Shown: positions 1 to 64,000 of the stretch, one piece after another
Numbering within the stretch: position 1 is the stretch's first letter
Layout: each line of letters starts with the position of its first letter
Virus record (IMG/VR): IMGVR_UViG_3300047667_001391
Length of the DNA stretch: 64,000 nt
Reading direction: 5' to 3' (one strand)
Source of the DNA: a virus
Lineage: Duplodnaviria; Heunggongvirae; Uroviricota; Caudoviricetes
Notes under the pieces: generated by a model
Seen by the model: only the letters and a program-made list of their open reading frames with translations
The model's database searches: none
Told to the model about the DNA's origin: nothing
Made by a program: the position numbers and the translations under genes

Positions 1-120
1 ACGTATGGTGACGTATGGTCCGGTATGGTCCGGTATGGTCCGGTATGGTCCGGTATGGTCCGGTATGGTCCGGTATGGTCCGGTATGGTCCGGTATGGTC
101 CGGTATGGGGTTATTATCGA
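1..120. repeat. Tandem array of ~12 copies of a 10-bp unit (cggtatggtc with variants acgtatggtg/cggtatgggg)
   Basis: Perfect head-to-tail 10-mers read directly from the sequence. They lie at the extreme window edge, consistent with a genome-terminal repeat. Confidence 0.9.
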
Positions 121-176
121 TTTTTTTTGTAATAAATTTATGGGGTTATTATCGATTTTTTTTGTATTTTGAACAT
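114..176. repeat. Two copies of a 28-bp direct repeat (tatggggttattatcgattttttttgta) at 114-141 and 149-176
   Basis: Exact duplication read from the sequence, immediately following the 10-mer array. Confidence 0.85.
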
Positions 177-281
177 TTTTTTAAAAAAAATGCCAATTGG
201 TCAAAAAATAACCATGTGGTGATTTTGACTATTAAAAGTAGATTTTAAAAATTTGATAATTTTGATTTTGACTAAAAAAGA

Positions 282-409
282 GTTATTTTCAAATTTGTTG
301 GTCGTTTTTTGAGTTTTTTTAGTCAATTTCAAATTTGTTGGTCATTTTTTAAACAAAAGTGGTTATTTTCAAATTTATTGGTCGTTTTTTGATCGGTTTT
401 AGTCAATTT
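282..409. repeat. Three iteron-like ~31-bp repeats (gttattttcaaatttgttggtcgttttttga; copies at 282-312, 327-350 partial, 362-392) plus a repeated ttttagtcaattt at 317-330 and 397-409
   Basis: Direct repeats at ~80-bp spacing in an AT-rich noncoding stretch. This pattern is typical of origin or packaging (pac) regions. Confidence 0.7.
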
Positions 410-921
410 GACGATTTAATGCGTTTTTTGACCAAAATCGATCAAAAAATAATCAAAAGTACAAAAGCTGACTTTTCTTCGTGTGTTTTCTCAAAGAAAA
501 CGCGTCTAATGTTTTTGTTTTTCGGAAATGTTTTTATTTTTTTTATTTTATTTTATAAACTAATTATTATTTATTTTATGATTCTGTACTATTATATCCT
601 AAAATAGTACAATAATAATTACATCACTTTAGTTAGTTTTCTTCGAGATAAATACTAAAAATATATTTTGGATATATTGGAAGAATCTCGAAGAAAACTC
701 ATAAACAAAAATCATTAAAATGTTCAGGTTTACATAAAATATTAATATCAATTTATTTAATAATATTTAGCTAAAATTCTAAGAAATATATTGAGGTATT
801 TCATATAAAACTTTAGATAAATTATATTAGGTTCGAATACTGTATTTTGCTTACCCCATTTTTTTCTGGGGCTTTTGAAATATCAGCAAGAGTATACCCC
901 CCTATGTTCTGGTAGTAACAA

Positions 922-1344
922 TCAGAGTTTATTTTTTCTTTTACGTCTTTCATCACCAGTCTTAGTGTTATGGTGACCATGGCATAGCGATCTAAGATTA
1001 GACCAAGTGTAGGCCAGCTTAGGGTTGTCTTTTATTTCTATAATATGATCAACCACATTAGCTATAGTAGTAACACCGTTCTTTTCGCACTCTTCACAAA
1101 ACGGCGTGACTGTGCGCTTTTTAATTGATATATTTCTCCAACGTTTTGAATCATATATTTTCGAATTAGCTCTACCTGTAAATTTTCTATCTTCGTTCCG
1201 GTCAACCATGACAGTTTTTGTGTGTTTTGGGCATGTAGTTGTACCATCACGTACTATTTCTTTACATGATGCGGCAACGCATAATATAGCTGGCATTAAT
1301 TCTCCAAATAATAATGGGTTTAGTGCATGCGGAGGAGAGATCAC
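922..1344 (-). CDS. HNH endonuclease (possible homing endonuclease)
   Basis: Cys pair CEEC, then VDHIIEI ... N ... LCHGHHNTKT, which is an HNH motif. The real start could be the internal Met (MPAIL). Confidence 0.7.
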   Translation of the reverse strand: MISPPHALNPLLFGELMPAILCVAASCKEIVRDGTTTCPKHTKTVMVDRNEDRKFTGRANSKIYDSKRWRNISIKKRTVTPFCEECEKNGVTTIANVVDHIIEIKDNPKLAYTWSNLRSLCHGHHNTKTGDERRKRKNKL

Positions 1345-1365
1345 AGAGGCACTAAACCATAAACA

Positions 1366-1767
1366 TTAAAGCTTGTGTAGGCAATTATCGCCATGATTTT
1401 TTAGATAAGATGTCTCGGTCCTAGCTTTAGAACCACAATGTGGACACACTAAGTCTTCGGGAATCTTTACTGCCTCAACGTCAGGTTCAGGTTCAGGTTC
1501 CGGCTGAGCACTAAGAAGTTCTTCATTAACACCAAGAGTCGCAGAAATATCATCTTTTTTTGTTTGAATGAAATCAGCTAATGGAACAGAACTGCTGATG
1601 GTCTGCCCAGCAACTAAGTTTTCGACTACTTCAAAAGTATTCCAAACAACTGTCTTACCAAATTTTTTATTATTATCAACAACAGATTTTCTGTTTTCTT
1701 CGGTGTCGGGAGATGGTGGATCTAGATGTAATGTGTTTCTCGATTTCATTCTATTTTTATCTTTCAT
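1366..1767 (-). CDS. hypothetical acidic protein with a C-terminal zinc-ribbon-like CPHC...H..C motif
   Basis: 133-aa ORF in the leftward operon with a PEPEPEPD acidic repeat. Confidence 0.5.
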   Translation of the reverse strand: MKDKNRMKSRNTLHLDPPSPDTEENRKSVVDNNKKFGKTVVWNTFEVVENLVAGQTISSSVPLADFIQTKKDDISATLGVNEELLSAQPEPEPEPDVEAVKIPEDLVCPHCGSKARTETSYLKNHGDNCLHKL

Positions 1768-1812
1768 TGTGCTCGCCTCATTAGTTATAATTTATAATTA
1801 ATAAACTATTTA

Positions 1813-2031
1813 TTAATCGTCTTTGTATATTTCTTTCAATGCATCTGCAAATTTAATTTGATCTTCTTCGGTTAGATTAACATCATCTGCATCTAACCAT
1901 TCTTTTAATTTTGCATCAGATGTAGTCTCTCTAGCTAAAAGAAATAAACTAGCTAATTCTTCGCTGGATGCATTTAGTTCATCTATAACACTGAATGGAG
2001 TAAAAATACATCTCAATAAATCTTTAATCAT
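1813..2031 (-). CDS. hypothetical protein
   Basis: 72-aa ORF, tightly packed in the leftward operon. Confidence 0.4.
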   Translation of the reverse strand: MIKDLLRCIFTPFSVIDELNASSEELASLFLLARETTSDAKLKEWLDADDVNLTEEDQIKFADALKEIYKDD

Positions 2032-2044
2032 ATATATATGAATC

Positions 2045-2878
2045 CTAAATGCTAATCGGTGCTTTAATGTGAGGGTGTGTATTGTAATTTACTAAATTAA
2101 AGTCATCAATTGTAAAGTTAAAAATATTATCTATTTCTGGGTTAATAGTCATTGCTGGTAAACATATCGGTGTCCGACTTAACTGAAGTTCTGCTTGTTT
2201 GAGATGATCAAGATACAAATGTGCATCACCTAATGTGTGAATAAAATCACCCAATTTTAGATTACATACTTGTGCAACCATCATTGTTAATAATGCATAA
2301 CTAGCAATATTAAATGGAACACCCAAAAATATATCACCACTTCGCTGATATAATTGGCATGATAATTTACCATCCAATACATAAAACTGAAACATGGTGT
2401 GGCATGGCGGTAAAGCCTGTTTACCCTGCTTTGCATTTTCTTTAGGTGAAAAATTTGTATCAGGTAACAAAGCCGGATTCCAAGCACTAACAATTAAACG
2501 TCTGGAGTCTGGGTTAGTTTTAATCTGTTCGATTAATTGACTAATTTGATCAATAACTTGGCCATCGACACCCTCCCAACTTCTCCATTGCTTGCCATAT
2601 ACCGGACCCAACTCACCTTCATCAGTTGCCCATTCGTCCCAAATTTTGACCTTATTTTCAGTCAAATATGCAATATTTGTATCACCTTTCAAGAACCACA
2701 GAAGCTCGTGTATAATAGCCCGTAAATTGCACTTTTTGGTAGTAACAATAGGAAACCCATCATTTAAATTATATCTCATTTGATATCCAAATACACTCAA
2801 TGTGCCTGTGCCTGTACGATCTTCTTTCTTTGTACCATTAGTAAGTACATGTTCCATCAATTCTAAATATTGCTTCAT
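2045..2878 (-). CDS. thyA: thymidylate synthase (ThyA type)
   Basis: Full-length match to the ThyA family: MKQYLELM..., the R-x-x-x-x-G-T-G-T motif, a PC-H active-site region and a conserved C-terminal ...HIKAPISI. Confidence 0.95.
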
Positions 2879-3017
2879 TATTTTCTCACTATGTTAGTTG
2901 TTTGGTTAAATATACAATAGAACCTTTTGTTAATCTACTAGGGTCAACCATACTACAACTAAGGAAGAACAACAATATAAAAATCATTCTAATATAAAAC
3001 ATTAATACTATTCCTTA

Positions 3018-3461
3018 TCATAAACTTTCTCGATTAACGATGATCCTACTATGTTTTAATGTCAACTTAATATCATCTCTAATCTCATACCAAGTCTTAG
3101 TCCAATTACCTCGAACGGTAAGGGCTAAACTTGGTTTTATTCCAATAACTTTGTGACAATTTGTACGTTTTGTGTACTTTGGGAAGAAACTAAATCCTTT
3201 GTAATTTGTTTCTTCGCCAGTAATTTTCTTTTCTAATACATGACCACTCAACCAGAATGTCAATGCATTAAATGCATGGTTATGGTATGCTTCCCTACTA
3301 CCCTCAGAAAAGTGAAGTATACCTACACTAAACACAGGTTTCCATTCAATTAGAAAATACCCAGTAACACCAGATTCTTTCCCACCATCGCATTTTTTAA
3401 AAAACAACCGAGGGCACCAATAAGATGCGTAAAACTTTTTTATTAATTTAATTATGCTCAT
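3018..3461 (-). CDS. hypothetical protein
   Basis: 147-aa ORF between thyA and the second HNH gene. Confidence 0.5.
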   Translation of the reverse strand: MSIIKLIKKFYASYWCPRLFFKKCDGGKESGVTGYFLIEWKPVFSVGILHFSEGSREAYHNHAFNALTFWLSGHVLEKKITGEETNYKGFSFFPKYTKRTNCHKVIGIKPSLALTVRGNWTKTWYEIRDDIKLTLKHSRIIVNRESL

Positions 3462-3463
3462 CG

Positions 3464-4078
3464 TTACTCACTATTTAATATTGCTCTGTAGCACTCTTTC
3501 CGCTTACCTGCATTAGACATTTGCGTTTCAGTAAAACTATATTGTACAAGAAGTCTTTTCTGTGCTAATGTGTCATTAACCTTAATCCACAAAATAACTT
3601 TCTTTTCTGTGACTGCTTCATCAAATGTAATGCAATATCTTTCTGCATATGTTTTGGCTTCATGGCAAGGCTTACAAAATATTTGAAGTTCATCGAGTGT
3701 TACATCAAGAATACTTCGAGCGAACTTCTCAATGTCACTTAATGTCTTAAGTTGGTGCTCACCTTTTATGTGGTCAACCTCAACATCTGTCATTTTAAAT
3801 AGACCCGCACAATGCTCACATCCACACAACCATTTAGTTCTGGTCGTTGGGTCCATATCAGCAATTCGTCCTTGCTCTAATTTGAGTAAACGAACGGGTG
3901 ACATCATCCATGTTTTTCTAACGCAGCTACGAAGTATGGTACACATTTTCTTATCAGATAATTTATCACCACCAATTGATTTAATTAGCGATTCTTTAAA
4001 ATCTTTTTTCTTGTCTAAGTCTGCTTTTGACGGTTTGGCCATGTCATGTTTCCTCATAACAAAAGTAATATATCTCAC
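3464..4078 (-). CDS. HNH endonuclease (possible homing endonuclease)
   Basis: CGCEHC...VDHIKGEH...CKPCHEAKT is an HNH motif. The gene sits next to thyA, a classic homing-endonuclease target. Confidence 0.65.
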   Translation of the reverse strand: MRYITFVMRKHDMAKPSKADLDKKKDFKESLIKSIGGDKLSDKKMCTILRSCVRKTWMMSPVRLLKLEQGRIADMDPTTRTKWLCGCEHCAGLFKMTDVEVDHIKGEHQLKTLSDIEKFARSILDVTLDELQIFCKPCHEAKTYAERYCITFDEAVTEKKVILWIKVNDTLAQKRLLVQYSFTETQMSNAGKRKECYRAILNSE

Positions 4079-4235
4079 ATTGAAATAGTTTACTTTTGTT
4101 ATTAGTTGATTAAAAAAGTTTACACTGGAATTTACATAAGCTACAATAAATATTCCAATGAAGAAAAATAGTAATTGTCTTTTAGTCTAACAGAGGAGGA
4201 AATAAATCATGCTCTAATTAAATATTAAAATTAGG

Positions 4236-4400
4236 AGGCACTCAGCAGCACCCCCAAATTTCAGCTGATCTCAGGTCAATCTTCACTAGGTTCCTATGCC
4301 CTGCTTTCGACGGCAGGGTTGATGGACTTTCGTTCGGCTCATGCCCTTGACTGACAGCATCGCGGCTGTTCTGAGTTAAGAAATAATCGATCTGCTCCCG
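4236..4400. other. GC-rich (~55%) structured noncoding island in an AT-rich genome; candidate ncRNA or regulatory element
   Basis: No ORF of 60 aa or more in any frame across 4089-4507. Local stems are present (ccctgc...gcaggg; ctcag...ctgag). Confidence 0.25.
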
Positions 4401-4408
4401 ACCTCTCT

Positions 4409-4469
4409 ATCTATATGGACGTCCAGCTGGAGGCGGCGAATCTATTGACGTCCAGCTGGACGTCCATAT
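4409..4469. promoter_or_regulatory. 21-bp inverted repeat (ctatatggacgtccagctgga / tccagctggacgtccatatag) containing an 18-bp perfect palindrome GACGTCCAGCTGGACGTC (4445-4462); candidate operator or endonuclease site
   Basis: Read directly from the sequence. It lies ~40 nt upstream of the ORF starting at 4508, and ~330 nt upstream of the divergent HNH gene whose 5' end is at 4078. Confidence 0.6.
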
Positions 4470-4507
4470 AGCACAAAACACACCAAATAACCAAAATAGG
4501 AGAGAAA

Positions 4508-5056
4508 ATGTACAAAAATAAGTTATCTGAATATAAAATATTAGAGGAGGAGCGTAGATATTACGGGCATTTTGTATGTAAAATTGACTTCGTGAAATGG
4601 ATGTATGATAACACACAAGCATTTGAGCCGCGATGGTCTTCATTGATAAATTCTATGTCTACTGTAGAGAAATACATTATTACCAAACGCAAAAGAGTTT
4701 ATATACCTGAGTCGATGGGTAACCCATTCTTTTTGAATTATAAACCATTGCGGTCAATTCTCAATGAACATGGGGTGATAAATTTCCCATCTAATAGTAA
4801 ACGAAAACCTGATTTAAGATTAACTGGTGCATGTAAGAAAGAATTTGAAACTTTGATGGTGATGGTAAGTGCTGTCAATAAAGATAGATCAAGTGATGAA
4901 TTTTGGGAAGTTGTATTTTCTCCTATCCGGACTTCACTGAAGAGTAAACCTCTCAAAAATGGATTTGCTGTCAAAATCGTATATCCAGATAAAAGTGTGA
5001 CTTGTGTATATCACTTAATTGGTCGATATCACATTGCCACAAATGTATTAAATTAA
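4508..5056 (+). CDS. hypothetical protein
   Basis: 182-aa ORF with an SD (aggagag) 7 nt upstream, followed by a strong terminator. Confidence 0.55.
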   Translation: MYKNKLSEYKILEEERRYYGHFVCKIDFVKWMYDNTQAFEPRWSSLINSMSTVEKYIITKRKRVYIPESMGNPFFLNYKPLRSILNEHGVINFPSNSKRKPDLRLTGACKKEFETLMVMVSAVNKDRSSDEFWEVVFSPIRTSLKSKPLKNGFAVKIVYPDKSVTCVYHLIGRYHIATNVLN

Positions 5057-5086
5057 CATCAAAATTATACGCGGGTTTGCGGCATG

Positions 5087-5140
5087 TTATACGCGGGTTT
5101 GCGATTGTAAAATGTGGTTGCAAACCCGCGTATAATTTTT
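5087..5140 (+). terminator. rho-independent terminator: 16-bp stem (ttatacgcgggtttgc / gcaaacccgcgtataa), then TTTTT
   Basis: Perfect inverted repeat plus T-run. An extra direct copy of the left arm sits at 5065-5081. Confidence 0.7.
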
Positions 5141-5623
5141 GGCTTAAAGTCATATATAGCAATGGATGTAGAGGGAAAATCGAAAAAAAAATTGAAGTAG
5201 CCTATTATATATATGTTTTAAAATTAAGTTTTACTGTACATTTATCATATGTTCGGGAGTTTATGTTGAACGAATAAATATCGTTGCAACGCAACACGAA
5301 CGTAGTGAGAACAAACATTAATACCCTAAATGGTATATTAAATACAATATACCTTTGATGGTATATATCAACTGATGTTAAGGGTTTAATTCTTAACGCT
5401 CCGGTGGAACCTCCACTAAATTAAAATTACGTCATGCTTTCCGCTATCGCTACAAACACAACTTCATAATATGTTTTTGTAAAATAAATACGATTCAAAT
5501 AAATAAAATGCGGAGCATTATGGGAACGAGCGCGAAGCGATGGTTCACAATTAAATAAAATCTTTACTTGTTATGTGTTATATAATAAGATGTTGTTATT
5601 AAATCAGCTAAAGAGAAATCATA

Positions 5624-5797
5624 ATGCGAAACAAATATAAAGTTACTTTCAATAATCACAATAAAGAATGTACCCTTAATACAGAAGTATGTAAGGTAAT
5701 TCACGCAAGTAGTGTACTCGAAGCTAAAGAGACATGTACCGATATATATGATGATATGAATGGTCATTTTAGAATATTGAGTGTAGTTAAAATATAA
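5624..5797 (+). CDS. small hypothetical protein (57 aa, Cys-rich)
   Basis: ORF just below the track threshold. A possible TTTACT-17-TAAGAT promoter lies upstream. Confidence 0.3.
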   Translation: MRNKYKVTFNNHNKECTLNTEVCKVIHASSVLEAKETCTDIYDDMNGHFRILSVVKI

Positions 5798-5810
5798 CTG
5801 GGGTGGGGTT

Positions 5811-8210
5811 GTGAGTAGAGAAAAACAATTAGAATTAGAAAAAGAAATGCTTTCGTTAGGTGAGGAGAAGTATAGAAATGAACTTAGTGTATCAGATGAT
5901 TTTGACTCAGTTCATATTCAGAAAATTGTAACCAAGATGATTATTCCATTTTCTCAGGTAATTAAGAAAGCTATCGATAAAGATATAGCACTAAATGGTA
6001 ATGGTACTATGCCGCCATTAAAGAGGCTAAACAACAAACATTTCTTCGTGAATGCATTATCCAAAAAAGAAATTGAATTAGGTAGTGAACGGGATACTAC
6101 AGTAACCTGTATGCAACTGTCGTTTCTTGTGGTTAGGGGTATATTTATTTCTCTAAGAGAAGGTAAACGAACAGAATCATCATGTAATCGAGAGTTAGGT
6201 AAACAAATAAATTCTAATGTAATAACTGAGGAGAAATACCCAGATGTTGATGAACTTAGGATTGGTGCTACACTCAATGACTTATTGGTGAATGCATACC
6301 CTGAGTGGTTTGATTTAGTGTGGGATAAAAAACACAAAATATACAAGAACCCATTTGATTTTATTGATTCAAAATCTAAGAAACGGGAATACATCATCAC
6401 ACCATCGGAAAAGTTTATGGACTTCTGTAGTGAGATTATAGAGGGTATTGCTGAAATTAGTGCGATCATTCATCCTATGATATATATACCCGATGATTGG
6501 TCAGAAGACGGACGTGGTGGTGGTTTTTATAGTGAACAGTTGAAGCGTAATATAATTAAAAAGAAGGATATACATTATCCATCTGGTATCAATGTCGATA
6601 TAGCTGCTGCAGTCAATTCAATTCAATCTACACCATGGAAAGTTAATCATCAGGTGTTGTATGTATTGGACATGTTGAATATCATGGAAAAACCCAGTAC
6701 GTTACCTAAAATATTCCCAGAAACAGTAGAAGAAACACCGAAGAAACCATGGGAATCTATAGATAAAGAAAATCACACCGAAGAACAGGTTATGGATGTT
6801 CGGAAATGGTGGCGTAAAGCAGCAAAATTAACTAAAGCGAGGCAAGCAAAGCGTTCACTTGACCTATCCACTAACTCGGTAATATTTCAAGCTAAAAAGT
6901 TTCAAAATGAGCTTTTTTTATACTTTCCCCATGACTTAGATTATCGTGACAGAATTTATAACAAATGTATGACTGGATTAAATACGCAAGGGTCTGATGT
7001 CCAAAAAGGTGTTTTACAATTTGCTCATGGTGAAGTACTGACAGCTGGTGGTGTCCGGTGGATGAAAATCAACATGGCTAATTTAGTTGGTCATGATAAA
7101 CTTAAGTTAGTGGAGCGGGTGGCTTGGGTTGATGACAATGAAATCTTACTGAGAACAGTTGCAACTGACCCAATAGGATGCAATATATGGCATACATGGG
7201 ACAAACCTATCCAAGGTCTAGCAAGTGCATTGGAATATATTAAATGGCTAGATAACCCACTAGAACCTGTTTTTTTGCACGTTCAATTGGATGGACTATG
7301 CAATGGGGTGCAACACCTCTCTGCTATCACTAGAGACGCTGCTGTTGCGCCACATGTTGGGTTAATACCAACCGAACAACGCGGTGATGTTTATCAATTT
7401 GTTTGTGATGCAGTAATTGAAGTAATTAAAAGTGATACTGATGGTTGGGCTGCCATGTCCAATGAGTGGATAGAGTCTGAATTATTAGATAGAGGTCTAA
7501 CTAAAACCCCAGTAATGACCCGCTCATATGGTGCTAAGCTATATGGAATTAAAGAAGGTATTCAGGATTATATCGACGAAAAAAATAAAGAAGATTGCTT
7601 TAGTGATGTGTTTAGTAGCGGCAATTGGATGGGTGAGCGTATCTGGGATGGGATGTCGGAATCACTCGCAGGTCCGATGGCGTTTATGGAATGGGTACAA
7701 AAATGTGCTGGTGTCTTAGCGAAGCATAATTTACCGATGAACTGGGTTAATCCAATCGGCGGGAAATGTTCACAGAGTCCGTTTAAGACAACATCAAAAA
7801 CCCTCAAAGTTAAAATAAATGGTAGGCGGGTTGATTATAAAATACATACCCCGACTGATAAAATTGACAAAGGCAAAGCAGAGGCATCGTCATCACCAAA
7901 CTTAATACATGGTAATGATGCAAGCCACTTATTACTTACTGTAATCAAATGTTTATCTGAAGGCATAAATAAGTTTGCTATGGTACATGACAGCTTTGGT
8001 TGCCATCCAAATTACGCAGATAAATTACTCCTATGTGCTAAAGAGGCGTGGATTGAAATATACAGTAAGGATTGGATGCACATTTGGTATGTGGGTTGGT
8101 GTGAACAAATGCAAAGGTCTGGGTTTGATGTTGACCTACTGCCGTTACCACCAGAAAAGGGCACACTCGATATAACTAATGTTATGGGTTCCGATTTCTT
8201 TTTTGTGTGA
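5811..8210 (+). CDS. single-subunit DNA-directed RNA polymerase, T7 family
   Basis: T7-RNAP-like motifs: DGLCNGVQHLSAI (T7 DGSCSGIQHFSAM), RSYGAKLYG, HDSFG (motif C), and a C-terminal ...SDFFFV (T7 ...SDFAFA). GTG start with a GGGGTGG SD. Confidence 0.9.
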   Translation: MSREKQLELEKEMLSLGEEKYRNELSVSDDFDSVHIQKIVTKMIIPFSQVIKKAIDKDIALNGNGTMPPLKRLNNKHFFVNALSKKEIELGSERDTTVTCMQLSFLVVRGIFISLREGKRTESSCNRELGKQINSNVITEEKYPDVDELRIGATLNDLLVNAYPEWFDLVWDKKHKIYKNPFDFIDSKSKKREYIITPSEKFMDFCSEIIEGIAEISAIIHPMIYIPDDWSEDGRGGGFYSEQLKRNIIKKKDIHYPSGINVDIAAAVNSIQSTPWKVNHQVLYVLDMLNIMEKPSTLPKIFPETVEETPKKPWESIDKENHTEEQVMDVRKWWRKAAKLTKARQAKRSLDLSTNSVIFQAKKFQNELFLYFPHDLDYRDRIYNKCMTGLNTQGSDVQKGVLQFAHGEVLTAGGVRWMKINMANLVGHDKLKLVERVAWVDDNEILLRTVATDPIGCNIWHTWDKPIQGLASALEYIKWLDNPLEPVFLHVQLDGLCNGVQHLSAITRDAAVAPHVGLIPTEQRGDVYQFVCDAVIEVIKSDTDGWAAMSNEWIESELLDRGLTKTPVMTRSYGAKLYGIKEGIQDYIDEKNKEDCFSDVFSSGNWMGERIWDGMSESLAGPMAFMEWVQKCAGVLAKHNLPMNWVNPIGGKCSQSPFKTTSKTLKVKINGRRVDYKIHTPTDKIDKGKAEASSSPNLIHGNDASHLLLTVIKCLSEGINKFAMVHDSFGCHPNYADKLLLCAKEAWIEIYSKDWMHIWYVGWCEQMQRSGFDVDLLPLPPEKGTLDITNVMGSDFFFV

Positions 8211-8213
8211 TGG

Positions 8214-8253
8214 TTTACTTTTACATTCAATCAGGTATCATATGCCTACTGAA
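8214..8253 (+). promoter_or_regulatory. sigma70-like promoter TTTACT-16-TATCAT followed by the conserved ACTGAA start region
   Basis: -35/-10 spacing plus ACTGAA 6 nt after the -10, as in the promoter family below. Confidence 0.4.
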
Positions 8254-8270
8254 ATTAAAGGGGTATTATT

Positions 8271-8474
8271 ATGATTACACTTGACCAATTACTTGAACTA
8301 AAAGAATCAGAATCTTGGGTGCCTGCTTGTGGTGGTACCGAAAAACAGTTTATTATTAAGGGTAGGACGGTGCAGTATATGTGGAATACATTTACTAAAG
8401 AACATACTTATTATGATGTTCTTCGTGATGTGTTTTTGGAAAATGACGACCTTAAAGAACTAGGTCTTTTGTAA
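8271..8474 (+). CDS. hypothetical protein
   Basis: 67-aa ORF with a GGGG SD. Confidence 0.5.
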   Translation: MITLDQLLELKESESWVPACGGTEKQFIIKGRTVQYMWNTFTKEHTYYDVLRDVFLENDDLKELGLL

Positions 8475-8489
8475 TTTTTAGGAGAGTAA

Positions 8490-9497
8490 ATGAGTAAATT
8501 ATTAGATCGAATGAAAAAGCTATCTACTGTAGTAGGTTCAAGTGCGTTATCTAAATCAGAATTTTTTAAATATGATGTAACTCCAACAGCCATTCCGATA
8601 TTAAATTTAGCGTTTGGTGGTTCGGTTTTTAGTGGGTTAACGGGCGGCATAACTATGTTGGCTGGTGAGTCAAGAACATTCAAAACTGGCTTATTAATTC
8701 AAATGGTTAAAGCATTTCAAGTTAAACATAAAACTGGTGTTTGTGTATTTTATGATAGTGAGTTTAGTTCTCTGGATTACTGGATTAGTGCAGGTATTGA
8801 TATGGACCGAATACTTCATACTCCAGTAGTTACTATTGATGAATTGAAACATGACATGGCCAAGTTATTGGATAGTATTGAGCCAGAAGATAAAATTATG
8901 TTTGTTTGTGATAGTATTGGTGGGCTTGCTTCCAAAAAAGAAGCCATGGATGCAGTCGAACGTGCTGACATGCCAGTTGATATGACCCGCGCCAAGACTA
9001 TGAATTCTTTGTTTCGTGTGGTTACTCCTGTATTAAATAAATTAAAAATAGATTTTGTACTGATCAACTCATTTTATGAAACAATGGATAAATACCCAAC
9101 CAGAGTTTATGCTGGTGGTAAGAAAGTGTTCCTATCCTGTGATGATGTTTTCTTTATTAGTCGCAGTAAGATTACACAAAAGGACACAAAAAAACTCGAT
9201 GGTTTTACATTTACTCTAAATGCAGATAAATCTCGTACCGTTATAGAGGGTAGTAAGTTTCCGATTGCAGTTACATTTCAAGGCGGCATTGATCGTTATT
9301 CTGGCCTATATGAATTAGCCAAAGAAGCTGGATTTATAGAAGTGTCCGGTGCTTGGGTTAAGTTAATGGACTTTGACACAAAGGTTATGGGTGGTAATGT
9401 GAGGGTTAAGGATATTAAGTCTGAATTTTATGAGGCATTAATAACTAACGATAAATTTACTGAGTTTGCATCAAAGAAATACAAACTAAATGGGTAA
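8490..9497 (+). CDS. uvsX: UvsX/RecA-family recombinase
   Basis: Co-linear with T4 UvsX: MSKLL..., a P-loop GESRTFKTG, VCVFYDSEFS, CDSIGGLASKKE, TRAKTMNSLFRVVTP and SRTV-EGSKF. Confidence 0.9.
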   Translation: MSKLLDRMKKLSTVVGSSALSKSEFFKYDVTPTAIPILNLAFGGSVFSGLTGGITMLAGESRTFKTGLLIQMVKAFQVKHKTGVCVFYDSEFSSLDYWISAGIDMDRILHTPVVTIDELKHDMAKLLDSIEPEDKIMFVCDSIGGLASKKEAMDAVERADMPVDMTRAKTMNSLFRVVTPVLNKLKIDFVLINSFYETMDKYPTRVYAGGKKVFLSCDDVFFISRSKITQKDTKKLDGFTFTLNADKSRTVIEGSKFPIAVTFQGGIDRYSGLYELAKEAGFIEVSGAWVKLMDFDTKVMGGNVRVKDIKSEFYEALITNDKFTEFASKKYKLNG

Positions 9498-10931
9498 TTG
9501 ATGAGTAGTGGAATAGCAGATGGGGAAATGGGGTCGATTGTACTCAATAATATAATTAACAACATTACATATGCCTCAAAAGTTTTACCGTACCTCAGTG
9601 CTGATTATTTTGTCGAGGAGACTGAGTGTTGTATTGCTCAAGTCTTGATCGACTATCACGCATTATATGGTAAGAGTCCAAACGTTAGAGAAATTGTGGT
9701 CGAACTTAAGGAATTACCACAGATAACCAAATTAGATAAAAATACAGTAAATGATGTACTCGGTAATGGTGCGTACATAGTAACTGATAATGAATGGTTA
9801 ACTAAGCACACCGAAAAATTTATACAACGCAGAAGGATAAGCCAAGCCTTCGAGAAAACATATGGTGATTTCGAAGCGGGTAATATTTTAGATTCGATAG
9901 CAAATGTATTCCAAGAAGCGTTATCATTTTCTTTTGATAATTCTATTGGTCATAACTTTATATTAGACAGTCATCTGCGATACGATTTATATTGTAGCGA
10001 AGAAGAAAGACTTAGCTTCTATCTTGAAATGTTAGATTTGGTCACAGATGGTGGTGTAGGTAAAGGTACATTGAATGTATTTCTTGCTGGTACTGGTGTA
10101 GGTAAATCTTTGCTGATGTGCTCTATTGCCGCAGCTCAAGCTATGGCAGGTAAAAAAGTACTCTATATATCATTAGAGATGGCGGAGCTGAAATTAGCAG
10201 AAAGATTAGAGTCTAATCTAATGGACGTACCATTAAACTCCTTGAAACATATGTCAAAAGAAGATTTTACTCTTCGTCAAAATATATACATAAAGAAAAT
10301 GGAAAGTTTGGGTGGGAATATAATATTCAAACAATATCCAACGAGTTCTGCCCACGCTGGTCATTTTAGAAATTTACTTATTGAATGTAAAAATAAATTA
10401 GATTTAGAATTTGATGTTATTTATATCGACTATCTAAATATTTGTGCAACTAATCGCGGTACTAACAGTGATAATTCTTACACTAAAGTTAAGAATATTG
10501 CAGAAGAAGTTAGGGCATTAGCTGTTGAATTTCAGGTACCTATTATTTCCGCAACACAAACAAATCGAAGTGGTCAGGAATCAAGCGATCTTAGTTTTGA
10601 GGATGTATCTGAATCACATGGCTTATCTGCTACTGTTGATTTATTATTTGGTCTAATGTCAAATGAAGAATGGGAGAAAACTAATAAAATAATGGTTGGT
10701 CAAATAAAAAATCGATACGGTGACCCTAACTATTATAAGAAGTTCATGATTGGTGTAGAGCGTAGTAAAATGCGTCTATATGATTTAAAACGGGAAGCAT
10801 CTAATGAAGTCAATTCTGGGCAATCGAGCAAAACAAATAGCACAGAAGGTGCGGATTTTGGTGCAATCGATTTGACAGTGCTTGGTGCATCTAGAGCTAA
10901 TTCATTAAACTTTGATAAATTAAAAACATGA
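9498..10931 (+). CDS. replicative DNA helicase, T4 gp41 / DnaB family
   Basis: GTLNVFLAGTGVGKS Walker A and YISLEMAE. The overall order matches T4 gp41, including the C-terminal IKNRYGD. Confidence 0.9.
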   Translation: MMSSGIADGEMGSIVLNNIINNITYASKVLPYLSADYFVEETECCIAQVLIDYHALYGKSPNVREIVVELKELPQITKLDKNTVNDVLGNGAYIVTDNEWLTKHTEKFIQRRRISQAFEKTYGDFEAGNILDSIANVFQEALSFSFDNSIGHNFILDSHLRYDLYCSEEERLSFYLEMLDLVTDGGVGKGTLNVFLAGTGVGKSLLMCSIAAAQAMAGKKVLYISLEMAELKLAERLESNLMDVPLNSLKHMSKEDFTLRQNIYIKKMESLGGNIIFKQYPTSSAHAGHFRNLLIECKNKLDLEFDVIYIDYLNICATNRGTNSDNSYTKVKNIAEEVRALAVEFQVPIISATQTNRSGQESSDLSFEDVSESHGLSATVDLLFGLMSNEEWEKTNKIMVGQIKNRYGDPNYYKKFMIGVERSKMRLYDLKREASNEVNSGQSSKTNSTEGADFGAIDLTVLGASRANSLNFDKLKT

Positions 10932-11191
10932 GAAATATGAGAAAAATTAAAATATATACTGCTGTTTGGTGCCCGTCATGTGTGATTTTACATGAATGGG
11001 TATCTAAAAAAATATTAGAAGGTCTGTCTATTGATGTTGAATTTGTTGATGTTGATGTAGAATTTCAAGAATTGATAGACCAAGAAATTAAAATAAAAAC
11101 CCTACCATCATCATTATATAATGGTCTATTGTATACTGGGAGTGATAAAATCAAGGAAATTATATTGAAAGCTGAAGTTAAAAATGATTGA
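10928..11191 (+). CDS. glutaredoxin/NrdH-like redoxin
   Basis: N-terminal beta-strand followed by a CPSC (CxxC) active site. The gene is immediately upstream of, and overlapping, nrdA. Confidence 0.6.
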   Translation: MRNMRKIKIYTAVWCPSCVILHEWVSKKILEGLSIDVEFVDVDVEFQELIDQEIKIKTLPSSLYNGLLYTGSDKIKEIILKAEVKND

Positions 11192-13058
11192 ATCATATTT
11201 AGGAATTGATATTGATTTAGCACGTGACGCTCTTTTACCTGAGCAAGGTAAGGTATTATTAACAAAAAAAGGGTTCTATAAAATGAACCACGAGACTAGT
11301 CCCCAACATGGTTTTGCTCGTGCAGCAACATCATATTGTTTCGGTGATTATGAACTAGCACAGCGTATATATGACGCTGCTAGTCTTGGATATTTCACTT
11401 TCGCTAGTCCGGTACTCAGTAACGCACAAGAAGTTAATTGGCCTTATATGAATGAGGAGAATGATTTTGAAAAGTTGGGGTTATGGTTAGAACAAAAAGT
11501 TAAACCACGTGGCATGCCAATTTCCTGTTTTCTTTCGTACATCCCTGACACTAAAGAAGGTTTAGTTAATGCAAACACGGAAACTAGATGGCTATCTATG
11601 CTCGGTGGTGGTATTGGAATATATCCATCTAATCGCTCACCTGACGCTAAATCTACTGGTGTTATGTCTCATCTTCGTGGTTATGATGCAGATGCATTAT
11701 CATATAAACAAACAGAAGCTCGTCGAGGTTCTATTGCAGCCTATATGAATATTGATCACCCTGAAATATTAACCTTTATTGACATGAGAAATCCAGTTGG
11801 TGGTGACTCAAACACAAAATGTTTTAATATTAATAATGGCGTAAATATCACTGATGATTTTATGTATAAAGTCATTGGCGGTGAAAAATATGAGCTGGTG
11901 GACCCCAAGCATGGCGGTACTGGTCGTATGTTAGATGCCCGTGAAGTTTGGGAAAAATTAATGGAAGTTCGTTTTGAGACTGGCGAACCTTATTTATTAT
12001 ATATTGATACCGTCAATCGAAACATACCCAAGCAAGTACGCAACCCGATGTATAATATAGTCCAGAGCAACCTATGTTCAGAAATTACGTTAATGACGTC
12101 AGAAAAAAGAACAGCTGTGTGTTGCCTATCCTCTCTTAATTTAGAAAAATATGACGAATGGAAGGATATAGGTTTAGTTGGCGATTTAATTCGTATGCTT
12201 GATAATGTATTGGAATATTTCATCAGGTTGGCACCACCAGAATTAAGCCGAGCTGTTTATTCAGCAAAAAAAGAACGTGCTTTAGGGTTGGGGACTTTAG
12301 GATGGCATAGTTATTTGCAATCCAAATCAATCCCATTTGAATCCGGTGGATTTAATAGTGCCATACAACACACTAATTTGATTTATAATAACATCAAAAA
12401 TCAGGCAGAAACCACATCAAAGTGTTTAGGTATAGAAAGGGGTGAATCTCCTGATTGCAGAGGTTCTGGGTTTAGAAATAGCCATCTTATGGCATTAGCA
12501 CCGAACGCGTCTAGCTCTCAAATGATTAACGTATCCCCTTCGGTTGAGCCATGGTCTGCTAATGCATTTGTTAGCAAAGGAAGAGCTGGTTTGTTTTTGA
12601 TTAAAAACAAACACTTAGATAAAATATTAACTCAATATGCAGCAGACATGAACAGCAATGATTATGACGAACAATGGTTGGCTGACATATGGAAAGATAT
12701 TATTGATAAAAACGGTAGTGTCCAACATCTAAATTTCTTATCTGAGCATGACAAGAAAGTCTTTAAAACATTCACTGAGATTGATCAAATGTGGGTGATT
12801 GAGCAGGCTGAGCACCGAACACCAAAGATTTGTCAGTCATCATCACTGAATATTTCGGTAGCCAAGGGAGTAACGCTGCAGGAAATGTCAGATATCCATA
12901 TGGCGGCGTGGTGGAAGGGAGTAAAGTCTTTGTATTACTGCAGAGCAGAGGCTGCAGTCCAAGCTAAAGTCTCTGATGGTGGAATCAAGGCACCGCTAAA
13001 TGCGGTTGCAGTTGAAACTGAAAATAAATATGAAGAATGTAGAAGCTGTGAAGGGTAA
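11184..13058 (+). CDS. nrdA: ribonucleotide reductase class Ia large subunit
   Basis: 624 aa with an ATP-cone-less N-terminus, the NLCSEI active-site region and a C-terminal CxxC tail (CRSCEG). Confidence 0.9.
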   Translation: MIESYLGIDIDLARDALLPEQGKVLLTKKGFYKMNHETSPQHGFARAATSYCFGDYELAQRIYDAASLGYFTFASPVLSNAQEVNWPYMNEENDFEKLGLWLEQKVKPRGMPISCFLSYIPDTKEGLVNANTETRWLSMLGGGIGIYPSNRSPDAKSTGVMSHLRGYDADALSYKQTEARRGSIAAYMNIDHPEILTFIDMRNPVGGDSNTKCFNINNGVNITDDFMYKVIGGEKYELVDPKHGGTGRMLDAREVWEKLMEVRFETGEPYLLYIDTVNRNIPKQVRNPMYNIVQSNLCSEITLMTSEKRTAVCCLSSLNLEKYDEWKDIGLVGDLIRMLDNVLEYFIRLAPPELSRAVYSAKKERALGLGTLGWHSYLQSKSIPFESGGFNSAIQHTNLIYNNIKNQAETTSKCLGIERGESPDCRGSGFRNSHLMALAPNASSSQMINVSPSVEPWSANAFVSKGRAGLFLIKNKHLDKILTQYAADMNSNDYDEQWLADIWKDIIDKNGSVQHLNFLSEHDKKVFKTFTEIDQMWVIEQAEHRTPKICQSSSLNISVAKGVTLQEMSDIHMAAWWKGVKSLYYCRAEAAVQAKVSDGGIKAPLNAVAVETENKYEECRSCEG

Positions 13059-13063
13059 AAAAT

Positions 13064-14071
13064 ATGTCAATATTTGAGAAAACAGAAACGTATCGACCAT
13101 TTAAATATCCATGGGCGATGGAGGCTACACAGGAACAGTCAATTGATTTGTATTGGGATGTTCACCAATTGGAATTTAGTGATGATATTCGTCAGTTTCA
13201 TGCTGATGGTGGGTTAGATACTACGAACGTACCTGCCAAATTTACTAAAAACTTACTAAATAAAACTCTGGCTATATTTACACAAATGGACGTAGCGGCT
13301 GGTGCTTTATATTGTAAGTTATTACCACATGTAGGTAATAACGAAATTCGTAATATGTGGATGAGTTTTGCATCAAAAGAATCGGTACATCAACGATCAT
13401 ATGCGCTGGGTGTTGAAGTATTGGATATGCCCGAAAGCACTTGGGGTGAATTTATGGAATATAAGGAAATGTCCGAAAAGATAGATATTATGGTGGATTT
13501 AGATGGCTTAGATCTATCAAAACCATTAGATTTCGGCAAAGCTTTGGCGTTACTATTATTATGTGAGGGTGTTGCCTTGTTTGGTGCATTCGCTGCCATG
13601 CTGAACCTTAAAAGGTTTGGTTTAATGATGGGACTTAATCAGGTAAATGAATATTCACTTAAAGATGAAAATGAGCACGTAAAGAATAACATGCGAGTTC
13701 TCTCTGAAGTGCGATTAGAATTAAGTCCAGATGAAAATCTAGAACTGGACTCATTCATTAATAAGTTAATAGTTAAAATGAGAAATGCTGAACATCGATA
13801 TATCGAGTTGATATTTGATATGGGTCCAGTTGAGGACATGACTGAACAGGACATGAAAGATTATATTGATTATTTATGTGACCTGCGGTTATCTCAACTT
13901 AGGCTCGGTAAGATCTTCAATACTTCTAATAATCCATTAGTTTGGATGGATTATGTTTTAGGTGGAAAACAACACACTAATTTCTTTGAGGCGAGGGTGG
14001 GTGAATATTCCCATTCCGGTCTCATTGGTGGGGTTGATTATAGTAAGTACGTAAAACAAAATACTTTTTAG
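13064..14071 (+). CDS. nrdB: ribonucleotide reductase small subunit
   Basis: 335 aa with ferritin-like di-iron/tyrosyl radical motifs (E..H pairs). It directly follows nrdA. Confidence 0.9.
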   Translation: MSIFEKTETYRPFKYPWAMEATQEQSIDLYWDVHQLEFSDDIRQFHADGGLDTTNVPAKFTKNLLNKTLAIFTQMDVAAGALYCKLLPHVGNNEIRNMWMSFASKESVHQRSYALGVEVLDMPESTWGEFMEYKEMSEKIDIMVDLDGLDLSKPLDFGKALALLLLCEGVALFGAFAAMLNLKRFGLMMGLNQVNEYSLKDENEHVKNNMRVLSEVRLELSPDENLELDSFINKLIVKMRNAEHRYIELIFDMGPVEDMTEQDMKDYIDYLCDLRLSQLRLGKIFNTSNNPLVWMDYVLGGKQHTNFFEARVGEYSHSGLIGGVDYSKYVKQNTF

Positions 14072-14107
14072 TATACTTACATGATTATCTATGTATAATG
14101 TATACAT

Positions 14108-14131
14108 CGACTAGGAAATATCTCCTAGTCG
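14108..14131 (+). promoter_or_regulatory. 9-bp perfect hairpin (cgactagga aatatc tcctagtcg) in the nrdB-downstream intergenic region
   Basis: Read from the sequence. No T-run follows, so this is more likely an operator or RNA-stability element than a terminator. Confidence 0.4.
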
Positions 14132-14143
14132 AATTAACCAAAG

Positions 14144-14572
14144 GTGTTTGTTATGTCTACGTTTAAAAAAGATTATGTGATTGAACATGGTTCCGTTTTT
14201 ACAATCGTTGAGCGTGAGTCATTTGAAAAATTTAACAAAAATAGTAGAAAGAACACAAAGATGGTTAATTTAACTGATTCTGAGATGTTAATTATTGAAG
14301 GCAGTAACATGAAATATAAAATATCTTCAGTTGTTAGCTATGCACTAAAGAACAATCAATGCCCAATAGATGCCTATGAGCGAGCTATAATGCTAGGGCA
14401 TAAAACTCACTGGATAAATGCTATACCAACTGTATTAAGTTCTACTACGCAACCTAAAAGAAAATATATTAAAGTTAATTTTGATATGATTTATAACTTT
14501 GAGGGTAAGTATTTTAGAATAGCCGAAGATTTTAATAATAACCTAAAGCTAGTACCTGCTGACCTCAACTAA
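14144..14572 (+). CDS. hypothetical protein
   Basis: 142-aa ORF with an SD (aaaggtg). Confidence 0.5.
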   Translation: MFVMSTFKKDYVIEHGSVFTIVERESFEKFNKNSRKNTKMVNLTDSEMLIIEGSNMKYKISSVVSYALKNNQCPIDAYERAIMLGHKTHWINAIPTVLSSTTQPKRKYIKVNFDMIYNFEGKYFRIAEDFNNNLKLVPADLN

Positions 14573-14588
14573 CCAAAGGGAAGAAAAT

Positions 14589-14855
14589 ATGACACTTAAT
14601 GAATTGAAATATCAAAGACGTGACGTAAAAGTTAAATTAGCAAAGATATCTACTGATATTGTCAACGTAGAAACATCAAATATTCTACATTTAATATTAT
14701 CTTGTATTACTGTGGGTACTTGGCTTGTTGTTTGGTTAGTCTGTGCTCTAATATCAGTGAAGCAGCGCAAATCTCTCCAGAAAAAATCAGTAAAGTTATC
14801 CACTGAATTAGGGTTAATTGAGGATTTATTGGAAGATGATATTGGAGTAAGATGA
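14589..14855 (+). CDS. hypothetical membrane protein
   Basis: 88 aa with one predicted TM segment (ILHLILSCITVGTWLVVWLVCALI). Confidence 0.4.
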   Translation: MTLNELKYQRRDVKVKLAKISTDIVNVETSNILHLILSCITVGTWLVVWLVCALISVKQRKSLQKKSVKLSTELGLIEDLLEDDIGVR

Positions 14856-15088
14856 TGGAAAAGATGGGAACAACACAGCGAATTGTGAATGGTCCAAGCG
14901 AAAGTTTTATTGCACTGACCGAAGTTTACATTGAGGCTGTGATAGAAAAATTTAGGTTGGTTGAGCCTACATTGAAAGTAAAAGTAGAACGAAGACAAGG
15001 TCAAGTATTCTTTATTGTATTAAATCAGGTTTATCGTTTTACAAACAATGGCCGTGAAGCTACCGTAGGTTTCGCTGGTCACGTATAA
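14852..15088 (+). CDS. hypothetical protein
   Basis: 78-aa ORF joined to the previous one by an ATGA overlap. Confidence 0.4.
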   Translation: MMEKMGTTQRIVNGPSESFIALTEVYIEAVIEKFRLVEPTLKVKVERRQGQVFFIVLNQVYRFTNNGREATVGFAGHV

Positions 15089-15129
15089 AAGGCAATGATG
15101 CCAAAACTACACTCATTTTGGAGTTTTTA

Positions 15130-16560
15130 ATGAAAAAAATCTACATTCTAGATACTAATATCTTATTAGATAATCCCCTATCTTTGGTTTCTTTTGGGGA
15201 GCATACAGTAATAGTATCGTTGGCTGTATTAGAAGAGTTAGATAATATAAAAATGAGGAAAAATGATTTATCTCGTGATGCTCGTGTAGCTATACGAGTG
15301 CTCGATGACATTATCGATGATACCGAAGCTGATTTATCTGAGGGTATTTTAATGTGTGGGTCTGGGCTTGTTAATTGCCATGAAGAAGCTCATCTAATTA
15401 TATCAAACAAACCCACACTGATAGTATCCGACTTAGATAATGATTGCGCGGATAATGTCATAATTAATACTGCACTTGAATATCAATTGACATTATCAGA
15501 TAGCAGCACTGATGTAATATTAGTTTCTAATGATATTAATTTACGATTAAAAGCTAAAGCGTGTGGTATGCGTCTCGTAGAAAAAGTCAAAAATAATATG
15601 ATATCTCAGGATATCGACTATCTACCGGAAGGTTTAATTGAAGTTCCGTGTGGATGGCATAACTCATTATCTGATAATACAGAAGTGACGCAGAAGTCTT
15701 GTGGTGGTATTATTATTCCAATTACATGCTTACCATTCGATGTAGACCCCAATAATTTTCAGTCGCTAACTGGTACTTGGTTGTATAATGAAGCTGATGA
15801 CTTTGCAGCAGAAATTGTGGGTTTCTTTGAGCACGACGACGAGAATAGAATTGGTGCTGAATTAAAATTTTCTCGCCTATCCCTGTTTTCAAAACGTCGA
15901 TGTGCTGGAGTCACTGGGCGGAGCGTCAATCAATCTATTGCGATTGAGTGTATGCTTTCTAAGGAAAAGGACTTGGTTATATTGTTTGGGCCAGCTGGCT
16001 CAGGTAAAACTTTATTGGCATTAGCAGCTGCAACTGAGATGGTAAAAGGTAAGAAGAATTATAATTTAGATGAAATTATATTTGGTAAAACCATGGATTC
16101 ACAGTTCGCCGAAATTGGATTTTTAAAGGGATCTGAGCATGAAAAACTTGCACCTTGGGCTGGAGCAGTGTATGATAATATGGAAGAAATTTCCAGAATT
16201 TCTAAGATAGAGGAATATCATCCACGCATATCAATTGATGGTGAAAAGGCACCCTTTATAACCCTCAAAAACTTAGGTTTTATGCGAGGAAGATCATTAA
16301 ATTATAAAGTTCTTATTATTGACGAGTCTCAGAATTTAAATGCCAAGCAAGTCAAAACTTTACTATCTAGGGCTGGTAAAAACTGCAAGGTTATTATGAT
16401 GGGTAACTTAGGTCAAATAGACAATGAATATGTTTCTGAAAATTCTTCTGGGTTGACATACATGTGTCAGAAGTTTGCTGGGTGGGATCGTGCATCTATT
16501 ATTCATCTCGAAGGTGTTGAGCGTTCACCGCTTGCTGAATTCGTAGAAGAAAATTTATAA
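15130..16560 (+). CDS. phoH: PhoH-family ATPase with an N-terminal PIN domain (YlaK-like)
   Basis: A PIN-like N-terminus (ILDTNILLD) and a Walker A GPAGSGKT. The ATG at 15130 has a GGAG SD 6 nt upstream, so it is preferred over the track's TTG start at 15118. Confidence 0.85.
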   Translation: MKKIYILDTNILLDNPLSLVSFGEHTVIVSLAVLEELDNIKMRKNDLSRDARVAIRVLDDIIDDTEADLSEGILMCGSGLVNCHEEAHLIISNKPTLIVSDLDNDCADNVIINTALEYQLTLSDSSTDVILVSNDINLRLKAKACGMRLVEKVKNNMISQDIDYLPEGLIEVPCGWHNSLSDNTEVTQKSCGGIIIPITCLPFDVDPNNFQSLTGTWLYNEADDFAAEIVGFFEHDDENRIGAELKFSRLSLFSKRRCAGVTGRSVNQSIAIECMLSKEKDLVILFGPAGSGKTLLALAAATEMVKGKKNYNLDEIIFGKTMDSQFAEIGFLKGSEHEKLAPWAGAVYDNMEEISRISKIEEYHPRISIDGEKAPFITLKNLGFMRGRSLNYKVLIIDESQNLNAKQVKTLLSRAGKNCKVIMMGNLGQIDNEYVSENSSGLTYMCQKFAGWDRASIIHLEGVERSPLAEFVEENL

Positions 16561-16568
16561 AATAAAAC

Positions 16569-16597
16569 TTTACATTGTATTAATTAATAAGTATATT
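16569..16597 (+). promoter_or_regulatory. sigma70-like promoter TTTACA-17-TATATT
   Basis: Consensus -35 with a 17-nt spacer. A leader hairpin (16603-16630) follows, ahead of the GAGGAG SD. Confidence 0.55.
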
Positions 16598-16648
16598 ACA
16601 CCGATGGCTTGCTAATACCAGTAAGCCATCAATAACGAGGAGAATCTG

Positions 16649-17206
16649 ATGTTTATGAAAGAAAAATCTTCAGGCCTATTAGACCGAATGAAGGCTAGAC
16701 GTGATGCACAGAAGGGTGTTAATGCAGAGGATATTGTGCAATTATGTGAAATTGTAAATGGTGGTCTTAGGATTGCAGTTGATAATCACAATAAAATTGA
16801 AGAAATTAAAGAAAATCAAGATAAAATATATAGTATATTAAAGAAACTAAGTGATAGGTCCAATCACCAGACAAAATTTAACGCTGATGTTATGTCTATA
16901 TGTGAAAAAAACCACACAGAACTTCAAGAACATAAAATGTCGACTAATGAAAGTTTTGATACCATTACCCAAGCACTATCAAGCACAGATGAAGCACTGG
17001 CCGATTTATGTTCTGATATGAATGGCGTATATGAGGACTTTAATAAATTAGGTCTTGTATCAAATGATGAGATTTGGGTAAGGAAATCAGATTCAGTCCA
17101 AGAAGAAGAAGAAGAAGAAGCCCAAAATAGATTTTTTTCTGATGTGCTGGAAGTCGACATAACTTATATTTGGGATGGTCAACGAATTTATGCTCAAGCT
17201 GAGTAA
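16649..17206 (+). CDS. hypothetical acidic protein (poly-Glu tract)
   Basis: 185-aa ORF with a GAGGAG SD, followed by a terminator. Confidence 0.5.
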   Translation: MFMKEKSSGLLDRMKARRDAQKGVNAEDIVQLCEIVNGGLRIAVDNHNKIEEIKENQDKIYSILKKLSDRSNHQTKFNADVMSICEKNHTELQEHKMSTNESFDTITQALSSTDEALADLCSDMNGVYEDFNKLGLVSNDEIWVRKSDSVQEEEEEEAQNRFFSDVLEVDITYIWDGQRIYAQAE

Positions 17207-17238
17207 TTAGGCGCTAAATATACATAATAAATTACATT

Positions 17239-17280
17239 AAATGCCACAACTCATGCAACTGGGTTGTGGCATTTGTTATT
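17239..17280 (+). terminator. rho-independent terminator: 12-bp stem (aaatgccacaac / gttgtggcattt), then a T-rich tail
   Basis: Perfect inverted repeat read from the sequence. Confidence 0.65.
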
Positions 17281-17332
17281 ACTCGTATTGCTAAGAAAAT
17301 TTAAGCTTTACGTACAAACTGAGGAGAATAAA

Positions 17333-17776
17333 TTGAGTGAACTAAGTAAAAAAGATTTAAAAAGATGGAAAGCCATTGTCAAGGAAGGTGTTTTCTTCAT
17401 GGTGGGTATTGAAATTAAAAATAAGAGAAAGGCAGCATTTATTAATATATGCCGCTTTGCTAACGGTAAAGCTGTGACCGATAAACATATGAGATATCAA
17501 GGTCATTTAGTTGGCCAATTATTTCTTGGTGAGTTTATGAAATGTAATGCTGATAAATGCTTACAAGATGCATCAGAAGAAGTATTGGATTCCCTAATAA
17601 GCGGAAAGCTATATAAATATATATCTAATTTATTTATTCATGCATTTTATAAACTAGATAAGCAAGCTATTGATGCTACTATAACCAATTGGAGTTCATG
17701 GAAGGGTGTCATTGATAGTGTCGCTGATTCACAAAAAGTTGAGCCGCAACCAGAACTAGTTCCGCAGGGGGAGTAA
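17333..17776 (+). CDS. hypothetical protein (TTG start)
   Basis: The track ORF's ATG (17264) lies inside the upstream terminator hairpin. An in-frame TTG at 17333 has a GAGGAG SD 6 nt upstream. Confidence 0.4.
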   Translation: MSELSKKDLKRWKAIVKEGVFFMVGIEIKNKRKAAFINICRFANGKAVTDKHMRYQGHLVGQLFLGEFMKCNADKCLQDASEEVLDSLISGKLYKYISNLFIHAFYKLDKQAIDATITNWSSWKGVIDSVADSQKVEPQPELVPQGE

Positions 17777-17780
17777 TAAT

Positions 17781-18836
17781 ATGTTACCGATGATTGGAGA
17801 TTTACACTTAGGTGAGGGGCGTGGTTCTGAATTAGTAATGAAGCACCAATTAGATTATTTAGCTGAAGTATTTATACCATATCTATGTAAAAATAACATT
17901 AAGGTTTTCTTACAAACGGGAGACTTATTTGATGTCCGACCAAATACAAACACATTCGTGTTAGCTGAATGGAAACGTAGATTTTTTAATCCATTGGAAG
18001 TTCTGGGTATTAGAATGATCACAATCATCGGCAACCACGACATGTTTTATAAAAATAAAATATCCCCCAATTCAATTACCGAACATTTAAGTGGTTATTC
18101 TAATATAACTATTATTGATACAGTGACAGAAATGACAATTGATAGTGTTAAAATTCTTTTCTGTCCGTGGATTTGTGATGAAAATGAAGAGCATGTCATG
18201 GACGCGATTGGAAATTCCGATGCTGATGTATGCTTTGGTCATTTTGAAGTAAAAGGCGCTCGCATGGAGTCTTCTGTATGTACTGATGGGTTACCCATCA
18301 GTACATTTAATCGGTTTAAGTTATGCGTAAGTGGCCATTTTCATTCTGCTGGTAAATATGACAATATTCAATATCTAGGTACCTGCTATCAAATGACTTG
18401 GGGCGACTTCGGTCACGAGAAAGGTTTTTGGAACTTAGACACATCTAATTTAGAGATGGAGTTTATTAAAAACAATAAAGAAATCTATCATCGACTTACA
18501 TACAATGAAAATAAAAGTATGGATGCTATAGTTGAAGGTGTGGATTATCGTGACCAACATATCAAAGTCACAATAGAAGAGCGCGAAGATTTTAATAAAT
18601 ACGAAGCGTGGTTTATGAAATTAGATTGTTGTGGTGCTGCGACACTTACTGTAATAGAACCATTTATTGATCGAGATGGGGATGAGTGTGACGTGGATGT
18701 TGATGGTGAGCTGACTGTACAGTCAACCAAGGATTTGATTAAGGAATATATAGATCAAATATATCCAGAACGAAAAGATGCATTAACCAAACTAATGCTA
18801 TCTATTCACTCCACAGCACAAAAACTTAACCCATAG
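17781..18836 (+). CDS. Mre11/SbcD-family recombination nuclease subunit (T4 gp47-like)
   Basis: Calcineurin-like phosphoesterase motifs DLHLG, GDLFD, GNHD and GHFH. The gene immediately precedes the Rad50-like gene. Confidence 0.85.
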   Translation: MLPMIGDLHLGEGRGSELVMKHQLDYLAEVFIPYLCKNNIKVFLQTGDLFDVRPNTNTFVLAEWKRRFFNPLEVLGIRMITIIGNHDMFYKNKISPNSITEHLSGYSNITIIDTVTEMTIDSVKILFCPWICDENEEHVMDAIGNSDADVCFGHFEVKGARMESSVCTDGLPISTFNRFKLCVSGHFHSAGKYDNIQYLGTCYQMTWGDFGHEKGFWNLDTSNLEMEFIKNNKEIYHRLTYNENKSMDAIVEGVDYRDQHIKVTIEEREDFNKYEAWFMKLDCCGAATLTVIEPFIDRDGDECDVDVDGELTVQSTKDLIKEYIDQIYPERKDALTKLMLSIHSTAQKLNP

Positions 18837-18852
18837 CAGGAGAAATAGACTA

Positions 18853-19128
18853 ATGAATGCTGCTAATATTTTAATGTATTCGGACAAAAAATATAAATTT
18901 TGTGTATACCATGAAAATGAAAACCGAGATTGTACGCTTTATGCACTCATGGAAACCGAAGAAGAGGCAATTACATTATCCAAAGACATGATATTGAATT
19001 ACTGTAATGACATAGAATATCATTTTTATCCAGCAGAAATAATTCGTATTACTTATGATATTACTACCATCGCAGATCAAATAACAAGAACAGTAGATGG
19101 CGCACACAGTAGAAGGTTAACAACATGA
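18853..19128 (+). CDS. hypothetical protein
   Basis: 91-aa ORF between the gp47-like and gp46-like genes. Confidence 0.5.
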   Translation: MNAANILMYSDKKYKFCVYHENENRDCTLYALMETEEEAITLSKDMILNYCNDIEYHFYPAEIIRITYDITTIADQITRTVDGAHSRRLTT

Positions 19129-21011
19129 TTAAATTTAATTTCGTAGAATGGCATAATTTTCTGGCAACCGGAAGTGAGCCAGTTAGAATGGAACTAAACG
19201 AAGAACACTCAACAATAATTAGAGGTGGTAATGGCGCAGGTAAGACTACTATCGTAGATGCCCTAAATTATGGGTGTTTCGGTAAGGTATTACGTGACGT
19301 TACGTTAAGCCAACTAATTAACACAGTTAATAAGAAAAACATGGTGGTTAAGGTAAATTTCACGGTTAGTGGCATTAACTACGAAGTTCATCGTGGCCAG
19401 AAGCCTACAATTTTTAAGGTATTTAAGGACGGTGACTTATTAGACCAAAATGCGGCATCAAAAGATTTACAGGCTAAATTGGAATCTGAAATATTAAAGA
19501 CTAATATCAAGACATTTAATCAGGTCGTGGTTATTGCATCAACCGGATATGTTCCTTTTATGGAATTAGATAAAGCTTCTCGTAGAACTGTAGTTGAGCA
19601 AATGTTAGACATCGAAGTCATCGGCCAAATGTCGTCTGTATTAAAGGATAGAGTGAAGGAAGTTAAGATCAATGGGTCAAAATTAGAAAATGACTACAAT
19701 GATACTGAGCGTTCTATTCAGGAAATTAGGAACCTAATTTCACAGGCAGAACAGATGGGTGACAAGCAAGTCGAGCAACTGGACTTACGTATTGATAATA
19801 TTGATAAAACACTATTAGGACTAGAAAATGATTTATCGGCGGTAAGGAATGACCACGAAATAAAATCAGGCGACAAGCCACAGGTCGACAAGGAAGTTCA
19901 GACAGAAAGATTTAAGGATGCTAAAGCAGAGCTAACTAACTTAGAAAATTTGATTAGCTCTGCTCGTGGAGAAATCCAATCCAGTAGAGATAAAATATCT
20001 ACAGTCACTGCAGATGTAAATAATCTAAATCGTGGTATTGCAGTGAATACTAAAACAAAATCATTCTATGTTGATAATGACAATTGTAATGTGTGTCAAC
20101 AAGTAATAGACCCTAATTTTAAAGCTAAGATAGTTAGTGCGTTAGATGCAGATATTAATATTTCAGTTGATGCGATAAGCAATAAGAAAAAACAATCGGT
20201 TTTAGATAATACCCTAGTCAACGAAAAACTTAATTATATAACATCAAATGAAGAATTAAAAAGACAACAAAATAAAGTTATTGATGATGTTAATTCTATG
20301 GTACAGCAGCTGAAAGATTGGAAAACTGCATGCGAAAATATAATTACCAAGGCTCGGGGAATCCAAACTAGAATAAAAGACCAAGTTTCTGTCAAAAATG
20401 GATTGGTTAATGATAAGCAAGATGTACTTTCACGGGGTAATACTGACACTAAAGAGTTTTTTAATCGAATTGATGTCTTTAATGGCACAATACAAAAATT
20501 AGTTAGTGCTCGGGCAGAAATAGCTGAAGAACATGAGCTATGTAAGCTAGCAGAAATGATGCTAAAGGATAATGGCTTAAAGGCTAAAATTATTAAGCAA
20601 TTTCTTCCTTTGATCAACAAGACAGTCAACCACAACCTAGAAATAATGAATGCGAATTACTCGTTTGTATTAGACGAAGAATTTAACGAAACCATTAAAT
20701 CTAGATATCGTGACAATTTCAGTTACGGTAGCTTTAGTAACGGGCAGCGCATGAGAATAAACCTTTCATTGCTACTGACATGGCGTAAGCTAGCCGAATC
20801 AAAAAATACTATATCCAGTAATTTATTGATTCTTGATGAGGTGTTGGATGGTAGCTTGGACAAAGAGGGTATCGATTCTCTATTTAATATATTCCATGAC
20901 ATGAGCAAATCTAATTTGTTTGTAATTAGCCATAGACCAGAAATTGTGGACCGTTTCGATAAAGTCATTAATGTATCATTAAAAGGAAACTTCAGTAGCT
21001 ACGATATGTAA
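19125..21011 (+). CDS. Rad50/SbcC-family recombination ATPase (T4 gp46-like)
   Basis: Walker A GGNGAGKTT, a long coiled-coil middle with a CxxC zinc hook (CNVCQ), a signature FSNGQ and a Walker B LLILDE. Confidence 0.85.
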   Translation: MIKFNFVEWHNFLATGSEPVRMELNEEHSTIIRGGNGAGKTTIVDALNYGCFGKVLRDVTLSQLINTVNKKNMVVKVNFTVSGINYEVHRGQKPTIFKVFKDGDLLDQNAASKDLQAKLESEILKTNIKTFNQVVVIASTGYVPFMELDKASRRTVVEQMLDIEVIGQMSSVLKDRVKEVKINGSKLENDYNDTERSIQEIRNLISQAEQMGDKQVEQLDLRIDNIDKTLLGLENDLSAVRNDHEIKSGDKPQVDKEVQTERFKDAKAELTNLENLISSARGEIQSSRDKISTVTADVNNLNRGIAVNTKTKSFYVDNDNCNVCQQVIDPNFKAKIVSALDADINISVDAISNKKKQSVLDNTLVNEKLNYITSNEELKRQQNKVIDDVNSMVQQLKDWKTACENIITKARGIQTRIKDQVSVKNGLVNDKQDVLSRGNTDTKEFFNRIDVFNGTIQKLVSARAEIAEEHELCKLAEMMLKDNGLKAKIIKQFLPLINKTVNHNLEIMNANYSFVLDEEFNETIKSRYRDNFSYGSFSNGQRMRINLSLLLTWRKLAESKNTISSNLLILDEVLDGSLDKEGIDSLFNIFHDMSKSNLFVISHRPEIVDRFDKVINVSLKGNFSSYDM

Positions 21012-21020
21012 TAAATACAC

Positions 21021-21048
21021 TTTACTTTTCAAATAACGTATGTATAAT
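21021..21048 (+). promoter_or_regulatory. sigma70-like promoter TTTACT-16-TATAAT
   Basis: Consensus boxes read from the sequence. A leader hairpin (21056-21083) follows. Confidence 0.55.
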
Positions 21049-21101
21049 ATTTGTTGTTGAGTTAGAAATAAATCTTACTCAACTAACAGAAGGAAAGTAA
21101 A

Positions 21102-21581
21102 GTGATTTCATTTAAAGAAGAGCGATTAACCCCCACTGTCATACGCAGAAGAGTTGCTACAGTCAAAAAGGCAATTACCAAAAATAAAGAAGCCACTGAA
21201 TTATTACAATTAAAGTACAGAAAAGATTTAGATTTATCTGATTTATCTGGCTTAAATTTAGCAACATCTGAAAGAATAGATACATCACTAGAAAACCAAT
21301 TAGTTCAATTATCTGATACAGAAAGGCTCATTAAGCGTAAACAAAACCAAGAAATAATTAGTGACCATGCAGTACTTAGGTATATTGAGCGGGTTTTAAA
21401 AATCAGCACATCACAAATCCGTGACCGCCTTAAGGGTAAAGATACCAACAGAATTAAAGAAATGGAATCTGGTTCAATTGACCGTGATGAATATTCCTTG
21501 GTCGTGGCCAATGGAATAGTGACTACGATATTAGGTGATGGTATGATTGATTTAAATCCAATGGAACAGGAAGTAGAATAA
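21102..21581 (+). CDS. hypothetical protein (GTG start)
   Basis: 159-aa ORF with an AGGAAAG SD. Confidence 0.5.
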   Translation: MISFKEERLTPTVIRRRVATVKKAITKNKEATELLQLKYRKDLDLSDLSGLNLATSERIDTSLENQLVQLSDTERLIKRKQNQEIISDHAVLRYIERVLKISTSQIRDRLKGKDTNRIKEMESGSIDRDEYSLVVANGIVTTILGDGMIDLNPMEQEVE

Positions 21582-22180
21582 TGTCAAATAATGAAGCAGT
21601 AAAGTGGGATGGTACCGGAACCCCAAAAAATGGTATGTTAATTAACCGCAGTTGGCGTGTCGCTGGTTGCGGAGTAAAAGTTAAAGAAGTTTCCTTTGTT
21701 GGTGTTGACATAAACACCGAAATGTGGGTAATTAAAAATAAAATGGGGGAGTTTATTGCATTACCGATGAATTACTTTTCTCGTATTAAATCGGCTGTTG
21801 AAATTAAAAACAATGAGTTTTTAATTCAGCTGGCCAACTTACTAGAAGAGCATAACATTTGCTTGGTTTCTAGAAAAGTTAGTGATTTATCAGAATATAC
21901 TAAAATAGTTTTTCAGAGCAAAGATGTTGATAATATGTTCCCTAATTTTGGACGCTGTCATGTATCCCCATATGACTTAAGGGGTTTATCTGGGATGAGT
22001 AGTGAAGAAGCCAATGAGTTATATCATAAATTTTCAGCTGAAAATAAGATTAGTGTCGTTGCGCATCAAGAAAATACTCTTGCTACACCTAACCTTCCGG
22101 TTAATACTTGCGTTGAATTAAATAGACAAAATTCGATGACAGCGTTCAATAACTTGACCAGATATGGAGATAATATATGA
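21581..22180 (+). CDS. hypothetical protein
   Basis: 199-aa ORF joined by an ATGA-type overlap. Confidence 0.5.
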   Translation: MSNNEAVKWDGTGTPKNGMLINRSWRVAGCGVKVKEVSFVGVDINTEMWVIKNKMGEFIALPMNYFSRIKSAVEIKNNEFLIQLANLLEEHNICLVSRKVSDLSEYTKIVFQSKDVDNMFPNFGRCHVSPYDLRGLSGMSSEEANELYHKFSAENKISVVAHQENTLATPNLPVNTCVELNRQNSMTAFNNLTRYGDNI

Positions 22181-22428
22181 TTATTGCATTCTGTATATTA
22201 TCCGCATTTACTGCAATTTTATCTTTTATATTATCTTTTGTTTTTTATGGAATTGCTCACTTAAAAGGTCAACGTGACGAGCTTATTAGGCAGTCTAGAA
22301 TTGACCACGAAAACCGCGAGCTAAGTGTAAGATTGGTTTTAGAAAAGTTTGAGTATCATCTACCGCTTACCGAAAGGGCATTAATCGAAGAAATATTTAG
22401 TAACCGTGAGTTATCGAGTAAGTTATGA
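22177..22428 (+). CDS. hypothetical membrane protein
   Basis: 83 aa with an N-terminal TM segment. Confidence 0.45.
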   Translation: MIIAFCILSAFTAILSFILSFVFYGIAHLKGQRDELIRQSRIDHENRELSVRLVLEKFEYHLPLTERALIEEIFSNRELSSKL

Positions 22429-22679
22429 GTATATTATTAACGTCAAAGCAGCGAAATAAAATTAATCGTGCCATAAAAGCTTTAAACGATGTCAGGCGAG
22501 AACTAGACAACGAGAATGGCGATTGTGATATGCAATGGTATCTCGAAGACTGTGGCAATTTAAATTTAATGACAGGCGATTCCCATGATGACACGGGGCA
22601 TGGCACTGGATATGGGCGAAGACAAGACTTGGTAATAGCTATGTTTGATTTAGAATATTCTAGCGGTGGGGGATGGTAA
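22425..22679 (+). CDS. hypothetical protein, paralog A of a duplicated small acidic family
   Basis: 84 aa, ~65% identical to the ORF at 22928..23188 (KQR.KI.RAIKALNDVRREL ... CD.QWYLED.GNLNLM.GDSHD ... GGGW). Confidence 0.55.
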   Translation: MSILLTSKQRNKINRAIKALNDVRRELDNENGDCDMQWYLEDCGNLNLMTGDSHDDTGHGTGYGRRQDLVIAMFDLEYSSGGGW

Positions 22680-22709
22680 TTATGAACAACATAATAGGAG
22701 AATAAAATT

Positions 22710-22910
22710 ATGGCTTTAAGTGATTTAAGGAAACAGGCTCGACTAAATGCAATATTGACTGCTGCTGAAAATGCACGGTCATATGGCGAAGAAGGCTCAG
22801 TGGCAGAAGACCATCAAATGACCGAAGAAGAATTTGATTTGTTTCTTGATGAATGTAAAAAGCTTTCTATTTTTCTTGAAAATAAAGCTAAAAAATTACA
22901 ATTTAGATAA
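22710..22910 (+). CDS. hypothetical protein
   Basis: 66-aa ORF between the two paralogs. Confidence 0.45.
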   Translation: MALSDLRKQARLNAILTAAENARSYGEEGSVAEDHQMTEEEFDLFLDECKKLSIFLENKAKKLQFR

Positions 22911-22927
22911 CATAGGAAAATAAGATA

Positions 22928-23188
22928 ATGTCAGTTATAACTCTAACAACCAAACAAAGAAGTAAGATAAAAAGAGCTATAAAAGCACTTAATGATGTTA
23001 GACGAGAATTACAGAATGATAATAATGACTGTGATGTTCAATGGTATCTTGAAGACTCCGGAAACTTAAATTTAATGTCGGGCGACTCGCATGATGAAAC
23101 TAGTGGAAGTGGATACGGAGATACATCGAGGCAGGATAGAGTTATAGCTATATTCGATTTAGATAATGCTGGCGGGGGTGCGTGGTAA
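22928..23188 (+). CDS. hypothetical protein, paralog B of the duplicated small acidic family
   Basis: 86 aa. See paralog A. Confidence 0.55.
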   Translation: MSVITLTTKQRSKIKRAIKALNDVRRELQNDNNDCDVQWYLEDSGNLNLMSGDSHDETSGSGYGDTSRQDRVIAIFDLDNAGGGAW

Positions 23189-23670
23189 TGAATATTGGTT
23201 CTGGTTCTGGTTACCCAGAGAGTGCGTTATCTAATTTTGCTCCACATGCATTTGTGTTTGATGGTGTTGATTGCGCTAGCATGGAAGGTCTATTGCAGTC
23301 ATTTAAATTTAAAAATGAAATGATGCAGGCACACGTTTGTACCTTGGTGGGAAAGAAAGCTAAGTTTAAAGGTAAACCAAAAAAATGGTATAAGACGCAA
23401 ACTCTCTGGTGGAAAGGTTTGGAACTAAAAAGAAACAGTCAGGAATATCAGGGCTTATTAGATGCCGCATTTACTGCCTTGGCCACCAACACTAAATTTA
23501 TTAAGGCATTGACGGCTACAAATAATGCAGTACTAAAACATTCTATTGGTAAATCTGATATTAGTCGTACAATATTAACCACCTCAGAATTTTGTAGCCG
23601 ACTTACTAAAATTAGAGATGGAATAGAAATAAAACAAAATGAAGATTTTTGGTCGTTGTTTAATACTTAG
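23188..23670 (+). CDS. NADAR (YbiA-like) domain protein; candidate ADP-ribosyl / N-glycoside hydrolase
   Basis: SALSNFAPHAFVFDGVDCASMEGLLQSFKF matches the YbiA/NADAR core (SNF..W.I.VDG..W.TSEHYFQAQKF). The ATG at 23188 overlaps the upstream stop (TAATG). Confidence 0.65.
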   Translation: MNIGSGSGYPESALSNFAPHAFVFDGVDCASMEGLLQSFKFKNEMMQAHVCTLVGKKAKFKGKPKKWYKTQTLWWKGLELKRNSQEYQGLLDAAFTALATNTKFIKALTATNNAVLKHSIGKSDISRTILTTSEFCSRLTKIRDGIEIKQNEDFWSLFNT

Positions 23671-23672
23671 TG

Positions 23673-23714
23673 TTGACACCATGATTTAGATTTAGTAAGA
23701 TATCGGTACTGAAG
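23673..23714 (+). promoter_or_regulatory. sigma70-like promoter TTGACA-17-TAAGAT plus the conserved leader start ACTGAAG
   Basis: Near-identical to the promoter at 24204 (gttgacRccatgatttagatttagtaagatatcSgtactgaag). Confidence 0.65.
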
Positions 23715-23732
23715 TAAACAACCGAGAATATT

Positions 23733-24155
23733 ATGACTAAAGTATTTGAAAATCAAGTCTGCGGTAGATGTGGTGGTACTGGACATTATTCTTATAATCA
23801 GGTTGACGGATCAACATGTTTTAAATGTCGCGGCTCTAAGACAAGGTTGACGCCTCGTGGCCTTGCTTCTCAAAATTATTATAACGACCTTATAACCATT
23901 CCAATTGGCGATGTCAAAATTGGCGATAAAATTATACCTATGACATTTGAAAGGGCGGGTGTAGTTACTGAAGTATCTGTTGATTCAAGTGGAGTGTTAT
24001 TTATAACAGTCAATAATTGTTCTTATGGGATGTCTAACACCTCAACAGTTAAAGTCGTTGTCGTGGGAGATGAAAGGCAGAAAAATATCGATTTGGCTTT
24101 ACTCTTTCAATCCAAACTTACCAAAGCGGGTAAATTAATGAAAAAACACCAATAA
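23733..24155 (+). CDS. hypothetical protein with an N-terminal zinc ribbon (CGRCGG ... CFKCRGS)
   Basis: 140-aa ORF downstream of promoter 23673. Confidence 0.5.
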   Translation: MTKVFENQVCGRCGGTGHYSYNQVDGSTCFKCRGSKTRLTPRGLASQNYYNDLITIPIGDVKIGDKIIPMTFERAGVVTEVSVDSSGVLFITVNNCSYGMSNTSTVKVVVVGDERQKNIDLALLFQSKLTKAGKLMKKHQ

Positions 24156-24203
24156 ATTAACTGGGGTTTTTTTTGGGCGGGGGTCATTGTTTGATAATTA
24201 GCG

Positions 24204-24245
24204 TTGACGCCATGATTTAGATTTAGTAAGATATCCGTACTGAAG
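24204..24245 (+). promoter_or_regulatory. sigma70-like promoter TTGACG-17-TAAGAT plus the ACTGAAG leader
   Basis: A duplicate of the 23673 promoter. Confidence 0.65.
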
Positions 24246-24265
24246 CAGACAACAGAGACAAAATA

Positions 24266-24445
24266 ATGAAAATATTAAATAAAAACATCGCTGGAATAGA
24301 ATGTATCTTAACGTGCTCAAAAACAGCAACTAAGTTAATTTCAAAAAAACACATCACAACACGTTGGAATATAAAAGAAGTTGGTGACAGTGTCGGTATT
24401 TCATTGCTTGGTGCGGAAGCAGTTCGAAGATACATATCTGCTTAA
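24266..24445 (+). CDS. small hypothetical protein (59 aa)
   Basis: ORF just below the track cut-off. Its ATG sits exactly where the conserved leader predicts (..aaaataATG), downstream of promoter 24204. Confidence 0.4.
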   Translation: MKILNKNIAGIECILTCSKTATKLISKKHITTRWNIKEVGDSVGISLLGAEAVRRYISA

Positions 24446-24455
24446 TAATTTAACC

Positions 24456-24469
24456 AGCCCTTCGGGGCT
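24456..24469 (+). other. 5-bp GC stem with a UUCG tetraloop (agccc ttcg gggct)
   Basis: Read from the sequence. It sits directly after the small ORF stop, with no T-run, so it may be an RNA stability or processing element. Confidence 0.35.
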
Positions 24470-24702
24470 ATAGGGGTTAGCATGACAACAATAACAGATA
24501 ATTTAATTAAGAGTTGCAGAGTATGAAATATTTTATTCACGACCGTCATGTAACTCTGTATTGGCGGTACCTTATTGCATATAAATTATATATAAGCGCA
24601 GAGAAAATATATAACGATGATTTATGGCAAGCTTAAACAAGCAGTTATTTAGCAGGGGTTTTAGGAAATAGTAATTAATTAAGATATAGTTGCGAATAAG
24701 TG

Positions 24703-24744
24703 TTTACATACGAATTTAGATGTACTATTATATCGCCACTGAAG
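24703..24744 (+). promoter_or_regulatory. sigma70-like promoter TTTACA-17-TATTAT plus the ACTGAAG leader
   Basis: Consensus boxes. The ORF start is therefore moved to the ATG at 24766. Confidence 0.6.
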
Positions 24745-24765
24745 CAAAACAAACGAGTAAATAAA

Positions 24766-25005
24766 ATGTCATCATGTAAAGACCTTCTAAGAATCCAAAT
24801 CGAAGATTTCAACTCAGACACTAGTGATACTTGGAGTCCATGTAAGCCTACACTAGCTGAAGAGATGAGTCAGTTGAAGTACAACGCATGTCATTATGCT
24901 TATGCGGATGAGTCTATAACTAAAGCTGAAGCCATATCAGCATTTGGCCAAGACATATATGACGAAGTAGCAACCGCTGCGTATGAGTATGAGATGGACA
25001 TATAA
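24766..25005 (+). CDS. hypothetical protein
   Basis: In-frame ATG (MSSCKDL...) downstream of the conserved leader. The track's start at 24700 lies inside the promoter. Confidence 0.5.
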   Translation: MSSCKDLLRIQIEDFNSDTSDTWSPCKPTLAEEMSQLKYNACHYAYADESITKAEAISAFGQDIYDEVATAAYEYEMDI

Positions 25006-25006
25006 A

Positions 25007-25207
25007 ATGAATGTATCTTGGAAGAGAATGAGTGACAGTGGACATTTATCTACACCTAGCAAAACCCACCTTATCTCTAGGGTTAACACTACAGCCTGTG
25101 GTAAGCCCATACCAAGGTACGGTGCTGATGTGGATTACGAAGATTCTTGTTATACAGACTGTAAGGTGTGTTCTAATGCCTATGAAAAAAATAGACACGC
25201 ATACTAA
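25007..25207 (+). CDS. hypothetical Cys-rich protein
   Basis: MNVSWKRM... with a CYTDCKVCSNAY cluster. Confidence 0.4.
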   Translation: MNVSWKRMSDSGHLSTPSKTHLISRVNTTACGKPIPRYGADVDYEDSCYTDCKVCSNAYEKNRHAY

Positions 25208-25357
25208 AATACACCGCCCCTTAACTGGGGATTTCTAGTGCAAGTAATATTATTTTTTTATTAATGTAACCACAGGGAATAAAGTAATGAATAAATAAAA
25301 ATTGATGTTGGTGGAGAGAGATAGAGAGACTGTAATAACTAAGCGAGACTAAAAAAA

Positions 25358-25678
25358 ATGATTTATCAATATATTTGGTTAGTAATTATATGGGCATTGT
25401 CGATATATTTATATAGAGTATATGCCAAAAAACTACCAAAAATTATTAAAAAGCACATCTATTTATTGCAGGTTGTAATGTTACTATCTGTAATAAGTTT
25501 TATGGGCTTACCTGTTAAATTTGAGAGTACTACTTTTAGCGGTAAACGCTCATTTCAAACAGAACATGTGATTGTGGACAAGGTTGATGCAGATGCCGAG
25601 CCAGATGCTGAAAATTTAGAAAAGCAATACGAAATTTTAAAACAAAACACTAAGGATATTCAAAATGAAATCGATTAA
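25358..25678 (+). CDS. hypothetical membrane protein (2 TM)
   Basis: Hydrophobic N-terminal half. It overlaps the downstream lipoprotein gene. Confidence 0.5.
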   Translation: MIYQYIWLVIIWALSIYLYRVYAKKLPKIIKKHIYLLQVVMLLSVISFMGLPVKFESTTFSGKRSFQTEHVIVDKVDADAEPDAENLEKQYEILKQNTKDIQNEID

Positions 25679-26522
25679 ATTTTTAATTATATCAGCATTA
25701 ATACTAACATTGACGGGGTGTGGTTTTTATACGGTACCACCAGCATCCAAAGGAAAAATATTAACCACTTCGGGATATTTACCAGAAGTACTTGAGTCCG
25801 GTAAATACACTCTTTGGGGTCGCGATAGCCTAATTACATTAGACACATCAACTAAAGTTTATAATGAAAGTGTTGATGTAATTTTATCAGACAAACTAAC
25901 ACTCAAAGTTGACGTCAGATTTGCTGGACGTATCGCGGGGTCTCCGGCAGTAATAAATACTATGTTTAATGATATTGTTGCGGGACCAGACGAAAAAATT
26001 AACTTCAATGAAGTGTATGCTGTTTATGGTCGTATGATTGTGCGTAATAAAACACGAGAAATTATTAGTGAGTATAACGTCGATGAAGTACATAAAAACT
26101 ACAAACGCATTAGTGCTCAAATCGCAGAAGTTATATCAAGTGCCTTTGTGACTACACCACTAGAAATATCTAATATAGCAATCGGTAACATTGAATACCC
26201 AACGGTAGTAACAGATGCAATACAGGCTAACGAAAAGCGTAGGCTAGCCATTGACAAAGAAAAGGCACAGGCAGCCATTGATATAGTTAAAAAGAAAAAC
26301 GAATTAGCTCTTGCTGACGCCAACTACGGTATTCAGATTAAGCTAGCTGAAGCTATACGTGATAAAAATAAAATTATAGGCCAAGGCATTACCCCCGCTC
26401 TATTGCAACTAAGAGCATTAGAAGTCCAAGAAAAAATGGCCGAAAATAAATCTGCGGTGTTTGTCCCATACGAAGCTATGGGTAGCGTAGGTGTACAAAA
26501 CCGAGTCTTTAGTAAAAATTAA
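25665..26522 (+). CDS. SPFH/band-7 domain lipoprotein
   Basis: Lipobox LTGC after a signal peptide. The C-terminal region (ANEKRRLAIDKEKAQAAI ... ALEVQEKMAE) is prohibitin/HflC-like. Confidence 0.6.
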   Translation: MKSIKFLIISALILTLTGCGFYTVPPASKGKILTTSGYLPEVLESGKYTLWGRDSLITLDTSTKVYNESVDVILSDKLTLKVDVRFAGRIAGSPAVINTMFNDIVAGPDEKINFNEVYAVYGRMIVRNKTREIISEYNVDEVHKNYKRISAQIAEVISSAFVTTPLEISNIAIGNIEYPTVVTDAIQANEKRRLAIDKEKAQAAIDIVKKKNELALADANYGIQIKLAEAIRDKNKIIGQGITPALLQLRALEVQEKMAENKSAVFVPYEAMGSVGVQNRVFSKN

Positions 26523-26550
26523 ATCGTAATTAAATCGTAAGTAGAATATA

Positions 26551-26577
26551 AAAACCCCACTAATGTGGGGTTTTTAT
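26551..26577 (+). terminator. rho-independent terminator (aaaaccccac taat gtggggtttt)
   Basis: GC stem plus T-run. Confidence 0.75.
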
Positions 26578-26609
26578 TGCACGTCATAAACTATTACTGA
26601 AAATAGGGG

Positions 26610-26650
26610 TTGACGCCATGCGTTAAATTTAGTAATATAACCCCACTGAA
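26610..26650 (+). promoter_or_regulatory. sigma70-like promoter TTGACG-17-TAATAT plus the ACTGAA leader
   Basis: Same architecture as the 23673 and 24204 promoters. Confidence 0.6.
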
Positions 26651-26674
26651 TAAATTTACCGAATCGAGAATATT

Positions 26675-26845
26675 ATGGCCAACCAGACACTAGACTTAGG
26701 CAACAATGAACAATTATCTAGCGGTGTGTTTCCTAACAGTGATGGTACTTTTACTGCATTAACCTTTACTAAAAGCAAAGATTTTAAAACTCAAGGTGGG
26801 GCGAACCGCTGGTACAGCAAAAACACCGGAGAGCAGGTCTTATGA
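26675..26845 (+). CDS. small hypothetical protein (56 aa)
   Basis: ATG at the conserved-leader position (..gagaatattATG). It overlaps the next gene's ATG (TATGA). Confidence 0.4.
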   Translation: MANQTLDLGNNEQLSSGVFPNSDGTFTALTFTKSKDFKTQGGANRWYSKNTGEQVL

Positions 26846-27165
26846 AGCTTATTATAGAAAGCGGTATATTCTGGCTGTCCGGTAGTCATAAACAAAAAGC
26901 AATGATAGACGAAATGAGGGTGCAATTAGAGCATAAGCTTGACGCTGTAGTTGCGGCTGATGAAAGTGATGATGATGAAATATGCTTAGTGTTCTGCTAT
27001 GACAAAGATGCTTACATAATAGATGATGTTAGGTGGCAATATAGAAAGATTAAGAAAGAACTTACGTTAATGAAAATGAACTCACTATATTATGTATATA
27101 AGAGGGAAGATGCACCAGAAGAGTTAATTACTCGACATCCTGTCGCCAAAGCCTATAATGGCTAA
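26842..27165 (+). CDS. hypothetical protein
   Basis: 107-aa ORF. Confidence 0.5.
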   Translation: MKLIIESGIFWLSGSHKQKAMIDEMRVQLEHKLDAVVAADESDDDEICLVFCYDKDAYIIDDVRWQYRKIKKELTLMKMNSLYYVYKREDAPEELITRHPVAKAYNG

Positions 27166-27190
27166 TTTAATAAACCCCAAGGATAATTAA

Positions 27191-27400
27191 ATGCTTCAAA
27201 TAATAGATGACGTCACCAACTCTCAAGGCATAACCACATTTGAATTTAGTGATGGTACTACTTTGAATGCTAGGCAGTTGCATCACATCTCAGGGGCACC
27301 ATTTGTGGCAATAGATAAGGTCACTGCACTGCAATGTAACTTAGTAATGGGTTGGAGCGGCTGCGCCATGCACCGTGATGCCGAACAGAGGAAATCCTAA
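27191..27400 (+). CDS. hypothetical protein
   Basis: 69-aa ORF. Confidence 0.45.
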   Translation: MLQIIDDVTNSQGITTFEFSDGTTLNARQLHHISGAPFVAIDKVTALQCNLVMGWSGCAMHRDAEQRKS

Positions 27401-27876
27401 TGAGTAAGAAGAAAATTAAGCCAAGGGTATTCATAATGAAAAATAAGCTAAGCCTTAAGCCAACTTTTATATCACAATTAACAGCATTGGCAACCACGAT
27501 GGACACTACAGTAGAATATGAATTTGATATGTATTCTTATTGCAAAACTGCATGTTGTATTTGTGGTCACCAAGTCAAAACAAATAAATTAGATTTATTT
27601 CCGCTGGCTAAAAGTTCTCGATGGCCTGAAACCAAGGCTAGGGTTCTATTAGATGACCTAAATTATGCATGTGAGCGACTGCTCGGTGAGTCATATCTAT
27701 CAATGTCAGTTCATTACTCAGGCTCAGTCAGTAGACGTAATAAAGCAAGACTTTCTAATCTACTTAATAATGAACAGCTTATGCACGAGCACCTGACAGG
27801 AGAATCAAGTCCCAAAATTTCTGCGGATTATATGAGAATGCTCATTGGTATTTTATCAAAAAATAAGTTGGGTTAA
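27400..27876 (+). CDS. hypothetical protein, tandem paralog 1 (C..CCICG..Q motif)
   Basis: ~45% identical to the following ORF: KPTFISQL..A.TMD, CCICG.Q, LDLFPLAKS, LNYACERL, SSPKI..DY.RM.IGI.SK. Confidence 0.55.
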   Translation: MSKKKIKPRVFIMKNKLSLKPTFISQLTALATTMDTTVEYEFDMYSYCKTACCICGHQVKTNKLDLFPLAKSSRWPETKARVLLDDLNYACERLLGESYLSMSVHYSGSVSRRNKARLSNLLNNEQLMHEHLTGESSPKISADYMRMLIGILSKNKLG

Positions 27877-27879
27877 CTA

Positions 27880-28605
27880 ATGAATAATAAGCTAAAAATT
27901 AAGCCAACTTTTATATCACAGTTAATGGTATTGGCAGTCACCATGGACAAAACACCATCATCGGGATTTTTTATGGGGTCTTGGTGCGGAACTTCATGTT
28001 GTATTTGTGGAAATCAAGCGATTACTAATAACTTAGATTTATTTCCATTAGCTAAAAGTGCTCGTTTGTTGGTCACGAAGGCTATGTTTGTGTCGGATGA
28101 GTTAAATTATGCTTGTGAACGCCTGACCAATGAAACAAAATTATCTCGTTCAGTATATGAAGCATTTTCTACAGCTAGGCATAACATGGCATCTAGTTCC
28201 GGCTTACTTAATAAACATCAGCTTAGACACCCCCATCTTAATGGAAACTCAAGCCCAAAAATCGCAACTGATTATATAAGAATGATTATTGGTATTGTAT
28301 CGAAACCAGAAATATTCGCAGAACGTATAATTTTAAATAAAGCACCACTAGGGGCAACTCATTACTTAATTAATCAATATAATTTTACAGAGGGTTATTT
28401 TCAACTAACTGAAGATTGTGATGTATTGGTTGATGGATTTAATGGCTGGGAGACAGTCGATATTGATATTTCAATAAACGGCAATCATGAGGTTCGGTGC
28501 ATATCTGATATAGCGCGTCAAGTAGAATTGTTCGATAAAATCACTGAGCTTGAGCAAAACAATGGGATTGTGTCGACAGTTGCCTGCCTCATGGGGGGTT
28601 TGTAG
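27880..28605 (+). CDS. hypothetical protein, tandem paralog 2 with a C-terminal extension
   Basis: See paralog 1. Confidence 0.55.
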   Translation: MNNKLKIKPTFISQLMVLAVTMDKTPSSGFFMGSWCGTSCCICGNQAITNNLDLFPLAKSARLLVTKAMFVSDELNYACERLTNETKLSRSVYEAFSTARHNMASSSGLLNKHQLRHPHLNGNSSPKIATDYIRMIIGIVSKPEIFAERIILNKAPLGATHYLINQYNFTEGYFQLTEDCDVLVDGFNGWETVDIDISINGNHEVRCISDIARQVELFDKITELEQNNGIVSTVACLMGGL

Positions 28606-29066
28606 TGAATAATATACATTTATCTATTAGTCTTAGGCAGGCCAACAAGAAAATAGGTGAGCAGAAACTTAAGATTTCGGAGCTTACCAAATACAACGGC
28701 GAACTTGTGGCTGACCAAGTTGTAAATGAAATATTATGGAAAGAGCGTATTGCAGGGCTTGAGAAAGAGAAGTCCGAAGCATTGGCTTGTATAGAATGGA
28801 CTAAACAAGGGCACGAAGAATATTTAGAGGGTGAGTATGAGGGGCAATTAGGTGATGCCGAAAGCGTTCTTAGAGAAATGAAATCTAAAAACGCAGAGCT
28901 TGAAAAAGACATTTCAATCGCTACAAAAATAATGATTGATATAACTAACGCGCAGACTGTTACGGATGACGGTCATAGTGTGGGTTATCTCGTTACAAAT
29001 AAGGTGATGAAAAAACTTGATGTATTTATTAGTAAAGCACTAAAAAATAAAAAAAAAGGTTTTTAA
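28605..29066 (+). CDS. hypothetical coiled-coil protein
   Basis: 153-aa ORF. Confidence 0.5.
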   Translation: MNNIHLSISLRQANKKIGEQKLKISELTKYNGELVADQVVNEILWKERIAGLEKEKSEALACIEWTKQGHEEYLEGEYEGQLGDAESVLREMKSKNAELEKDISIATKIMIDITNAQTVTDDGHSVGYLVTNKVMKKLDVFISKALKNKKKGF

Positions 29067-29263
29067 TGAGAATTAAATTTAATTATATTATATCCTTAGT
29101 GGGATTGTCTATACTTATTATATCGCCCTTTATTATGCCGTGGTTTATTCTAGAAATAACATTTTCTTCGGGTGCTATGGGGTATTTTAAAGTCTGGGGT
29201 TATATTTGTTGTTGTTGTGTATTCCTAATGGTACCCCATTTAGCTGATAAATGGGTGGAATAA
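29066..29263 (+). CDS. hypothetical small membrane protein
   Basis: 65 aa with two hydrophobic segments. Confidence 0.4.
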   Translation: MRIKFNYIISLVGLSILIISPFIMPWFILEITFSSGAMGYFKVWGYICCCCVFLMVPHLADKWVE

Positions 29264-29345
29264 TAAAATACAACGAAATTGCTTTACAATATGCTTGGGT
29301 TGGGTATAATTACCTAACTCAAGCATAACATCTTAGGAATTCTAA

Positions 29346-29633
29346 ATGGCAAAGGTATTCGCGGTAATTCTAGAAGACCAAGACTTAGTTTTAAAAACAT
29401 GGTCTAGTGCTAAATTATTTAATAAAACCGAGTCGTGGTTAGATGATAAATTTATTTGTATCGCAACCTCTGATGATTTTAAAGGTAATAATAGTTTTCC
29501 ACCACGTGGAGTATTCGATGATGAAATTATAGAAGGCGAGGTCTCGTTTTTTATTCGAACACAGAATGAGATTGCAGCTCACAATATTATGCATGATGCG
29601 CGTAATAATTATATGGGTTTGAGTAAATTATGA
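29346..29633 (+). CDS. hypothetical protein
   Basis: 95-aa ORF. Confidence 0.5.
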   Translation: MAKVFAVILEDQDLVLKTWSSAKLFNKTESWLDDKFICIATSDDFKGNNSFPPRGVFDDEIIEGEVSFFIRTQNEIAAHNIMHDARNNYMGLSKL

Positions 29634-29827
29634 ATTTATCACAGAAGAAAAATTGCAATGGATGTAAGGCTGGGTGGTACAATACTCATCCCCTTAATCA
29701 CAAATGTGACCTACATATACCCATTAAAAATGGAAATTATGAGGGTATACCACTCAAGCCATGCATGAAGCCATTAACTAATAAAGACTATGCTAGTCTT
29801 ATAATAATACGTAGGAATAAATCATGA
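29630..29827 (+). CDS. hypothetical Cys-containing protein
   Basis: 65-aa ORF, translationally coupled. Confidence 0.4.
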   Translation: MNLSQKKNCNGCKAGWYNTHPLNHKCDLHIPIKNGNYEGIPLKPCMKPLTNKDYASLIIIRRNKS

Positions 29828-30237
29828 AGAGTATAAATTGGAATGAATTATCACAACTTGGGTTAGTTGAACTAATTAATAGAGAAACCCTACATCCATT
29901 GGGCTTGTCAATTTCAGTAGAACCTGATACTGGAATCAGTAGAAAAATTATAGTTTCTCCCGATGGCGGTTTTCACTACAAACATATAAAGCCAGAATTG
30001 GTAAGTGATGACGTGATTACCCGCAGACTTAATGAAATTCTATCAACTCGGGACGATGGCAATGAGTTGGATACTGAAAAATCGACTGAGGTAGAAAAAC
30101 TAAATCAAAAAGCAGAAGGTGTGTTTGATGCCATTTCCACAATTCCAACCGCAAACTATTTTGGGTCGAATTTTATTAGTCTTACGGCACTTAATAATTT
30201 CGGCGTATCATTAAAGCAAAAAGCAGAGAAATTGTGA
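29824..30237 (+). CDS. hypothetical protein
   Basis: 137-aa ORF. Confidence 0.5.
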   Translation: MKSINWNELSQLGLVELINRETLHPLGLSISVEPDTGISRKIIVSPDGGFHYKHIKPELVSDDVITRRLNEILSTRDDGNELDTEKSTEVEKLNQKAEGVFDAISTIPTANYFGSNFISLTALNNFGVSLKQKAEKL

Positions 30238-30449
30238 TTAGGAAGGTGATAGTTGACGGTATTTGTCCATATATCATATCGTATGAATACAATATGATTG
30301 ACCCACCTAAAGTTTTATCAGTAGAGTACTTAGACGGTAGCATTATTTGCGACGTTACTGTATTACTTGCAATGATCAACAAACAACATTATAATATGAT
30401 TTTATGCCTTCATATATCTTCTATGAAAAACTACAAATTACTAAGGTAA
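30234..30449 (+). CDS. hypothetical protein
   Basis: 71-aa ORF with weak support. Confidence 0.3.
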   Translation: MIRKVIVDGICPYIISYEYNMIDPPKVLSVEYLDGSIICDVTVLLAMINKQHYNMILCLHISSMKNYKLLR

Positions 30450-30454
30450 ATATA

Positions 30455-30673
30455 ATGAGTAAAAGAAAAACAAAACATATTATTGCTGCGGTGCATCCAG
30501 ATAAATCTATTTTGGCCATGAACGTTTTCACTAATAAATTTTTATGGTATCGCGTTAATTCTAAAGAAATTTATTCTTTTTTAGAATCGGGTCATGGTGT
30601 AGAAATGGACGACGTTAATCCAAAATCTTGGGTACTAAAACAAATAAATAGTGGCATTAGACTAATTCGTTAA
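30455..30673 (+). CDS. hypothetical protein
   Basis: The ATG at 30455 has an AAGG SD. The track's upstream start is less likely. Confidence 0.45.
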   Translation: MSKRKTKHIIAAVHPDKSILAMNVFTNKFLWYRVNSKEIYSFLESGHGVEMDDVNPKSWVLKQINSGIRLIR

Positions 30674-30687
30674 CAATTGGAAATTTT

Positions 30688-31617
30688 ATGAGTAAAAAAT
30701 TATTATGGGTTGAAAAATATCGACCTAACACAATAGAAGAATGTATATTGCCAGAAAAGGTTAAGCAGCAAGCCAAAGGTATGGTTGCGGATGGAAATAT
30801 AAATCACCTCCTCCTTAGTGGCCCTGCTGGCACAGGCAAGACTACCTTAGCCAAAGCCATATGTTATGAATTAGGTGCAGACTGGCTGATGTACAATGGC
30901 TCTGATGGCTCACTTAACATCGAAGAATTGAGGGAGAATATTGCAGACCACGCTTATACGACTAGTCTGACTGGTCGGGATCAAACAAAAGTTATATTAA
31001 TTGATGAAGCTGATGGGTTAAGTTCGTTAGTTCAGGGTGCATTGAGAAATGCAATGGAAAAATATTCAAACAATTGCAGGTTTATACTTACGTGCAATTA
31101 CCCAGATAAAATTATTAGCCCATTACATTCTCGTTGTGCATCTATTGATTATAAATTTAATAAAACAGAACTAAATGACTTAGTTCGACAGTTTGCTAAA
31201 AGAACATTAGAAATACTAAAAGAAGAAGAAATAACATATGATGTCGCTGCAATTAAGGGCGTCGTGATGCAATATTTTCCAGATAACCGGAAGATATTAA
31301 ACGAGCTGCAGCAATATGCACGTAGGACTGGCACAATAGATATGGAAATATTAGAAGACTTAAAATCTGATATGGAAATATTATTTAAAGCCGTATTAGA
31401 TAAGAATTTTGCAGATACCAAATCTTGGATTGCGAACCATTCAGTTGGTACTATTTTTAATTCTTTATATAAACAGTCTGAGAGGTATATACCGAAACAG
31501 AACATGCCACTTTTTATAATGAGACTCGGTGAGTATCAAAAATATCATGGTATTGTTCCCAACCAAGAACTTAATATTTTGGCATGTCTGACTGAGTTTA
31601 TGTCTGATTTACCTTAA
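30688..31617 (+). CDS. clamp loader ATPase subunit (T4 gp44 / RFC small-subunit-like)
   Basis: Co-linear with T4 gp44: EKYRP.TI-ECILP, Walker A SGPAGTGKTT, DEADGL (DExD), and SRC. Confidence 0.85.
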   Translation: MSKKLLWVEKYRPNTIEECILPEKVKQQAKGMVADGNINHLLLSGPAGTGKTTLAKAICYELGADWLMYNGSDGSLNIEELRENIADHAYTTSLTGRDQTKVILIDEADGLSSLVQGALRNAMEKYSNNCRFILTCNYPDKIISPLHSRCASIDYKFNKTELNDLVRQFAKRTLEILKEEEITYDVAAIKGVVMQYFPDNRKILNELQQYARRTGTIDMEILEDLKSDMEILFKAVLDKNFADTKSWIANHSVGTIFNSLYKQSERYIPKQNMPLFIMRLGEYQKYHGIVPNQELNILACLTEFMSDLP

Positions 31618-31867
31618 ATAAAATACTTACTTTTCTGCATAAGTTAGTATACTTATACAACCTACACAAATAACCAAGGAATTGACATGTTCGAAATTTT
31701 AATTGGCATTTTATTTTATGTACTAATCGCGACTATTTTATTCATTAACTGTGTTTTAAATGACTTAAATATTAAATACGAAAAGTTTTCACATATGACA
31801 GAAACGCACCACGAAATGTATTTGTTTTTTTGTTCTATTTGGTTATTTTTGGTTATTTTAATACTTT

Positions 31868-32371
31868 ATGGAAATATTAAGGATTGGTATGTTAAATATA
31901 TTCGGGGAAACTTCAGTCGATCTGGTGGAGGAGGAGTTTAAGGCTCCACCAAACCCAAAGTTATTTGATTGGCTGGCTTCAATAAATAAATCTAAGGTCG
32001 ATTTAAGACTCACTTCACTTAGTGATAATATCGGACCTGATTCTATGATGAAAGGTTATGAACCCTTCATCATAAATAAAGGTATTGGGCAATCTGTTGG
32101 TACTATTGGCTTTGCTAATATATTAAATCGGTTACCTCATATCCCAAAGGAACAACAATATCTATTTCTTATGATGGGTATACCACGCAATAAATCATTT
32201 GCTGCATGGGCTAAAGAAGAAAAAATAAATAACTTAAAAGAAGTTATGGACAAATTGTGCTATACAAAAGAAAAGGCCAAAGAAGCTATATTGGTCTTGG
32301 GAGTTGATGGCGTTAACGAACTGCTACACGAAAAGGGTGGCATACAAAAGAAAATCAGGGGAAAGAAATGA
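31868..32371 (+). CDS. clamp loader subunit (T4 gp62-like); start uncertain
   Basis: YLFLMMGIPRNKSFAAWAKEEK resembles gp62 (YLMAAVPRGKRYGKWAKLVE). Its position after the gp44-like gene matches T4 order. An 84-aa overlapping ORF (31687..31941) may instead be a small membrane protein. Confidence 0.5.
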   Translation: MEILRIGMLNIFGETSVDLVEEEFKAPPNPKLFDWLASINKSKVDLRLTSLSDNIGPDSMMKGYEPFIINKGIGQSVGTIGFANILNRLPHIPKEQQYLFLMMGIPRNKSFAAWAKEEKINNLKEVMDKLCYTKEKAKEAILVLGVDGVNELLHEKGGIQKKIRGKK

Positions 32372-32997
32372 GTACATTTGATAGAGTTGCATTATGGAAC
32401 ACCGTTTGTGGTAAAGTTGCGCCAGAATTTGGTACACTCGATTATTTCACTACATTACGTAATCAGGCAAAAAGAATCCAAGAAGAATTGGACGAATTAG
32501 TGCTTGCAGTTGATGTTGCAGAAAATATACAAAATATTATATTAGATCAGTCTTGTTCTATTAATGTAGTTAATATTGACGGCGTATTTTATGAATGCAC
32601 CGAAGAAGAATTAAGTAAACAACATCAGGAAATTCTAGACGCTGGCTGTGATTTAGATGTAGTTGTTGCTGGTTTGAACTTCTTGTCCGGTCATGCTTAC
32701 TCTCTTGCAATCGAAGAAGTTTTGGCTAATAATGATGCTAAATACACAGGCGTAGCTGATTTTGCTATAGATTCACTAGAGTCTTATGGTGATGGTCACC
32801 GGATAGTAAGTACGCATATTGAAGTTGAGTCATCTCAACGTGATGATTTATTGGAAGGTGGCTTCACTACATACGTAAAAAATGGATTATTGTTTGCTAT
32901 TTTTCATACAGTGCATCGAGATAAAGACGATAAAATTATGAAGTTGCTCGGTCACCCTAAAGTAGACCTGATCCCATTCACAAGAACAGAAGCATAA
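32368..32997 (+). CDS. hypothetical protein (possible MazG-like pyrophosphohydrolase)
   Basis: 209 aa. QEELDELVLAV resembles a MazG EExxE motif only weakly. Confidence 0.45.
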   Translation: MSTFDRVALWNTVCGKVAPEFGTLDYFTTLRNQAKRIQEELDELVLAVDVAENIQNIILDQSCSINVVNIDGVFYECTEEELSKQHQEILDAGCDLDVVVAGLNFLSGHAYSLAIEEVLANNDAKYTGVADFAIDSLESYGDGHRIVSTHIEVESSQRDDLLEGGFTTYVKNGLLFAIFHTVHRDKDDKIMKLLGHPKVDLIPFTRTEA

Positions 32998-33050
32998 TAT
33001 AACTAATACCCATTCAAATAATCTTTGGGTGGGTATAAGGAGGGTGATAA

Positions 33051-35660
33051 TTGAGTGATACATGGTTTATTAATTGTGAGGGTAGGGGTAATAATCTATT
33101 ACTTACCTACGTTCATGACGAACAAATAAAATACGTAAAGGTACCAAATTACAAACCTATTCTTTTTACATCGGGTAATGGACAACCATCAAATTTTACT
33201 GAACTATTGACGAAAAAATCATTAGTTGCTGTGCAGTTTGATAGCATTAGGGACGCCAATGACGCCATAAGGGAGTCGCGGGATTCTGGTGAAACTTTAT
33301 ATGGTAACCGTAACTTTAAATATGCATTTCTACATTCACAATTTAAAAACATGGAAACTGCATATGATCCTAAACTAGTGCGGGGCTTTTTCTTAGATAT
33401 TGAGTGTCCAAGTGAAAATGGTTTCCCTGACCCCGCTAAAGCAGAGTGGCCTATAAACTTGATGGGCATATATGATACATTTACAAAAAAATATCATATA
33501 TGGGGATTAAATAAATATGATATTAACAAATATGCCGATAAATTACTTGAATCTGGTGTGCGCGTAGATGAAATTATATATCATGAATTTATAGACGAAG
33601 TCATACTCCTCAGTCATATGCTCAAATGGTGGAATAATAACTGCCCAGCGTATGTAACTGGATGGAATACTAGTGGTTTCGATAACCCATATTTATGTCA
33701 CAGGCTACAAAAAATGGGTCTAGATATCGGTAAATTGTCTCCGTGGGGTGTTACTACCATAAGAGAGTCAGATTACCTAGGTAAAACTATTTTTATCGTC
33801 AAAATCCTTGGTGTGGCAGACCTAGATTACATGAAGGTATATAAAGATAATAGATTTAAAACACAGGAGAGTTATAAACTTGATCACATAGCTCATGTAG
33901 AGTTAGGTAGAAAAAAAGTTGATTACTCTGAAGTTGCATCAGACCTACGCACATTACACAAAAAAGATTGGGATTTGTATGCCACATATAATGTTATGGA
34001 CTGCGCGTTAGTTAAGCAACTTGATGATAAATTGGGTTATATTAATATAACACTGGCAGTTGCCTATAACGCAGGTATAAATCTAGATGATGTTAAATCT
34101 CCGGTGGCCACTTGGGAAAATATATTATATAGAGAGCTTATTGATAAAAATATAGTTCTTCCACCCAAATCTAATAACCAAAAAGTTAATTTTGAAGGTG
34201 GGTATGTCAAGTCTCCACAGAAAGGTAAACATAAATGGGTTTGTAGTTTTGATTTGAATTCATTATATCCGCATATTATAATGGGGAGTAACATTAGCCC
34301 AGAAACTATAACTCCAGTGGTGGTACCAGAAGCTAATGTTGATAATATATTGTTAGGTATTGAGACCGGAGAACCAACTTGTATAATACCGAAAGGTAAT
34401 TTATCGGTCTGCGCATCAGGTAATACTTTTAGCAATGATCAGATGGGTGTTGCTGGTTTGCTGATGGAAAAGTTATACATCGAAAGAAAACGAATCAAGA
34501 CCGAAATGTTAGTTCATGAACAAGATGTACAGAACATCATGGCTGATCAATTAGAAGGTATGATTGAAAAATACGGCGACCTTTGCAAAGAAGATCTTAT
34601 AGCCGCGGCAGAAAAACAAGTGACATTAAAAAATGGTGGCCAGATGGTCCGAAAGATTTTGTTAAATAGTTTTTATGGGGCGCTCGCAAATGTTTATTTT
34701 TGTTTGTTTGATATCCGTCTAGCTGAGTCAGTAACAAAGCAGGGGCAATTGTCGATTCGATGGGCTGGTGATTGGGTAAATAAAGAATTGCAGAAAGTTT
34801 TTGCAAACAAAAAAGATTATATTGTTTATACTGATACTGATTCTATCTATGTTTGCTTAGATGATGTAGTGAACCGAATGGGGTTCGCTGAAAAGAGCAC
34901 TGCTGAGACTGTCGAGATGTTAGATAACTTTTGTAAATCTAAGATGATGCCTATTTTGAACAAGGGGTATGATGAATTACAGCGACACTGTAACAGTCGA
35001 GATCAGAAGATGATTATGGCTCGGGAAGTAATTTCAGATAACAGTGTGTTCTGCTCCAAAAAACATTATGCCTTGAGTGTGTGGAATTCTGAAGGTGTTG
35101 CATTTAGTGAACCATATATTAAAAATATAGGGCTTCATGTAGTAAAGTCTTCAACACCACAAATTGTTCGAAGTGCTATGAATAAAACTATAAGTTTAAT
35201 TTTAAATAGCACAGAATCAGATGTACAAAAGTACATCAAAGAATTCAAGAAAGTTTTTATTAAAAATAAAGTCGAAGATATTTCTTTCCCGAGAGGTGTT
35301 AATGGTATGGAAGATAAGTACTGTGACGCACTAGGTGACTTTTTGAGTGGTGTTACGGTGCCCATTAATAGCAGGGCGGCCATTACATACAATAAAGCTT
35401 TAAAGGCCAAGGGACTCGATAATTATCAGGAAATTGTGGCAGGGGATAAGATTAAATATGTGTACATAGAATTACCAAACCAAATCAACACTAACGTGAT
35501 GGGTTTTATTGATATGTTACCGCCAGAATTTAATCTTCATGATAGCATTGACTGGGATTTGATGTACCTCAAGGTTTACTTAGCACCAATGCGTGAAATT
35601 ATTAACTTAATTGGGTGGTCAGTAGAGCCTATAGCATCATTAGAATCATTTTTTGATTAA
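33051..35660 (+). CDS. DNA polymerase, family B (T4 gp43-like), with 3'-5' exonuclease domain
   Basis: Exo I FLDIECP, motif A DLNSLYPHIIM, motif C YTDTDSIYV and a KxY region. TTG start with an AAGGAGGG SD. Confidence 0.92.
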   Translation: MSDTWFINCEGRGNNLLLTYVHDEQIKYVKVPNYKPILFTSGNGQPSNFTELLTKKSLVAVQFDSIRDANDAIRESRDSGETLYGNRNFKYAFLHSQFKNMETAYDPKLVRGFFLDIECPSENGFPDPAKAEWPINLMGIYDTFTKKYHIWGLNKYDINKYADKLLESGVRVDEIIYHEFIDEVILLSHMLKWWNNNCPAYVTGWNTSGFDNPYLCHRLQKMGLDIGKLSPWGVTTIRESDYLGKTIFIVKILGVADLDYMKVYKDNRFKTQESYKLDHIAHVELGRKKVDYSEVASDLRTLHKKDWDLYATYNVMDCALVKQLDDKLGYINITLAVAYNAGINLDDVKSPVATWENILYRELIDKNIVLPPKSNNQKVNFEGGYVKSPQKGKHKWVCSFDLNSLYPHIIMGSNISPETITPVVVPEANVDNILLGIETGEPTCIIPKGNLSVCASGNTFSNDQMGVAGLLMEKLYIERKRIKTEMLVHEQDVQNIMADQLEGMIEKYGDLCKEDLIAAAEKQVTLKNGGQMVRKILLNSFYGALANVYFCLFDIRLAESVTKQGQLSIRWAGDWVNKELQKVFANKKDYIVYTDTDSIYVCLDDVVNRMGFAEKSTAETVEMLDNFCKSKMMPILNKGYDELQRHCNSRDQKMIMAREVISDNSVFCSKKHYALSVWNSEGVAFSEPYIKNIGLHVVKSSTPQIVRSAMNKTISLILNSTESDVQKYIKEFKKVFIKNKVEDISFPRGVNGMEDKYCDALGDFLSGVTVPINSRAAITYNKALKAKGLDNYQEIVAGDKIKYVYIELPNQINTNVMGFIDMLPPEFNLHDSIDWDLMYLKVYLAPMREIINLIGWSVEPIASLESFFD

Positions 35661-35665
35661 AAAGC

Positions 35666-35694
35666 TTTACATTTATTTTTAATTCATATATAAT
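35666..35694 (+). promoter_or_regulatory. sigma70-like promoter TTTACA-17-TATAAT
   Basis: Perfect consensus boxes read from the sequence. Confidence 0.6.
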
Positions 35695-35718
35695 TTCATG
35701 TCAATGTAGGAGAGTAGT

Positions 35719-36339
35719 ATGATTGGTATTTATTTGAGTGGGTACCAGTCATATAAATTATTTATGGCGATTAACCTTCACTTCAATCAAGAAAAATATG
35801 ATATTTTTGAAATGAAGGGGAGGACCAAAATTAATGAAAATTCATTTACTAAAAGGAACGATAAGCATTTTTTTACTACTCTAGGGAGAGAGTATAAACG
35901 CGGTGACCTTGGTGATTATTATATGGCTAATATTATGGCTGGGTGTACTCATATATCACAGTACACTGATTATAATCTACGGGAATGGAAATCAAAGATG
36001 CATAGGATAGACTACATCTTTGAGGAGGATCTCAAAAAGTTAAGTTTTCTTGTTGTGAAACATGAAATAAAATTTAATGATTTATTTTCTTCGATTACAG
36101 GGAACTTACCTCTGGTCGTGCAACTTTTGAACGGCGGCCACATTAACTTAGAGACTATATGTATAATCGATAAGATTTTGGGAGGTGGTATATTATTAAG
36201 ATTTGACGAACAAATCAGAGATAAATTTGTATGGCCGAAATTAAGGATGAGGATACATAAATATTCTCGCTGGCTTAATAAATTGGAATTATCCACTTTA
36301 AGAAAAACATTAATAAATTACACAAAACAGGAAAAATAA
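35719..36339 (+). CDS. hypothetical protein
   Basis: 206-aa ORF with an AGGAGAG SD. Confidence 0.55.
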   Translation: MIGIYLSGYQSYKLFMAINLHFNQEKYDIFEMKGRTKINENSFTKRNDKHFFTTLGREYKRGDLGDYYMANIMAGCTHISQYTDYNLREWKSKMHRIDYIFEEDLKKLSFLVVKHEIKFNDLFSSITGNLPLVVQLLNGGHINLETICIIDKILGGGILLRFDEQIRDKFVWPKLRMRIHKYSRWLNKLELSTLRKTLINYTKQEK

Positions 36340-36343
36340 ATAC

Positions 36344-37513
36344 ATGACATCATTTGCATCACTTAAAAACAATAAATCAAATGCACTAGCTGGACTAAGA
36401 GAGAAAGTTCAGGCATCCGCTGCAGGAGAAGGGGGGACACCAAAAGACCCAAGAAAGTTTAAATTGACGTGGGACAAAAAAACACATATCGGCAGTGCAA
36501 TAATTCGGTTTTTACCGTTCGGTAATGGCGATAGATTGCCGTGGGCTGAATGGGCTGAATTTTCTTTTAAAGGTAAGGGCGGTAACTACTGGGAACGCTC
36601 TCGAAAAACTATCGGAGAGGATGACCCAGTGGCTGCACTAAACAAAGCGCAATGGGCGCGTGGCCAAGGCGAAGACGAAAATCAAGTTAAAAACCGTGGT
36701 CGTAGATTACGATATATATCAAATATCGTAGTGATTAGTGACCCAGAACACCCAGAAAATAACGGCCAGAATTTTCTATTTGAGTATGGACCAGCAATAC
36801 ATAAAATGATTATTTCTGCTATGGTACCTGAGTACGCTGACCAACAACCAGTAGAAGTTTATGATATGTGGAACGGTGCTACTTTCCGTTTACGCTCGAA
36901 AGACAAGGGTGGAAATGTAAATTACGACAGCTCTGCTTTTGATGCACCGTCGTGTCTACATGCAGATGACAGTATACTAGAAAGATTTTATAATGGTATG
37001 ATAGATCTATCTGAGTTTGAATCAGCAGATTTATGTAAAACATATGATGAATTAGACAAGTCGATGCGCAAAGTGTTGGGTGGTGCTTATTGTGCCAGTA
37101 TACTGGGTGAAACTATACAGCATGGTGGTGCTGACCCTGATAGCAATAATCCATTTAGTGAGATGCAGGGTAACCAAGGTAACCAAGGTAACCAAGGTAA
37201 CCAAGGCATTCAATTCGAGAAACACCAAGCTCAACAACCACAAGGTAACCAAGGTAATGCAGACCCTTTCGCGGATCAAGGTCAACAGCCACCTTTAGGG
37301 GATGATCCGTTTGCTAACCAACAACCACAAGGTAACCAAGGTAATGCAGACCCGTTTGCAAATCAGACCCAACAGAAGGCAGCAGGAGATGATCCGTTTG
37401 CTAACCAAAATCAGGGGCAGAGCAGCCAAGGACAGAGCAATGCAGATCCGTTTGCAAGCCAATCAAGTGACTCAAACTCAGATGACCCGTTTGCTGATAT
37501 GGATATGGGGTAA
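36344..37513 (+). CDS. ssDNA-binding protein (T4 gp32-like) with a repetitive acidic C-terminal tail
   Basis: AIIRFLPF and NIVVISDPEHPENNGQNFLFEYG match the gp32 core ([31 protein letters not shown]). The C-terminus carries 5x GNQ/GNQGN and 6x DPFA(N/D/S)Q repeats. Confidence 0.8.
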   Translation: MTSFASLKNNKSNALAGLREKVQASAAGEGGTPKDPRKFKLTWDKKTHIGSAIIRFLPFGNGDRLPWAEWAEFSFKGKGGNYWERSRKTIGEDDPVAALNKAQWARGQGEDENQVKNRGRRLRYISNIVVISDPEHPENNGQNFLFEYGPAIHKMIISAMVPEYADQQPVEVYDMWNGATFRLRSKDKGGNVNYDSSAFDAPSCLHADDSILERFYNGMIDLSEFESADLCKTYDELDKSMRKVLGGAYCASILGETIQHGGADPDSNNPFSEMQGNQGNQGNQGNQGIQFEKHQAQQPQGNQGNADPFADQGQQPPLGDDPFANQQPQGNQGNADPFANQTQQKAAGDDPFANQNQGQSSQGQSNADPFASQSSDSNSDDPFADMDMG

Positions 37514-37517
37514 TATT

Positions 37518-37736
37518 ATGATTAAATCAAAAATAAACCCAGAAACTTACGCGGAACGAATTTCTGACATCCACGATATGCTATCTGATGATGTTAGTCT
37601 ACATAGACTTACCGAAAAATGTATGGATATGAAAGTTCAGGAGTTTAATAAACTCGAAGATTTTCTTATGATATTACATGAATCTGGTAATGAAGATGGT
37701 ATTGCTGCATTATCCGAAGAGCTAATGAAAGCTTAA
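37518..37736 (+). CDS. hypothetical protein
   Basis: Internal Met of the track ORF, starting right after the gp32 stop (MIKSKINPET...). Confidence 0.45.
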   Translation: MIKSKINPETYAERISDIHDMLSDDVSLHRLTEKCMDMKVQEFNKLEDFLMILHESGNEDGIAALSEELMKA

Positions 37737-37742
37737 TAATTG

Positions 37743-37767
37743 TGGCGGGGTGTACCCCGCCTTTTTT
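37743..37767 (+). terminator. rho-independent terminator (ggcgggg tgta ccccgcc tttttt)
   Basis: 7-bp GC stem plus T6. Confidence 0.75.
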
Positions 37768-37778
37768 GGTAACATTAT

Positions 37779-37952
37779 ATGAAGAAAATAATAAAAGTAA
37801 AACGTCATATTAAAAGTGATGGTTCGGTTGTCGAGTCATATAACCGAACTATAGACACGAATGATGTAAAATCGCTAAGTTTCTCTATCAAGAAGAAAAG
37901 ATTAGAAGAAGAACAAGCAAGTATATTAAATTCATTCAGAGAGGAGGATTAA
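37779..37952 (+). CDS. small hypothetical basic protein (57 aa)
   Basis: Fills the gap between the terminator and rnh. Its stop overlaps the rnh ATG (TAATG). Confidence 0.35.
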   Translation: MKKIIKVKRHIKSDGSVVESYNRTIDTNDVKSLSFSIKKKRLEEEQASILNSFREED

Positions 37953-38887
37953 TGGCAATATATCTAGATTTTTCGGGTAGTATGTTTGCTGCATTGCATG
38001 TGGACTTAAAGGCTGGAGAGAAACCTGACCCTGATTATTTACGGTATCTAATATTAAATAATATTAGATTCTATAATAAAATGTTTAGTAGTGAGTTTGG
38101 GTTGATGCATATATGCCTAGATTCTAGTTCATGGCGCGATGGTGTATTCCCGCAGTATAAATATGAAAGACGGGCGAACAGAGCAGAAGATAATAATGAT
38201 TGGGAACAAATATTTGACCACATCTATACAATACAATCTGAAATTAAAGAACATTTACCATTTCCGGTAATACAGGCTGACGGCGCAGAAGCAGATGATA
38301 TAATTGGTGTCCTATGTAGTTCCAACACAGAGCCTAGCATTTTAGTTTCTAATGATAAAGATTTCGCTGCTTTACTCAAACACAAGCACGTTAAGCGTTA
38401 TAGGCCCATAGTTAAAGGTGTAGAAAAAACCCCGATAACTGACCCAGAAAGGTTCGAGTTTGACTTGATACTCAGTGGTGATAAATCTGATGGAATTCCA
38501 TCTGTACGCTGCCATGACGATTTTTATGTAGAACAACACAGGGCTAAGTTAGCCAATGAAGCAATAGTGCGAGCGCCACCTGTCAGTGCAAAATTAAAAA
38601 ACTCTTGCTATGAAGCTTTTAATAAAAGCGAAGAAGAACTGGAAATAGTAATGGGTAAGTTTTTATATAAAAATTATTTAAGGAACCAATTATTAATATC
38701 ATTGGATTATGTCCCAGATGATGTTAAGGTTGCTATCCATAAATCAGTGCGGGACGCGTCACCAGCAAAAATAATGAAGACTTTAAATTTTCTTATGCAA
38801 AATCGTATGCAACGCCTTGTTGCTGAAATTAAAGACTTTACTCCAAACCAAACCCCACGGAAAGTAACATCCGTGTTTGATATATAA
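37952..38887 (+). CDS. rnh: RNase H / 5'-3' flap endonuclease (T4 rnh-like, FEN family)
   Basis: IYLDFSGSMFAAL, ADDIIGVL, SNDKDFAAL and LSGDKSDGIPSV parallel T4 RNase H motifs. Confidence 0.85.
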   Translation: MAIYLDFSGSMFAALHVDLKAGEKPDPDYLRYLILNNIRFYNKMFSSEFGLMHICLDSSSWRDGVFPQYKYERRANRAEDNNDWEQIFDHIYTIQSEIKEHLPFPVIQADGAEADDIIGVLCSSNTEPSILVSNDKDFAALLKHKHVKRYRPIVKGVEKTPITDPERFEFDLILSGDKSDGIPSVRCHDDFYVEQHRAKLANEAIVRAPPVSAKLKNSCYEAFNKSEEELEIVMGKFLYKNYLRNQLLISLDYVPDDVKVAIHKSVRDASPAKIMKTLNFLMQNRMQRLVAEIKDFTPNQTPRKVTSVFDI

Positions 38888-38896
38888 GGATTTGTT

Positions 38897-39601
38897 ATGA
38901 AAATCTCAGATGAGACTATAGTAATTTTAAAAAACCTTGCGACTTTTAATAATCATCTCGTCGTTAAGGCGGGTAATGTTATCAGTACAGTGAATGAAAA
39001 GAAAAGCACATTAATTAAAATTGTTGTGCCAGAAGAATTTCCAATAGAATTTGCACTGCATGATTTATCTGGATTACTGAAGACGATTACATTGTTTGAA
39101 GATCCCGATTTTGTTTTTGGTGATAATTCAATAGTAATTAGTGATTCCAGTGGGACAACCCAAGAATATTATTACTCGGACAAAGATAAACTCATCTGGG
39201 ATGAGCGAGATATTACTTTCCCTGAGTGTGATATCTCGGTAACAATTACATGTGATGTTTTAAAGAAAGTCATTAAAGCTGCTGGTATAAATGGGTTTGA
39301 AGATATTGCTATTGTCGGCGAAGACGGTAAAGTATTCTTGCGTACATTAGATAAAGAAAAAGCGACGGGCGATAACTTAACTAAAAGTAAGCGCACGTTT
39401 AGTGTATTGATTGGTGAAGAGGATAAAGGTGAATTTACTGTATTCCTCAAGCACATGAAGAAGGGTGGCAATAAGCTATCGTTTCTGCCGTTAGATTATG
39501 AACTTTCTATTTCTAATAAAAAAATAGTAAGGTTTGTATCTAACGTAGAACAATATTCAATAAGCTACATTATGGGAATAGAAGCAGATTCTGTGATTTA
39601 A
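38897..39601 (+). CDS. sliding clamp (T4 gp45-like)
   Basis: MKISDETIVILKNLATFNNHLVVKAGN compares with T4 gp45 MKLSKDTTALLKNFATINSGIMLKSGQ. The length (234 aa) fits. Confidence 0.85.
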   Translation: MKISDETIVILKNLATFNNHLVVKAGNVISTVNEKKSTLIKIVVPEEFPIEFALHDLSGLLKTITLFEDPDFVFGDNSIVISDSSGTTQEYYYSDKDKLIWDERDITFPECDISVTITCDVLKKVIKAAGINGFEDIAIVGEDGKVFLRTLDKEKATGDNLTKSKRTFSVLIGEEDKGEFTVFLKHMKKGGNKLSFLPLDYELSISNKKIVRFVSNVEQYSISYIMGIEADSVI

Positions 39602-39683
39602 TGGCATTGCAATATAGTTACTAAATTATAATACGGGTAATTATATTGCATTACATATACCTGAAACATCAAATGGTGAAAAA

Positions 39684-39953
39684 ATGATTAAAAAAATGTT
39701 ATTAGCTAGCTCAATTACAACAATTCTTCTGGGTTGCGGTGAGGCCGAACAAAAAGATATTGATGCCCATTTAAACCGCTCATTAATTAAATTTACTGAG
39801 TCATCTGGAGTCGAATGTATTTTTATTCCAACGGGTGGAATTTCTTGTAATTGGGATAAGTACAATAAATTAATTGAAAAATGCCAACAGGAATATCTAA
39901 ATTTTCCAGATATTGAAGGGCGGTGTGAGGAAGTGGTCAAAAATAATGACTAA
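39684..39953 (+). CDS. hypothetical lipoprotein
   Basis: Signal peptide with an LLGC lipobox. Confidence 0.5.
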   Translation: MIKKMLLASSITTILLGCGEAEQKDIDAHLNRSLIKFTESSGVECIFIPTGGISCNWDKYNKLIEKCQQEYLNFPDIEGRCEEVVKNND

Positions 39954-40302
39954 TAACAACAAAGAATTAATAAGGCCACATGTAAATGTTGGTACAATTG
40001 GCCACATCGACCATGGCTTTTCTAGGATTATGACTACCTTAGCGCACCATTCTAAAGCGGTTGCAGTCGTAACAACTGGCGACTATATTGATCCCACACT
40101 TTGGACCCCAGAAGACCAAGCCAGACTTTTAGTTGCTATAAAAGAAGTTCATAAACTATGCGACCCAATTGATAATGTGAAAATTGACCGTGACGGTATT
40201 GTTTCATTGGACTTAACTAAGAAGTCAGTTAGGGAGAAAGTCGCGCTACAGGCTAAAAGATTTGCTGTAATAAAAACCAATAAACCAAAGCGGAGAAAAT
40301 AA
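39946..40302 (+). CDS. EF-Tu N-terminal G-domain mimic (P-loop lost), function unknown
   Basis: RPHVNVGTIGHIDHG is near-identical to EF-Tu residues 9-23 (KPHVNVGTIGHVDHG), but GKTT is replaced by GFSR. Similarity continues downstream (IDPTLWTPEDQAR versus IDNAPEEKAR). Start moved to the ATG at 39946, which overlaps the upstream stop (ATGACTAA). Confidence 0.6.
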   Translation: MTNNNKELIRPHVNVGTIGHIDHGFSRIMTTLAHHSKAVAVVTTGDYIDPTLWTPEDQARLLVAIKEVHKLCDPIDNVKIDRDGIVSLDLTKKSVREKVALQAKRFAVIKTNKPKRRK

Positions 40303-40304
40303 TA

Positions 40305-40655
40305 ATGGATAAAAATATAGTACATGTAAAGAGTAACGTCATATACAAAATAAAGGGAGTATTAAAGGCTAAAATTAATGGGGCGTGGGTCACATTGAAT
40401 TTCGAAAATGATGCACTAGAGCAATTCGCAAAAAAAGAAAATGACTTTGATGGATTTCTTGATGTGGAGCCTGACTTTAGTGCAAATTTGGGTGCTCATA
40501 TTAAGGAACAAGGCTGTTTACAGATAGATACTTCTGCTAGATTAAGCCTTGCAGCTAAAACTCTATTAGATGAAGCAATTTCATTAGTAAAAGCAGGATT
40601 GTTGGTTGAAATTTCAGGTATACATAAAATTAGAACATTTTCGCTAGGGAAATAA
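40305..40655 (+). CDS. hypothetical protein
   Basis: 116-aa ORF. Confidence 0.5.
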   Translation: MDKNIVHVKSNVIYKIKGVLKAKINGAWVTLNFENDALEQFAKKENDFDGFLDVEPDFSANLGAHIKEQGCLQIDTSARLSLAAKTLLDEAISLVKAGLLVEISGIHKIRTFSLGK

Positions 40656-40657
40656 TA

Positions 40658-41230
40658 ATGAATTTAATAGGACTATGTGGAAGAGCTGGGAGCGGTAAAG
40701 ATTTTTTGGCTGATAAATTAGTCAGAGATTATGGGTATACTAAGATAGCATTTGGCACGGAGCTAAAGGTTATTGCAAATTCAATTTACCCGTGGGTGGA
40801 TTTGGATTATTTGCATGGCGAGAAAGAGGTGCCCATAAACCATTCAGAGAATCACCTAAAAAAGACACCAAGGGATATATGGTTACATTTAAATAAACTT
40901 AGGGAGATGGATAATAATGTATTTACGAGGGGCACAAAACTAAAGATAGAAGCACTTATTGCGGCTGAAAAAAATATTGTAGTTACTGATATAAGAAAAC
41001 AAAACGAACTTGATTTGTTGCGTAACTTAAAGTTTATTACCATTAAAATAAAAAGTCACATACATGATATACATAAAATTGAATCTGAAAATAGACTAGA
41101 TTTATTTAAATGTGATTATGGTTTCTTTAATCAAAAACACGGTGGGTTAGAAAAATGGGTCAATGCATTTAAATCTATATGTTTAAATGAGGCAATCAAA
41201 AACTTTAATTCGATAACTCATGGCACTTGA
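40658..41230 (+). CDS. deoxynucleoside monophosphate kinase (T4 gp1-like)
   Basis: LIGLCGRAGSGKDFLADKL compares with T4 dNMP kinase LIFLSGVKRSGKDTTADFI. Confidence 0.7.
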   Translation: MNLIGLCGRAGSGKDFLADKLVRDYGYTKIAFGTELKVIANSIYPWVDLDYLHGEKEVPINHSENHLKKTPRDIWLHLNKLREMDNNVFTRGTKLKIEALIAAEKNIVVTDIRKQNELDLLRNLKFITIKIKSHIHDIHKIESENRLDLFKCDYGFFNQKHGGLEKWVNAFKSICLNEAIKNFNSITHGT

Positions 41231-42761
41231 TTGCAAGGTATACTTTATCAAAAAAGATGAGGTGTATGGTCAAATACAAACTGAAGATTTTGATTTTCTC
41301 TGTCAATTAAGAAACCACTTTTCTTTCTTTGTTGATGGGTATAAATTTCAGCCAAGTTACAAGAATGGATTCTGGGATGGAAAGAAAAGACTACTTTCGG
41401 AAAGTGGTAAAATGCATCTTGGACTTTGGCCTGAAGTAGTTAAGTTCTGTAAGTCGTATGATCAACCGTATAAAATTGACCCAAAAATCAAAAAGTTTAA
41501 TTTAGATGATACTAAATTTCAAGTATTTGTGGATAAATTAGATACACGGGATGATGGAGAAAAAATCCCACCCTACGAATATCAGGTAACGGCAGCAAGA
41601 AAATCACTAGAGTGGCAGAGGTGTATATTACTATCACCAACCAGCTCAGGTAAAAGTTTAATCCAATATATTTTAATTCGAATGTACGAACGGGTTGTAC
41701 CGAAGCAGAAAATACTAATGGTGGTGCCTACCATAGCATTAGTGTCTCAGATGGCCGACGACTTTAATAATTATAGCTCCGATATAGAATGGAGTGCATA
41801 CGACGAAATTCATCAAATTACAGCTGGTGTGGACAAGGTAACTGGTAAGAAGATAACCATATCAACATATCAGTCATTGGCGAAGCAACCACCTGAATTT
41901 TTTCATGATTTTGGGGCAATCTTGGTAGACGAGGTACACACTGCAACTAGTGTTAGTGTGATGAAAATATTAGAAAATTCAATTAATGCATCTTGGCGGG
42001 TAGGGTTGACTGGTACTCTCGATGAATGTAAAACCAACTTAATGATATTAAAGGGCTTATTTGGTCCTGTGTTTAACGTAATTTCAACAAAAGAACTGAT
42101 GGACATGAATCGGGTTGCACAGCTTTCAGTAAAAGTTAAGATAATTAAACATTCAGAAGAAGATTGCAAAAATATGCGTTCTGCGCCTAGGGGAGAAGTG
42201 GACGAAAAAACAAATAAACCCAAAAGGCGCAAGGCTACATATCAGGAGGAAATTAATGAAATAATAGATAACGAAAAAAGAAATGATTATATAGTAAATT
42301 ACGCAACAAAGCTTGATGGCAATTCAATTATTATGGTTAATCGGATTGAGCATGCAAATTTATTATTTAAGAAAATTACTGAGCTGCATCCAGATAGGGA
42401 TGTATTTTTATATTATGGCGATACCAAAAAGGAAGAAAGGGATCGCATCAGAAAAATAATGGAGAGTAAAGAAAATGCGATTATTATTGGGAGTATTGGC
42501 GTCCTTAGTACTGGGATTAGTGTCAAGCGTCTTCATCATCTTTTATTGTGTCATCCGTCCAAGTCTAGAATCAAGGTTCTGCAGAGCATTGGTCGAATAC
42601 TTCGTAAATCTAAATACGGAAACAGTGTTTTTGTTCATGATTTTGTTGATGATTATACTATCGGGGCTTTTGTAAATTATGTTTATCAGCATGGCCAGAA
42701 AAGAGTAGAGTTTTATACTCAGCAACAATTTGATTTTAATGTCGAAAGTATAAAAATATAA
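41220..42761 (+). CDS. uvsW: UvsW-family SF2 helicase
   Basis: The N-terminal DFLCQLRNHFSFFVDGYKFQP...WDGKKRLL matches T4 UvsW. Walker A TSSGKS, DEVH, TYQEEI and HHLLLCHP.SKS..LQSIGRILRK are all present. Confidence 0.9.
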   Translation: MALDCKVYFIKKDEVYGQIQTEDFDFLCQLRNHFSFFVDGYKFQPSYKNGFWDGKKRLLSESGKMHLGLWPEVVKFCKSYDQPYKIDPKIKKFNLDDTKFQVFVDKLDTRDDGEKIPPYEYQVTAARKSLEWQRCILLSPTSSGKSLIQYILIRMYERVVPKQKILMVVPTIALVSQMADDFNNYSSDIEWSAYDEIHQITAGVDKVTGKKITISTYQSLAKQPPEFFHDFGAILVDEVHTATSVSVMKILENSINASWRVGLTGTLDECKTNLMILKGLFGPVFNVISTKELMDMNRVAQLSVKVKIIKHSEEDCKNMRSAPRGEVDEKTNKPKRRKATYQEEINEIIDNEKRNDYIVNYATKLDGNSIIMVNRIEHANLLFKKITELHPDRDVFLYYGDTKKEERDRIRKIMESKENAIIIGSIGVLSTGISVKRLHHLLLCHPSKSRIKVLQSIGRILRKSKYGNSVFVHDFVDDYTIGAFVNYVYQHGQKRVEFYTQQQFDFNVESIKI

Positions 42762-42823
42762 TTTGATTTAATCGTAGAGGTGAGTTATTCTCGCCTCCAC
42801 AATCAATAAAGAGTCAAAATATT

Positions 42824-43111
42824 ATGCCACAAGTTAACAATTATAATTATGGTGTATGTGATACTAATGAAGTATTTATACAAACAGAGCCGCGTCAATT
42901 GGATTCCAATAAAGGTAAAGTCTATCTCCGGAAATGTGATTTAGTTGCACTAATTCAGCTACTAGAAGACGATGAGGCGGGGGACACTATGGGTAATCTA
43001 TCAGTATCAATATTACAAAAAGAGCGCATAGCAGAATTAGAACGTAAAGTTGCCCGATTACAAAGAGCAAAGGCAGCGTTTAATGCTCACAAAAATAGCG
43101 GAGGGTGGTAG
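42824..43111 (+). CDS. hypothetical protein
   Basis: 95-aa ORF. Confidence 0.5.
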   Translation: MPQVNNYNYGVCDTNEVFIQTEPRQLDSNKGKVYLRKCDLVALIQLLEDDEAGDTMGNLSVSILQKERIAELERKVARLQRAKAAFNAHKNSGGW

Positions 43112-43608
43112 TTATGTTAAGTTTTTTTAAGAAAATTAGTGGATTGGATTCAATAAAAGGTCATGTATTTTTGGTGGGGGATATATACCAAAAAAAGAAT
43201 TATGATGAATGGCAATTAAATAATGGCCCAAAAGTGACCATAGTGGATATTAGTAGTAGGCGTGATAGGCTGAAATACAAAGAGCATTTTTCTTCGGTTG
43301 TTAGGGAGTGCAGTTATGTACGGTTTTTATCTAAGTATAATTTAGTACCAACACAAATAACACAAATAACCCCTGACCCATATTCAGTACACCCAATTAT
43401 AGTATGCAAGGAAAATGATGAGACGAACCAAAATAGCACGACGGTTGAGGTTGGCGAGGCGGTTAAGGTGGATGAGAAAGTAAAGCCAGTCGGTCCCCCA
43501 AATGAAAGATTTAGTCTTTGGTTTACAGGCAGCGAAAATTTTCCATTATTAATTAGTTGGGGTATAGTTACAATTTTATTAATTTGCATTTTAAGTGTGG
43601 TTGTATGA
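43105..43608 (+). CDS. hypothetical protein with a C-terminal TM anchor
   Basis: 167-aa ORF. Confidence 0.5.
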   Translation: MVVMLSFFKKISGLDSIKGHVFLVGDIYQKKNYDEWQLNNGPKVTIVDISSRRDRLKYKEHFSSVVRECSYVRFLSKYNLVPTQITQITPDPYSVHPIIVCKENDETNQNSTTVEVGEAVKVDEKVKPVGPPNERFSLWFTGSENFPLLISWGIVTILLICILSVVV

Positions 43609-43889
43609 ATGAATCTATTTTACTTGTAATGAAGTGGATTAAAGACCGAAAATCCGTAAGTCGTGAAGAATTAAAAGCTAATATGGATAGGGTTAATCTA
43701 AATTATAGTAATGTTGACATCGAACATAACGATATTATTAGATCTGAATATAAAGCTGCTTATTATTCATTGTTGTGTGCCTGTTATGCTCACGAAACAA
43801 CACATTTTAATAGCGCGACTAGATGGGTTAATGTGTACTTTAGTTTGAGTAATGAAGATTGCAATGATTACTTAGCGGAGCTAAATTAA
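43605..43889 (+). CDS. hypothetical protein
   Basis: ATG overlapping the upstream stop (ATGA). Confidence 0.45.
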   Translation: MNESILLVMKWIKDRKSVSREELKANMDRVNLNYSNVDIEHNDIIRSEYKAAYYSLLCACYAHETTHFNSATRWVNVYFSLSNEDCNDYLAELN

Positions 43890-44321
43890 ATGTATAATTT
43901 TGAAGACTTGATTTCTGAGATTACTGCGGATAGTAAAATCGATCAAACTAACATAGAAAGTGAAATTGTTAGATGTACTAGCCTTATTGCAAAGTATTTA
44001 CGAATACATCGAAAATACAAAGAGGGGCTGATACAAATGTGGGCCAAGAGAGATGCTACCACATTAGAAAAACAAGAGTATTATGCCGGACGGGCATTAG
44101 ATTATGTCTACAAAGAAAAACCTTTTAATTTAGAAGTCAAAAACGCTGTTGAAATGAAACGCTGGATTGACGGTGATTTAGATTTACTTAATATGAATAA
44201 AGTGATATTATCTGTCGAAGATCAAATGGAAAAGGTTGAGATGATGCTAGAACAACTCAAGTATCGCCCCAATCATATCCAAACAATACTACAAATTAGA
44301 ATGTTTGAATCGGGTGCCTAA
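43890..44321 (+). CDS. uvsY: UvsY-like recombination mediator
   Basis: Co-linear with T4 UvsY: ...YYAGR... ends in RMFESGA, compared with T4 ...YYSGR... ending in RAFEAGK. Confidence 0.65.
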   Translation: MYNFEDLISEITADSKIDQTNIESEIVRCTSLIAKYLRIHRKYKEGLIQMWAKRDATTLEKQEYYAGRALDYVYKEKPFNLEVKNAVEMKRWIDGDLDLLNMNKVILSVEDQMEKVEMMLEQLKYRPNHIQTILQIRMFESGA

Positions 44322-44354
44322 CTGGTATTTGTTGCTCAATAATTAAGGGGTTTT

Positions 44355-44645
44355 ATGTGCGGTTCTTTTGAGACAGATGATGAAAGAAATATTATGGCGA
44401 GCAGGGATGTATTGTACGCCCATATGCTTAATGAAGTAACTACGGTAAATAAAATAGGCCGTGATTACACACAGATGCAGAAATGGCAAGAAGAGATGGA
44501 TAAAGACAATGAAAACTACATGCATCTTTGGTTCGGCACCCCCGAAGATATAGAAAAGTACCATCAGTGGCACCATGTACCTCATGAAATAATCCCTTAT
44601 TGGCAGGTTTGTGTTAATAAAATAAATGATAGCTTATCTGAGTAA
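44355..44645 (+). CDS. hypothetical protein
   Basis: 96-aa ORF. Confidence 0.45.
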   Translation: MCGSFETDDERNIMASRDVLYAHMLNEVTTVNKIGRDYTQMQKWQEEMDKDNENYMHLWFGTPEDIEKYHQWHHVPHEIIPYWQVCVNKINDSLSE

Positions 44646-44710
44646 AACTACTTGACTTTTTTTTGGAAATTGAGTACACTCATCACTTACTTAATTAATT
44701 AGGAAATCAA

Positions 44711-45355
44711 ATGAATATATGTGATATATACATTACACAAGAATATCGTATGCGCCGTGACACAAGATGGATGAAATCTGGCTACAAATCACGAGCAACC
44801 ATTGTTGATATAAACCTAGAGTTGGGTGAGGTTAAGTATAAAAAAGATAGCACTGGTCAATTTTATACTCAAGGAGCATCTAAATTTTTATCTAGTTATG
44901 TACCTATAATAATTTTAGATGGTACACGACAAGATAAACCCTTGGGTGATAGTCAGCGACCGCAACCCTTAAAGGAGGAAAAGGGACTTCAGCCTGCAAA
45001 GAATCCACCTAGAATGCCACAAGTAAAACCACCTATTTCAGAATATTTAAACGGGCAGAACATGTCAGAACAAGAAAAAATGATATTAAAGAAAGCAAAA
45101 GCGGGAGCTGGCTTAGCTAGAGCAAAGATGCTCATTGTTGATGCACGTAGGTCTGGTACTGATAAAATATTTCAATCACGAGTAGCCACTACAATACCAA
45201 CACCACCACGACCACCTATTTCGGAAATATATGCACCAGATGACGCGAAAATTGAAGATACCGCATTTAATAAAATATTTTTTACTCCTATCTTTAATTG
45301 CATTCATTTAATTGCTGCATTTGTAGTTGTCACGTGCTTATTTGTTGCTCAATAA
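44711..45355 (+). CDS. proline-rich C-terminally membrane-anchored protein, tandem paralog 1
   Basis: The N-terminal ~50 aa and the upstream leader (aattaattaggaaatNaaATG) are duplicated in the next gene. Confidence 0.5.
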   Translation: MNICDIYITQEYRMRRDTRWMKSGYKSRATIVDINLELGEVKYKKDSTGQFYTQGASKFLSSYVPIIILDGTRQDKPLGDSQRPQPLKEEKGLQPAKNPPRMPQVKPPISEYLNGQNMSEQEKMILKKAKAGAGLARAKMLIVDARRSGTDKIFQSRVATTIPTPPRPPISEIYAPDDAKIEDTAFNKIFFTPIFNCIHLIAAFVVVTCLFVAQ

Positions 45356-45371
45356 TTAATTAGGAAATAAA

Positions 45372-45716
45372 ATGAATATATTTGAAAAATATTATAAACG
45401 AGGCGATACCCCGTGGTTACGGAGTGGCTACAAGACAGAGGTGACTATTATTGATATTAACCAACATTTGGGTGAGGTTAAAATTAATGAAAGTCACACG
45501 GGTGATATTCGTACAGTTCTTATTACGATATTTTTAACGCAATACGCAATAATAGTAACACCACCACCACCACCTACTACAGAAATAATGAACCCAATCC
45601 CGCCGCCAAAAATTATAAAATGTGATGATTTAAGTACTCCACCCGCGTTAGTATTAACTGCATTGATAGTTATTGTGGTGTTGACTACATTACTAGTTTG
45701 GGGCATGAAAGGATGA
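45372..45716 (+). CDS. proline-rich membrane-anchored protein, tandem paralog 2
   Basis: See paralog 1. Carries a PPPPPTT tract. Confidence 0.5.
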   Translation: MNIFEKYYKRGDTPWLRSGYKTEVTIIDINQHLGEVKINESHTGDIRTVLITIFLTQYAIIVTPPPPPTTEIMNPIPPPKIIKCDDLSTPPALVLTALIVIVVLTTLLVWGMKG

Positions 45717-46003
45717 GTGCCCATATTCAACTCATTAAAAAATTTCTAAATGATTATAGTTCAGTTAGCCCAGAAGAATTAAAAGAGAATTTGTTATCTG
45801 CTGATATAATCACAAAAAACAAATACAAAAGTGCCGATGGGTTTACCTACAAGCTAATTCTTGATGGTAGGACTGCTAGGGCTGTCAGGAATGCAGCATC
45901 AGCAGCATGTGACTTATGTGGTGCCGTTGATAAGGATTTTAGAATGTCTGCCATTTCGTCTGTTCATTTTTGGATTAATAAATATGAGGAATTATCAAAA
46001 TGA
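45698..46003 (+). CDS. hypothetical protein
   Basis: 101-aa ORF. Confidence 0.45.
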   Translation: MGHERMSAHIQLIKKFLNDYSSVSPEELKENLLSADIITKNKYKSADGFTYKLILDGRTARAVRNAASAACDLCGAVDKDFRMSAISSVHFWINKYEELSK

Positions 46004-47298
46004 AAATATATTTAGTTGGTGGTGCAGTACGGGACTTGTTTCTTGGCCTAGTACCAAAAGATTATGACTTTGTTGTGGTAGGTAGTAGCCCAAAAGAAAT
46101 GCTCGAAATGGGTTACATACAGGTTGGTAAAGACTTTCCTGTATTCCTTCACCCAGTTTCCAAAATGGAATATGCGCTGGCCAGAACAGAACGAAAAGTT
46201 GGGCTTGGTCATACTGGGTTTACCTGCGATTGGGAGAATGTAACATTAGAACAAGACCTATTGAGACGAGATCTAACGATTAACTCAATGGCTGTGCAAG
46301 TCGAAGTAGACAAAAACGGGTTGATGGTTCGTCATATTGGAATATTATGTGACCCATTTCATGGCCAAGAACATATAGAATCTAAGATGCTGGTCGCAAC
46401 ATCTAATGCATTTATGGAAGACCCACTAAGAGTTTTACGGGTTGCTAGGTTCCGAGCAAGACTTGGACCCGAATGGCAAGTAGAAACACATACACAAGAA
46501 ATGATGAAAAATATTAGTGACCGTGGTGAATTGCAGAGTATATCACCGGAGAGAGTATGGAAAGAACTGGAGTCTGCTTTAAGTGAACCACATCCAAATT
46601 TATTCTTCGAAACTTTATTTGGGTATGATATATTCCATATGAGTAAATGGATGGAGGAAACTCCTCAGCGAGCAGACCACCACCCAGAAGGTGATGTATT
46701 CATACATACCATGCTAACCCTAAAATTGGCCGCACAACGTTGTGTGAGTCCACAAGAAATGTTTGCTTGTTATGCCCATGACTTTGGTAAGCCTAGCTGT
46801 CACGACGAGTTTGGGAGTGCTCATGGACATGAAAAGGTTGGATTAAGTTTTATCGATGAATTTTGTGATTTATATAAAGTGCCTAATAAATTTAGAAAAT
46901 TAGCTTTACATGTATGTGAATATCATACTATAATTCACGGTTGTCTTGGTCGTGGACCGAATAAAGGAATCACAGCCAAGACTATAATGAAAATGTTTGA
47001 AGCAACAGGGGCATTGAAGAGTCCTGACTACTTTTTTCAAATATTGCGCTGCAGTCAGATGGATGCAGGGGGTAGGGGGTACGGAGAAGAACAAATATTA
47101 GAATATGCAAATAAACCATACCCCCAAGTAAGTTACTTACTTGGGTGCTTGCGGTGGGCTATAAATTGTGACACAAAGCCTCTGGTAAAAAAATTACAAG
47201 ATAATGGCGTTGATGGTAGAGTCATTGGAATTGAGATTAGAGCAGCCAGAATGAATGAGATAAAAAGATTTAAATGGGAATGGGAACATAATGAGTGA
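46000..47298 (+). CDS. cca: CCA-adding tRNA nucleotidyltransferase with HD domain (class II, bacterial type)
   Basis: Near-colinear with E. coli Cca. MKIYLVGGAVRD..LG...KD.D.VVVGS.P.EML..GY.QVG.DFPVFLHP and YALARTERK are present. An HD-domain histidine/aspartate set (HDFGK) follows. Confidence 0.9.
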   Translation: MKIYLVGGAVRDLFLGLVPKDYDFVVVGSSPKEMLEMGYIQVGKDFPVFLHPVSKMEYALARTERKVGLGHTGFTCDWENVTLEQDLLRRDLTINSMAVQVEVDKNGLMVRHIGILCDPFHGQEHIESKMLVATSNAFMEDPLRVLRVARFRARLGPEWQVETHTQEMMKNISDRGELQSISPERVWKELESALSEPHPNLFFETLFGYDIFHMSKWMEETPQRADHHPEGDVFIHTMLTLKLAAQRCVSPQEMFACYAHDFGKPSCHDEFGSAHGHEKVGLSFIDEFCDLYKVPNKFRKLALHVCEYHTIIHGCLGRGPNKGITAKTIMKMFEATGALKSPDYFFQILRCSQMDAGGRGYGEEQILEYANKPYPQVSYLLGCLRWAINCDTKPLVKKLQDNGVDGRVIGIEIRAARMNEIKRFKWEWEHNE

Positions 47299-47797
47299 GA
47301 TAAAAGTATTAAGAAGTTTATATTATGCGGGGAAAAGACTCAGGGATACGTCTCCAGTTGATGATGATTTTCCAGAAATGATGCATAATTTTGATGGTGC
47401 ATTATCGTTAGCCGAAAAATCAATAAATACCGGAGAACACCAAAGTATTAGTGATTTATGTAAACGCCATTTCGATTGGGTTGAACGTATGGGTTGGCAT
47501 AATAAAACTGTATTAGAATCGTTAGCATTAATTGCCAGTGAAGTCGGAGAAGCTTCAGAAGAGCTATCCGAAAATGACCCAATGCAATTAAAAATGGCAG
47601 GATTATCTAGAACTATCGCGAAAGCGGTTAATTGTTGCCGTAAAGAAAAACCGACTGATAATTTTAAAACAGAATTAGCAGATATATGTCTTCGTACATT
47701 TGACCTAGCAGAGACTGAGGGTATTGACTTACTTGAAGTAATACTAGCTAAAATGAAGGTTAATGAAGCCAACGGCACTAGAGGCCGAAAAATTTAA
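47291..47797 (+). CDS. MazG-like nucleotide pyrophosphohydrolase
   Basis: LIASEVGEASEEL and ELADICLRTFDLAETEGIDLLEVILAKMKVNEANGTRGRK match the MazG core and C-terminus. Confidence 0.6.
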   Translation: MSEIKVLRSLYYAGKRLRDTSPVDDDFPEMMHNFDGALSLAEKSINTGEHQSISDLCKRHFDWVERMGWHNKTVLESLALIASEVGEASEELSENDPMQLKMAGLSRTIAKAVNCCRKEKPTDNFKTELADICLRTFDLAETEGIDLLEVILAKMKVNEANGTRGRKI

Positions 47798-47812
47798 CAA
47801 TGGGGGAACATA

Positions 47813-48793
47813 ATGAGACTAAATGAGACACAAAAGTTGTGGCTGAATGAGAAGGTAAAAGATAAGGACGTAATATTTATGTCTGTTCATGGTAGCAGAC
47901 TTTATGGACTAGCATCCGAAACAAGTGATCACGACATCAAGGCTATATATTGCCCTTCAAAAGAAGACTTACTTATGGGTCGAGCACTAAAAACATATAA
48001 TTCAAAAAATCATAATATGAATATAGAATTAGAGCTTAAATCTATTAGTAGTTTCTTAAAAAGTGCATTGAGTTGCGACACAAACTGTATCGATTTATTA
48101 TTTACGCCACCAGAACATATTCTGTTCGATTCTAATTTATGGAATAAAATAAAATACTTTCGGCACGATATATTCTCTCAAGACATGAAAGGTATTATTG
48201 GTTATATAAAAACACATAGTTATAAATATACTAATAAAATTGATAGATTTGATGAGATTTCTAAATTATTAGAAATAACATTAAATATGCGGGATTTTGG
48301 GTCTACGTTAACATCAGATGTCGCCAACTCATCAAAATTAATTGATGGGAATTTTAAATATATAAAAAATGTAACCTTGGTTTCTGACCACGAGCAACAG
48401 TATTTGGAAGTTTGTGGTAAAAAATACATACATAATTTAAGTATTAATTCTTTAATTAGAGCACTACAACACGAAGTTTCTCGTTACGGTAACCGAACCA
48501 AGAAAGGTAGTGATGGTGGCATAGATACAAAAAGTCTAAGTCATGCAATTAGGGTGTTATCACAACTTGAAGAAATTATTAATTACGGCCGTGTGAATTT
48601 TCCTCTAATTGAGGCACCATATATTATGAATGTTAAGAATGGAAGGGTTGCACTCGAAAAAGTTATGACTGATATTGATGAACGTTATGATAGATGTATT
48701 CATCTATTAGCAAAAAACAAAAATAATTTCCCCGAAGTATCCAATGTGGATAATATGATTTCGGTAATTAGTAAATACGTTTTTGGGTATTGA
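47813..48793 (+). CDS. Pol-beta superfamily nucleotidyltransferase
   Basis: HGSRLYGLASETSDHDIKAIY fits the GS-x3-G-x5-SDxD minimal NTase motif, followed by a helical C-terminal domain. Confidence 0.55.
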   Translation: MRLNETQKLWLNEKVKDKDVIFMSVHGSRLYGLASETSDHDIKAIYCPSKEDLLMGRALKTYNSKNHNMNIELELKSISSFLKSALSCDTNCIDLLFTPPEHILFDSNLWNKIKYFRHDIFSQDMKGIIGYIKTHSYKYTNKIDRFDEISKLLEITLNMRDFGSTLTSDVANSSKLIDGNFKYIKNVTLVSDHEQQYLEVCGKKYIHNLSINSLIRALQHEVSRYGNRTKKGSDGGIDTKSLSHAIRVLSQLEEIINYGRVNFPLIEAPYIMNVKNGRVALEKVMTDIDERYDRCIHLLAKNKNNFPEVSNVDNMISVISKYVFGY

Positions 48794-48797
48794 ATGA

Positions 48798-49718
48798 ATG
48801 AGACATTCTTATTTCTATGGGTTCTACTCTAACCAACCATATTTGTGTTTTTCAAATAACTGGGAAGAGTTTTGTGGTACCATGCGTGGTTTATCTGAGG
48901 TGGCTGGATATAAACCTAGCCCGAAAGAATATGATAAATATTACGGGCTAATTTCTGCAGCTATATATGATAATGAAACTGATAAACGGGCTAATGATAA
49001 TGTAGTTGGTTGGGATTTATTAATATTAGATATCGACGACACTGATAAAAATCTAGATGAAATTAACGAAATATTTTGGGATTTTCATAGGCTGATGTAT
49101 TCTAGTGCGAGCTGTACTCACGCCAAACTAAAACTTAGGATTATTATACCACTAGATTCAACTGCACCAGCTGATAAGCTAAAGGATGTTTGGTACGCCG
49201 CCCAGATGTGGTGTGGTGGTCTGATAGACAAGCAAACTAAAGATATGTCTAGGATGCATTACATACCAGCTAGATATACCAATAAAGGTGATGATTACAG
49301 GCATTTTTTCGAGGTTAAGGCTGGTGTTTATCTAAATTGGAGGGGGTTAATAGAGAAATACCCAATGCCGCCTTCCAGTGAGCGTTTTAGGGAGAATAAT
49401 CCACTAAAAAAACTAAAGAGAAAAATATTTGTAGATAATAATCCGTTGCCTTGTTTTGATATACAATCTACTGACTGCAAGTTTGTCTGGGATTCTATGC
49501 TAAAGGAGTACGCACTGTTACCGGACGGAAGTCACCATTTGGGTATGTATCGGTTTTTAGTAAAAGTTTGTTACAATGCACAGAAATTAAACTACCCATT
49601 AACGTGTGAAGAATTAACCGATATGGGTGTACAGCTCGACGAAATAGATGGTGGTTTCTATGACGAAAAGAAAATACAAAATAGCTCATATGATGCTATG
49701 GATTTTGTTGGTTTATAG
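48798..49718 (+). CDS. hypothetical protein
   Basis: 306-aa ORF. Confidence 0.5.
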   Translation: MRHSYFYGFYSNQPYLCFSNNWEEFCGTMRGLSEVAGYKPSPKEYDKYYGLISAAIYDNETDKRANDNVVGWDLLILDIDDTDKNLDEINEIFWDFHRLMYSSASCTHAKLKLRIIIPLDSTAPADKLKDVWYAAQMWCGGLIDKQTKDMSRMHYIPARYTNKGDDYRHFFEVKAGVYLNWRGLIEKYPMPPSSERFRENNPLKKLKRKIFVDNNPLPCFDIQSTDCKFVWDSMLKEYALLPDGSHHLGMYRFLVKVCYNAQKLNYPLTCEELTDMGVQLDEIDGGFYDEKKIQNSSYDAMDFVGL

Positions 49719-49747
49719 CCAAATTACAAACAATAGGGGAGAAGATA

Positions 49748-51043
49748 TTGGTAACATTAAACGATGGTCAAGCTAACGCAAAGAAAGTGATTCTAGGTGT
49801 AATAAATAGGGGAGAAAACAGTAAGGTTGATAAATTTGTTACTTTGGTTGGTCCCGCTGGTTGCGGTAAAACATTTACTGTAGTTGAAATATTAAAATCT
49901 CTCGGCCCAAGAGTTTCAGTTGGTCTTACCTCACCAACACACAAGGCATGCGCAGTTCTTCGCCAAATGGCATTTACTGCGGGTATTGCGAATAGATGCG
50001 ATATTAGGACAATACATAGTGCATTGGGATTAGTACTAAAGCAAGTGGATGGCGCAGAAGAAATAAGTAGAGATAGATACGCAGAAGAAAAAATATATGA
50101 TGTGTTATTTATTGATGAATGTTCGATGACTGACGACGCTTTACTCGAATTTATTATAGAAAGTGAATCAACTACAATAATATTTGTTGGGGATGTTGCT
50201 CAAATTTCACCTGTTACTTCAGTTTCCGGTATGATAAGTAAAACATTTACTGAAGTTTCTCAGGTTATAAAATTGACTGATATTGTCCGGCAGGCTCAAG
50301 GTAACCCAATAATTCAGTTGGCGACTGCACTTAGATTATGTCAAGAAGACCCAAACCGAGGGTGGCCAAAAATATTACCTAATTTATTAGATGATGGGAG
50401 TGGGGTCAACGTGTTAAATAAGCCCACTTGGTTTAATGAAGCAGTTAATATATTCTCCAGCGAAGAATTTAAATCAAATCAAGATTTATGTAGATGCATC
50501 GCATATACAAATAAAACAGTTGATATGATTAATGAAAAAATTCGTAAAGCCATTCATGGCCAAGATGTACCAGAATACATGAAAACCGAAACTATTATTG
50601 CCCAAAGTGCTGGTAAATTTCATAAAAATGCAGAAGAAATGCGAATTATGGAGATCGAGCTTATAGACGATGAAGTGTACAACTTATCGTGCTGGTCTAT
50701 GAAATTATACTCTTTGCATGATGATGTTATACATAACGTATTAGTATTGAGTGATGTATCAAAAAAGGATTATGAATCAAAGTTAAATAAGTTTTCAGAA
50801 CTAGCAAGATTAGACTCCCAGAATAAAGGTCAGCATTGGAAATCATTCTGGACACTAAAAAACACGTTTGATGATTTTAAACATATTTATGCAATGAGTG
50901 CTCATAAAAGTCAGGGGTCTACTATAAAATATGTGTATGTCTACGCACCAGATTTTATTAGGTTTGGTGCTACTATGGAAATGAAACAGTTAGTATATAC
51001 TGCGACAACAAGAGCTAGTTTTCTAACTACCTTTACTTACTAG
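49748..51043 (+). CDS. dda: Dda-like SF1B DNA helicase (RecD family)
   Basis: Walker A GPAGCGKT, FIDECSM and HKSQGST...VYV compare with T4 Dda. TTG start with a GGGGAG SD. Confidence 0.8.
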   Translation: MVTLNDGQANAKKVILGVINRGENSKVDKFVTLVGPAGCGKTFTVVEILKSLGPRVSVGLTSPTHKACAVLRQMAFTAGIANRCDIRTIHSALGLVLKQVDGAEEISRDRYAEEKIYDVLFIDECSMTDDALLEFIIESESTTIIFVGDVAQISPVTSVSGMISKTFTEVSQVIKLTDIVRQAQGNPIIQLATALRLCQEDPNRGWPKILPNLLDDGSGVNVLNKPTWFNEAVNIFSSEEFKSNQDLCRCIAYTNKTVDMINEKIRKAIHGQDVPEYMKTETIIAQSAGKFHKNAEEMRIMEIELIDDEVYNLSCWSMKLYSLHDDVIHNVLVLSDVSKKDYESKLNKFSELARLDSQNKGQHWKSFWTLKNTFDDFKHIYAMSAHKSQGSTIKYVYVYAPDFIRFGATMEMKQLVYTATTRASFLTTFTY

Positions 51044-51051
51044 GAAATATT

Positions 51052-51408
51052 ATGTTTAAAAAATTATGGTTTTATGTAATTTGCTGGAAACATAGAAATA
51101 CACCGTTCTTTGATTTAGCTGATCAATATTCTCTGTTATTAAAAGCTGCTCGGAGGTGCTCATACGATATGTCTCATTGCTCAAGTGAGCTAGATATGTT
51201 GTTGTCGAGAACTAACGAAAAGGCTATTATAGATTTTCATGAACGTTCGAGAATGTGGCTTGGTTTATTTAATCCAGATGGCGGTAAAGACTACCGTCAT
51301 CGTTTACATCATGACATCGATATATTAGACTTAGAAATATCAAGACTAAAGCGTTTATGTAATGAGCATAAAATCGACCACACAGACCCAGATGGAGCAC
51401 CATTCTAA
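51052..51408 (+). CDS. hypothetical protein
   Basis: 118-aa ORF. Confidence 0.5.
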   Translation: MFKKLWFYVICWKHRNTPFFDLADQYSLLLKAARRCSYDMSHCSSELDMLLSRTNEKAIIDFHERSRMWLGLFNPDGGKDYRHRLHHDIDILDLEISRLKRLCNEHKIDHTDPDGAPF

Positions 51409-52064
51409 TGAAAAACACAGTGAATTTTGAAAAATATAATTTAGTGTTCGCATCTACCCAAGATTTTGGTTGGTTAGAACCCGACTGGAACGGCGTCCGT
51501 AAGCAAAACAAAATGGATATCATTAGACTAAAGCAAGCACAGGTAGAATCTGAAAATAGCAATTGTGTTAAGCATAGTGTTGGTTGCATCATTACGGACG
51601 TAGAGGGTAAGATTTTATCTTCTGGGTACAACGGCACACCGAAAGGTCACCAGAACTGCTGCGCTAAGTTTCCAAATTTTAAAAATGAAGTAAAAAATTC
51701 AGAAACTAAAATCGAAGCCCTTCATATGTTGCCTGAAGGAAGTTGGAACGCCGCAAGAAAACTCCTACTTAGACAAGAAGAAGATAAATTATTGCGCCTG
51801 CGTGATGAACATCATCTGTGGTCAAAAAAGAATGAAAATCATGCAGAAGTTAACGCAATGTTACGTAGTGACCCAAAATCTCGTATTGGTGGCACGGTAT
51901 ATGTAAACCTACAACCATGCGAAGAATGCGCTAAAATGATAGCAGGTTCCGGTGTTTCTCGCGTAGTCTATGGAAAGGCATATGAAAGGTCAGATAAGTC
52001 GTTTTCTGAGTCGTTTTTTAGTGCTTCTAACATCAAATACATACATATCCCTGACATTATATAA
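51408..52064 (+). CDS. dCMP deaminase
   Basis: Cytidine/dCMP deaminase zinc motifs HAEVNAM and PCEECAKMI. Confidence 0.8.
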   Translation: MKNTVNFEKYNLVFASTQDFGWLEPDWNGVRKQNKMDIIRLKQAQVESENSNCVKHSVGCIITDVEGKILSSGYNGTPKGHQNCCAKFPNFKNEVKNSETKIEALHMLPEGSWNAARKLLLRQEEDKLLRLRDEHHLWSKKNENHAEVNAMLRSDPKSRIGGTVYVNLQPCEECAKMIAGSGVSRVVYGKAYERSDKSFSESFFSASNIKYIHIPDII

Positions 52065-52071
52065 TTAATCC

Positions 52072-52099
52072 TTTACTTCTTAGTTCAGTAGTGTAATAT
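52072..52099 (+). promoter_or_regulatory. sigma70-like promoter TTTACT-16-TAATAT driving the 8-gene paralog array
   Basis: Consensus boxes, followed by an unusually GC-rich ~50-nt leader. Confidence 0.55.
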
Positions 52100-52148
52100 G
52101 CACCTGAGCTAAGGGGGTTGTCCCGAAGCAGGCTTACGGAATCACATC

Positions 52149-52358
52149 ATGTTAAATGAAAAAATGAAATCGGTTATAGCTGCCTTACGTAATGGTAAAT
52201 ATAATCAATCTAAGGTTAGCCTGCAAGATTCTGATATGCAGTGCTATTTAGGTGTTTTATGTGACGAAAAGGAAACTGGGCATAAAAGTAGACGTAACTC
52301 ATCCCCAGAAATCGCTGTCGTTGATAACACAAACACAGAAGGATTACTTATATGTTAA
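52149..52358 (+). CDS. paralog-array member 1 (truncated, central segment deleted)
   Basis: Shares an N-terminus (M.NE.MK.V.AALR.GKY.Q) and a C-terminal EGLLI with the array family. Confidence 0.5.
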   Translation: MLNEKMKSVIAALRNGKYNQSKVSLQDSDMQCYLGVLCDEKETGHKSRRNSSPEIAVVDNTNTEGLLIC

Positions 52359-52699
52359 ACGAAAATATGAAATCGGTTATAGTTGCCCTACGTAGTGGTA
52401 AATACAAGCAGACCGTAGGTGCTTTACAAAATAGCTGTGGTCATTGCATACTTGGTGTAATTTGTGAGGTGTACGAAACAGACACTGGGGAAAGTCCAAA
52501 ACGTGATTTGCGTGGTCGATTAATAGGTGAAGATTTATCTAGCCATATGGATGTACAGGAGTGGGTGGGTTTAGTGGACGGTGACGGTGATTGCGGCATT
52601 AGTAGACCATCACTAATGACTATGAACGATATACACAAAAATACATTCTCGGAAATCGCTGATTTTATTGAGTCTAATCCAGAAGGATTATTAGTATGA
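52352..52699 (+). CDS. paralog-array member 2
   Basis: Conserved N-terminus MxNxNMKxVxVALRSGxYxQT..LQ.S.GHCxLGVxCEVYE, then WVGL and a C-terminal F.EIADFIE..PEGLLV. Confidence 0.65.
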   Translation: MLNENMKSVIVALRSGKYKQTVGALQNSCGHCILGVICEVYETDTGESPKRDLRGRLIGEDLSSHMDVQEWVGLVDGDGDCGISRPSLMTMNDIHKNTFSEIADFIESNPEGLLV

Positions 52700-53040
52700 T
52701 AAACAAAAATATGAAAAAAGTGTTGGTTGCCTTACGCTCCGGTGAATTTACACAAACTGTAGCAAAATTACAAGATAGTTCTGGCCACTGTTGTTTAGGT
52801 GTGATGTGCGAAGTTTATGAGAAAGAAACTGGTGATGAACTTCCGCGTGACCAATCAGATTTTTTAGTGGGCAATAATCTTAACGACCATCAAAATGCAT
52901 TACTTTGGCTGGGGCTAAGCAGCCCTCAAGGGCATAATGAGGTTGGTAGCAGCCTTATTTGCAGAAATGATTTTAATAGAAATACATTCTTAGAAATTGC
53001 TGATTTCATCGAATCTGAACCAAAAGGATTATTAGTATGA
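52696..53040 (+). CDS. paralog-array member 3
   Basis: Same family. ATGA overlap with its neighbours. Confidence 0.65.
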   Translation: MINKNMKKVLVALRSGEFTQTVAKLQDSSGHCCLGVMCEVYEKETGDELPRDQSDFLVGNNLNDHQNALLWLGLSSPQGHNEVGSSLICRNDFNRNTFLEIADFIESEPKGLLV

Positions 53041-53411
53041 TAAACAAAAATATGAAAAAAGTGTTGGTTGCCTTACGCTCTGGTGAATTCACCCAAGCCG
53101 AAGGTATGCTACAATGTTCTGGTGGCCACTGTTGTTTAGGTGTGATGTGCGAGGTTTATGAGAAAGAAACTGGTGATGAACTTCCACATAATAGCATGGG
53201 GTTTTTGGTAGGTGGGGATCTTGATGGGCAGTTTTTTGGTAAAGTAAAGAGTTGGGTGGGACTAAAAAGTTACTCTGGAAAATTTGTTGGTTCATCGGGT
53301 AATCCCAATACTCCCAATAATTCACTAGTGGATATGAATGACACATTAAATAAGTCATTCGATGATATTGCTGATTTCATCGAAACTGAACCAGAAGGAT
53401 TATTAGTATGA
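53037..53411 (+). CDS. paralog-array member 4
   Basis: Same family. ATGA overlap. Confidence 0.65.
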   Translation: MINKNMKKVLVALRSGEFTQAEGMLQCSGGHCCLGVMCEVYEKETGDELPHNSMGFLVGGDLDGQFFGKVKSWVGLKSYSGKFVGSSGNPNTPNNSLVDMNDTLNKSFDDIADFIETEPEGLLV

Positions 53412-53761
53412 TAAACGAAAATATGAAGAAAGTTTTAGTTGCCTTACGTTCCGGTGAATATCAGCAAACTAAATGTAAATTACAAGATAGTTATGGTCAC
53501 TGTTGTTTAGGTGTGATGTGTGATGTTTACGAAAAAGAAACTGGTGTCAAACTTCGACGAGATACTGATAATTATATAAATGGATACAGTCTTGTCTTTA
53601 TACAAGAAGTGCAGCAGTGGGTTGGATTAACTGATACACATGGTACATTTATGTCACCAAGTAAACCATACTCACTAGCGACGATGAACGATCTTGAGGA
53701 TAAAACATTCCTAGAAATTGCTGATTTCATCGAAACTGAGCCAGAAGGATTATTAGTATGA
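53408..53761 (+). CDS. paralog-array member 5
   Basis: Same family. ATGA overlap. Confidence 0.65.
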   Translation: MINENMKKVLVALRSGEYQQTKCKLQDSYGHCCLGVMCDVYEKETGVKLRRDTDNYINGYSLVFIQEVQQWVGLTDTHGTFMSPSKPYSLATMNDLEDKTFLEIADFIETEPEGLLV

Positions 53762-54093
53762 TAAACGAAAATATGAAAAAGGTTTTAGTTGCCTTACGTA
53801 GTGGTGAATATAAACAAACTCAATATAGATTACAAGATTCTGGTGGCCACTGTTGCTTAGGTGTGATGTGCGAAGTTTATGAGAAAGAAACTGGTGTCAA
53901 ACTTCCGCGAGATGGTGTATCAGGTTTTATAGTAGGTTCTAATCTTAATAAATTTCCGTTAGTAAAGAGCTGGGTGGGATTACACGAAGACATCGTAGCT
54001 GATGTTAATGCGAATATCGATTTACTGGTGGGTATGAATGACACATTTAATAATTCATTCGATGAAATCGCTGACTTCATCGAAACTGAATAA
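53758..54093 (+). CDS. paralog-array member 6 (C-terminus shortened by a small indel)
   Basis: Same family. Ends ...FIETE. Confidence 0.6.
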   Translation: MINENMKKVLVALRSGEYKQTQYRLQDSGGHCCLGVMCEVYEKETGVKLPRDGVSGFIVGSNLNKFPLVKSWVGLHEDIVADVNANIDLLVGMNDTFNNSFDEIADFIETE

Positions 54094-54104
54094 AAAGGAT
54101 TATT

Positions 54105-54458
54105 ATGATAAACGAAAATATGAAGAAAGTTTTAGTTGCCTTACGTTCCGGTGAATTCACACAAACAACATCAACCTTACAAGATAGTTGTGGTCACTGT
54201 TGTTTAGGTGTGATGTGTGAAGTTTACGAAAAGGAAACTGGTGTCAAACTTCCGCGAGATATATCAGGTTTTATAGTAGGTTCTAATCTTAGTGGTTTTC
54301 CTCTAGTAAAGAGCTGGGTGGGATTAAATAAAGACAACGATGCGGGTCATGCAGATGGCAGTATATATTCACTAGTGGATATGAACGATAGGCTCAATAA
54401 TACTTTCTTAGAAATTGCTGATCATATCGAGTCTCAACCAAAAGGATTATTAGTATGA
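54105..54458 (+). CDS. paralog-array member 7
   Basis: Same family. Confidence 0.65.
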   Translation: MINENMKKVLVALRSGEFTQTTSTLQDSCGHCCLGVMCEVYEKETGVKLPRDISGFIVGSNLSGFPLVKSWVGLNKDNDAGHADGSIYSLVDMNDRLNNTFLEIADHIESQPKGLLV

Positions 54459-54799
54459 TAAACGAAAATATGAAGAAAGTTTTAGTTGCCTTACGCTCCG
54501 GTGAATATAAACAAACTCAAGAATCGTTACAAGATAAATCTGGTCACTGTTGTTTAGGTGTGATGTGTGAAGTTTACGAAAAAGAAACTGGGGATACTAT
54601 CCCCCGTAGTAGTAGTGGACTTATTATCGGTGGTGATCTTGGTGTAAGACGCCAAAAAGTAAGACGCTGGGTGGGACTAAAACATCATAACGGTTCGTGC
54701 TTGGTTGGCAAATCACTAATTTCTATGAATGACGCAAATAAGTCATTCATAGAAATTGCTGATCATATCGAGTCTCAACCAGAAGGGTTATTAGTATAA
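54455..54799 (+). CDS. paralog-array member 8
   Basis: Same family. ATGA overlap. Confidence 0.65.
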   Translation: MINENMKKVLVALRSGEYKQTQESLQDKSGHCCLGVMCEVYEKETGDTIPRSSSGLIIGGDLGVRRQKVRRWVGLKHHNGSCLVGKSLISMNDANKSFIEIADHIESQPEGLLV

Positions 54800-54814
54800 T
54801 TAACAAATAAAGCT

Positions 54815-54842
54815 TTTATATTATAAAATAGTCTGGTACACT
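54815..54842 (+). promoter_or_regulatory. putative promoter TTTATA-16-TACACT with a TACCTT leader (weak -35)
   Basis: Homologous in layout to the promoters at 57351, 59056 and 62252. Confidence 0.4.
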
Positions 54843-54881
54843 TACCTTTCTCAAATAAACAACTAACAGCAGGAAAACACA

Positions 54882-56888
54882 ATGGATTTCATGACACTGA
54901 AGATGGCAATAAACAATAAGTTTGACGAACTTCAAAAGGGCAACTTATATATTTCCAATGCAACTAAAGAAGAATTATGGGACACGTACATATCTTCGTT
55001 TCGCCCAGAAGATAACCCAATGTTTCGTGAGCGAACCGAACATGATTGTAATTGCTGCAAGTCTTTTATTCGCACTGCTGGCGGTATGTTGTCCATCGTT
55101 AATAATAAGATTGTGTCTATTTGGGATGTCGTAGATGTACCAGAGGGCTATCAAATCGTCGCCGATGCTATGTCTGCATTAGTTAAAAGTAGGGGCATAG
55201 ATACTGAATTTCTTCACTATGAAAATACTGTTGGTACGGACCATAACCACGACACAGAAACTGATGTTGTGTGGAATCATTTTTATTTAAAATTACCATC
55301 TAGATTTGTTAATAAAGACTCAGGTGCAGTAACTGGTCTAACCCGTGACCGATACAATATGGCACGTCGTTCATTAGCTGGGATCACGATGGAATCTATT
55401 AATATTGTGATTGAGTTAGTTAAAAATAAAGAAATTTATCGCGGCGAAGAGCACTTAGATTCCATTAATAAATTCGCCGGAACGAAAAATGCTTTCGAGA
55501 GTATTAGTGAGCAAAATGTCGAAGCTAGAACAGCATTTCTCTGGGAAGCCAGTAAAAGAATTGGTGCAGCATCTGGTTTTCGAACTACAGTAATTGGTAC
55601 GTTGTTATCTGATATTAGTGAAGGGGTTGAATTATATAAAGCTGTAAAGTCTTTTGAGAGTAAAGTAGCACCAAGTAATTACAAGCGACCAACTCAGATT
55701 TTATCTAAGGCTGCCATCGAAAAAGCTGAAGCTAAAATGATTGAGTTGCTTATCACAGATGCATCACTTGAACGCAGAATGTCAAGAGCTGAAGACATTA
55801 CTATAAATAATGTGTTATTTGCAGACCGCTCCGCTCAAGAAAAAATGGGTATTTTTCATATGCTACAATCTGAGGTTAAGGTTAAGGTGCCGTCATATAA
55901 AAAGGACATGGAAATGTCAATTGATGAGTTCATAAACGACGTGTTACCAAACGTATCGACGGTTGAAATGGCCATGGATAACACACATGTCGGTAATTTA
56001 ATGACCTTAGTCTCGCCAATATACGAAGAAGCTGAATCAATCCTCAAGTGGGGCAATAATTTTAGTTGGTCATATAATGGTGAAGTTACTGACTCAATCA
56101 AAGAGCGCGTAAAAGCTGCTGGCGGTAATGTAACTGGCGATGTACGAGTCTCATTGAGTTGGCACAACGCTGATGACTTAGATTTGCATGCCAAAACACC
56201 TAATGGGCGAAGAATTAATTTTAGTAATCGAACTGATGGGCGTGGCGGTGAGTTAGATGTCGATATGAACGCTAATGGTAGACATGACAGAATAAATCCA
56301 GTAGAAAACATTACGTGGCCAGATGAGTCACGGATGCATAATGGTTTATATGAAGTTAATGTTCATAATTACACGAAGCGTCAAAATGATAATATCGGGT
56401 TTGAGGTTGAGTTAGAGCATAAAGGTATAATCCATAAATTCGTTTATGATAAGGCAGTGAAGGACGGAGAATCTATTGAAGTGGTTCAGTTTGATTTTAA
56501 TACACGAAATGGTATTAGTATAATTAAGTCATTGCCATCAGTTAATTCTCAAAGACAAGTTTGGGGTGTCTCCACCAATAAATTCCAAAAGGTGAGTATG
56601 ATTATGAATTCACCAAACCATTGGGATGGTGAAGCTACCGGAAACAAGCATGTGTTCTTTATGTTAGAAGGGTGTGTTAATCCAGAACCAGTGCGCGGAT
56701 TTTATAACGAATTCCTACGCGATGATTTACACAGTGAACGCAAAGTGTTTGAAGTACTGGCTGGTAAAATGAAACCGGAACCATCAGTTAATCAGTTATC
56801 TGGTTTAGGGTTCTCAAGTACGCAGCGCAATAGTGTATTATGTAAAGTTACAGGCGAAATCAATCGCACAATTAAAATTAAGTTCTGA
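54882..56888 (+). CDS. large hypothetical protein (668 aa) with a possible TerD-like beta-sandwich region
   Basis: VRVSLSWHNADDLDLHAKTPNGRRINFSN...GGELDVDMN resembles the TerD signature (GLGWD...DLDaSa...fyn). An N-terminal HDCNCCKSF Cys cluster is present. Confidence 0.55.
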   Translation: MDFMTLKMAINNKFDELQKGNLYISNATKEELWDTYISSFRPEDNPMFRERTEHDCNCCKSFIRTAGGMLSIVNNKIVSIWDVVDVPEGYQIVADAMSALVKSRGIDTEFLHYENTVGTDHNHDTETDVVWNHFYLKLPSRFVNKDSGAVTGLTRDRYNMARRSLAGITMESINIVIELVKNKEIYRGEEHLDSINKFAGTKNAFESISEQNVEARTAFLWEASKRIGAASGFRTTVIGTLLSDISEGVELYKAVKSFESKVAPSNYKRPTQILSKAAIEKAEAKMIELLITDASLERRMSRAEDITINNVLFADRSAQEKMGIFHMLQSEVKVKVPSYKKDMEMSIDEFINDVLPNVSTVEMAMDNTHVGNLMTLVSPIYEEAESILKWGNNFSWSYNGEVTDSIKERVKAAGGNVTGDVRVSLSWHNADDLDLHAKTPNGRRINFSNRTDGRGGELDVDMNANGRHDRINPVENITWPDESRMHNGLYEVNVHNYTKRQNDNIGFEVELEHKGIIHKFVYDKAVKDGESIEVVQFDFNTRNGISIIKSLPSVNSQRQVWGVSTNKFQKVSMIMNSPNHWDGEATGNKHVFFMLEGCVNPEPVRGFYNEFLRDDLHSERKVFEVLAGKMKPEPSVNQLSGLGFSSTQRNSVLCKVTGEINRTIKIKF

Positions 56889-56898
56889 GGAGAATATT

Positions 56899-57291
56899 AT
56901 GAATAAAATAGAAAAGGCAACACGAATTAAATTACGTTTCGACACAGCTCGTGGCTTACTTCCAGTAGAAGATTTATTTTCTCTGCCATTAGATAAAGGT
57001 GCGGTATCGCTAGATTCCTTACATTCTAAGATAAAGCAAAGAATAAAATCATCTACTGAAGATAGTTATCTCAAAACACGTTCGAAAGAACAAGATATTG
57101 ATGAATTACGGATAGAAATATTAGAAGATATTATGGATGAGCGCATAGCTGAAGCTAATGCTAAAGTTCAGCAGATTGCAAAAGCTCAACGTCGTAGTTA
57201 TCTAGAATCACTTATCGCAGAAAAGGATGTTGCTGCAGATAAGAATATGACCAAAAAGCAATTATTGGCTGAATTGGACAAAATAACCTAG
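56899..57291 (+). CDS. hypothetical protein
   Basis: The ATG at 56899 has a GAGGAG SD and overlaps the upstream stop. The track's upstream start is less likely. Confidence 0.5.
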   Translation: MNKIEKATRIKLRFDTARGLLPVEDLFSLPLDKGAVSLDSLHSKIKQRIKSSTEDSYLKTRSKEQDIDELRIEILEDIMDERIAEANAKVQQIAKAQRRSYLESLIAEKDVAADKNMTKKQLLAELDKIT

Positions 57292-57312
57292 ATATAAAAT
57301 CTAAATAGACCA

Positions 57313-57340
57313 AAAACCTCGCTAATGTGGGGTTTTTTTG
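57313..57340 (+). terminator. rho-independent terminator (aaaaccucgc uaau guggggu + U7, with G-U wobbles)
   Basis: Hairpin plus T-run. Same architecture as the terminators at 26551 and 59016. Confidence 0.6.
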
Positions 57341-57350
57341 TTTTAGTCTC

Positions 57351-57391
57351 TTTACATATCACATCAGTTAGGTATACTTACCCCACTGAAG
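57351..57391 (+). promoter_or_regulatory. sigma70-like promoter TTTACA-16-TATACT plus the conserved leader TACCCCACTGAAG
   Basis: Member of the conserved promoter/leader family. Confidence 0.6.
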
Positions 57392-57415
57392 AAATACAAC
57401 CAAGAGATTAAAACA

Positions 57416-58210
57416 ATGTCAGATTTAATAAACCTCATAGAAACAATTGCTATTAAGTCAAATGAAAGATTTCATGCCATTCAACTAAGGCTCGACGAAA
57501 AATCAGCTACTGCCAACAATGATATTTATCCGACTGTAGATGCACATGGTCGACGCCATGCACCATGCGATGCGTATATGTGGGATGATGTTATGTATCA
57601 AGGTGGTGCTTATTTACATACACCTTCCGAAGTGCTGGAAATGCTAGCAGAGTCTGGGGTTTTGTTGGGGTCGTTTGATAGCAGTAAATTTATTAAACGC
57701 ACAAAACTAAAGGCCGATTTAGATATATTTAATCAAATCGAAATATTATGTAATACATATAAAATTGACATGGAAGTAAAACATGGTGCTGTGTGGAATG
57801 AAGGCGAATGTTATATTTATATGTCATCAAAAAAATCTAGTCTAATTGAAGCAATAGAGGTATATGCAAAGGAAGCCAAGGAAGCCTATTTTCAGTCTTT
57901 GCGCGTAGGCAAGGGCATTGCTCCGGTAGGTAAGTTATCTATCGATGGCGTAGTCCTCAGCATCAAAGAAGTGGTGTTCACTAGAGAGTTATATAGAGGC
58001 CGAAGCGAAACCACAATCTCATATAAATGCATAATTCAGTTAGAAAATAAATCTACTGTTTATGGTTCAGTGCCTGCAAAGATTGAGCTTGATAATCTTA
58101 TTGGTAAAACTGTTCGTCTTACTGCTAATTTTGAGCATGCACAGGGCGACCAAACGCATAGTTTTTATAAGAGACCATCGAAAGCATCGATAGTTTTGGC
58201 CACAGTATAA
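57416..58210 (+). CDS. hypothetical protein
   Basis: 264-aa ORF whose ATG falls at the conserved leader position. Confidence 0.55.
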   Translation: MSDLINLIETIAIKSNERFHAIQLRLDEKSATANNDIYPTVDAHGRRHAPCDAYMWDDVMYQGGAYLHTPSEVLEMLAESGVLLGSFDSSKFIKRTKLKADLDIFNQIEILCNTYKIDMEVKHGAVWNEGECYIYMSSKKSSLIEAIEVYAKEAKEAYFQSLRVGKGIAPVGKLSIDGVVLSIKEVVFTRELYRGRSETTISYKCIIQLENKSTVYGSVPAKIELDNLIGKTVRLTANFEHAQGDQTHSFYKRPSKASIVLATV

Positions 58211-58224
58211 GGATTAGAATAAAA

Positions 58225-59019
58225 ATGAATAATAAAATGAAGAAAGAAATAGAAGCTGGCGATATAGTCGTCGTTATTATGACCAACACACAACTGAAGG
58301 GAATTGGGTTAGATTTCACAACTAATATGGGGCAAGAATTCAAAGTCTTAGCTATATCAGCTGATAAGCAAAAATTACAGATTTATTGGGGCTGGATTAC
58401 AATTAAAGCATTTCGGTTAGTGAACCCAAACAAGTGGTCAATCTTTAATAATAAAATTAAATGGTGTGAGTTGGATGATGACCAGAAAAAGAGCTTGCTG
58501 CTTGCTGGGTATAATGGGCATAAATTTAAGTTAGATAATTCTAATCATAATTTATTTTTTACACCAAAATTTGATAGCCCAGAAGCAGTATATACTGTGG
58601 TTATTACAGATTCAGATAAAATATATAATGTAATTAAGCCAGATAAGGATTTATTAAAAGAACAAAGAGATGCTAATCATATATTATTAAGTGATATAGA
58701 ACACTATAAATCTGTGTGTGCGTCCAAGGACAAAGACATTAACACCCTTTATAATAAACTTTTAGCTGAAGAGAAGGAGAACTTAAAATTAAGAAAAACA
58801 GCCCAACCAAAACACTTAATATCTAAAGGTAAAAACAATAGCCATGCTGACAGTACAGCGCGAGACCTGATTAATCGTAATTCGGAACTGGAGCGGGTAC
58901 TTAAGCTTGTGCATTATGATTTACTTCTTCGCGCAGAGGAGGACTCAGATGGCGTTAAGGTGGTAGATGTGGGTTCATCGGTATGGGCTTCATTAAAGGG
59001 TGCCATTGGTCTAGCTTAA
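58225..59019 (+). CDS. hypothetical protein (C-terminal coiled coil)
   Basis: 264-aa ORF. Confidence 0.55.
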   Translation: MNNKMKKEIEAGDIVVVIMTNTQLKGIGLDFTTNMGQEFKVLAISADKQKLQIYWGWITIKAFRLVNPNKWSIFNNKIKWCELDDDQKKSLLLAGYNGHKFKLDNSNHNLFFTPKFDSPEAVYTVVITDSDKIYNVIKPDKDLLKEQRDANHILLSDIEHYKSVCASKDKDINTLYNKLLAEEKENLKLRKTAQPKHLISKGKNNSHADSTARDLINRNSELERVLKLVHYDLLLRAEEDSDGVKVVDVGSSVWASLKGAIGLA

Positions 59020-59040
59020 TTATTAAAAAACCCACCTATG
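59016..59040 (+). terminator. rho-independent terminator (aaaaacccac ctat gtgggtttttt)
   Basis: Hairpin plus T-run. Confidence 0.75.
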
Positions 59041-59055
59041 TGGGTTTTTTAATGC

Positions 59056-59096
59056 TTTACAATCCAATTTAGATAGGTATACTTACCTCACTAAAG
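59056..59096 (+). promoter_or_regulatory. sigma70-like promoter TTTACA-16-TATACT plus the leader TACCTCACTAAAG
   Basis: Near-identical to the 57351 promoter. Confidence 0.6.
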
Positions 59097-59120
59097 AAAA
59101 TCAACCAAGAGATTAAGCAA

Positions 59121-59471
59121 ATGGACAATAAAACAGTCGAATCTACCCTAAGTCATTCTATGCAGGCATGTGAATTACCAGAAAATGTATTTGTTTATAA
59201 CGCAGAAGAAGTAGAAGCGTTACTCGAAGAAAAAGATAATCTAATTGCAGCACAGCAACAAAATATTGTTGAGTTAGAAAAACAAATCGCTTATTATGTT
59301 ACTAACTCTGGGATAAATCGTGGAGTTATTCTTGATTTAAAAACAGAAAATAATATTTTACAAAATGAAGCAAAAACAAGACAGGAACAGTACGAGGAAG
59401 TGAGGAAGGCTGCACTTGTATGGAGAGGTGCGGCGGCTATAGCGGATAGGGATGGATGCCCGCACGTCTAA
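59121..59471 (+). CDS. hypothetical coiled-coil protein
   Basis: 116-aa ORF at the conserved leader position. Confidence 0.5.
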   Translation: MDNKTVESTLSHSMQACELPENVFVYNAEEVEALLEEKDNLIAAQQQNIVELEKQIAYYVTNSGINRGVILDLKTENNILQNEAKTRQEQYEEVRKAALVWRGAAAIADRDGCPHV

Positions 59472-59563
59472 TGAAATGAAATCCGAAATAGTGTTGACTA
59501 TACGCGACTGCACTGGTATTATCGGTAATACAGTCACAAAACAAAGCAGAAGGCGAAACACCC

Positions 59564-59773
59564 ATGGTCATATCATTAAAGATATTTCTCGCTCAAGTCA
59601 ACCTAAGTAAGAACTTTGTTACCTTAACAGAGGGTGTAAATAACGGGTTCATAATTTATCGAATTAAAAATCGAGAATTAGAATTAAATGCTCAAGTTGA
59701 CACCAAAGAATTTGAGTGGGTGTCACAAGAAGTAGCTGCCGATGGTACATTATCATATACTGGCAGTAAGTAA
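59564..59773 (+). CDS. hypothetical protein
   Basis: 69-aa ORF. Confidence 0.4.
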   Translation: MVISLKIFLAQVNLSKNFVTLTEGVNNGFIIYRIKNRELELNAQVDTKEFEWVSQEVAADGTLSYTGSK

Positions 59774-59798
59774 TTTTTAATAACTGGAGATAATAGTA

Positions 59799-60671
59799 AT
59801 GTTTAACGATATTAGGGTAATATTAAATAATAATGTGGGTATGAGTGTTATAGTCAGTCAGTTTAATGATGGGTCGGTTAATGTATGCCTACCACCTGAT
59901 GTACGCTGTCCGATTAGTGTGGGTTCGATTGTAGTGCGTGCTAAATTGACAAGTTCTGTTAGTTTAGTTGCATTGTTACTGACGGTTGATGCGTGTCGTC
60001 GGAAATTCCCAGATTTACAATTCATCTCTTTGGTTGCTCATTATATGCCATACGCAAGACAAGACCGTGTGTGTAATATGGGTGAGTCACTTTCGTCGAA
60101 AGTTATGGCTGGCCTTATTAATGGTTGTGGTTTTAGTAGTGTGACTATCGCAGACCCACACAGTGATGTGATGGTGGCGTTGATAGATAATTGTAAAGTT
60201 ATTAGTGCAGAAAGTATCATTGCTTCTAATGAAGTTCTATCTAATAGAATTATGGGTGGATTTTATACACTAGTTGCGCCGGATGCTGGCTCAAGAAAGA
60301 AAGTAGAAAAAATCGCAACACGTTTTGGACTCGATGGATTTGTGCAGGGGTCAAAACATAGAAACTTAAAGACTGGGGAATTGTCAGAAATAACATTTAG
60401 TGGTGATGTCCAAGATAAACATTGCCTTATCATAGATGATATATGCGATGGTGGTGGGACATTCGTTGGTCTAGCAGAAATAATGAAGGAAGCTGGGGCA
60501 CTTAGTGTAGATTTGTATGTGACACACGGGTTCTTTTCTCGTGGCACCGATACAGTAAATGGCGAAAATAAGGCAATAAACCAAATATTCACAACAGACT
60601 CAATTAGCAGAGACCAAGGCACACGTAAGTCTCTTAATATAATCGAAATAGGAAATAATAATTATGAGTAA
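59799..60671 (+). CDS. ribose-phosphate pyrophosphokinase (Prs)-family enzyme; candidate ADP-ribose pyrophosphokinase (Adps-like)
   Basis: FNDGSVNV, the YMPYARQDR flexible-loop region and a PRPP-binding CLIIDDICDGGGT motif, all co-linear with bacterial Prs. Confidence 0.8.
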   Translation: MFNDIRVILNNNVGMSVIVSQFNDGSVNVCLPPDVRCPISVGSIVVRAKLTSSVSLVALLLTVDACRRKFPDLQFISLVAHYMPYARQDRVCNMGESLSSKVMAGLINGCGFSSVTIADPHSDVMVALIDNCKVISAESIIASNEVLSNRIMGGFYTLVAPDAGSRKKVEKIATRFGLDGFVQGSKHRNLKTGELSEITFSGDVQDKHCLIIDDICDGGGTFVGLAEIMKEAGALSVDLYVTHGFFSRGTDTVNGENKAINQIFTTDSISRDQGTRKSLNIIEIGNNNYE

Positions 60672-62241
60672 CGTCGTACCAGCAACATTAGCAAAAGATG
60701 CATACAAGGCATTTCACCCATTAGCATATCACCCTGATGTCTCAGAAGTTTATGCAAATTACATAAATCGCTCTGGTCGTTTAAGTAATATACCAACTAA
60801 GATAAATCTTGGTGGTGTAGTTAATATTGGCGCACAAAGATTCTGTATGGATTTCTTAATTGGCGAGTTTAATGATACTTTCTTCAACCTAGATGAAGAT
60901 GTGGCCATTGAGCAGCATGCTCGTGTATTTAGAGCTATGTTAGGGCGAGCATTTAGCGACGAAAGACTACGTAAACTACATAAGTTGGGTTATCTTCCTC
61001 TTCGCCTTAAAACACTACCAGAAGGCACAATAACTCCGTATGGTGTTGCTAACATTACTGTGCGATCAACCAAATCTGATTTTCAGTGGTTAACAAACTC
61101 AATTGAAACTGTATTGAGCTGTGAAGTTTCTGGTATATCTACTTCATGCACCACAGCCACTGCATACCTAAAAACTTTTATTAAATATGCTCGACTCACT
61201 GGATTAGATGAAGAATTCTGTCAATTTCAGGGGCATGATTTTTCAATGCGCGGTATGATTTTTGGTCGACATGGCGCATACCTTTCTGGTTTAGGGCATC
61301 TTGCATCTGGCTTAGTTGGTACCGATACCATGGGTTCAGTTTTATTAGCCGAGAAATTCTATGGCGCAAACCTAGAAACTGAGTTAGTTGGTGTATCAGT
61401 TGATGCAACAGAACATAGTGTAACTTGTTCTTGGATCGAAGAAGGCGAAGAAGAGTTCTGTAAATATTTAATGAGTAAAGCTTCACCTTCCGGTATTCTT
61501 TCGGTAGTTGCTGACACTTGGGACTTTGAGAATTTTGTGTGCAATATTGTACCTAAATTAAAAGAAGCAATTATGGCACGTGATGGGTCGTTTATAATCC
61601 GCCCCGACTCTGGTTGTCCGGTCAAGGTATTAACTGGTTATACTAGCGAAGAAGTGAGCATGGATTATCGCGGTAAATTCTACCCACTTGATGATGATGG
61701 CGAAGTAGATTATTATTCTAAAGCCCTAACACAATTTGAAATTGATGGCCTCATTGAAACATTATGGAATCAATTTGGTGGCACACTAACTGATAAAGGT
61801 TATAAGCTTTTAGATGAGCATATTGGTGCAATTTATGGGGACTCAATTACATTAGAACGTCAAGAGCTAATCTTACAGCGTTTAATGGATAAGGGGTTCG
61901 CTTCTAAGGTTGTCCTTGGTATTGGTAGTTACACGTATCAACACGTGACACGCGACACACATGGCTCTGCAGTAAAAGCTACTAGTATGATTAAAGATGG
62001 CCGTCGCGTTGCTATATTTAAAGACCCTAAAGGTGATAGCAGTAAGAAATCCGCGAAAGGTTTGTTGTATGTTGGTCGCGATGAGAATGGTGTAATACAC
62101 CAATTTGATGATGTATCTGAGGAACACGAAAGAGAAGGTTTATTGGAAACTATATTTTTGGATGGTAAAATGGTTAAAACCACTACACTAAAAGAAATTC
62201 GTGCTCTAATTATGTCACAGCTCCAAACTCAACTTAAATAA
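60664..62241 (+). CDS. nicotinamide phosphoribosyltransferase (NAMPT/NadV)-family enzyme; candidate Namat-like
   Basis: DAYKAFHPLAYHPDVSEVYANY, GHDFSMRG, IIRPDSGCP and GIGSY are co-linear with the NAMPT motifs DSYK, GYRG, RPDSG and GSGGG. It overlaps the Prs-like gene by 8 nt. Confidence 0.8.
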   Translation: MSNVVPATLAKDAYKAFHPLAYHPDVSEVYANYINRSGRLSNIPTKINLGGVVNIGAQRFCMDFLIGEFNDTFFNLDEDVAIEQHARVFRAMLGRAFSDERLRKLHKLGYLPLRLKTLPEGTITPYGVANITVRSTKSDFQWLTNSIETVLSCEVSGISTSCTTATAYLKTFIKYARLTGLDEEFCQFQGHDFSMRGMIFGRHGAYLSGLGHLASGLVGTDTMGSVLLAEKFYGANLETELVGVSVDATEHSVTCSWIEEGEEEFCKYLMSKASPSGILSVVADTWDFENFVCNIVPKLKEAIMARDGSFIIRPDSGCPVKVLTGYTSEEVSMDYRGKFYPLDDDGEVDYYSKALTQFEIDGLIETLWNQFGGTLTDKGYKLLDEHIGAIYGDSITLERQELILQRLMDKGFASKVVLGIGSYTYQHVTRDTHGSAVKATSMIKDGRRVAIFKDPKGDSSKKSAKGLLYVGRDENGVIHQFDDVSEEHEREGLLETIFLDGKMVKTTTLKEIRALIMSQLQTQLK

Positions 62242-62251
62242 TAAATAAGGC

Positions 62252-62292
62252 TTTACATTTTGTTTCAGTTAGGTACAATTACCTTTCTGAAA
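62252..62292 (+). promoter_or_regulatory. sigma70-like promoter TTTACA-16-TACAAT plus the leader TACCTTTCTGAAA
   Basis: Member of the conserved promoter/leader family. Confidence 0.55.
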
Positions 62293-62317
62293 CAAAACAA
62301 CCCCAAGTGAGATTAGA

Positions 62318-62446
62318 ATGAAAAATAAATACAGATTTGAAAGTGGCTCGGTTTATGAATTCGATGAAGAAAGTAATGCTTACATTTTCATCGGTAAGCT
62401 CAATGGTCGCACAAAGAAACAATTTCTTGCTGACTGGTCTTACTAG
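62318..62446 (+). CDS. small hypothetical protein (42 aa)
   Basis: ATG exactly at the conserved leader position (gagattagaATG). Below the track threshold. Confidence 0.3.
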   Translation: MKNKYRFESGSVYEFDEESNAYIFIGKLNGRTKKQFLADWSY

Positions 62447-62459
62447 GGGGAATAACATC

Positions 62460-62990
62460 ATGAAAAACTTTTATATTATAGGTATGCCACGATGTAGGTC
62501 ATTGTGGTTTGCTCATCTACTCACAGTCAACAAAGTACATTGCTTTCATGAAAGGCTAAGTAAACGTAGGCTATGGCCAAATCCAACGCTCCCTAAGAGC
62601 ATGCACTACAAATGTGATGTAATTGGGTCAGCTGATACATATCCGAGCGGATTTGACGCAGAATTAGTAGGTAACGCACCTGTTGTTGTCATAACAAGAC
62701 CACTAAATGATGTTTTAATGTCACTCTCTAAAAATTTTGAGCTACCCGCATCACACAAATCTTATAGTTACATTAAGAGCGAGTATGCTGTTTTAAATTC
62801 AATTAAGACTGATAATATGATGACTGTCGATTTCTCTGAACTAAACTGTGTGTATAAAATTAGAGAAATATGTGATTTTATTGGCGTGACTTTATCACTA
62901 AGACATATCAGAAGATACGTGAATAGTAAAATTACCGTGGATAATAAACAGGTGATGATGTCAAACCATGCATTTTTGGATAATTTATAA
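62460..62990 (+). CDS. hypothetical protein (weak sulfotransferase-like N-terminal P-loop GMPRCRSLW)
   Basis: The internal ATG at 62460 follows the small ORF. The track ORF start at 62337 overlaps that small ORF in another frame. Confidence 0.45.
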
Positions 62991-63571
62991 TGAATGACTT
63001 AAAGATTAATTTTGGCCGAGAAGTTGTACCATACGATGATATTAAAACACTAGAAGATGTCGAAGAAGCACTTTTAGTATATACTAGTAGCATGAGCCGA
63101 CACGACCTTATGTATAAAAAAGCTGAACTAAACTCACTGAAGGGTAAGATGGACGGGCACTGCAATGTTACGCAATGCCAAAAGCCTCATGCTATTATGT
63201 GGAATAATGGAACAAATGCTTGGTATTGTAAAAGCTGCGCAGAAGATATTAATAATTCATGCAGGTTCAGTGATTTTTGGCCATTGTGTGTGTCAAAACA
63301 AACTCAACTAGATAAGTTGTCTGAGCGAGATTTACTGTATGTTGGGCACGAAGACCAACTACCACCGTTAAATGATATCAATTTTCATAACCACTCACGT
63401 CATCCCAATAAAGTGCCAAGCTCAAGGAGCTACGATAATTTTTATTACCATAAAATTGGTTTTGAGAAAGCTAAAGTGCCATACAAAAGAGAGTTGGCTA
63501 AAATAGGCCGTAATGCACCATGTCCATGTGGCCGTGGATTAAAATATAAAAAATGTTGTGGGAGAAAATAA
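62990..63571 (+). CDS. SEC-C motif (zinc-binding) domain protein
   Basis: The C-terminal [15 protein letters not shown] is the SecA-C-terminal-type metal-binding motif. Additional Cys/His clusters occur upstream. Confidence 0.55.
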
Positions 63572-64000
63572 TGTCAGATAACATGTGTACTTTGCTTGAA
63601 ATAAAGAAAACGCATTACGCATTTCATGGTAATAGATTTGATTTAAGATTTAATGGATTCGAAGATAACGTAATGTCGATAGAGAATGCTCATCCTCAAA
63701 TTTTACATTGTGACTTCACTGTTGAGCAACGTCAATCTAAAGCATTTTCTGTAAATGGCCAACAACATTATATTATTTGGTCACCGGAACTAGAAAATGT
63801 GCTTGGTGTTCCACTGTCAATATTTCAAAAATTAAATGATGAGGTTGCAGATTTACAGGATAATGTTTGCAAAAAATCCAAGAAAATCTGTTTTTTATCT
63901 AATAAAATAAGTGACATTAGTGAGAATTATGATGTAGTCGAAAAAGAATTACATAAAACACAGAGTAAACTATTAGATAGCTGTAGAATTTGCGCAGTGT
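63571..64000 (+). CDS. hypothetical protein (3' end beyond the window)
   Basis: Open frame runs to the window edge. The ATG overlaps the upstream stop (TAATG). Confidence 0.5.
   Translation, partial: MSDNMCTLLEIKKTHYAFHGNRFDLRFNGFEDNVMSIENAHPQILHCDFTVEQRQSKAFSVNGQQHYIIWSPELENVLGVPLSIFQKLNDEVADLQDNVCKKSKKICFLSNKISDISENYDVVEKELHKTQSKLLDSCRICAV

Follow-up and report, generated by a model that had tools for sequence, protein, structure and literature searches.

A tandem array of eight DUF8296 paralogs in an uncultured marine phage

Why would a phage carry eight consecutive copies of one small gene, similar at both ends and divergent in between? Such an array lies at 52149-54799 on the + strand of the window, a 64-kb stretch of DNA from an uncultured marine phage. 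Its eight consecutive ORFs belong to one protein family and repeat with a period of 341-371 nt per unit (Table 1). A preliminary description of this DNA had proposed a constant scaffold with variable segments, amplified in tandem within one operon. That architecture is borne out here and recurs in unrelated phages. We describe how the array is built, how it evolves, and which functions it may serve.

Table 1. Features of the DUF8296 array, with coordinates in the 64-kb window
Feature	Coordinates	Strand	Description
Promoter-like element	52072..52099	+	TTTACT, N16 spacer, TAATAT; 8/12 consensus matches
Leader	52100..52148	+	Relatively G+C-rich, 5' of g1; read from sequence
g1	52149..52358	+	Degenerate DUF8296 copy, 69 aa, internal deletion, lacks WVGL and ND
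g2	52352..52699	+	Intact DUF8296 paralog, 115 aa, cassette type A
g3	52696..53040	+	Intact paralog, 114 aa, cassette type B
g4	53037..53411	+	Intact paralog, 124 aa, cassette type C
g5	53408..53761	+	Intact paralog, 117 aa; copy used for AF2 model
g6	53758..54093	+	Paralog, 111 aa, lacks final six residues PEGLLV
g7	54105..54458	+	Intact paralog, 117 aa
g8	54455..54799	+	Intact paralog, 114 aa; sole copy with basic middle segment

Organization of the array and its protein family

All eight ORFs match the family phrog_18067 (E 3e-7 to 4e-21). Six of the eight are intact. A single truncated ORF had been reported; truncation is indeed present, but the defective copies number two, g1 with its internal deletion and g6, which is six residues short. 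The g1 match to phrog_18067 (E 2.8e-7) covers the N-terminal part only, and an identical database protein, P0115, carries the PF26948 tag. The g1 counterpart in a related phage, L084_1, is likewise truncated, and the two form a highly divergent pair (pN 0.32). At its 3' end g6 reads GAA TAA AAA GGA TTA TTA TGA, whereas the other copies read GAA CCA GAA GGA TTA TTA GTA TGA at the equivalent position; PEGLLV was lost through a TAA codon and a 3-nt deletion.

As first described, the copies share an N-terminal motif, WVGL at the core and MND..F.EIADFIE..PEGLLV at the C-terminus, except that g1 lacks WVGL and ND and g6 lacks PEGLLV. The N-terminus, previously called near-identical, is conserved overall but not uniformly so over 46 residues, since residues 17-24 are only 42% identical; g1 and g2 are the divergent pair in this region. 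The paralog alignment agrees with the earlier view that the segments between the motifs diverge in both sequence and length.

The array was thought to have its own sigma70-type promoter at 52072. An element is conserved there, but its consensus strength fell under the threshold of our consensus scan, which therefore did not list it. The 28-nt element occurs once in the 64-kb window, and a 29-nt block around it is invariant in the window and in three related phages (L084, L088 and L082). Because this block is invariant in four phages, the element is plausibly a functional promoter on the basis of conservation, not consensus. RNAalifold output contains an imperfect palindrome over the -10 region with no compensatory changes or covariation, and an ungapped inverted-repeat search at the promoter found none. 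When we sought a repeated phage-specific promoter in the window, looser patterns occurred at near-chance levels. The leader core GGGGTTGTCCC is kept in the four phages, and an Rfam scan of leader and array gave no match beyond chance level.

Junctions between the genes had all been described as ATGA or TATGA overlaps. In fact, five of the seven are ATGA overlaps; g1 and g2 overlap by 7 nt (ATGTTAA), and g6 and g7 are separated by 11 nt that retain an AAAGGA Shine-Dalgarno. An AAGGA Shine-Dalgarno stands 8 nt 5' of each ATG, embedded in the PEGLLV codons of the upstream gene. No + strand terminator-like sites were found in 52072-54880, including after g8. Overlaps, internal ribosome binding sites and the lack of an internal terminator are the features of a translationally coupled operon. 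We infer that the one conserved promoter would transcribe the whole array and that translation would be coupled through the ATGA overlaps and the Shine-Dalgarno sequences within the PEGLLV codons.

Although the family was not recognized at first, the array proteins belong to a very large catalogued one, Pfam PF26948 (DUF8296) or PHROG phrog_18067, and identical database proteins carry the PF26948 tag. Copies g2-g8 match phrog_18067 at E 1.5e-11 to 3.8e-21, with g3 and g8 aligned over the N-terminal part only. DUF8296 comprises 44,310 representative clusters (50% identity) at E<=1e-3 and gave at least 525 hits among viral contigs. Only 48 loci turned up in 185,579 species genomes, in prophage-like contexts across many phyla. 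The hosts span Actinomycetota to Cyanobacteria and include an archaeal MAG. A tblastn search found the family in only 11 records of cultured phages, or 13 when another query was added, and each is annotated hypothetical; megablast of the array locus against cultured phages gave no match. Cultivable carriers include Alteromonas phage AD45-P1 with one copy, Synechococcus phage B3/B23 with an array, and Ralstonia phage RSP15.

Membership in DUF8296 gives no mechanistic explanation, because the family is without an assigned function. Database names of its members are 'hypothetical protein' throughout, with no other annotation, and nothing relevant to PF26948/DUF8296 or to phage arrays of tandem paralogs came up in our literature search. 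The paralogs and 98 diverse members, scanned with Pfam (without the PF26948 model), NCBIfam and PADLOC, gave nothing consistent; weak PADLOC rows to Cas12 (E 0.003-0.02) were dismissed as chance. A PDB sequence profile search returned a phage fibre protein alone (E 1.2), and no named relative emerged from Pfam, NCBIfam, PDB or BFVD.

Intact copies are soluble single-domain proteins of ~115 aa. The structure prediction suggested earlier was run on g5 and gave a confident fold of helices and small hairpins (pLDDT 96.1, pTM 0.90), but no significant known structural relative. Two family alignments, one of 98 members and one of 253, show L13, C32, N94 and D95 to be invariant, with conservation of 92% or more at C33 and C38. 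Copies g2-g8 all keep the four invariant residues together with G35, W71 and the F101-I104-A105 motif, and the intact copies also retain an ALRSGxYxQ motif; g1 retains C32 but lacks W71 and N94-D95. In the g5 model C32 directly precedes helix 2 (H33-45). The paralogs differ in two hairpins (21-29 and 75-89) and in the stretch that follows helix 2 (46-65), all predicted to be ordered in g5 (pLDDT 87-98); residues 96-100 are a further variable patch. The window's clade stands apart from the family as a whole in its long array, its homogenized ends and a Val/Ile in place of Trp9, which is 95% conserved in DUF8296.

Evolution of the array

The comparison of copy number across related phages that had been proposed was carried out, and both number and order vary where flanks are ~90% identical. 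At the same site, L082 has four copies, L084 a truncated copy plus four, and L088 a truncated copy plus five. Flanks are 88-93% identical to the window in L084 and L088 and about 83% in L082, and cassette order is permuted. Copy gain, loss and reshuffling between near-identical phages point to an accessory gene family, and the copy-number differences fit such a family under changing selection.

Amplification has recurred elsewhere. Of 82 loci, made up of the window, two phage records and 79 loci on viral contigs, 23 have at least two copies and 59 a single copy, with a maximum of eight. Several lineages (at least six) acquired tandem arrays of 3-8 copies independently; where a locus has no close relative in the set, the best hit of every copy lies within that same locus. 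Like architectures occur in the unrelated Synechococcus phage B23, in L040/L067, L058, L059 and L017, and in the prophage L094.

We traced the individual copies to their relatives. The orthologs of g2 (L088_4 and L084_3) are 92-96% identical in nucleotides, in N-terminal and middle segments alike. For g3, the middle segment has orthologs in L084_4 and L088_3 (76-78% nt), and the nearest sequences to the ends are same-genome paralogs. The orthologs of g4 are L084_2, L088_2 and L082_1. The g5 middle segment is orthologous to L087_1, located at a second locus of a related phage. The nearest relative of g6 is g7 (middle segment 76% nt), whose own middle segment is related to L088_5. No clear ortholog of g8 was found among four related phages, and its pI is 7.7 vs 4.7-5.0 for g2-g7. 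We looked for a second DUF8296 locus within the window as well; the ORFs at 62337-63571 are unrelated to the relatives' Rv2179c-like gene, which places any such locus beyond the window end.

The preliminary view of middle segments diversifying within the array does not hold if rapid change is meant. Synonymous sites of the paralogs are saturated (middle dS about 1.4), and cassette types are recognizable as orthologs across phages with synonymous divergence of 0.2-0.4. Between orthologs, dN/dS ranges from 0.02 to 0.24 for the N-terminal segment and from 0.11 to 0.80 (median about 0.5) for the middle one, compared with 0.10-0.31 for flanking genes. This comparison, also suggested at the outset, thus put the middle above the flanking genes, but its dN/dS was never >1, the value for positive selection. 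The middle segments are old cassette types, each persisting under purifying to relaxed selection.

The ends behave differently from the middle. N- and C-terminal segments are nearest to same-genome paralogs, whereas middle segments are nearest to orthologs in other phages. Over the 8 codons at either end of the gene, third-position identity among copies is 0.87-0.88, and in several ortholog pairs pS is higher in the ends than in the middle. Since the ends are nearest to same-genome copies, they have been homogenized by recombination or gene conversion. The 'constant termini' of the window's clade reflect in part intragenomic homogenization, not protein constraint alone. The array evolves through recombination between conserved gene ends, which alters copy number and order among close relatives and homogenizes the ends.

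A constant scaffold with localized variability in a phage protein resembles the product of a diversity-generating retroelement (DGR). DGRs combine a reverse transcriptase with a template repeat near the variable region and leave adenine-specific mismatches. Here, no reverse transcriptase was found among the ten neighboring proteins scanned, no template/variable repeat pair was present (the sole repeats are the paralogs themselves), and W6/W7 mismatches comprised 11 of 12 substitution types with no A bias. Unlike in a DGR, variation extends over several segments and includes indels. The earlier statement that the array is not a DGR is upheld.

Possible functions of the array

We consider the description of the locus, the family and the evolution of the array close to certain; our functional readings are much more tentative. 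The one we favor, while thinking it somewhat more apt to be wrong than right, is that the array is an accessory panel of counter-defense or host-takeover binders, specificity variants of one activity. That activity would most likely be binding, followed by neutralizing or redirecting variable host factors, with one target variant per cassette type. Recurrent independent amplification, to as many as eight copies, and the variation of copy number and cassette order between close relatives are consistent with such a panel, as is the promoter block invariant in four phages. The family is also acidic (median pI 4.9), and its genes sit in early/replication-type neighborhoods; the window array is flanked by dCMP deaminase and DUF8224, and in a T7-like contig the DUF8296 gene lies between an S-AdoMet lyase and a primase-helicase. 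However, no experiment, annotation or structural analog ties DUF8296 to a target or defense, most phages have a single copy, and clustering of neighbors over 80 loci found no partner gene conserved across lineages. The breadth of hosts points to a partner that is conserved and not specific to a host, no dN/dS value demonstrates positive selection, and an invariant Cys right before a helix, together with an invariant Asn-Asp, is found more typically where a protein catalyzes a reaction or holds a ligand than in a pure binder. This core would suit an enzyme or a ligand site just as well as a binder. DUF8296 may instead be a small enzyme that depends on a thiol, or may bind a cofactor or metal, and the array may be an isozyme set, with C32 as nucleophile or ligand, N94-D95 completing the site and the variable segments tuning substrate choice. 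We regard this as possible but not likely. The invariance of C32, N94 and D95, the conservation of C33 and C38, the position of C32 directly before a helix and the retention of the invariant residues by every intact paralog argue for it, and a generic biochemical activity would be expected in phages of very different hosts. In 4/4 related phages dCMP deaminase precedes the array, an adjacency to nucleotide metabolism that would reflect function; yet this neighborhood is confined to the window's clade. The top Foldseek PDB rows were NlpC/P60 and other cysteine peptidases, all non-significant. DUF8296 shares with papain-like and NlpC/P60 peptidases a conserved Cys immediately before a helix, but neither family alignment contains a conserved His to partner it, and the Cys-His dyad on a papain-like fold that marks those peptidases was not found. 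Sequence and Foldseek searches gave no significant similarity to any enzyme, the domain has only about 115 residues, and up to eight diverged copies with labile number would be unusual for a metabolic enzyme.

Two other readings concern the array as a whole, and both seem to us unlikely. The less improbable takes it as neutral or near-neutral duplication debris, in which a dispensable gene at a recombination-prone locus carries drifting loops and the copies have no collective function. A middle-segment dN/dS that stays under 1 yet clearly exceeds the flanking-gene values, damage to two of the eight copies, labile copy number and variation in length of the same segments throughout the family-wide alignment would all follow. 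Against it stand six copies with open frames and all invariant residues despite synonymous saturation, cassette types that persist as orthologs, variable segments predicted to be ordered, independent arrays in at least six lineages and the invariant promoter block. More doubtful still is that the paralogs are subunits of a hetero-oligomer, made equimolar by coupling, with variable segments as subunit-specific interfaces. The five ATGA overlaps with a Shine-Dalgarno inside the upstream gene would suit such a complex. Tandem two- or three-domain DUF8296 polypeptides, found in 15 of the best 150 representatives, point the same way, although the listed cluster representatives may over-represent long fused proteins; an AF2 model of a natural two-domain fusion had well-folded domains (pTM 0.67, from an alignment of only 12 sequences). 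However, the gene is single copy in most phages, and a fixed stoichiometric complex should not tolerate labile number and order or the defective g1 and g6.

Comparison with known systems and significance

T4-type phages offer a parallel in architecture. Their hyperplastic regions reportedly shuffle internal protein (IP) genes and other cassettes via repeated flanking sequences. The internal proteins have in common a conserved N-terminal peptide that targets them to the capsid and is cut off by the prohead protease; their remainders are unrelated, and at least one of the T4 IPs counteracts restriction. The DUF8296 array is similar in that small tandem accessory genes differ in content and order between similar phages and in that short conserved cassette borders serve as recombination substrates. 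It differs in that every cassette comes from one protein family, with no relation in sequence or fold to T4 IPs. Moreover, T4 borders are a cleaved capsid-targeting peptide or a promoter stem-loop, whereas DUF8296 borders are neither but coding parts of a folded domain (pLDDT above 95). The conserved DUF8296 N-terminus is modeled as helix 1 of that domain (pLDDT 97-98), which argues against a cleaved signal.

Poxvirus 'genomic accordions', in which K3L is said to be amplified, are likewise viral accessory genes expanded in tandem, and closely related viruses differ in how many copies they have. The copies in an accordion are young and almost identical to one another, whereas the DUF8296 paralogs are old, as synonymous saturation indicates, and fall into specialized cassette types. 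Unlike for the accordions, no host antagonist is known for DUF8296.

With about 44,000 clusters at 50% identity, DUF8296 is among the larger uncharacterized phage families seen. The locus and its relatives form a natural experiment, in which ~90% identical phages have defined cassette types at one site, but in differing numbers and orders. If the proteins are counter-defense or host-takeover binders, such arrays would show how a specificity repertoire is built without a mutagenic retroelement, and they would supply many new inhibitor candidates. An extension of the binder reading, which we think improbable, is a recombination-driven cassette system in which the homogenized ends would be crossover sites. 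Exchange at these sites would swap, amplify and reorder the specificity cassettes of an inhibitor family with a new fold, giving phages a repertoire that matches the variable immunity of their hosts. This would amount to a DGR-independent source of targeted diversity, and the counter-defense proteins would form a new class of very high abundance. If DUF8296 is instead a small thiol enzyme, it would represent a new catalytic fold. Either way, the functional question can be put directly to the test through the invariant Cys/Asn-Asp site and the catalogue of cassettes.

The DUF8296 gene array and its family

Eight consecutive plus-strand ORFs of a single family, g1-g8, lie at 52149-54799 with a repeat period of 341-371 nt (Table). 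Their alignment has a common N-terminal motif, WVGL core and MND..F.EIADFIE..PEGLLV tail, separated by divergent, length-variable segments, which bears out a preliminary description of tandem paralogs with shared ends and a divergent middle. That description counted one damaged copy, but two are defective: g1 has lost WVGL and ND, and g6 lacks PEGLLV because the TAA-containing codons GAA TAA AAA GGA TTA TTA TGA replace the siblings' GAA CCA GAA GGA TTA TTA GTA TGA. The overlaps it reported at every junction take the ATGA form at five of seven, but g1/g2 is a 7-nt ATGTTAA overlap and g6/g7 an 11-nt spacer. AAGGA, embedded in the upstream gene's E-G-L-L-V codons, lies 8 nt before each downstream ATG. 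No plus-strand terminator-like sites were found inside the array or directly downstream.

Features of the window and of related phage contigs (window coordinates unless a contig is named)
Feature	Position	Strand	Size	Remark
T7-like single-subunit RNA polymerase	5811-8210			phrog_414, E 5e-164
CCA-adding/poly(A) polymerase-type nucleotidyltransferase with HD domain	46000-47298			candidate RNA-repair cluster
RlaP-like nucleotidyltransferase	47813-48793			candidate RNA-repair cluster
TTTACT-N16-TAATAT	52072-52099	+		promoter-like element before array
Imperfect palindrome	52078-52117; L088 2600-2640			flanks -10 region
g1	52149-52358	+	69 aa	internal deletion; truncated first copy
g2	52352-52699	+	115 aa	intact
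g3	52696-53040	+	114 aa	intact
g4	53037-53411	+	124 aa	intact
g5	53408-53761	+	117 aa	intact
g6	53758-54093	+	111 aa	C-terminus truncated
g7	54105-54458	+	117 aa	intact
g8	54455-54799	+	114 aa	intact
L084 first copy	L084 4293-4469			truncated
L088 first copy	L088 2679-2927			truncated
DUF8224 gene (PF26675)	54882-56888		668 aa	after array
ORF	59799-60671		290 aa	8-nt overlap with next gene
NAPRTase-family gene	60664-62241			
Second DUF8296 locus in relatives	L087 1336-3067; L082 9923-10933			after Rv2179c-like exonuclease gene

All eight ORFs match phrog_18067 (function not assigned), and database entries of identical sequence bear a precomputed PF26948 tag, which another source names DUF8296. 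The family, unrecognised in the preliminary description, is therefore a catalogued one; our Pfam scans were empty because the copy used lacked the PF26948 model. DUF8296 is uncharacterised and membership gives no function: all source names are 'hypothetical protein', and a literature search found no paper naming DUF8296 or PF26948. What is new here is that DUF8296 forms recombining cassette arrays.

Searching 1.84 billion cluster representatives with a profile gave 44,310 clusters at E<=1e-3, of which 26,864 remain at E<=1e-10. Among the best 150 representatives listed, nearly all are single-domain proteins of 107-171 aa, and 15 carry two or three DUF8296 domains in one chain. There were at least 525 viral contig hits. 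The window query found 11 cultured phage records and a second query two more; carriers are Alteromonas AD45-P1 to P4, Synechococcus B3/B23 and S-H1, Ralstonia RSP15, a Bradyrhizobium phage and an Alishewanella phage. Another 48 loci occur among 185,579 species genomes (Actinomycetota, Pseudomonadota, Planctomycetota, Chloroflexota, Saccharibacteria and an archaeal MAG), and both genome loci examined are prophage-like. The family is acidic (median pI 4.9), with g2-g7 at 4.7-5.0 and g8 at 7.7.

Of 82 surveyed loci (79 on viral contigs, two phage records and the window), 59 are single-copy, 11 carry two copies and the remainder 3-8. Synechococcus phage B23 has 4 or 5 adjoining copies whose junctions abut or overlap, the viral array L040/L067 combines seven copies with a truncated one, and prophage-like loci reach 5-6. 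Where the set contains no close relative of a locus, each copy finds its best hit within that locus, a sign of lineage-specific expansion or concerted evolution. None of the neighbouring genes is shared consistently across lineages. The settings are early or replication-type; on a T7-like contig, the gene is flanked by S-AdoMet lyase and primase-helicase.

An AF2 model of g5 (74 homologs) is confident (pLDDT 96.1, pTM 0.90), with helices at 4-15, 33-45, 66-72, 90-95 and 101-109, short hairpins between them and variable segments predicted to be ordered. No similar solved structure was found (Foldseek PDB best E 1.1; PDB profile search E 1.2), and BFVD matches were limited to uncharacterised phage proteins. 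We computed conservation on two sets of diverse members (n=98 and n=253). L13, C32, N94 and D95 never vary in either set; L25 is invariant among the 253 members and reaches 90% or more among the 98. W9, A12, S15, G16, Q20, C33, L34, G35, V36, C38, W71, L90, F101, I104, A105 and I108 reach at least 90% in one or both; Trp9 is Val or Ile in the window clade. A single conserved polar site is retained in every intact copy. C32 directly precedes helix 2, whose periodicity would place C33, L34, A37, C38 and Y41 on one hydrophobic face, so C33 and C38 probably belong to the core. Database proteins P0121-P0240 include polypeptides with two or three complete domains joined by short linkers (P0123, 377 aa). 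The model of two-domain P0121 has pLDDT 86, with the segment after helix 2 below 50 in each domain.

Genome context and the upstream region

The window has a G+C content of 35.6% and encodes the T7-like RNA polymerase, DnaB, ribonucleotide reductase, PhoH, SbcCD, SSB and a family B DNA polymerase, the last 54-55% identical to those of ~100-kb Vibrio phages (for example henriette 12B8). The phage contig spans at least 87 kb; close relatives of the phage were found in metagenomes from Tara and JGI. DUF8224 has homologs of up to ~50% identity in 536 cultured phage records (Klebsiella, Salmonella, Serratia, Acinetobacter and others), some of them labelled 'DNA-directed RNA polymerase' or 'DUF2135', apparently through inconsistent annotation. 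A possible RNA-repair cluster (46000-49718) lies directly upstream of the helicase; its 306-aa ORF has no Pfam match. Some phages counter NAD-depleting defence with NAD salvage or reconstitution modules, and the NAPRTase gene and 290-aa ORF may be such a module.

A sigma70-type promoter had been proposed at 52072. The element occurs once in the window and was not listed by a consensus promoter scan, but the 29-nt block enclosing it is invariant in the window and three related contigs whose adjacent coding DNA matches that of the window at only 83-93% identity; we therefore read it as a probable promoter. The palindrome at its -10 region, with arms CTTAGTTCAGTAG ... CTACTGACTAAG in relatives and shorter ones, CTTAGTTCAG ... 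CTGAGCTAAG, in the window, could be an operator; it has no compensatory changes and is not detected by an ungapped repeat search. The leader upstream of g1 has no Rfam match.

Three related phages carry, as the first gene behind the promoter, a DUF8296 copy that is truncated or has an internal deletion; the deletions differ. The opening copies of the L040/L067 and L058 arrays match only the N-terminal half of the profile. g1 has diverged strongly from its L084 counterpart (pN 0.32), consistent with a decaying remnant. Such copies may reflect array-edge decay or a leader ORF retained for translational coupling.

Recombination and selection in the array

Four metagenomic contigs share the order helicase, 118-aa ORF, dCMP deaminase, array, DUF8224 and 264-aa ORF, with flanks of L084 and L088 88-93% identical to the window in nucleotide sequence. 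Copy number at this one site, a comparison proposed in the preliminary description, is four in L082, truncated plus four in L084, truncated plus five in L088 and truncated plus seven in the window. Three layouts are reproduced by independent assemblies (L084/L085, L082/L083, L088/L089), and assembly artefacts are unlikely because the longest exact repeat among window copies is ~51 nt.

By their middle segments, copies sort into cassette types that have clear orthologs: g2 (type A) with the third copy of L084 (L084_3) and L088_4; g3 (B) with L084_4 and L088_3; g4 (C) with L084_2, L088_2 and L082_1; and g5 with L087_1. g7 is related to L088_5, and g6 to g7. Types A, B and C occur in permuted order: the window has A-B-C, L084 has C-A-B and L088 has C-B-A. 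In relatives, the g5-type cassette resides at a second DUF8296 locus, which has 1-3 copies. Since L087 73-601 matches window 63472-63991 at 88%, this phage's second locus should begin ~1-2 kb past the window end.

Gene ends and middles have separate histories. The nearest neighbours of both the C-terminal segment and the 138-nt N-terminal segment are same-genome paralogs (0.86-0.90 identity), and those of middle segments are orthologs from other phages. Over the first and the last eight codons, paralogs have a third-position identity of 0.87-0.88, and pS at the ends exceeds that of the middle in several ortholog pairs (0.47 versus 0.19 for g4/L084_2). Such a pattern marks gene conversion or unequal crossing-over at the gene ends, from which g2 is exempt, and the array has been remodelled by recombination at these homogenised ends. 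The unrelated L040 array lacks third-position homogenisation; constant ends across the family are therefore a protein constraint, and nucleotide homogenisation is an additional trait of the window clade. A diversity-generating retroelement was rejected, in agreement with the preliminary description: W6/W7 mismatches (copies 6 and 7) span 11 of 12 possible types without adenine bias, and ten neighbouring proteins scanned include no reverse transcriptase.

Among window paralogs, dN/dS is 0.21 in the N-terminal segment (dS 0.71), ~0.5 in the middle (dS ~1.4, saturated) and 0.37 in the C-terminal segment (dS 0.66). Middle segments are unsaturated between orthologs (pS 0.18-0.38), with dN/dS of 0.11-0.80 against 0.02-0.24 for the N-terminal segment; flanking genes give 0.10-0.31 (pS 0.12-0.39). 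Non-synonymous change in the middle is thus several-fold faster, but dN/dS never exceeds 1, and no positive selection is detected with 3-4 orthologs per cassette type, too few for site tests.

Candidate functions of the array

The array comprises one family with one confidently predicted fold, encoded by same-strand overlapping genes behind a conserved promoter block. The coupled operon would supply a set of variants of one activity that differ in specificity. We tentatively prefer, at somewhat below an even chance, an accessory binder of variable host factors serving counter-defence or host takeover. DUF8296 is phage-restricted, small and acidic, occurs in early-type contexts, and has been amplified repeatedly and independently with labile copy number. 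The main objection is that no tested evidence ties it to any host target or defence system. A small thiol enzyme or ligand-binding protein would fit the invariant Cys and Asn-Asp and the very broad host range; we regard it as unlikely. Neither alignment has a conserved His, and no fold match to enzymes was obtained.

Middle-segment dN/dS of ~0.5 and two damaged copies would suit near-neutral duplication debris, but six copies are intact and cassette orthologs persist, making this distinctly improbable. Natural multi-domain fusions would fit a hetero-oligomer of paralogs, for which the two-domain model is relevant (pTM 0.67), but most phages have a single copy and copy number is labile, and we give this reading the least credence of the four. 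The remaining weight falls to other functions.

In its evolution the array behaves like the hyperplastic regions and internal-protein cassettes of T4-type phages and, less closely, poxvirus gene accordions. Unlike in either, its recombination substrates themselves encode parts of the fold, and its cassettes are old, specialised and all of one family. DUF8296 is a well-defined, abundant and testable candidate.

Follow-up and report, generated by a model that had tools for sequence, protein, structure and literature searches.

The question raised by this locus is whether two overlapping genes of an uncultured phage encode a NARP1-type module, composed of an ADP-ribose pyrophosphokinase (Adps) and a nicotinamide ADP-ribose transferase (Namat), or a plain salvage pair of Prs and NadV. 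The genes lie in the window, the whole 64-kb stretch of viral DNA (64,000 nucleotides) that was analyzed. The first, ORF A, occupies positions 59799-60671 on the plus strand and encodes 290 amino acids from an ATG start, and the second, ORF B, occupies 60664-62241 on the same strand and encodes 525 amino acids, also from an ATG; both are intact in the ORF listing. Direct reading of the sequence places an 8-nt overlap, ATGAGTAA, at 60664..60671 (+), with the start codon of ORF B contained in the final codons and stop of the preceding gene, a layout that would permit translational coupling. Shine-Dalgarno-like sequences were likewise read 9 nt 5' of the ORF A ATG (GGAG, 59786..59789, +) and 10 nt 5' of the ORF B ATG, within the ORF A coding sequence (AGGA, 60650..60653, +). 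When the surroundings of the pair were scanned for promoters and terminators, the counts were not above the shuffled expectation (26 vs 18 +/- 4.9 and 2 vs 2.5, respectively), so the scan is not taken to define a transcription unit. A megablast search of positions 59000-63000 against 50,697 phage records returned no match, and the pair was therefore identified through its proteins.

An earlier note on this DNA had described a Prs-family gene followed, with an 8-nt overlap, by a NAMPT/NadV-family gene, and both reading frames and the overlap bear this out. The motifs it cited are present in the translations: the PRPP-binding motif CLIIDDICDGGGT in ORF A, and DxYK, GHDF.MRG and RPDSG in ORF B, where they read DAYK, QGHDFSMRGM and IIRPDSG. 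Both family assignments stand far beyond chance in Pfam, NCBIfam and PHROG profiles. ORF A matches Pribosyltran_N, Pribosyltran and Pribosyl_synth (E 2e-10 to 3e-9), TIGR01251 (E 5e-40) and phrog_619 (E 6e-77), and ORF B matches PF04095 (E 4e-30), NF006629 (E 1.6e-125) and phrog_448 (E 1e-161). Canonical salvage, in which a genuine PRPP synthetase (ORF A) would work alongside a genuine Nampt/NadV (ORF B) making NMN, with host NadR/PncC or a phage Nmnat completing NAD+ in a NARP2-like boosting of the NAD+ pool, draws on the same searches: ORF A scores 137 bits against TIGR01251 'ribose-phosphate diphosphokinase' (cut-off 113), ORF B scores 419 bits against NF006629 (cut-off 405), and each fold retains its complete catalytic core. 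However, ORF A reaches only 75-130 bits with the NCBIfam Prs equivalogs, whose cut-offs range from 296 to 536, and misses every one of them.

The AF2 model of ORF A (pLDDT 93.2) adopts a PRPS-like two-domain fold, and its best Foldseek matches are PRPS1 and Prs at a TM of approximately 0.75 and 22-26% identity; for this family, the PDB entries searched included PRPS structures and no Adps structure. Aligned with E. coli Prs, ORF A is truncated on either side: the N-terminal segment of PRPS is missing, and so is the alpha11-alpha12 module at the C-terminus. The alignment stops before a 26-residue stretch of E. coli Prs, and in the model no helix follows residue 254, where only two short strands lead to the C-terminus. 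The absence of alpha11-alpha12 has been termed a "defining evolutionary signature" of Adps (PMC13586617) and, together with the missed equivalog cut-offs, argues against a true PRPP synthetase. The best 120 relatives of ORF A among 5.8 billion proteins are all short, Adps-like proteins of 212-313 aa, compared with 315 aa for E. coli Prs.

Residue-level comparison relied on the Adps criteria of PMC13586617; this paper, along with the sequence of ICP1 (L002), supplied the ICP1 Adps reference residues. The catalytic beta-hairpin region, placed by alignment and numbering at ORF A residues ~184-200 (SKHRNLKTGELSEITF; 60348..60398, +), contains K186, the equivalent of K185 in ICP1 Adps and K162 in SPbetaL1, within a KxR[DN]xxTG hairpin that here reads SKHRNLKTGE. 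This lysine, whose catalytic role in Adps has been described (PMC13586617; bioRxiv 10.1101/2024.02.11.579819), is invariant in 95 ORF A homologues. The acceptor groove, defined by ICP1 R87, H121, D161, D212, D213 and D216, is kept in ORF A as R87, H121, D162, D213, D214 and D217. The PP-loop, aligned at residues 213-222 (60435..60464, +), reads DDICDGGGTF, identical to the consensus of the 95 homologues, and the E. coli Prs counterpart is DDMIDTGGTL. Within this donor-binding PP-loop/Phe lid, C216, D217 and F222 are kept (ICP1 C215, D216 and F221), ICP1 A218, A219 and S220 become G, G and T, which is the family consensus, and F223 becomes Gly. Of the residues contacting the ADPR adenine in ICP1 (F18', R87 and F92), ORF A has F22 and R87, with Cys92 in place of F92. 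Other homologues have Met, Cys or a gap there, the validated Adps of SPbetaL1 and FADO among them; F92 is thus not family-defining.

Profile and tree analyses lead in the same direction. A leave-out Adps profile scored ORF A at 265.6 bits vs 142.6 bits for E. coli Prs. A distance tree whose outgroup was just E. coli Prs and a partial human PRPS1 separated these two from 80 Adps-like proteins in 100/100 bootstraps and placed ORF A on the Adps side, where, rooted on the two Prs, it appears as an early-branching, long-branch member. From its PRPS-family domains, Adps signatures, AF2 fold, tree position and leave-out HMM score, we annotate ORF A (59799..60671, +) as an adps-like gene for a predicted ADP-ribose pyrophosphokinase.

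The closest solved structure to ORF B is SPbetaL1 Namat (9w5x/9w5w, 373 bits, with mammalian NAMPT at 164 bits); the sequence in PDB 9w5x matches the Bacillus phage SPbetaL1 gene at 100% identity. Measured against the SPbetaL1 core of D13', Y15', F189, R192, D215, R306 and D308 plus the catalytic His, the catalytic core of ORF B is whole (D12, Y14, F193, R196, D221, H251, R313 and D315). What distinguishes Namat is a selectivity clamp, whose helix motif (SCH), with an aromatic residue stacking on adenine, was defined in PMC12774641. In ORF B, alignment locates the SCH at G421-S-Y-T-Y-Q-H427-V-T-R-D431 (61924..61956, +), and GSYTYQHVTRD is canonical at 10 of 11 positions, with His instead of Tyr/Phe at position 7. 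The SCH of SPbetaL1, FADO, ICP1 and Felixounavirus follows GS[FY]TYQY[NVM]TRD, and the Nampt counterpart, found in T4-like phage Nampts, the presumed KVP40 locus and the mammalian enzyme, is GG[GA]LLQxxTRD. The structures 9ke8/9keo fall on the Namat side with an atypical SCH, GAQTYQRNTRD, and no phage source was found for them above 55% identity. The selectivity-clamp loop (SCL, beta1-beta2), which is expected to supply Arg, Lys or Tyr, was located by HMMER and MAFFT alignments at ORF B residues ~35-51 (NRSGRLSNIPTKINLGG; 60766..60816, +); its R39 aligns with the adenine-stacking R40 of SPbetaL1, and the loop is 6 residues longer than that of SPbetaL1. The clamp forms across the dimer, with the ligand. 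ORF B also carries a 33-residue insertion relative to SPbetaL1 Namat at residues 327-359 (61642..61740, +), placed by a two-segment PDB alignment and by multiple alignment, and the same site holds variable insertions in the Slickus01 and Felixounavirus homologues.

A neighbor-joining tree of 120 Namat and Nampt sequences split the Nampt-type proteins and the mammalian enzyme from the rest in 100/100 bootstraps, with ORF B outside the Nampt clade and, in 99/100 bootstraps, within a 17-member clade that includes ICP1 NrsB. This position, which sets ORF B apart from the presumed KVP40 and mammalian Nampts, and its lack of a Nampt-type GG[GA]LLQ speak against NMN-forming salvage. On the basis of the NAMPT family match, the 9w5x match, the clamp motif and the tree, ORF B (60664..62241, +) is annotated as a namat-like gene for a predicted nicotinamide ADP-ribose transferase. 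The earlier note had proposed an Adps/Namat module of NARP1 type, with Prs plus NadV as the alternative, and the residue signatures and trees of both proteins fall on the NARP1 side; the outcome it had named as contrary, clustering of both proteins with canonical Prs and NadV, did not appear in the trees. The residue-level signatures that separate NARP1 from salvage were published after the original discovery of NARP1.

The departures at the adenine-binding positions raise the possibility that the pair is a decayed or specificity-shifted NARP1, in which the clamp Y-to-H and Adps F92-to-C changes weaken or alter adenine recognition and leave the enzymes inactive or acting on another nucleotide-ribose. 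His427 and Cys92 are minority states, and natural loss is known from ICP1 isolate 2017_Mat_I, which has an in-frame stop in the Namat gene, and from a locus with a frameshifted Adps (L078). Nevertheless, neither ORF is interrupted or missing a catalytic residue, and single clamp mutations in SPbetaL1 Namat, including Y396K, cut activity just ~1.3- to 1.7-fold (PMC12774641). In addition, His at SCH position 7 occurs in 4 of 82 other Namat-type sequences, recurring independently in loci that all keep an intact Adps, and the validated Adps of SPbetaL1 and FADO do not preserve F92 either. We therefore assign this explanation a probability close to negligible. A related proposal is that the early-branching Adps, with Cys at the F92 site, and the His-type clamp with its extended SCL have a broadened or shifted substrate range bridging NARP1 and PRPP-based salvage; this appears quite unlikely. 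An Adps that also uses ribose-5-phosphate would exemplify such a shift, as would a clamp in Namat fitted to a nucleotide-ribose that is modified or has a base other than adenine.

Gene pairing among related phages provides a further line of evidence. A single-protein query of IMG/VR found 2 loci, and an alignment-based scan was then used. An Adps-like gene was found nearby in 71 of the 72 Namat-type loci with upstream sequence, the 72nd having a frameshifted one; in contrast, none of 30 Nampt-type phage loci had an Adps- or Prs-like neighbor, which counts against salvage. The two genes overlap in 18 of 71 related loci and lie at most 50 nt apart in 41 of 71. In the window, ORF B overlaps ORF A and thus lies inside the ten-gene distance within which an Adps gene is expected to have a Namat gene. 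The two genes run in this order in Slickus01 and ICP1 as well, the nearest deposited relatives, and in the six closest loci the two genes are all that is common with the neighborhood in the window.

The rest of the window was searched for partners of related pathways. Nmnat/CTP_transf_like, NadR and Nudix domains were absent from the ORFs of the 64-kb window and from ~2.6 kb beyond it, the genome probably being larger, and their absence there is a further point against salvage. The additional 2.6 kb came from L121 (10.6 kb), obtained from the SRR28417389 Logan assembly, and a contig of 50-200 kb was also reported to encode the exact ORF B protein. No PnuC was found among the window ORFs with Pfam, so the locus does not qualify as NARP3, and Pfam revealed no Macro (Adpp) or RyR (PF02026) domain in the neighbors or the whole window and no HAD-like gene in or around the pair; a Macro profile built from NARP1-linked ORFs gave a best E of 0.24 against the six-frame window. 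With no Nmnat, NadR/PnuC, Macro or RyR in the window, the pair corresponds to the minimal two-gene form. NARP2 was rejected because ORF B falls outside the Nampt clade and no Nmnat occurs in the window or the 2.6 kb beyond, and NARP3, NARP1-AP and RyDEP-extended NARP1 were rejected because their domains are absent from the window. Given also that SPbetaL1 Adps yields no PRPP-type product, canonical salvage is highly improbable here, although Namat keeps PRPP-dependent NMN synthesis in vitro. Judged from sequence, the NARP1 reading of the pair is well supported and plain Prs plus NadV salvage is disfavored.

Comparison with characterized systems places the pair among known NARP1 loci. The Adps/Namat pair of Vibrio phage ICP1, NrsA/NrsB (gp228/gp229), has been shown genetically and biochemically to be NARP1, and its Adps has been characterized structurally and biochemically (PMC13586617); it counters Nezha/SIR2-HerA and DSR2. 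Its gene order is the same as in the window, NrsB is 52% identical to ORF B, and ICP1 Adps is 34% identical to ORF A in the multiple alignment, with a local BLASTP segment of 44% over 178 residues. Differences are also evident: the ICP1 clamp has Tyr at SCH position 7 and Lys-Tyr in the SCL where ORF B has His and Arg, NrsB lacks the 33-aa insertion, the ICP1 adps stop lies ~30 nt before the Namat reading frame whereas the window genes overlap by 8 nt, and the phage backbones are unrelated. In Bacillus phage SPbetaL1 NARP1 (PDB 9w5w/9w5x), adjacent adps and namat genes have an overlapping stop and start, as in the window. SPbetaL1 Namat is 43-44% identical to ORF B, which keeps or conservatively replaces its NAM, NMN and AMP contacts (R40 to R39, F392 to Y423, and T398-R399-D400) but has H427 for Y396, 33 additional residues after the RPDSG strand and 6 in the SCL; SPbetaL1 Adps is ~32% identical to ORF A, with DDLSS in the PP-loop vs DDICD. 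Genes 79-80 of Escherichia phage Bas63 (JohannRWettstein) were compared through a congener, Felixounavirus KhF1, as proxy; KhF1 has the same two-gene operon (41% identity to ORF B and 35% to ORF A), an SCH of GSYTYQYMTRD, and a Namat insertion at the site of that in ORF B but much longer.

Other NAD+-restoring systems share parts of this layout. NARP2 of Vibrio phage KVP40 (NadV Nampt plus NatV Nmnat) is also a phage NAD+-restoring strategy and has the NAMPT fold and catalytic residues in common with ORF B, but it needs an Nmnat. Unlike the window, the KVP40-type protein (L100, presumed KVP40 NadV) reads GGGLLQQLDRD, is ~28-30% identical and has no Prs-like neighbor. NARP1-AP (Adps-Adpp-Namat, Vibrio phage Gary) and RyDEP-extended NARP1 (mycobacteriophage DyoEdafos) have the same Adps/Namat core, whereas the window has no Macro gene and no RyR-domain gene.

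Taken together, the pair is very probably a minimal two-gene NARP1 cassette, Adps plus Namat, in an uncultured phage with a T4-like replication module; its reactions and anti-defense role are drawn from characterized homologues. ORF A would carry out the ATP-driven pyrophosphorylation of the free ribose of ADP-ribose (ADPR + ATP -> ADPR-PP + AMP), and in the reaction of ORF B nicotinamide would replace pyrophosphate (ADPR-PP + nicotinamide -> NAD+ + PPi), making NAD+ directly. ADPR and nicotinamide are exactly what SIR2-, TIR- and SEFIR-type NADase effectors release; because the pair's substrates are those products, NAD+ would be restored only when such a defense fires. We infer an anti-defense role in which the pair would let the phage replicate in hosts carrying Thoeris type I, DSR1/2, SIR2-HerA (Nezha) and similar systems. 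Defense of the aRES type, which makes ADPR-1''-phosphate, should not be overcome, since the Macro phosphatase Adpp is absent, and the pair is predicted to be blind to both ADPR-1''-P and cyclic-ADPR signals. As Namat enzymes retain some PRPP-to-NMN activity in vitro (PMC12774641), the pair may also make a minor contribution to salvage.

The same chemistry could be used for housekeeping, recycling ADP-ribose from the phage's or host's own NAD+-consuming reactions without selection as counter-defense. Bacterial NrtR-regulated 'prs-nadV' operons occur in Shewanella, Chromobacterium and Cytophaga (Rodionov 2008), NrtR being their ADPR-responsive regulator (PMC2330246). Chromosomal relatives of ORF A lie in such NrtR-linked operons: the short 'Prs paralog' of Adps type in Chromobacterium sp. 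CV08 (P0096) shares 43% identity with ORF A, and in the Chromobacterium and Psychroserpens operons the Adps-like protein is accompanied by a partner with a Namat-type SCH. Osterman et al. raised a possible housekeeping function of bacterial NARP1; these operons presumably have such a role or a link to RES toxins. The pair sits within a nucleotide-metabolism and replication block, which would suit this explanation. Unlike the window, the NrtR operons are chromosomal, have an ADPR-responsive repressor and sometimes contain extra ADP-ribose-processing genes. However, deleting or adding the pair in Bas63, FADO, the SPbetaL1 operon and ICP1 matters only when NAD+-depleting defenses are present, and the pair travels as a unit among phage backbones that are unrelated, a behavior typical of accessory counter-defense genes. 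Housekeeping accordingly retains only a small probability, and the counter-defense cassette is the reading we adopt.

The pair is a divergent example of the already-described NARP1 pathway rather than a new kind of system, and the current picture of NAD+-centered phage–host conflict is unchanged by it. It extends NARP1, as a self-contained two-gene cassette, to a phage lineage without a close deposited relative, whose DNA polymerase and Namat reach no more than 55% and 56% identity, respectively, to any record. 'Prs/NadV' pairs can be re-annotated correctly from two published signatures, the Namat SCH/SCL clamp and the Adps loss of alpha11-alpha12 with the DDICDGGGTF loop, in combination with gene pairing. 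The natural His at clamp position 7 offers a ready test of how strict the Tyr/Phe requirement is. The predicted phenotype is a phage that would withstand NAD+ depletion of the SIR2, TIR and SEFIR types but, Adpp being absent, not aRES.

The pair consists of two intact plus-strand ORFs: ORF A, an adps-like gene with a PRPP-synthetase fold (59799–60671, 290 aa), and ORF B, a namat-like gene of the NAMPT family (60664–62241, 525 aa). The ATG of ORF B falls within the final codons of ORF A (…TATGAGTAA…), giving the 8-nt overlap that the earlier note had claimed together with exactly these outer coordinates, and every motif it quoted was located in the two ORFs. Shine-Dalgarno-like sequences on the same strand were read 9 nt before the start of ORF A (GGAG) and 10 nt before that of ORF B (AGGA), and the two genes are probably translationally coupled. 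The proposed Prs-family and NAMPT-family assignments agree with Pfam, NCBIfam, and PHROG profiles: ORF A matches three PRPP-synthetase Pfam domains, TIGR01251, and phrog_619 (E 6e-77), and ORF B matches PF04095, NF006629 (E 1.6e-125), and phrog_448 (E 1e-161).

Osterman et al. identified phage "Prs" plus "Nampt" pairs as Adps plus Namat, the two enzymes of the NARP1 pathway, which catalyze ADPR + ATP -> ADPR-PP and ADPR-PP + nicotinamide -> NAD+, respectively. In their study, Adps proteins fall in a clade distinct from Prs and have a Namat neighbor 97% of the time; a separate clade holds the true phage Nampts (KVP40 NadV), which occur with an Nmnat (NARP2) but in no instance with Adps. The Namat "selectivity clamp," which stacks on the ADPR-PP adenine, was delineated by Lan et al. 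2026 (PMC12774641). Liu et al. 2026 solved the ICP1 Adps structure, with contacts at F18', R87, F92, H121, D161, K185, D212/213/216, PP-loop 215–220, and F221/223, and recognized the missing PRPS alpha11-alpha12 module as a signature of the Adps family (PMC13586617). These criteria were applied to ORF A and ORF B as explicit tests.

Aligned with the Adps proteins of ICP1, SPbetaL1, and FADO and with E. coli Prs, ORF A lacks approximately 20 N-terminal Prs residues and the entire C-terminal alpha11-alpha12 segment. It carries the Adps-type hairpin SKHRNLKTGE (K186 corresponding to ICP1 K185) where Prs has DKRRPRxN, and its PP-loop, DDICDGGGTF, differs from that of E. coli Prs (DDMIDTGGTL) and is the consensus across 95 homologs. 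R87, H121, D162, D213, D214, and D217 are retained, and ICP1 F92 is replaced by Cys at a position that varies even among validated Adps proteins. Against NCBIfam Prs equivalogs, ORF A scored 75–130 bits (cut-offs, 296–536), whereas an Adps profile built without ORF A and its nearest relative gave 265.6 bits, versus 142.6 for E. coli Prs. Among 5.8 billion proteins searched, its best 120 relatives were all 212–313 aa long (E. coli Prs, 315 aa). The AlphaFold2 model (pLDDT 93.2, pTM 0.90) shows a PRPS-like fold with no helix past residue 254; its closest solved structures are PRPS1 and Prs (TM ~0.75), at an identity of only 22–26%. E. coli Prs and human PRPS1 split from all 80 Adps-like sequences, including ORF A, in 100/100 bootstraps, with ORF A as an early, long branch on the Adps side whose exact placement is not fixed by the tree. 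By its sequence, ORF A is an Adps-type protein.

The best solved relative of ORF B is 9w5x/9w5w at 373 bits (mammalian NAMPT, 164 bits), and 9w5x is the SPbetaL1 gene product at 100% identity. The catalytic core is kept (D12, Y14, F193, R196, D221, H251, R313, and D315), and R39 aligns with the SPbetaL1 stacking residue R40. Its clamp helix (SCH), G421-S-Y-T-Y-Q-H-V-T-R-D431, resembles the GS[FY]TYQY[NVM]TRD of SPbetaL1, FADO, ICP1, and a Felixounavirus, in contrast to GG[GA]LLQxxTRD in T4-like phage Nampts, a locus taken as KVP40, and mammalian NAMPT. The sole deviation, His at SCH position 7, also occurs in 4/82 other Namat-type sequences, and a homolog 75% identical to ORF B has Tyr there; single clamp substitutions lower SPbetaL1 Namat activity just ~1.3- to 1.7-fold (PMC12774641). 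A 33-residue insertion (327–359) occupies a site that holds variable insertions in the Slickus01 and Felixounavirus proteins. In a neighbor-joining tree (n = 120), Nampt-type and mammalian sequences split from all Adps-associated sequences in 100/100 bootstraps, and ORF B fell in a 17-member clade with ICP1 NrsB in 99/100. The tree check suggested earlier for both proteins thus placed ORF B with NrsB and ORF A with Adps, and ORF B is, on these residues and trees, a Namat-type protein. Separately, PDB 9ke8/9keo, labeled "nicotinamide phosphoribosyltransferase," shares 42% identity with ORF B and groups with the Namat side of the tree, with SCH GAQTYQRNTRD and Glu at the clamp loop (SCL) position; no phage source above 55% identity was found for it.

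Where an IMG/VR Namat-type locus included ≥1.5 kb upstream, an Adps-like gene (≥200 aa) was present in 71/72 cases and a frameshifted copy in the 72nd; the spacing was at most 50 nt in 41/71, and the genes overlapped in 18/71. None of the 30 Nampt-type loci had an Adps-like gene. The closest deposited relatives, with gene order unchanged, are Alishewanella phage Slickus01 (56% identity, tblastn) and Vibrio phage ICP1 (49%, tblastn; 52%, alignment), whose pair is the experimentally characterized NrsAB/Adps-Namat (PMC13586617). Because only these two genes are common to the window's neighborhood and its six most similar loci, the pair moves as a cassette. The residues that define the Adps and Namat families are present in the predicted products, and these residues, the trees, and the pairing support the NARP1-type reading of the earlier note; plain PRPP/NMN salvage by the pair, its alternative for adjoining Prs-family and NAMPT-family genes, is very improbable. 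The pair is classed, at the sequence level, as a divergent example of the already described NARP1 system.

By analogy with SPbetaL1, Bas63, FADO, and ICP1, a SIR2, TIR, or SEFIR effector would split NAD+ into ADPR and nicotinamide, and ORF A, aided by K186, would move the beta,gamma-pyrophosphate of ATP onto the 1''-OH of ADPR. Nmnat, NadR, PnuC, Nudix, Macro, and RyR domains were found neither among the window's ORFs nor in the 2.6 kb past its end (SRA assembly), and the window therefore appears to hold a minimal two-gene NARP1. NARP1-AP, the RyDEP-extended form, NARP2, and NARP3 were excluded for the window, as their domains were not found there. With profiles made from the Macro-domain and HAD-like gene insertions of other NARP1 loci, nothing was found in the window's six-frame translation (best E 0.24). 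Without Adpp, the Macro-domain phosphatase of NARP1-AP, the cassette is predicted to be ineffective against aRES, a system that produces ADPR-1''-P.

Of the 18 ORFs that the Adpp profile matched across the comparison loci, two belong to Nampt-type loci. In seven IMG/VR loci (L004 9514–9942, L045 8857–9276, L066 2604–3023, L030, L048, L053, and L086), a small HAD-like protein (FDFDxT motif; weak PF00702 match) lies between or beside adps and namat. It is distinct from Adpp, goes unmentioned by the aRES/NARP1-AP preprint, and may represent a second type of phosphatase associated with NARP1. In ICP1 isolate 2017_Mat_I (L002, ~4000–5464), an in-frame stop follows Namat residue 28 (…PEVTHV*SNFTNRHG…) and the record annotates Namat solely as a truncated ORF, consistent with the report of working NAD+ regeneration in only some ICP1 isolates. 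In T4-like Aeromonas phage 65 (L011, 8001–8792 and 10207–11737), ~1.5 kb separates an Adps-like gene from a Namat-side homolog that is divergent and split and has an atypical SCH (GSWGFLKNASRD); this arrangement may represent a decaying or specificity-shifted NARP1. Two genes upstream of that Adps-like gene is a gp30.3 gene (7156–7605); the window also encodes a gp30.3-family protein (23182–23670; PF08010, E 2e-52), a family with a relationship to the ADP-ribose-processing NADAR domains.

The window amounts to a T4-like block of replication and nucleotide-metabolism genes, encoding family-B DNA polymerase, gp32, gp59, gp44/62/45, UvsW, UvsY, a Dda-like helicase, gp46/47-like proteins, RNase H, NrdAB, Td, and dCMP deaminase, together with a T7-like RNA polymerase, PIN-PhoH, and a CCA-adding enzyme. 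Its DNA polymerase shares no more than 55% identity with those of deposited phages, with top matches in ~100-kb vibriophages such as henriette 12B8. The T7-like single-subunit RNA polymerase (5811–8210; PF00940, E 2e-77) beside a T4-like replication module is an unusual combination. The gp32-like single-stranded DNA-binding protein (36344–37513) carries a long tail of low complexity in which (GNQ)n and DPFA(N/D)Q units repeat, with an 87-bp period x 2 detected by TRF at 37232–37408. Eight tandem paralogous genes of ~111–124 aa (MINENMKKVLVALRSGE..Q...LQDS.GHCCLGVMCEVYEKETG…; phrog_18067) span 52149–54799, overlain by a TRF repeat at 53320–54591 (350-bp period x 3.6 copies, 76% matches). A perfect 10-bp tandem repeat (GTATGGTCCG x 9.6) at the window's very start (13–108) and the 40/80-bp AT-rich repeats after it (282–429) might mark a genome end, origin, or regulatory region. 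Searches gave no functional assignment for the genes flanking the pair; two genes downstream, a 193-aa protein (62990–63571) bears a C-terminal SEC-C zinc-binding motif (PF02810, E 8e-9).

Relatives of ORF A also occur on chromosomes, directly adjoining an NrtR-type (Nudix + winged-helix) regulator and accompanied by a partner with a Namat-type SCH (GSFTYQYNTRD or GSFVYGMNSRD), in Chromobacterium sp. CV08 (L122, CP150453.1, 7167–11549) and Psychroserpens luteus (L123, 7245–13236). A Xre-RES toxin-antitoxin pair comes next in Chromobacterium; in Psychroserpens, the ORF A relative and its partner are separated by DUF4291, ADP-ribosylglycohydrolase, Metallophos, and NADAR genes. A housekeeping role was merely hinted at by Osterman et al. 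The 2008 work (PMC2330246) left open the reason for a dedicated "prs" paralog being controlled together with nadV by an ADPR-derepressed regulon, and NARP1 chemistry, if at work there, would supply that reason.
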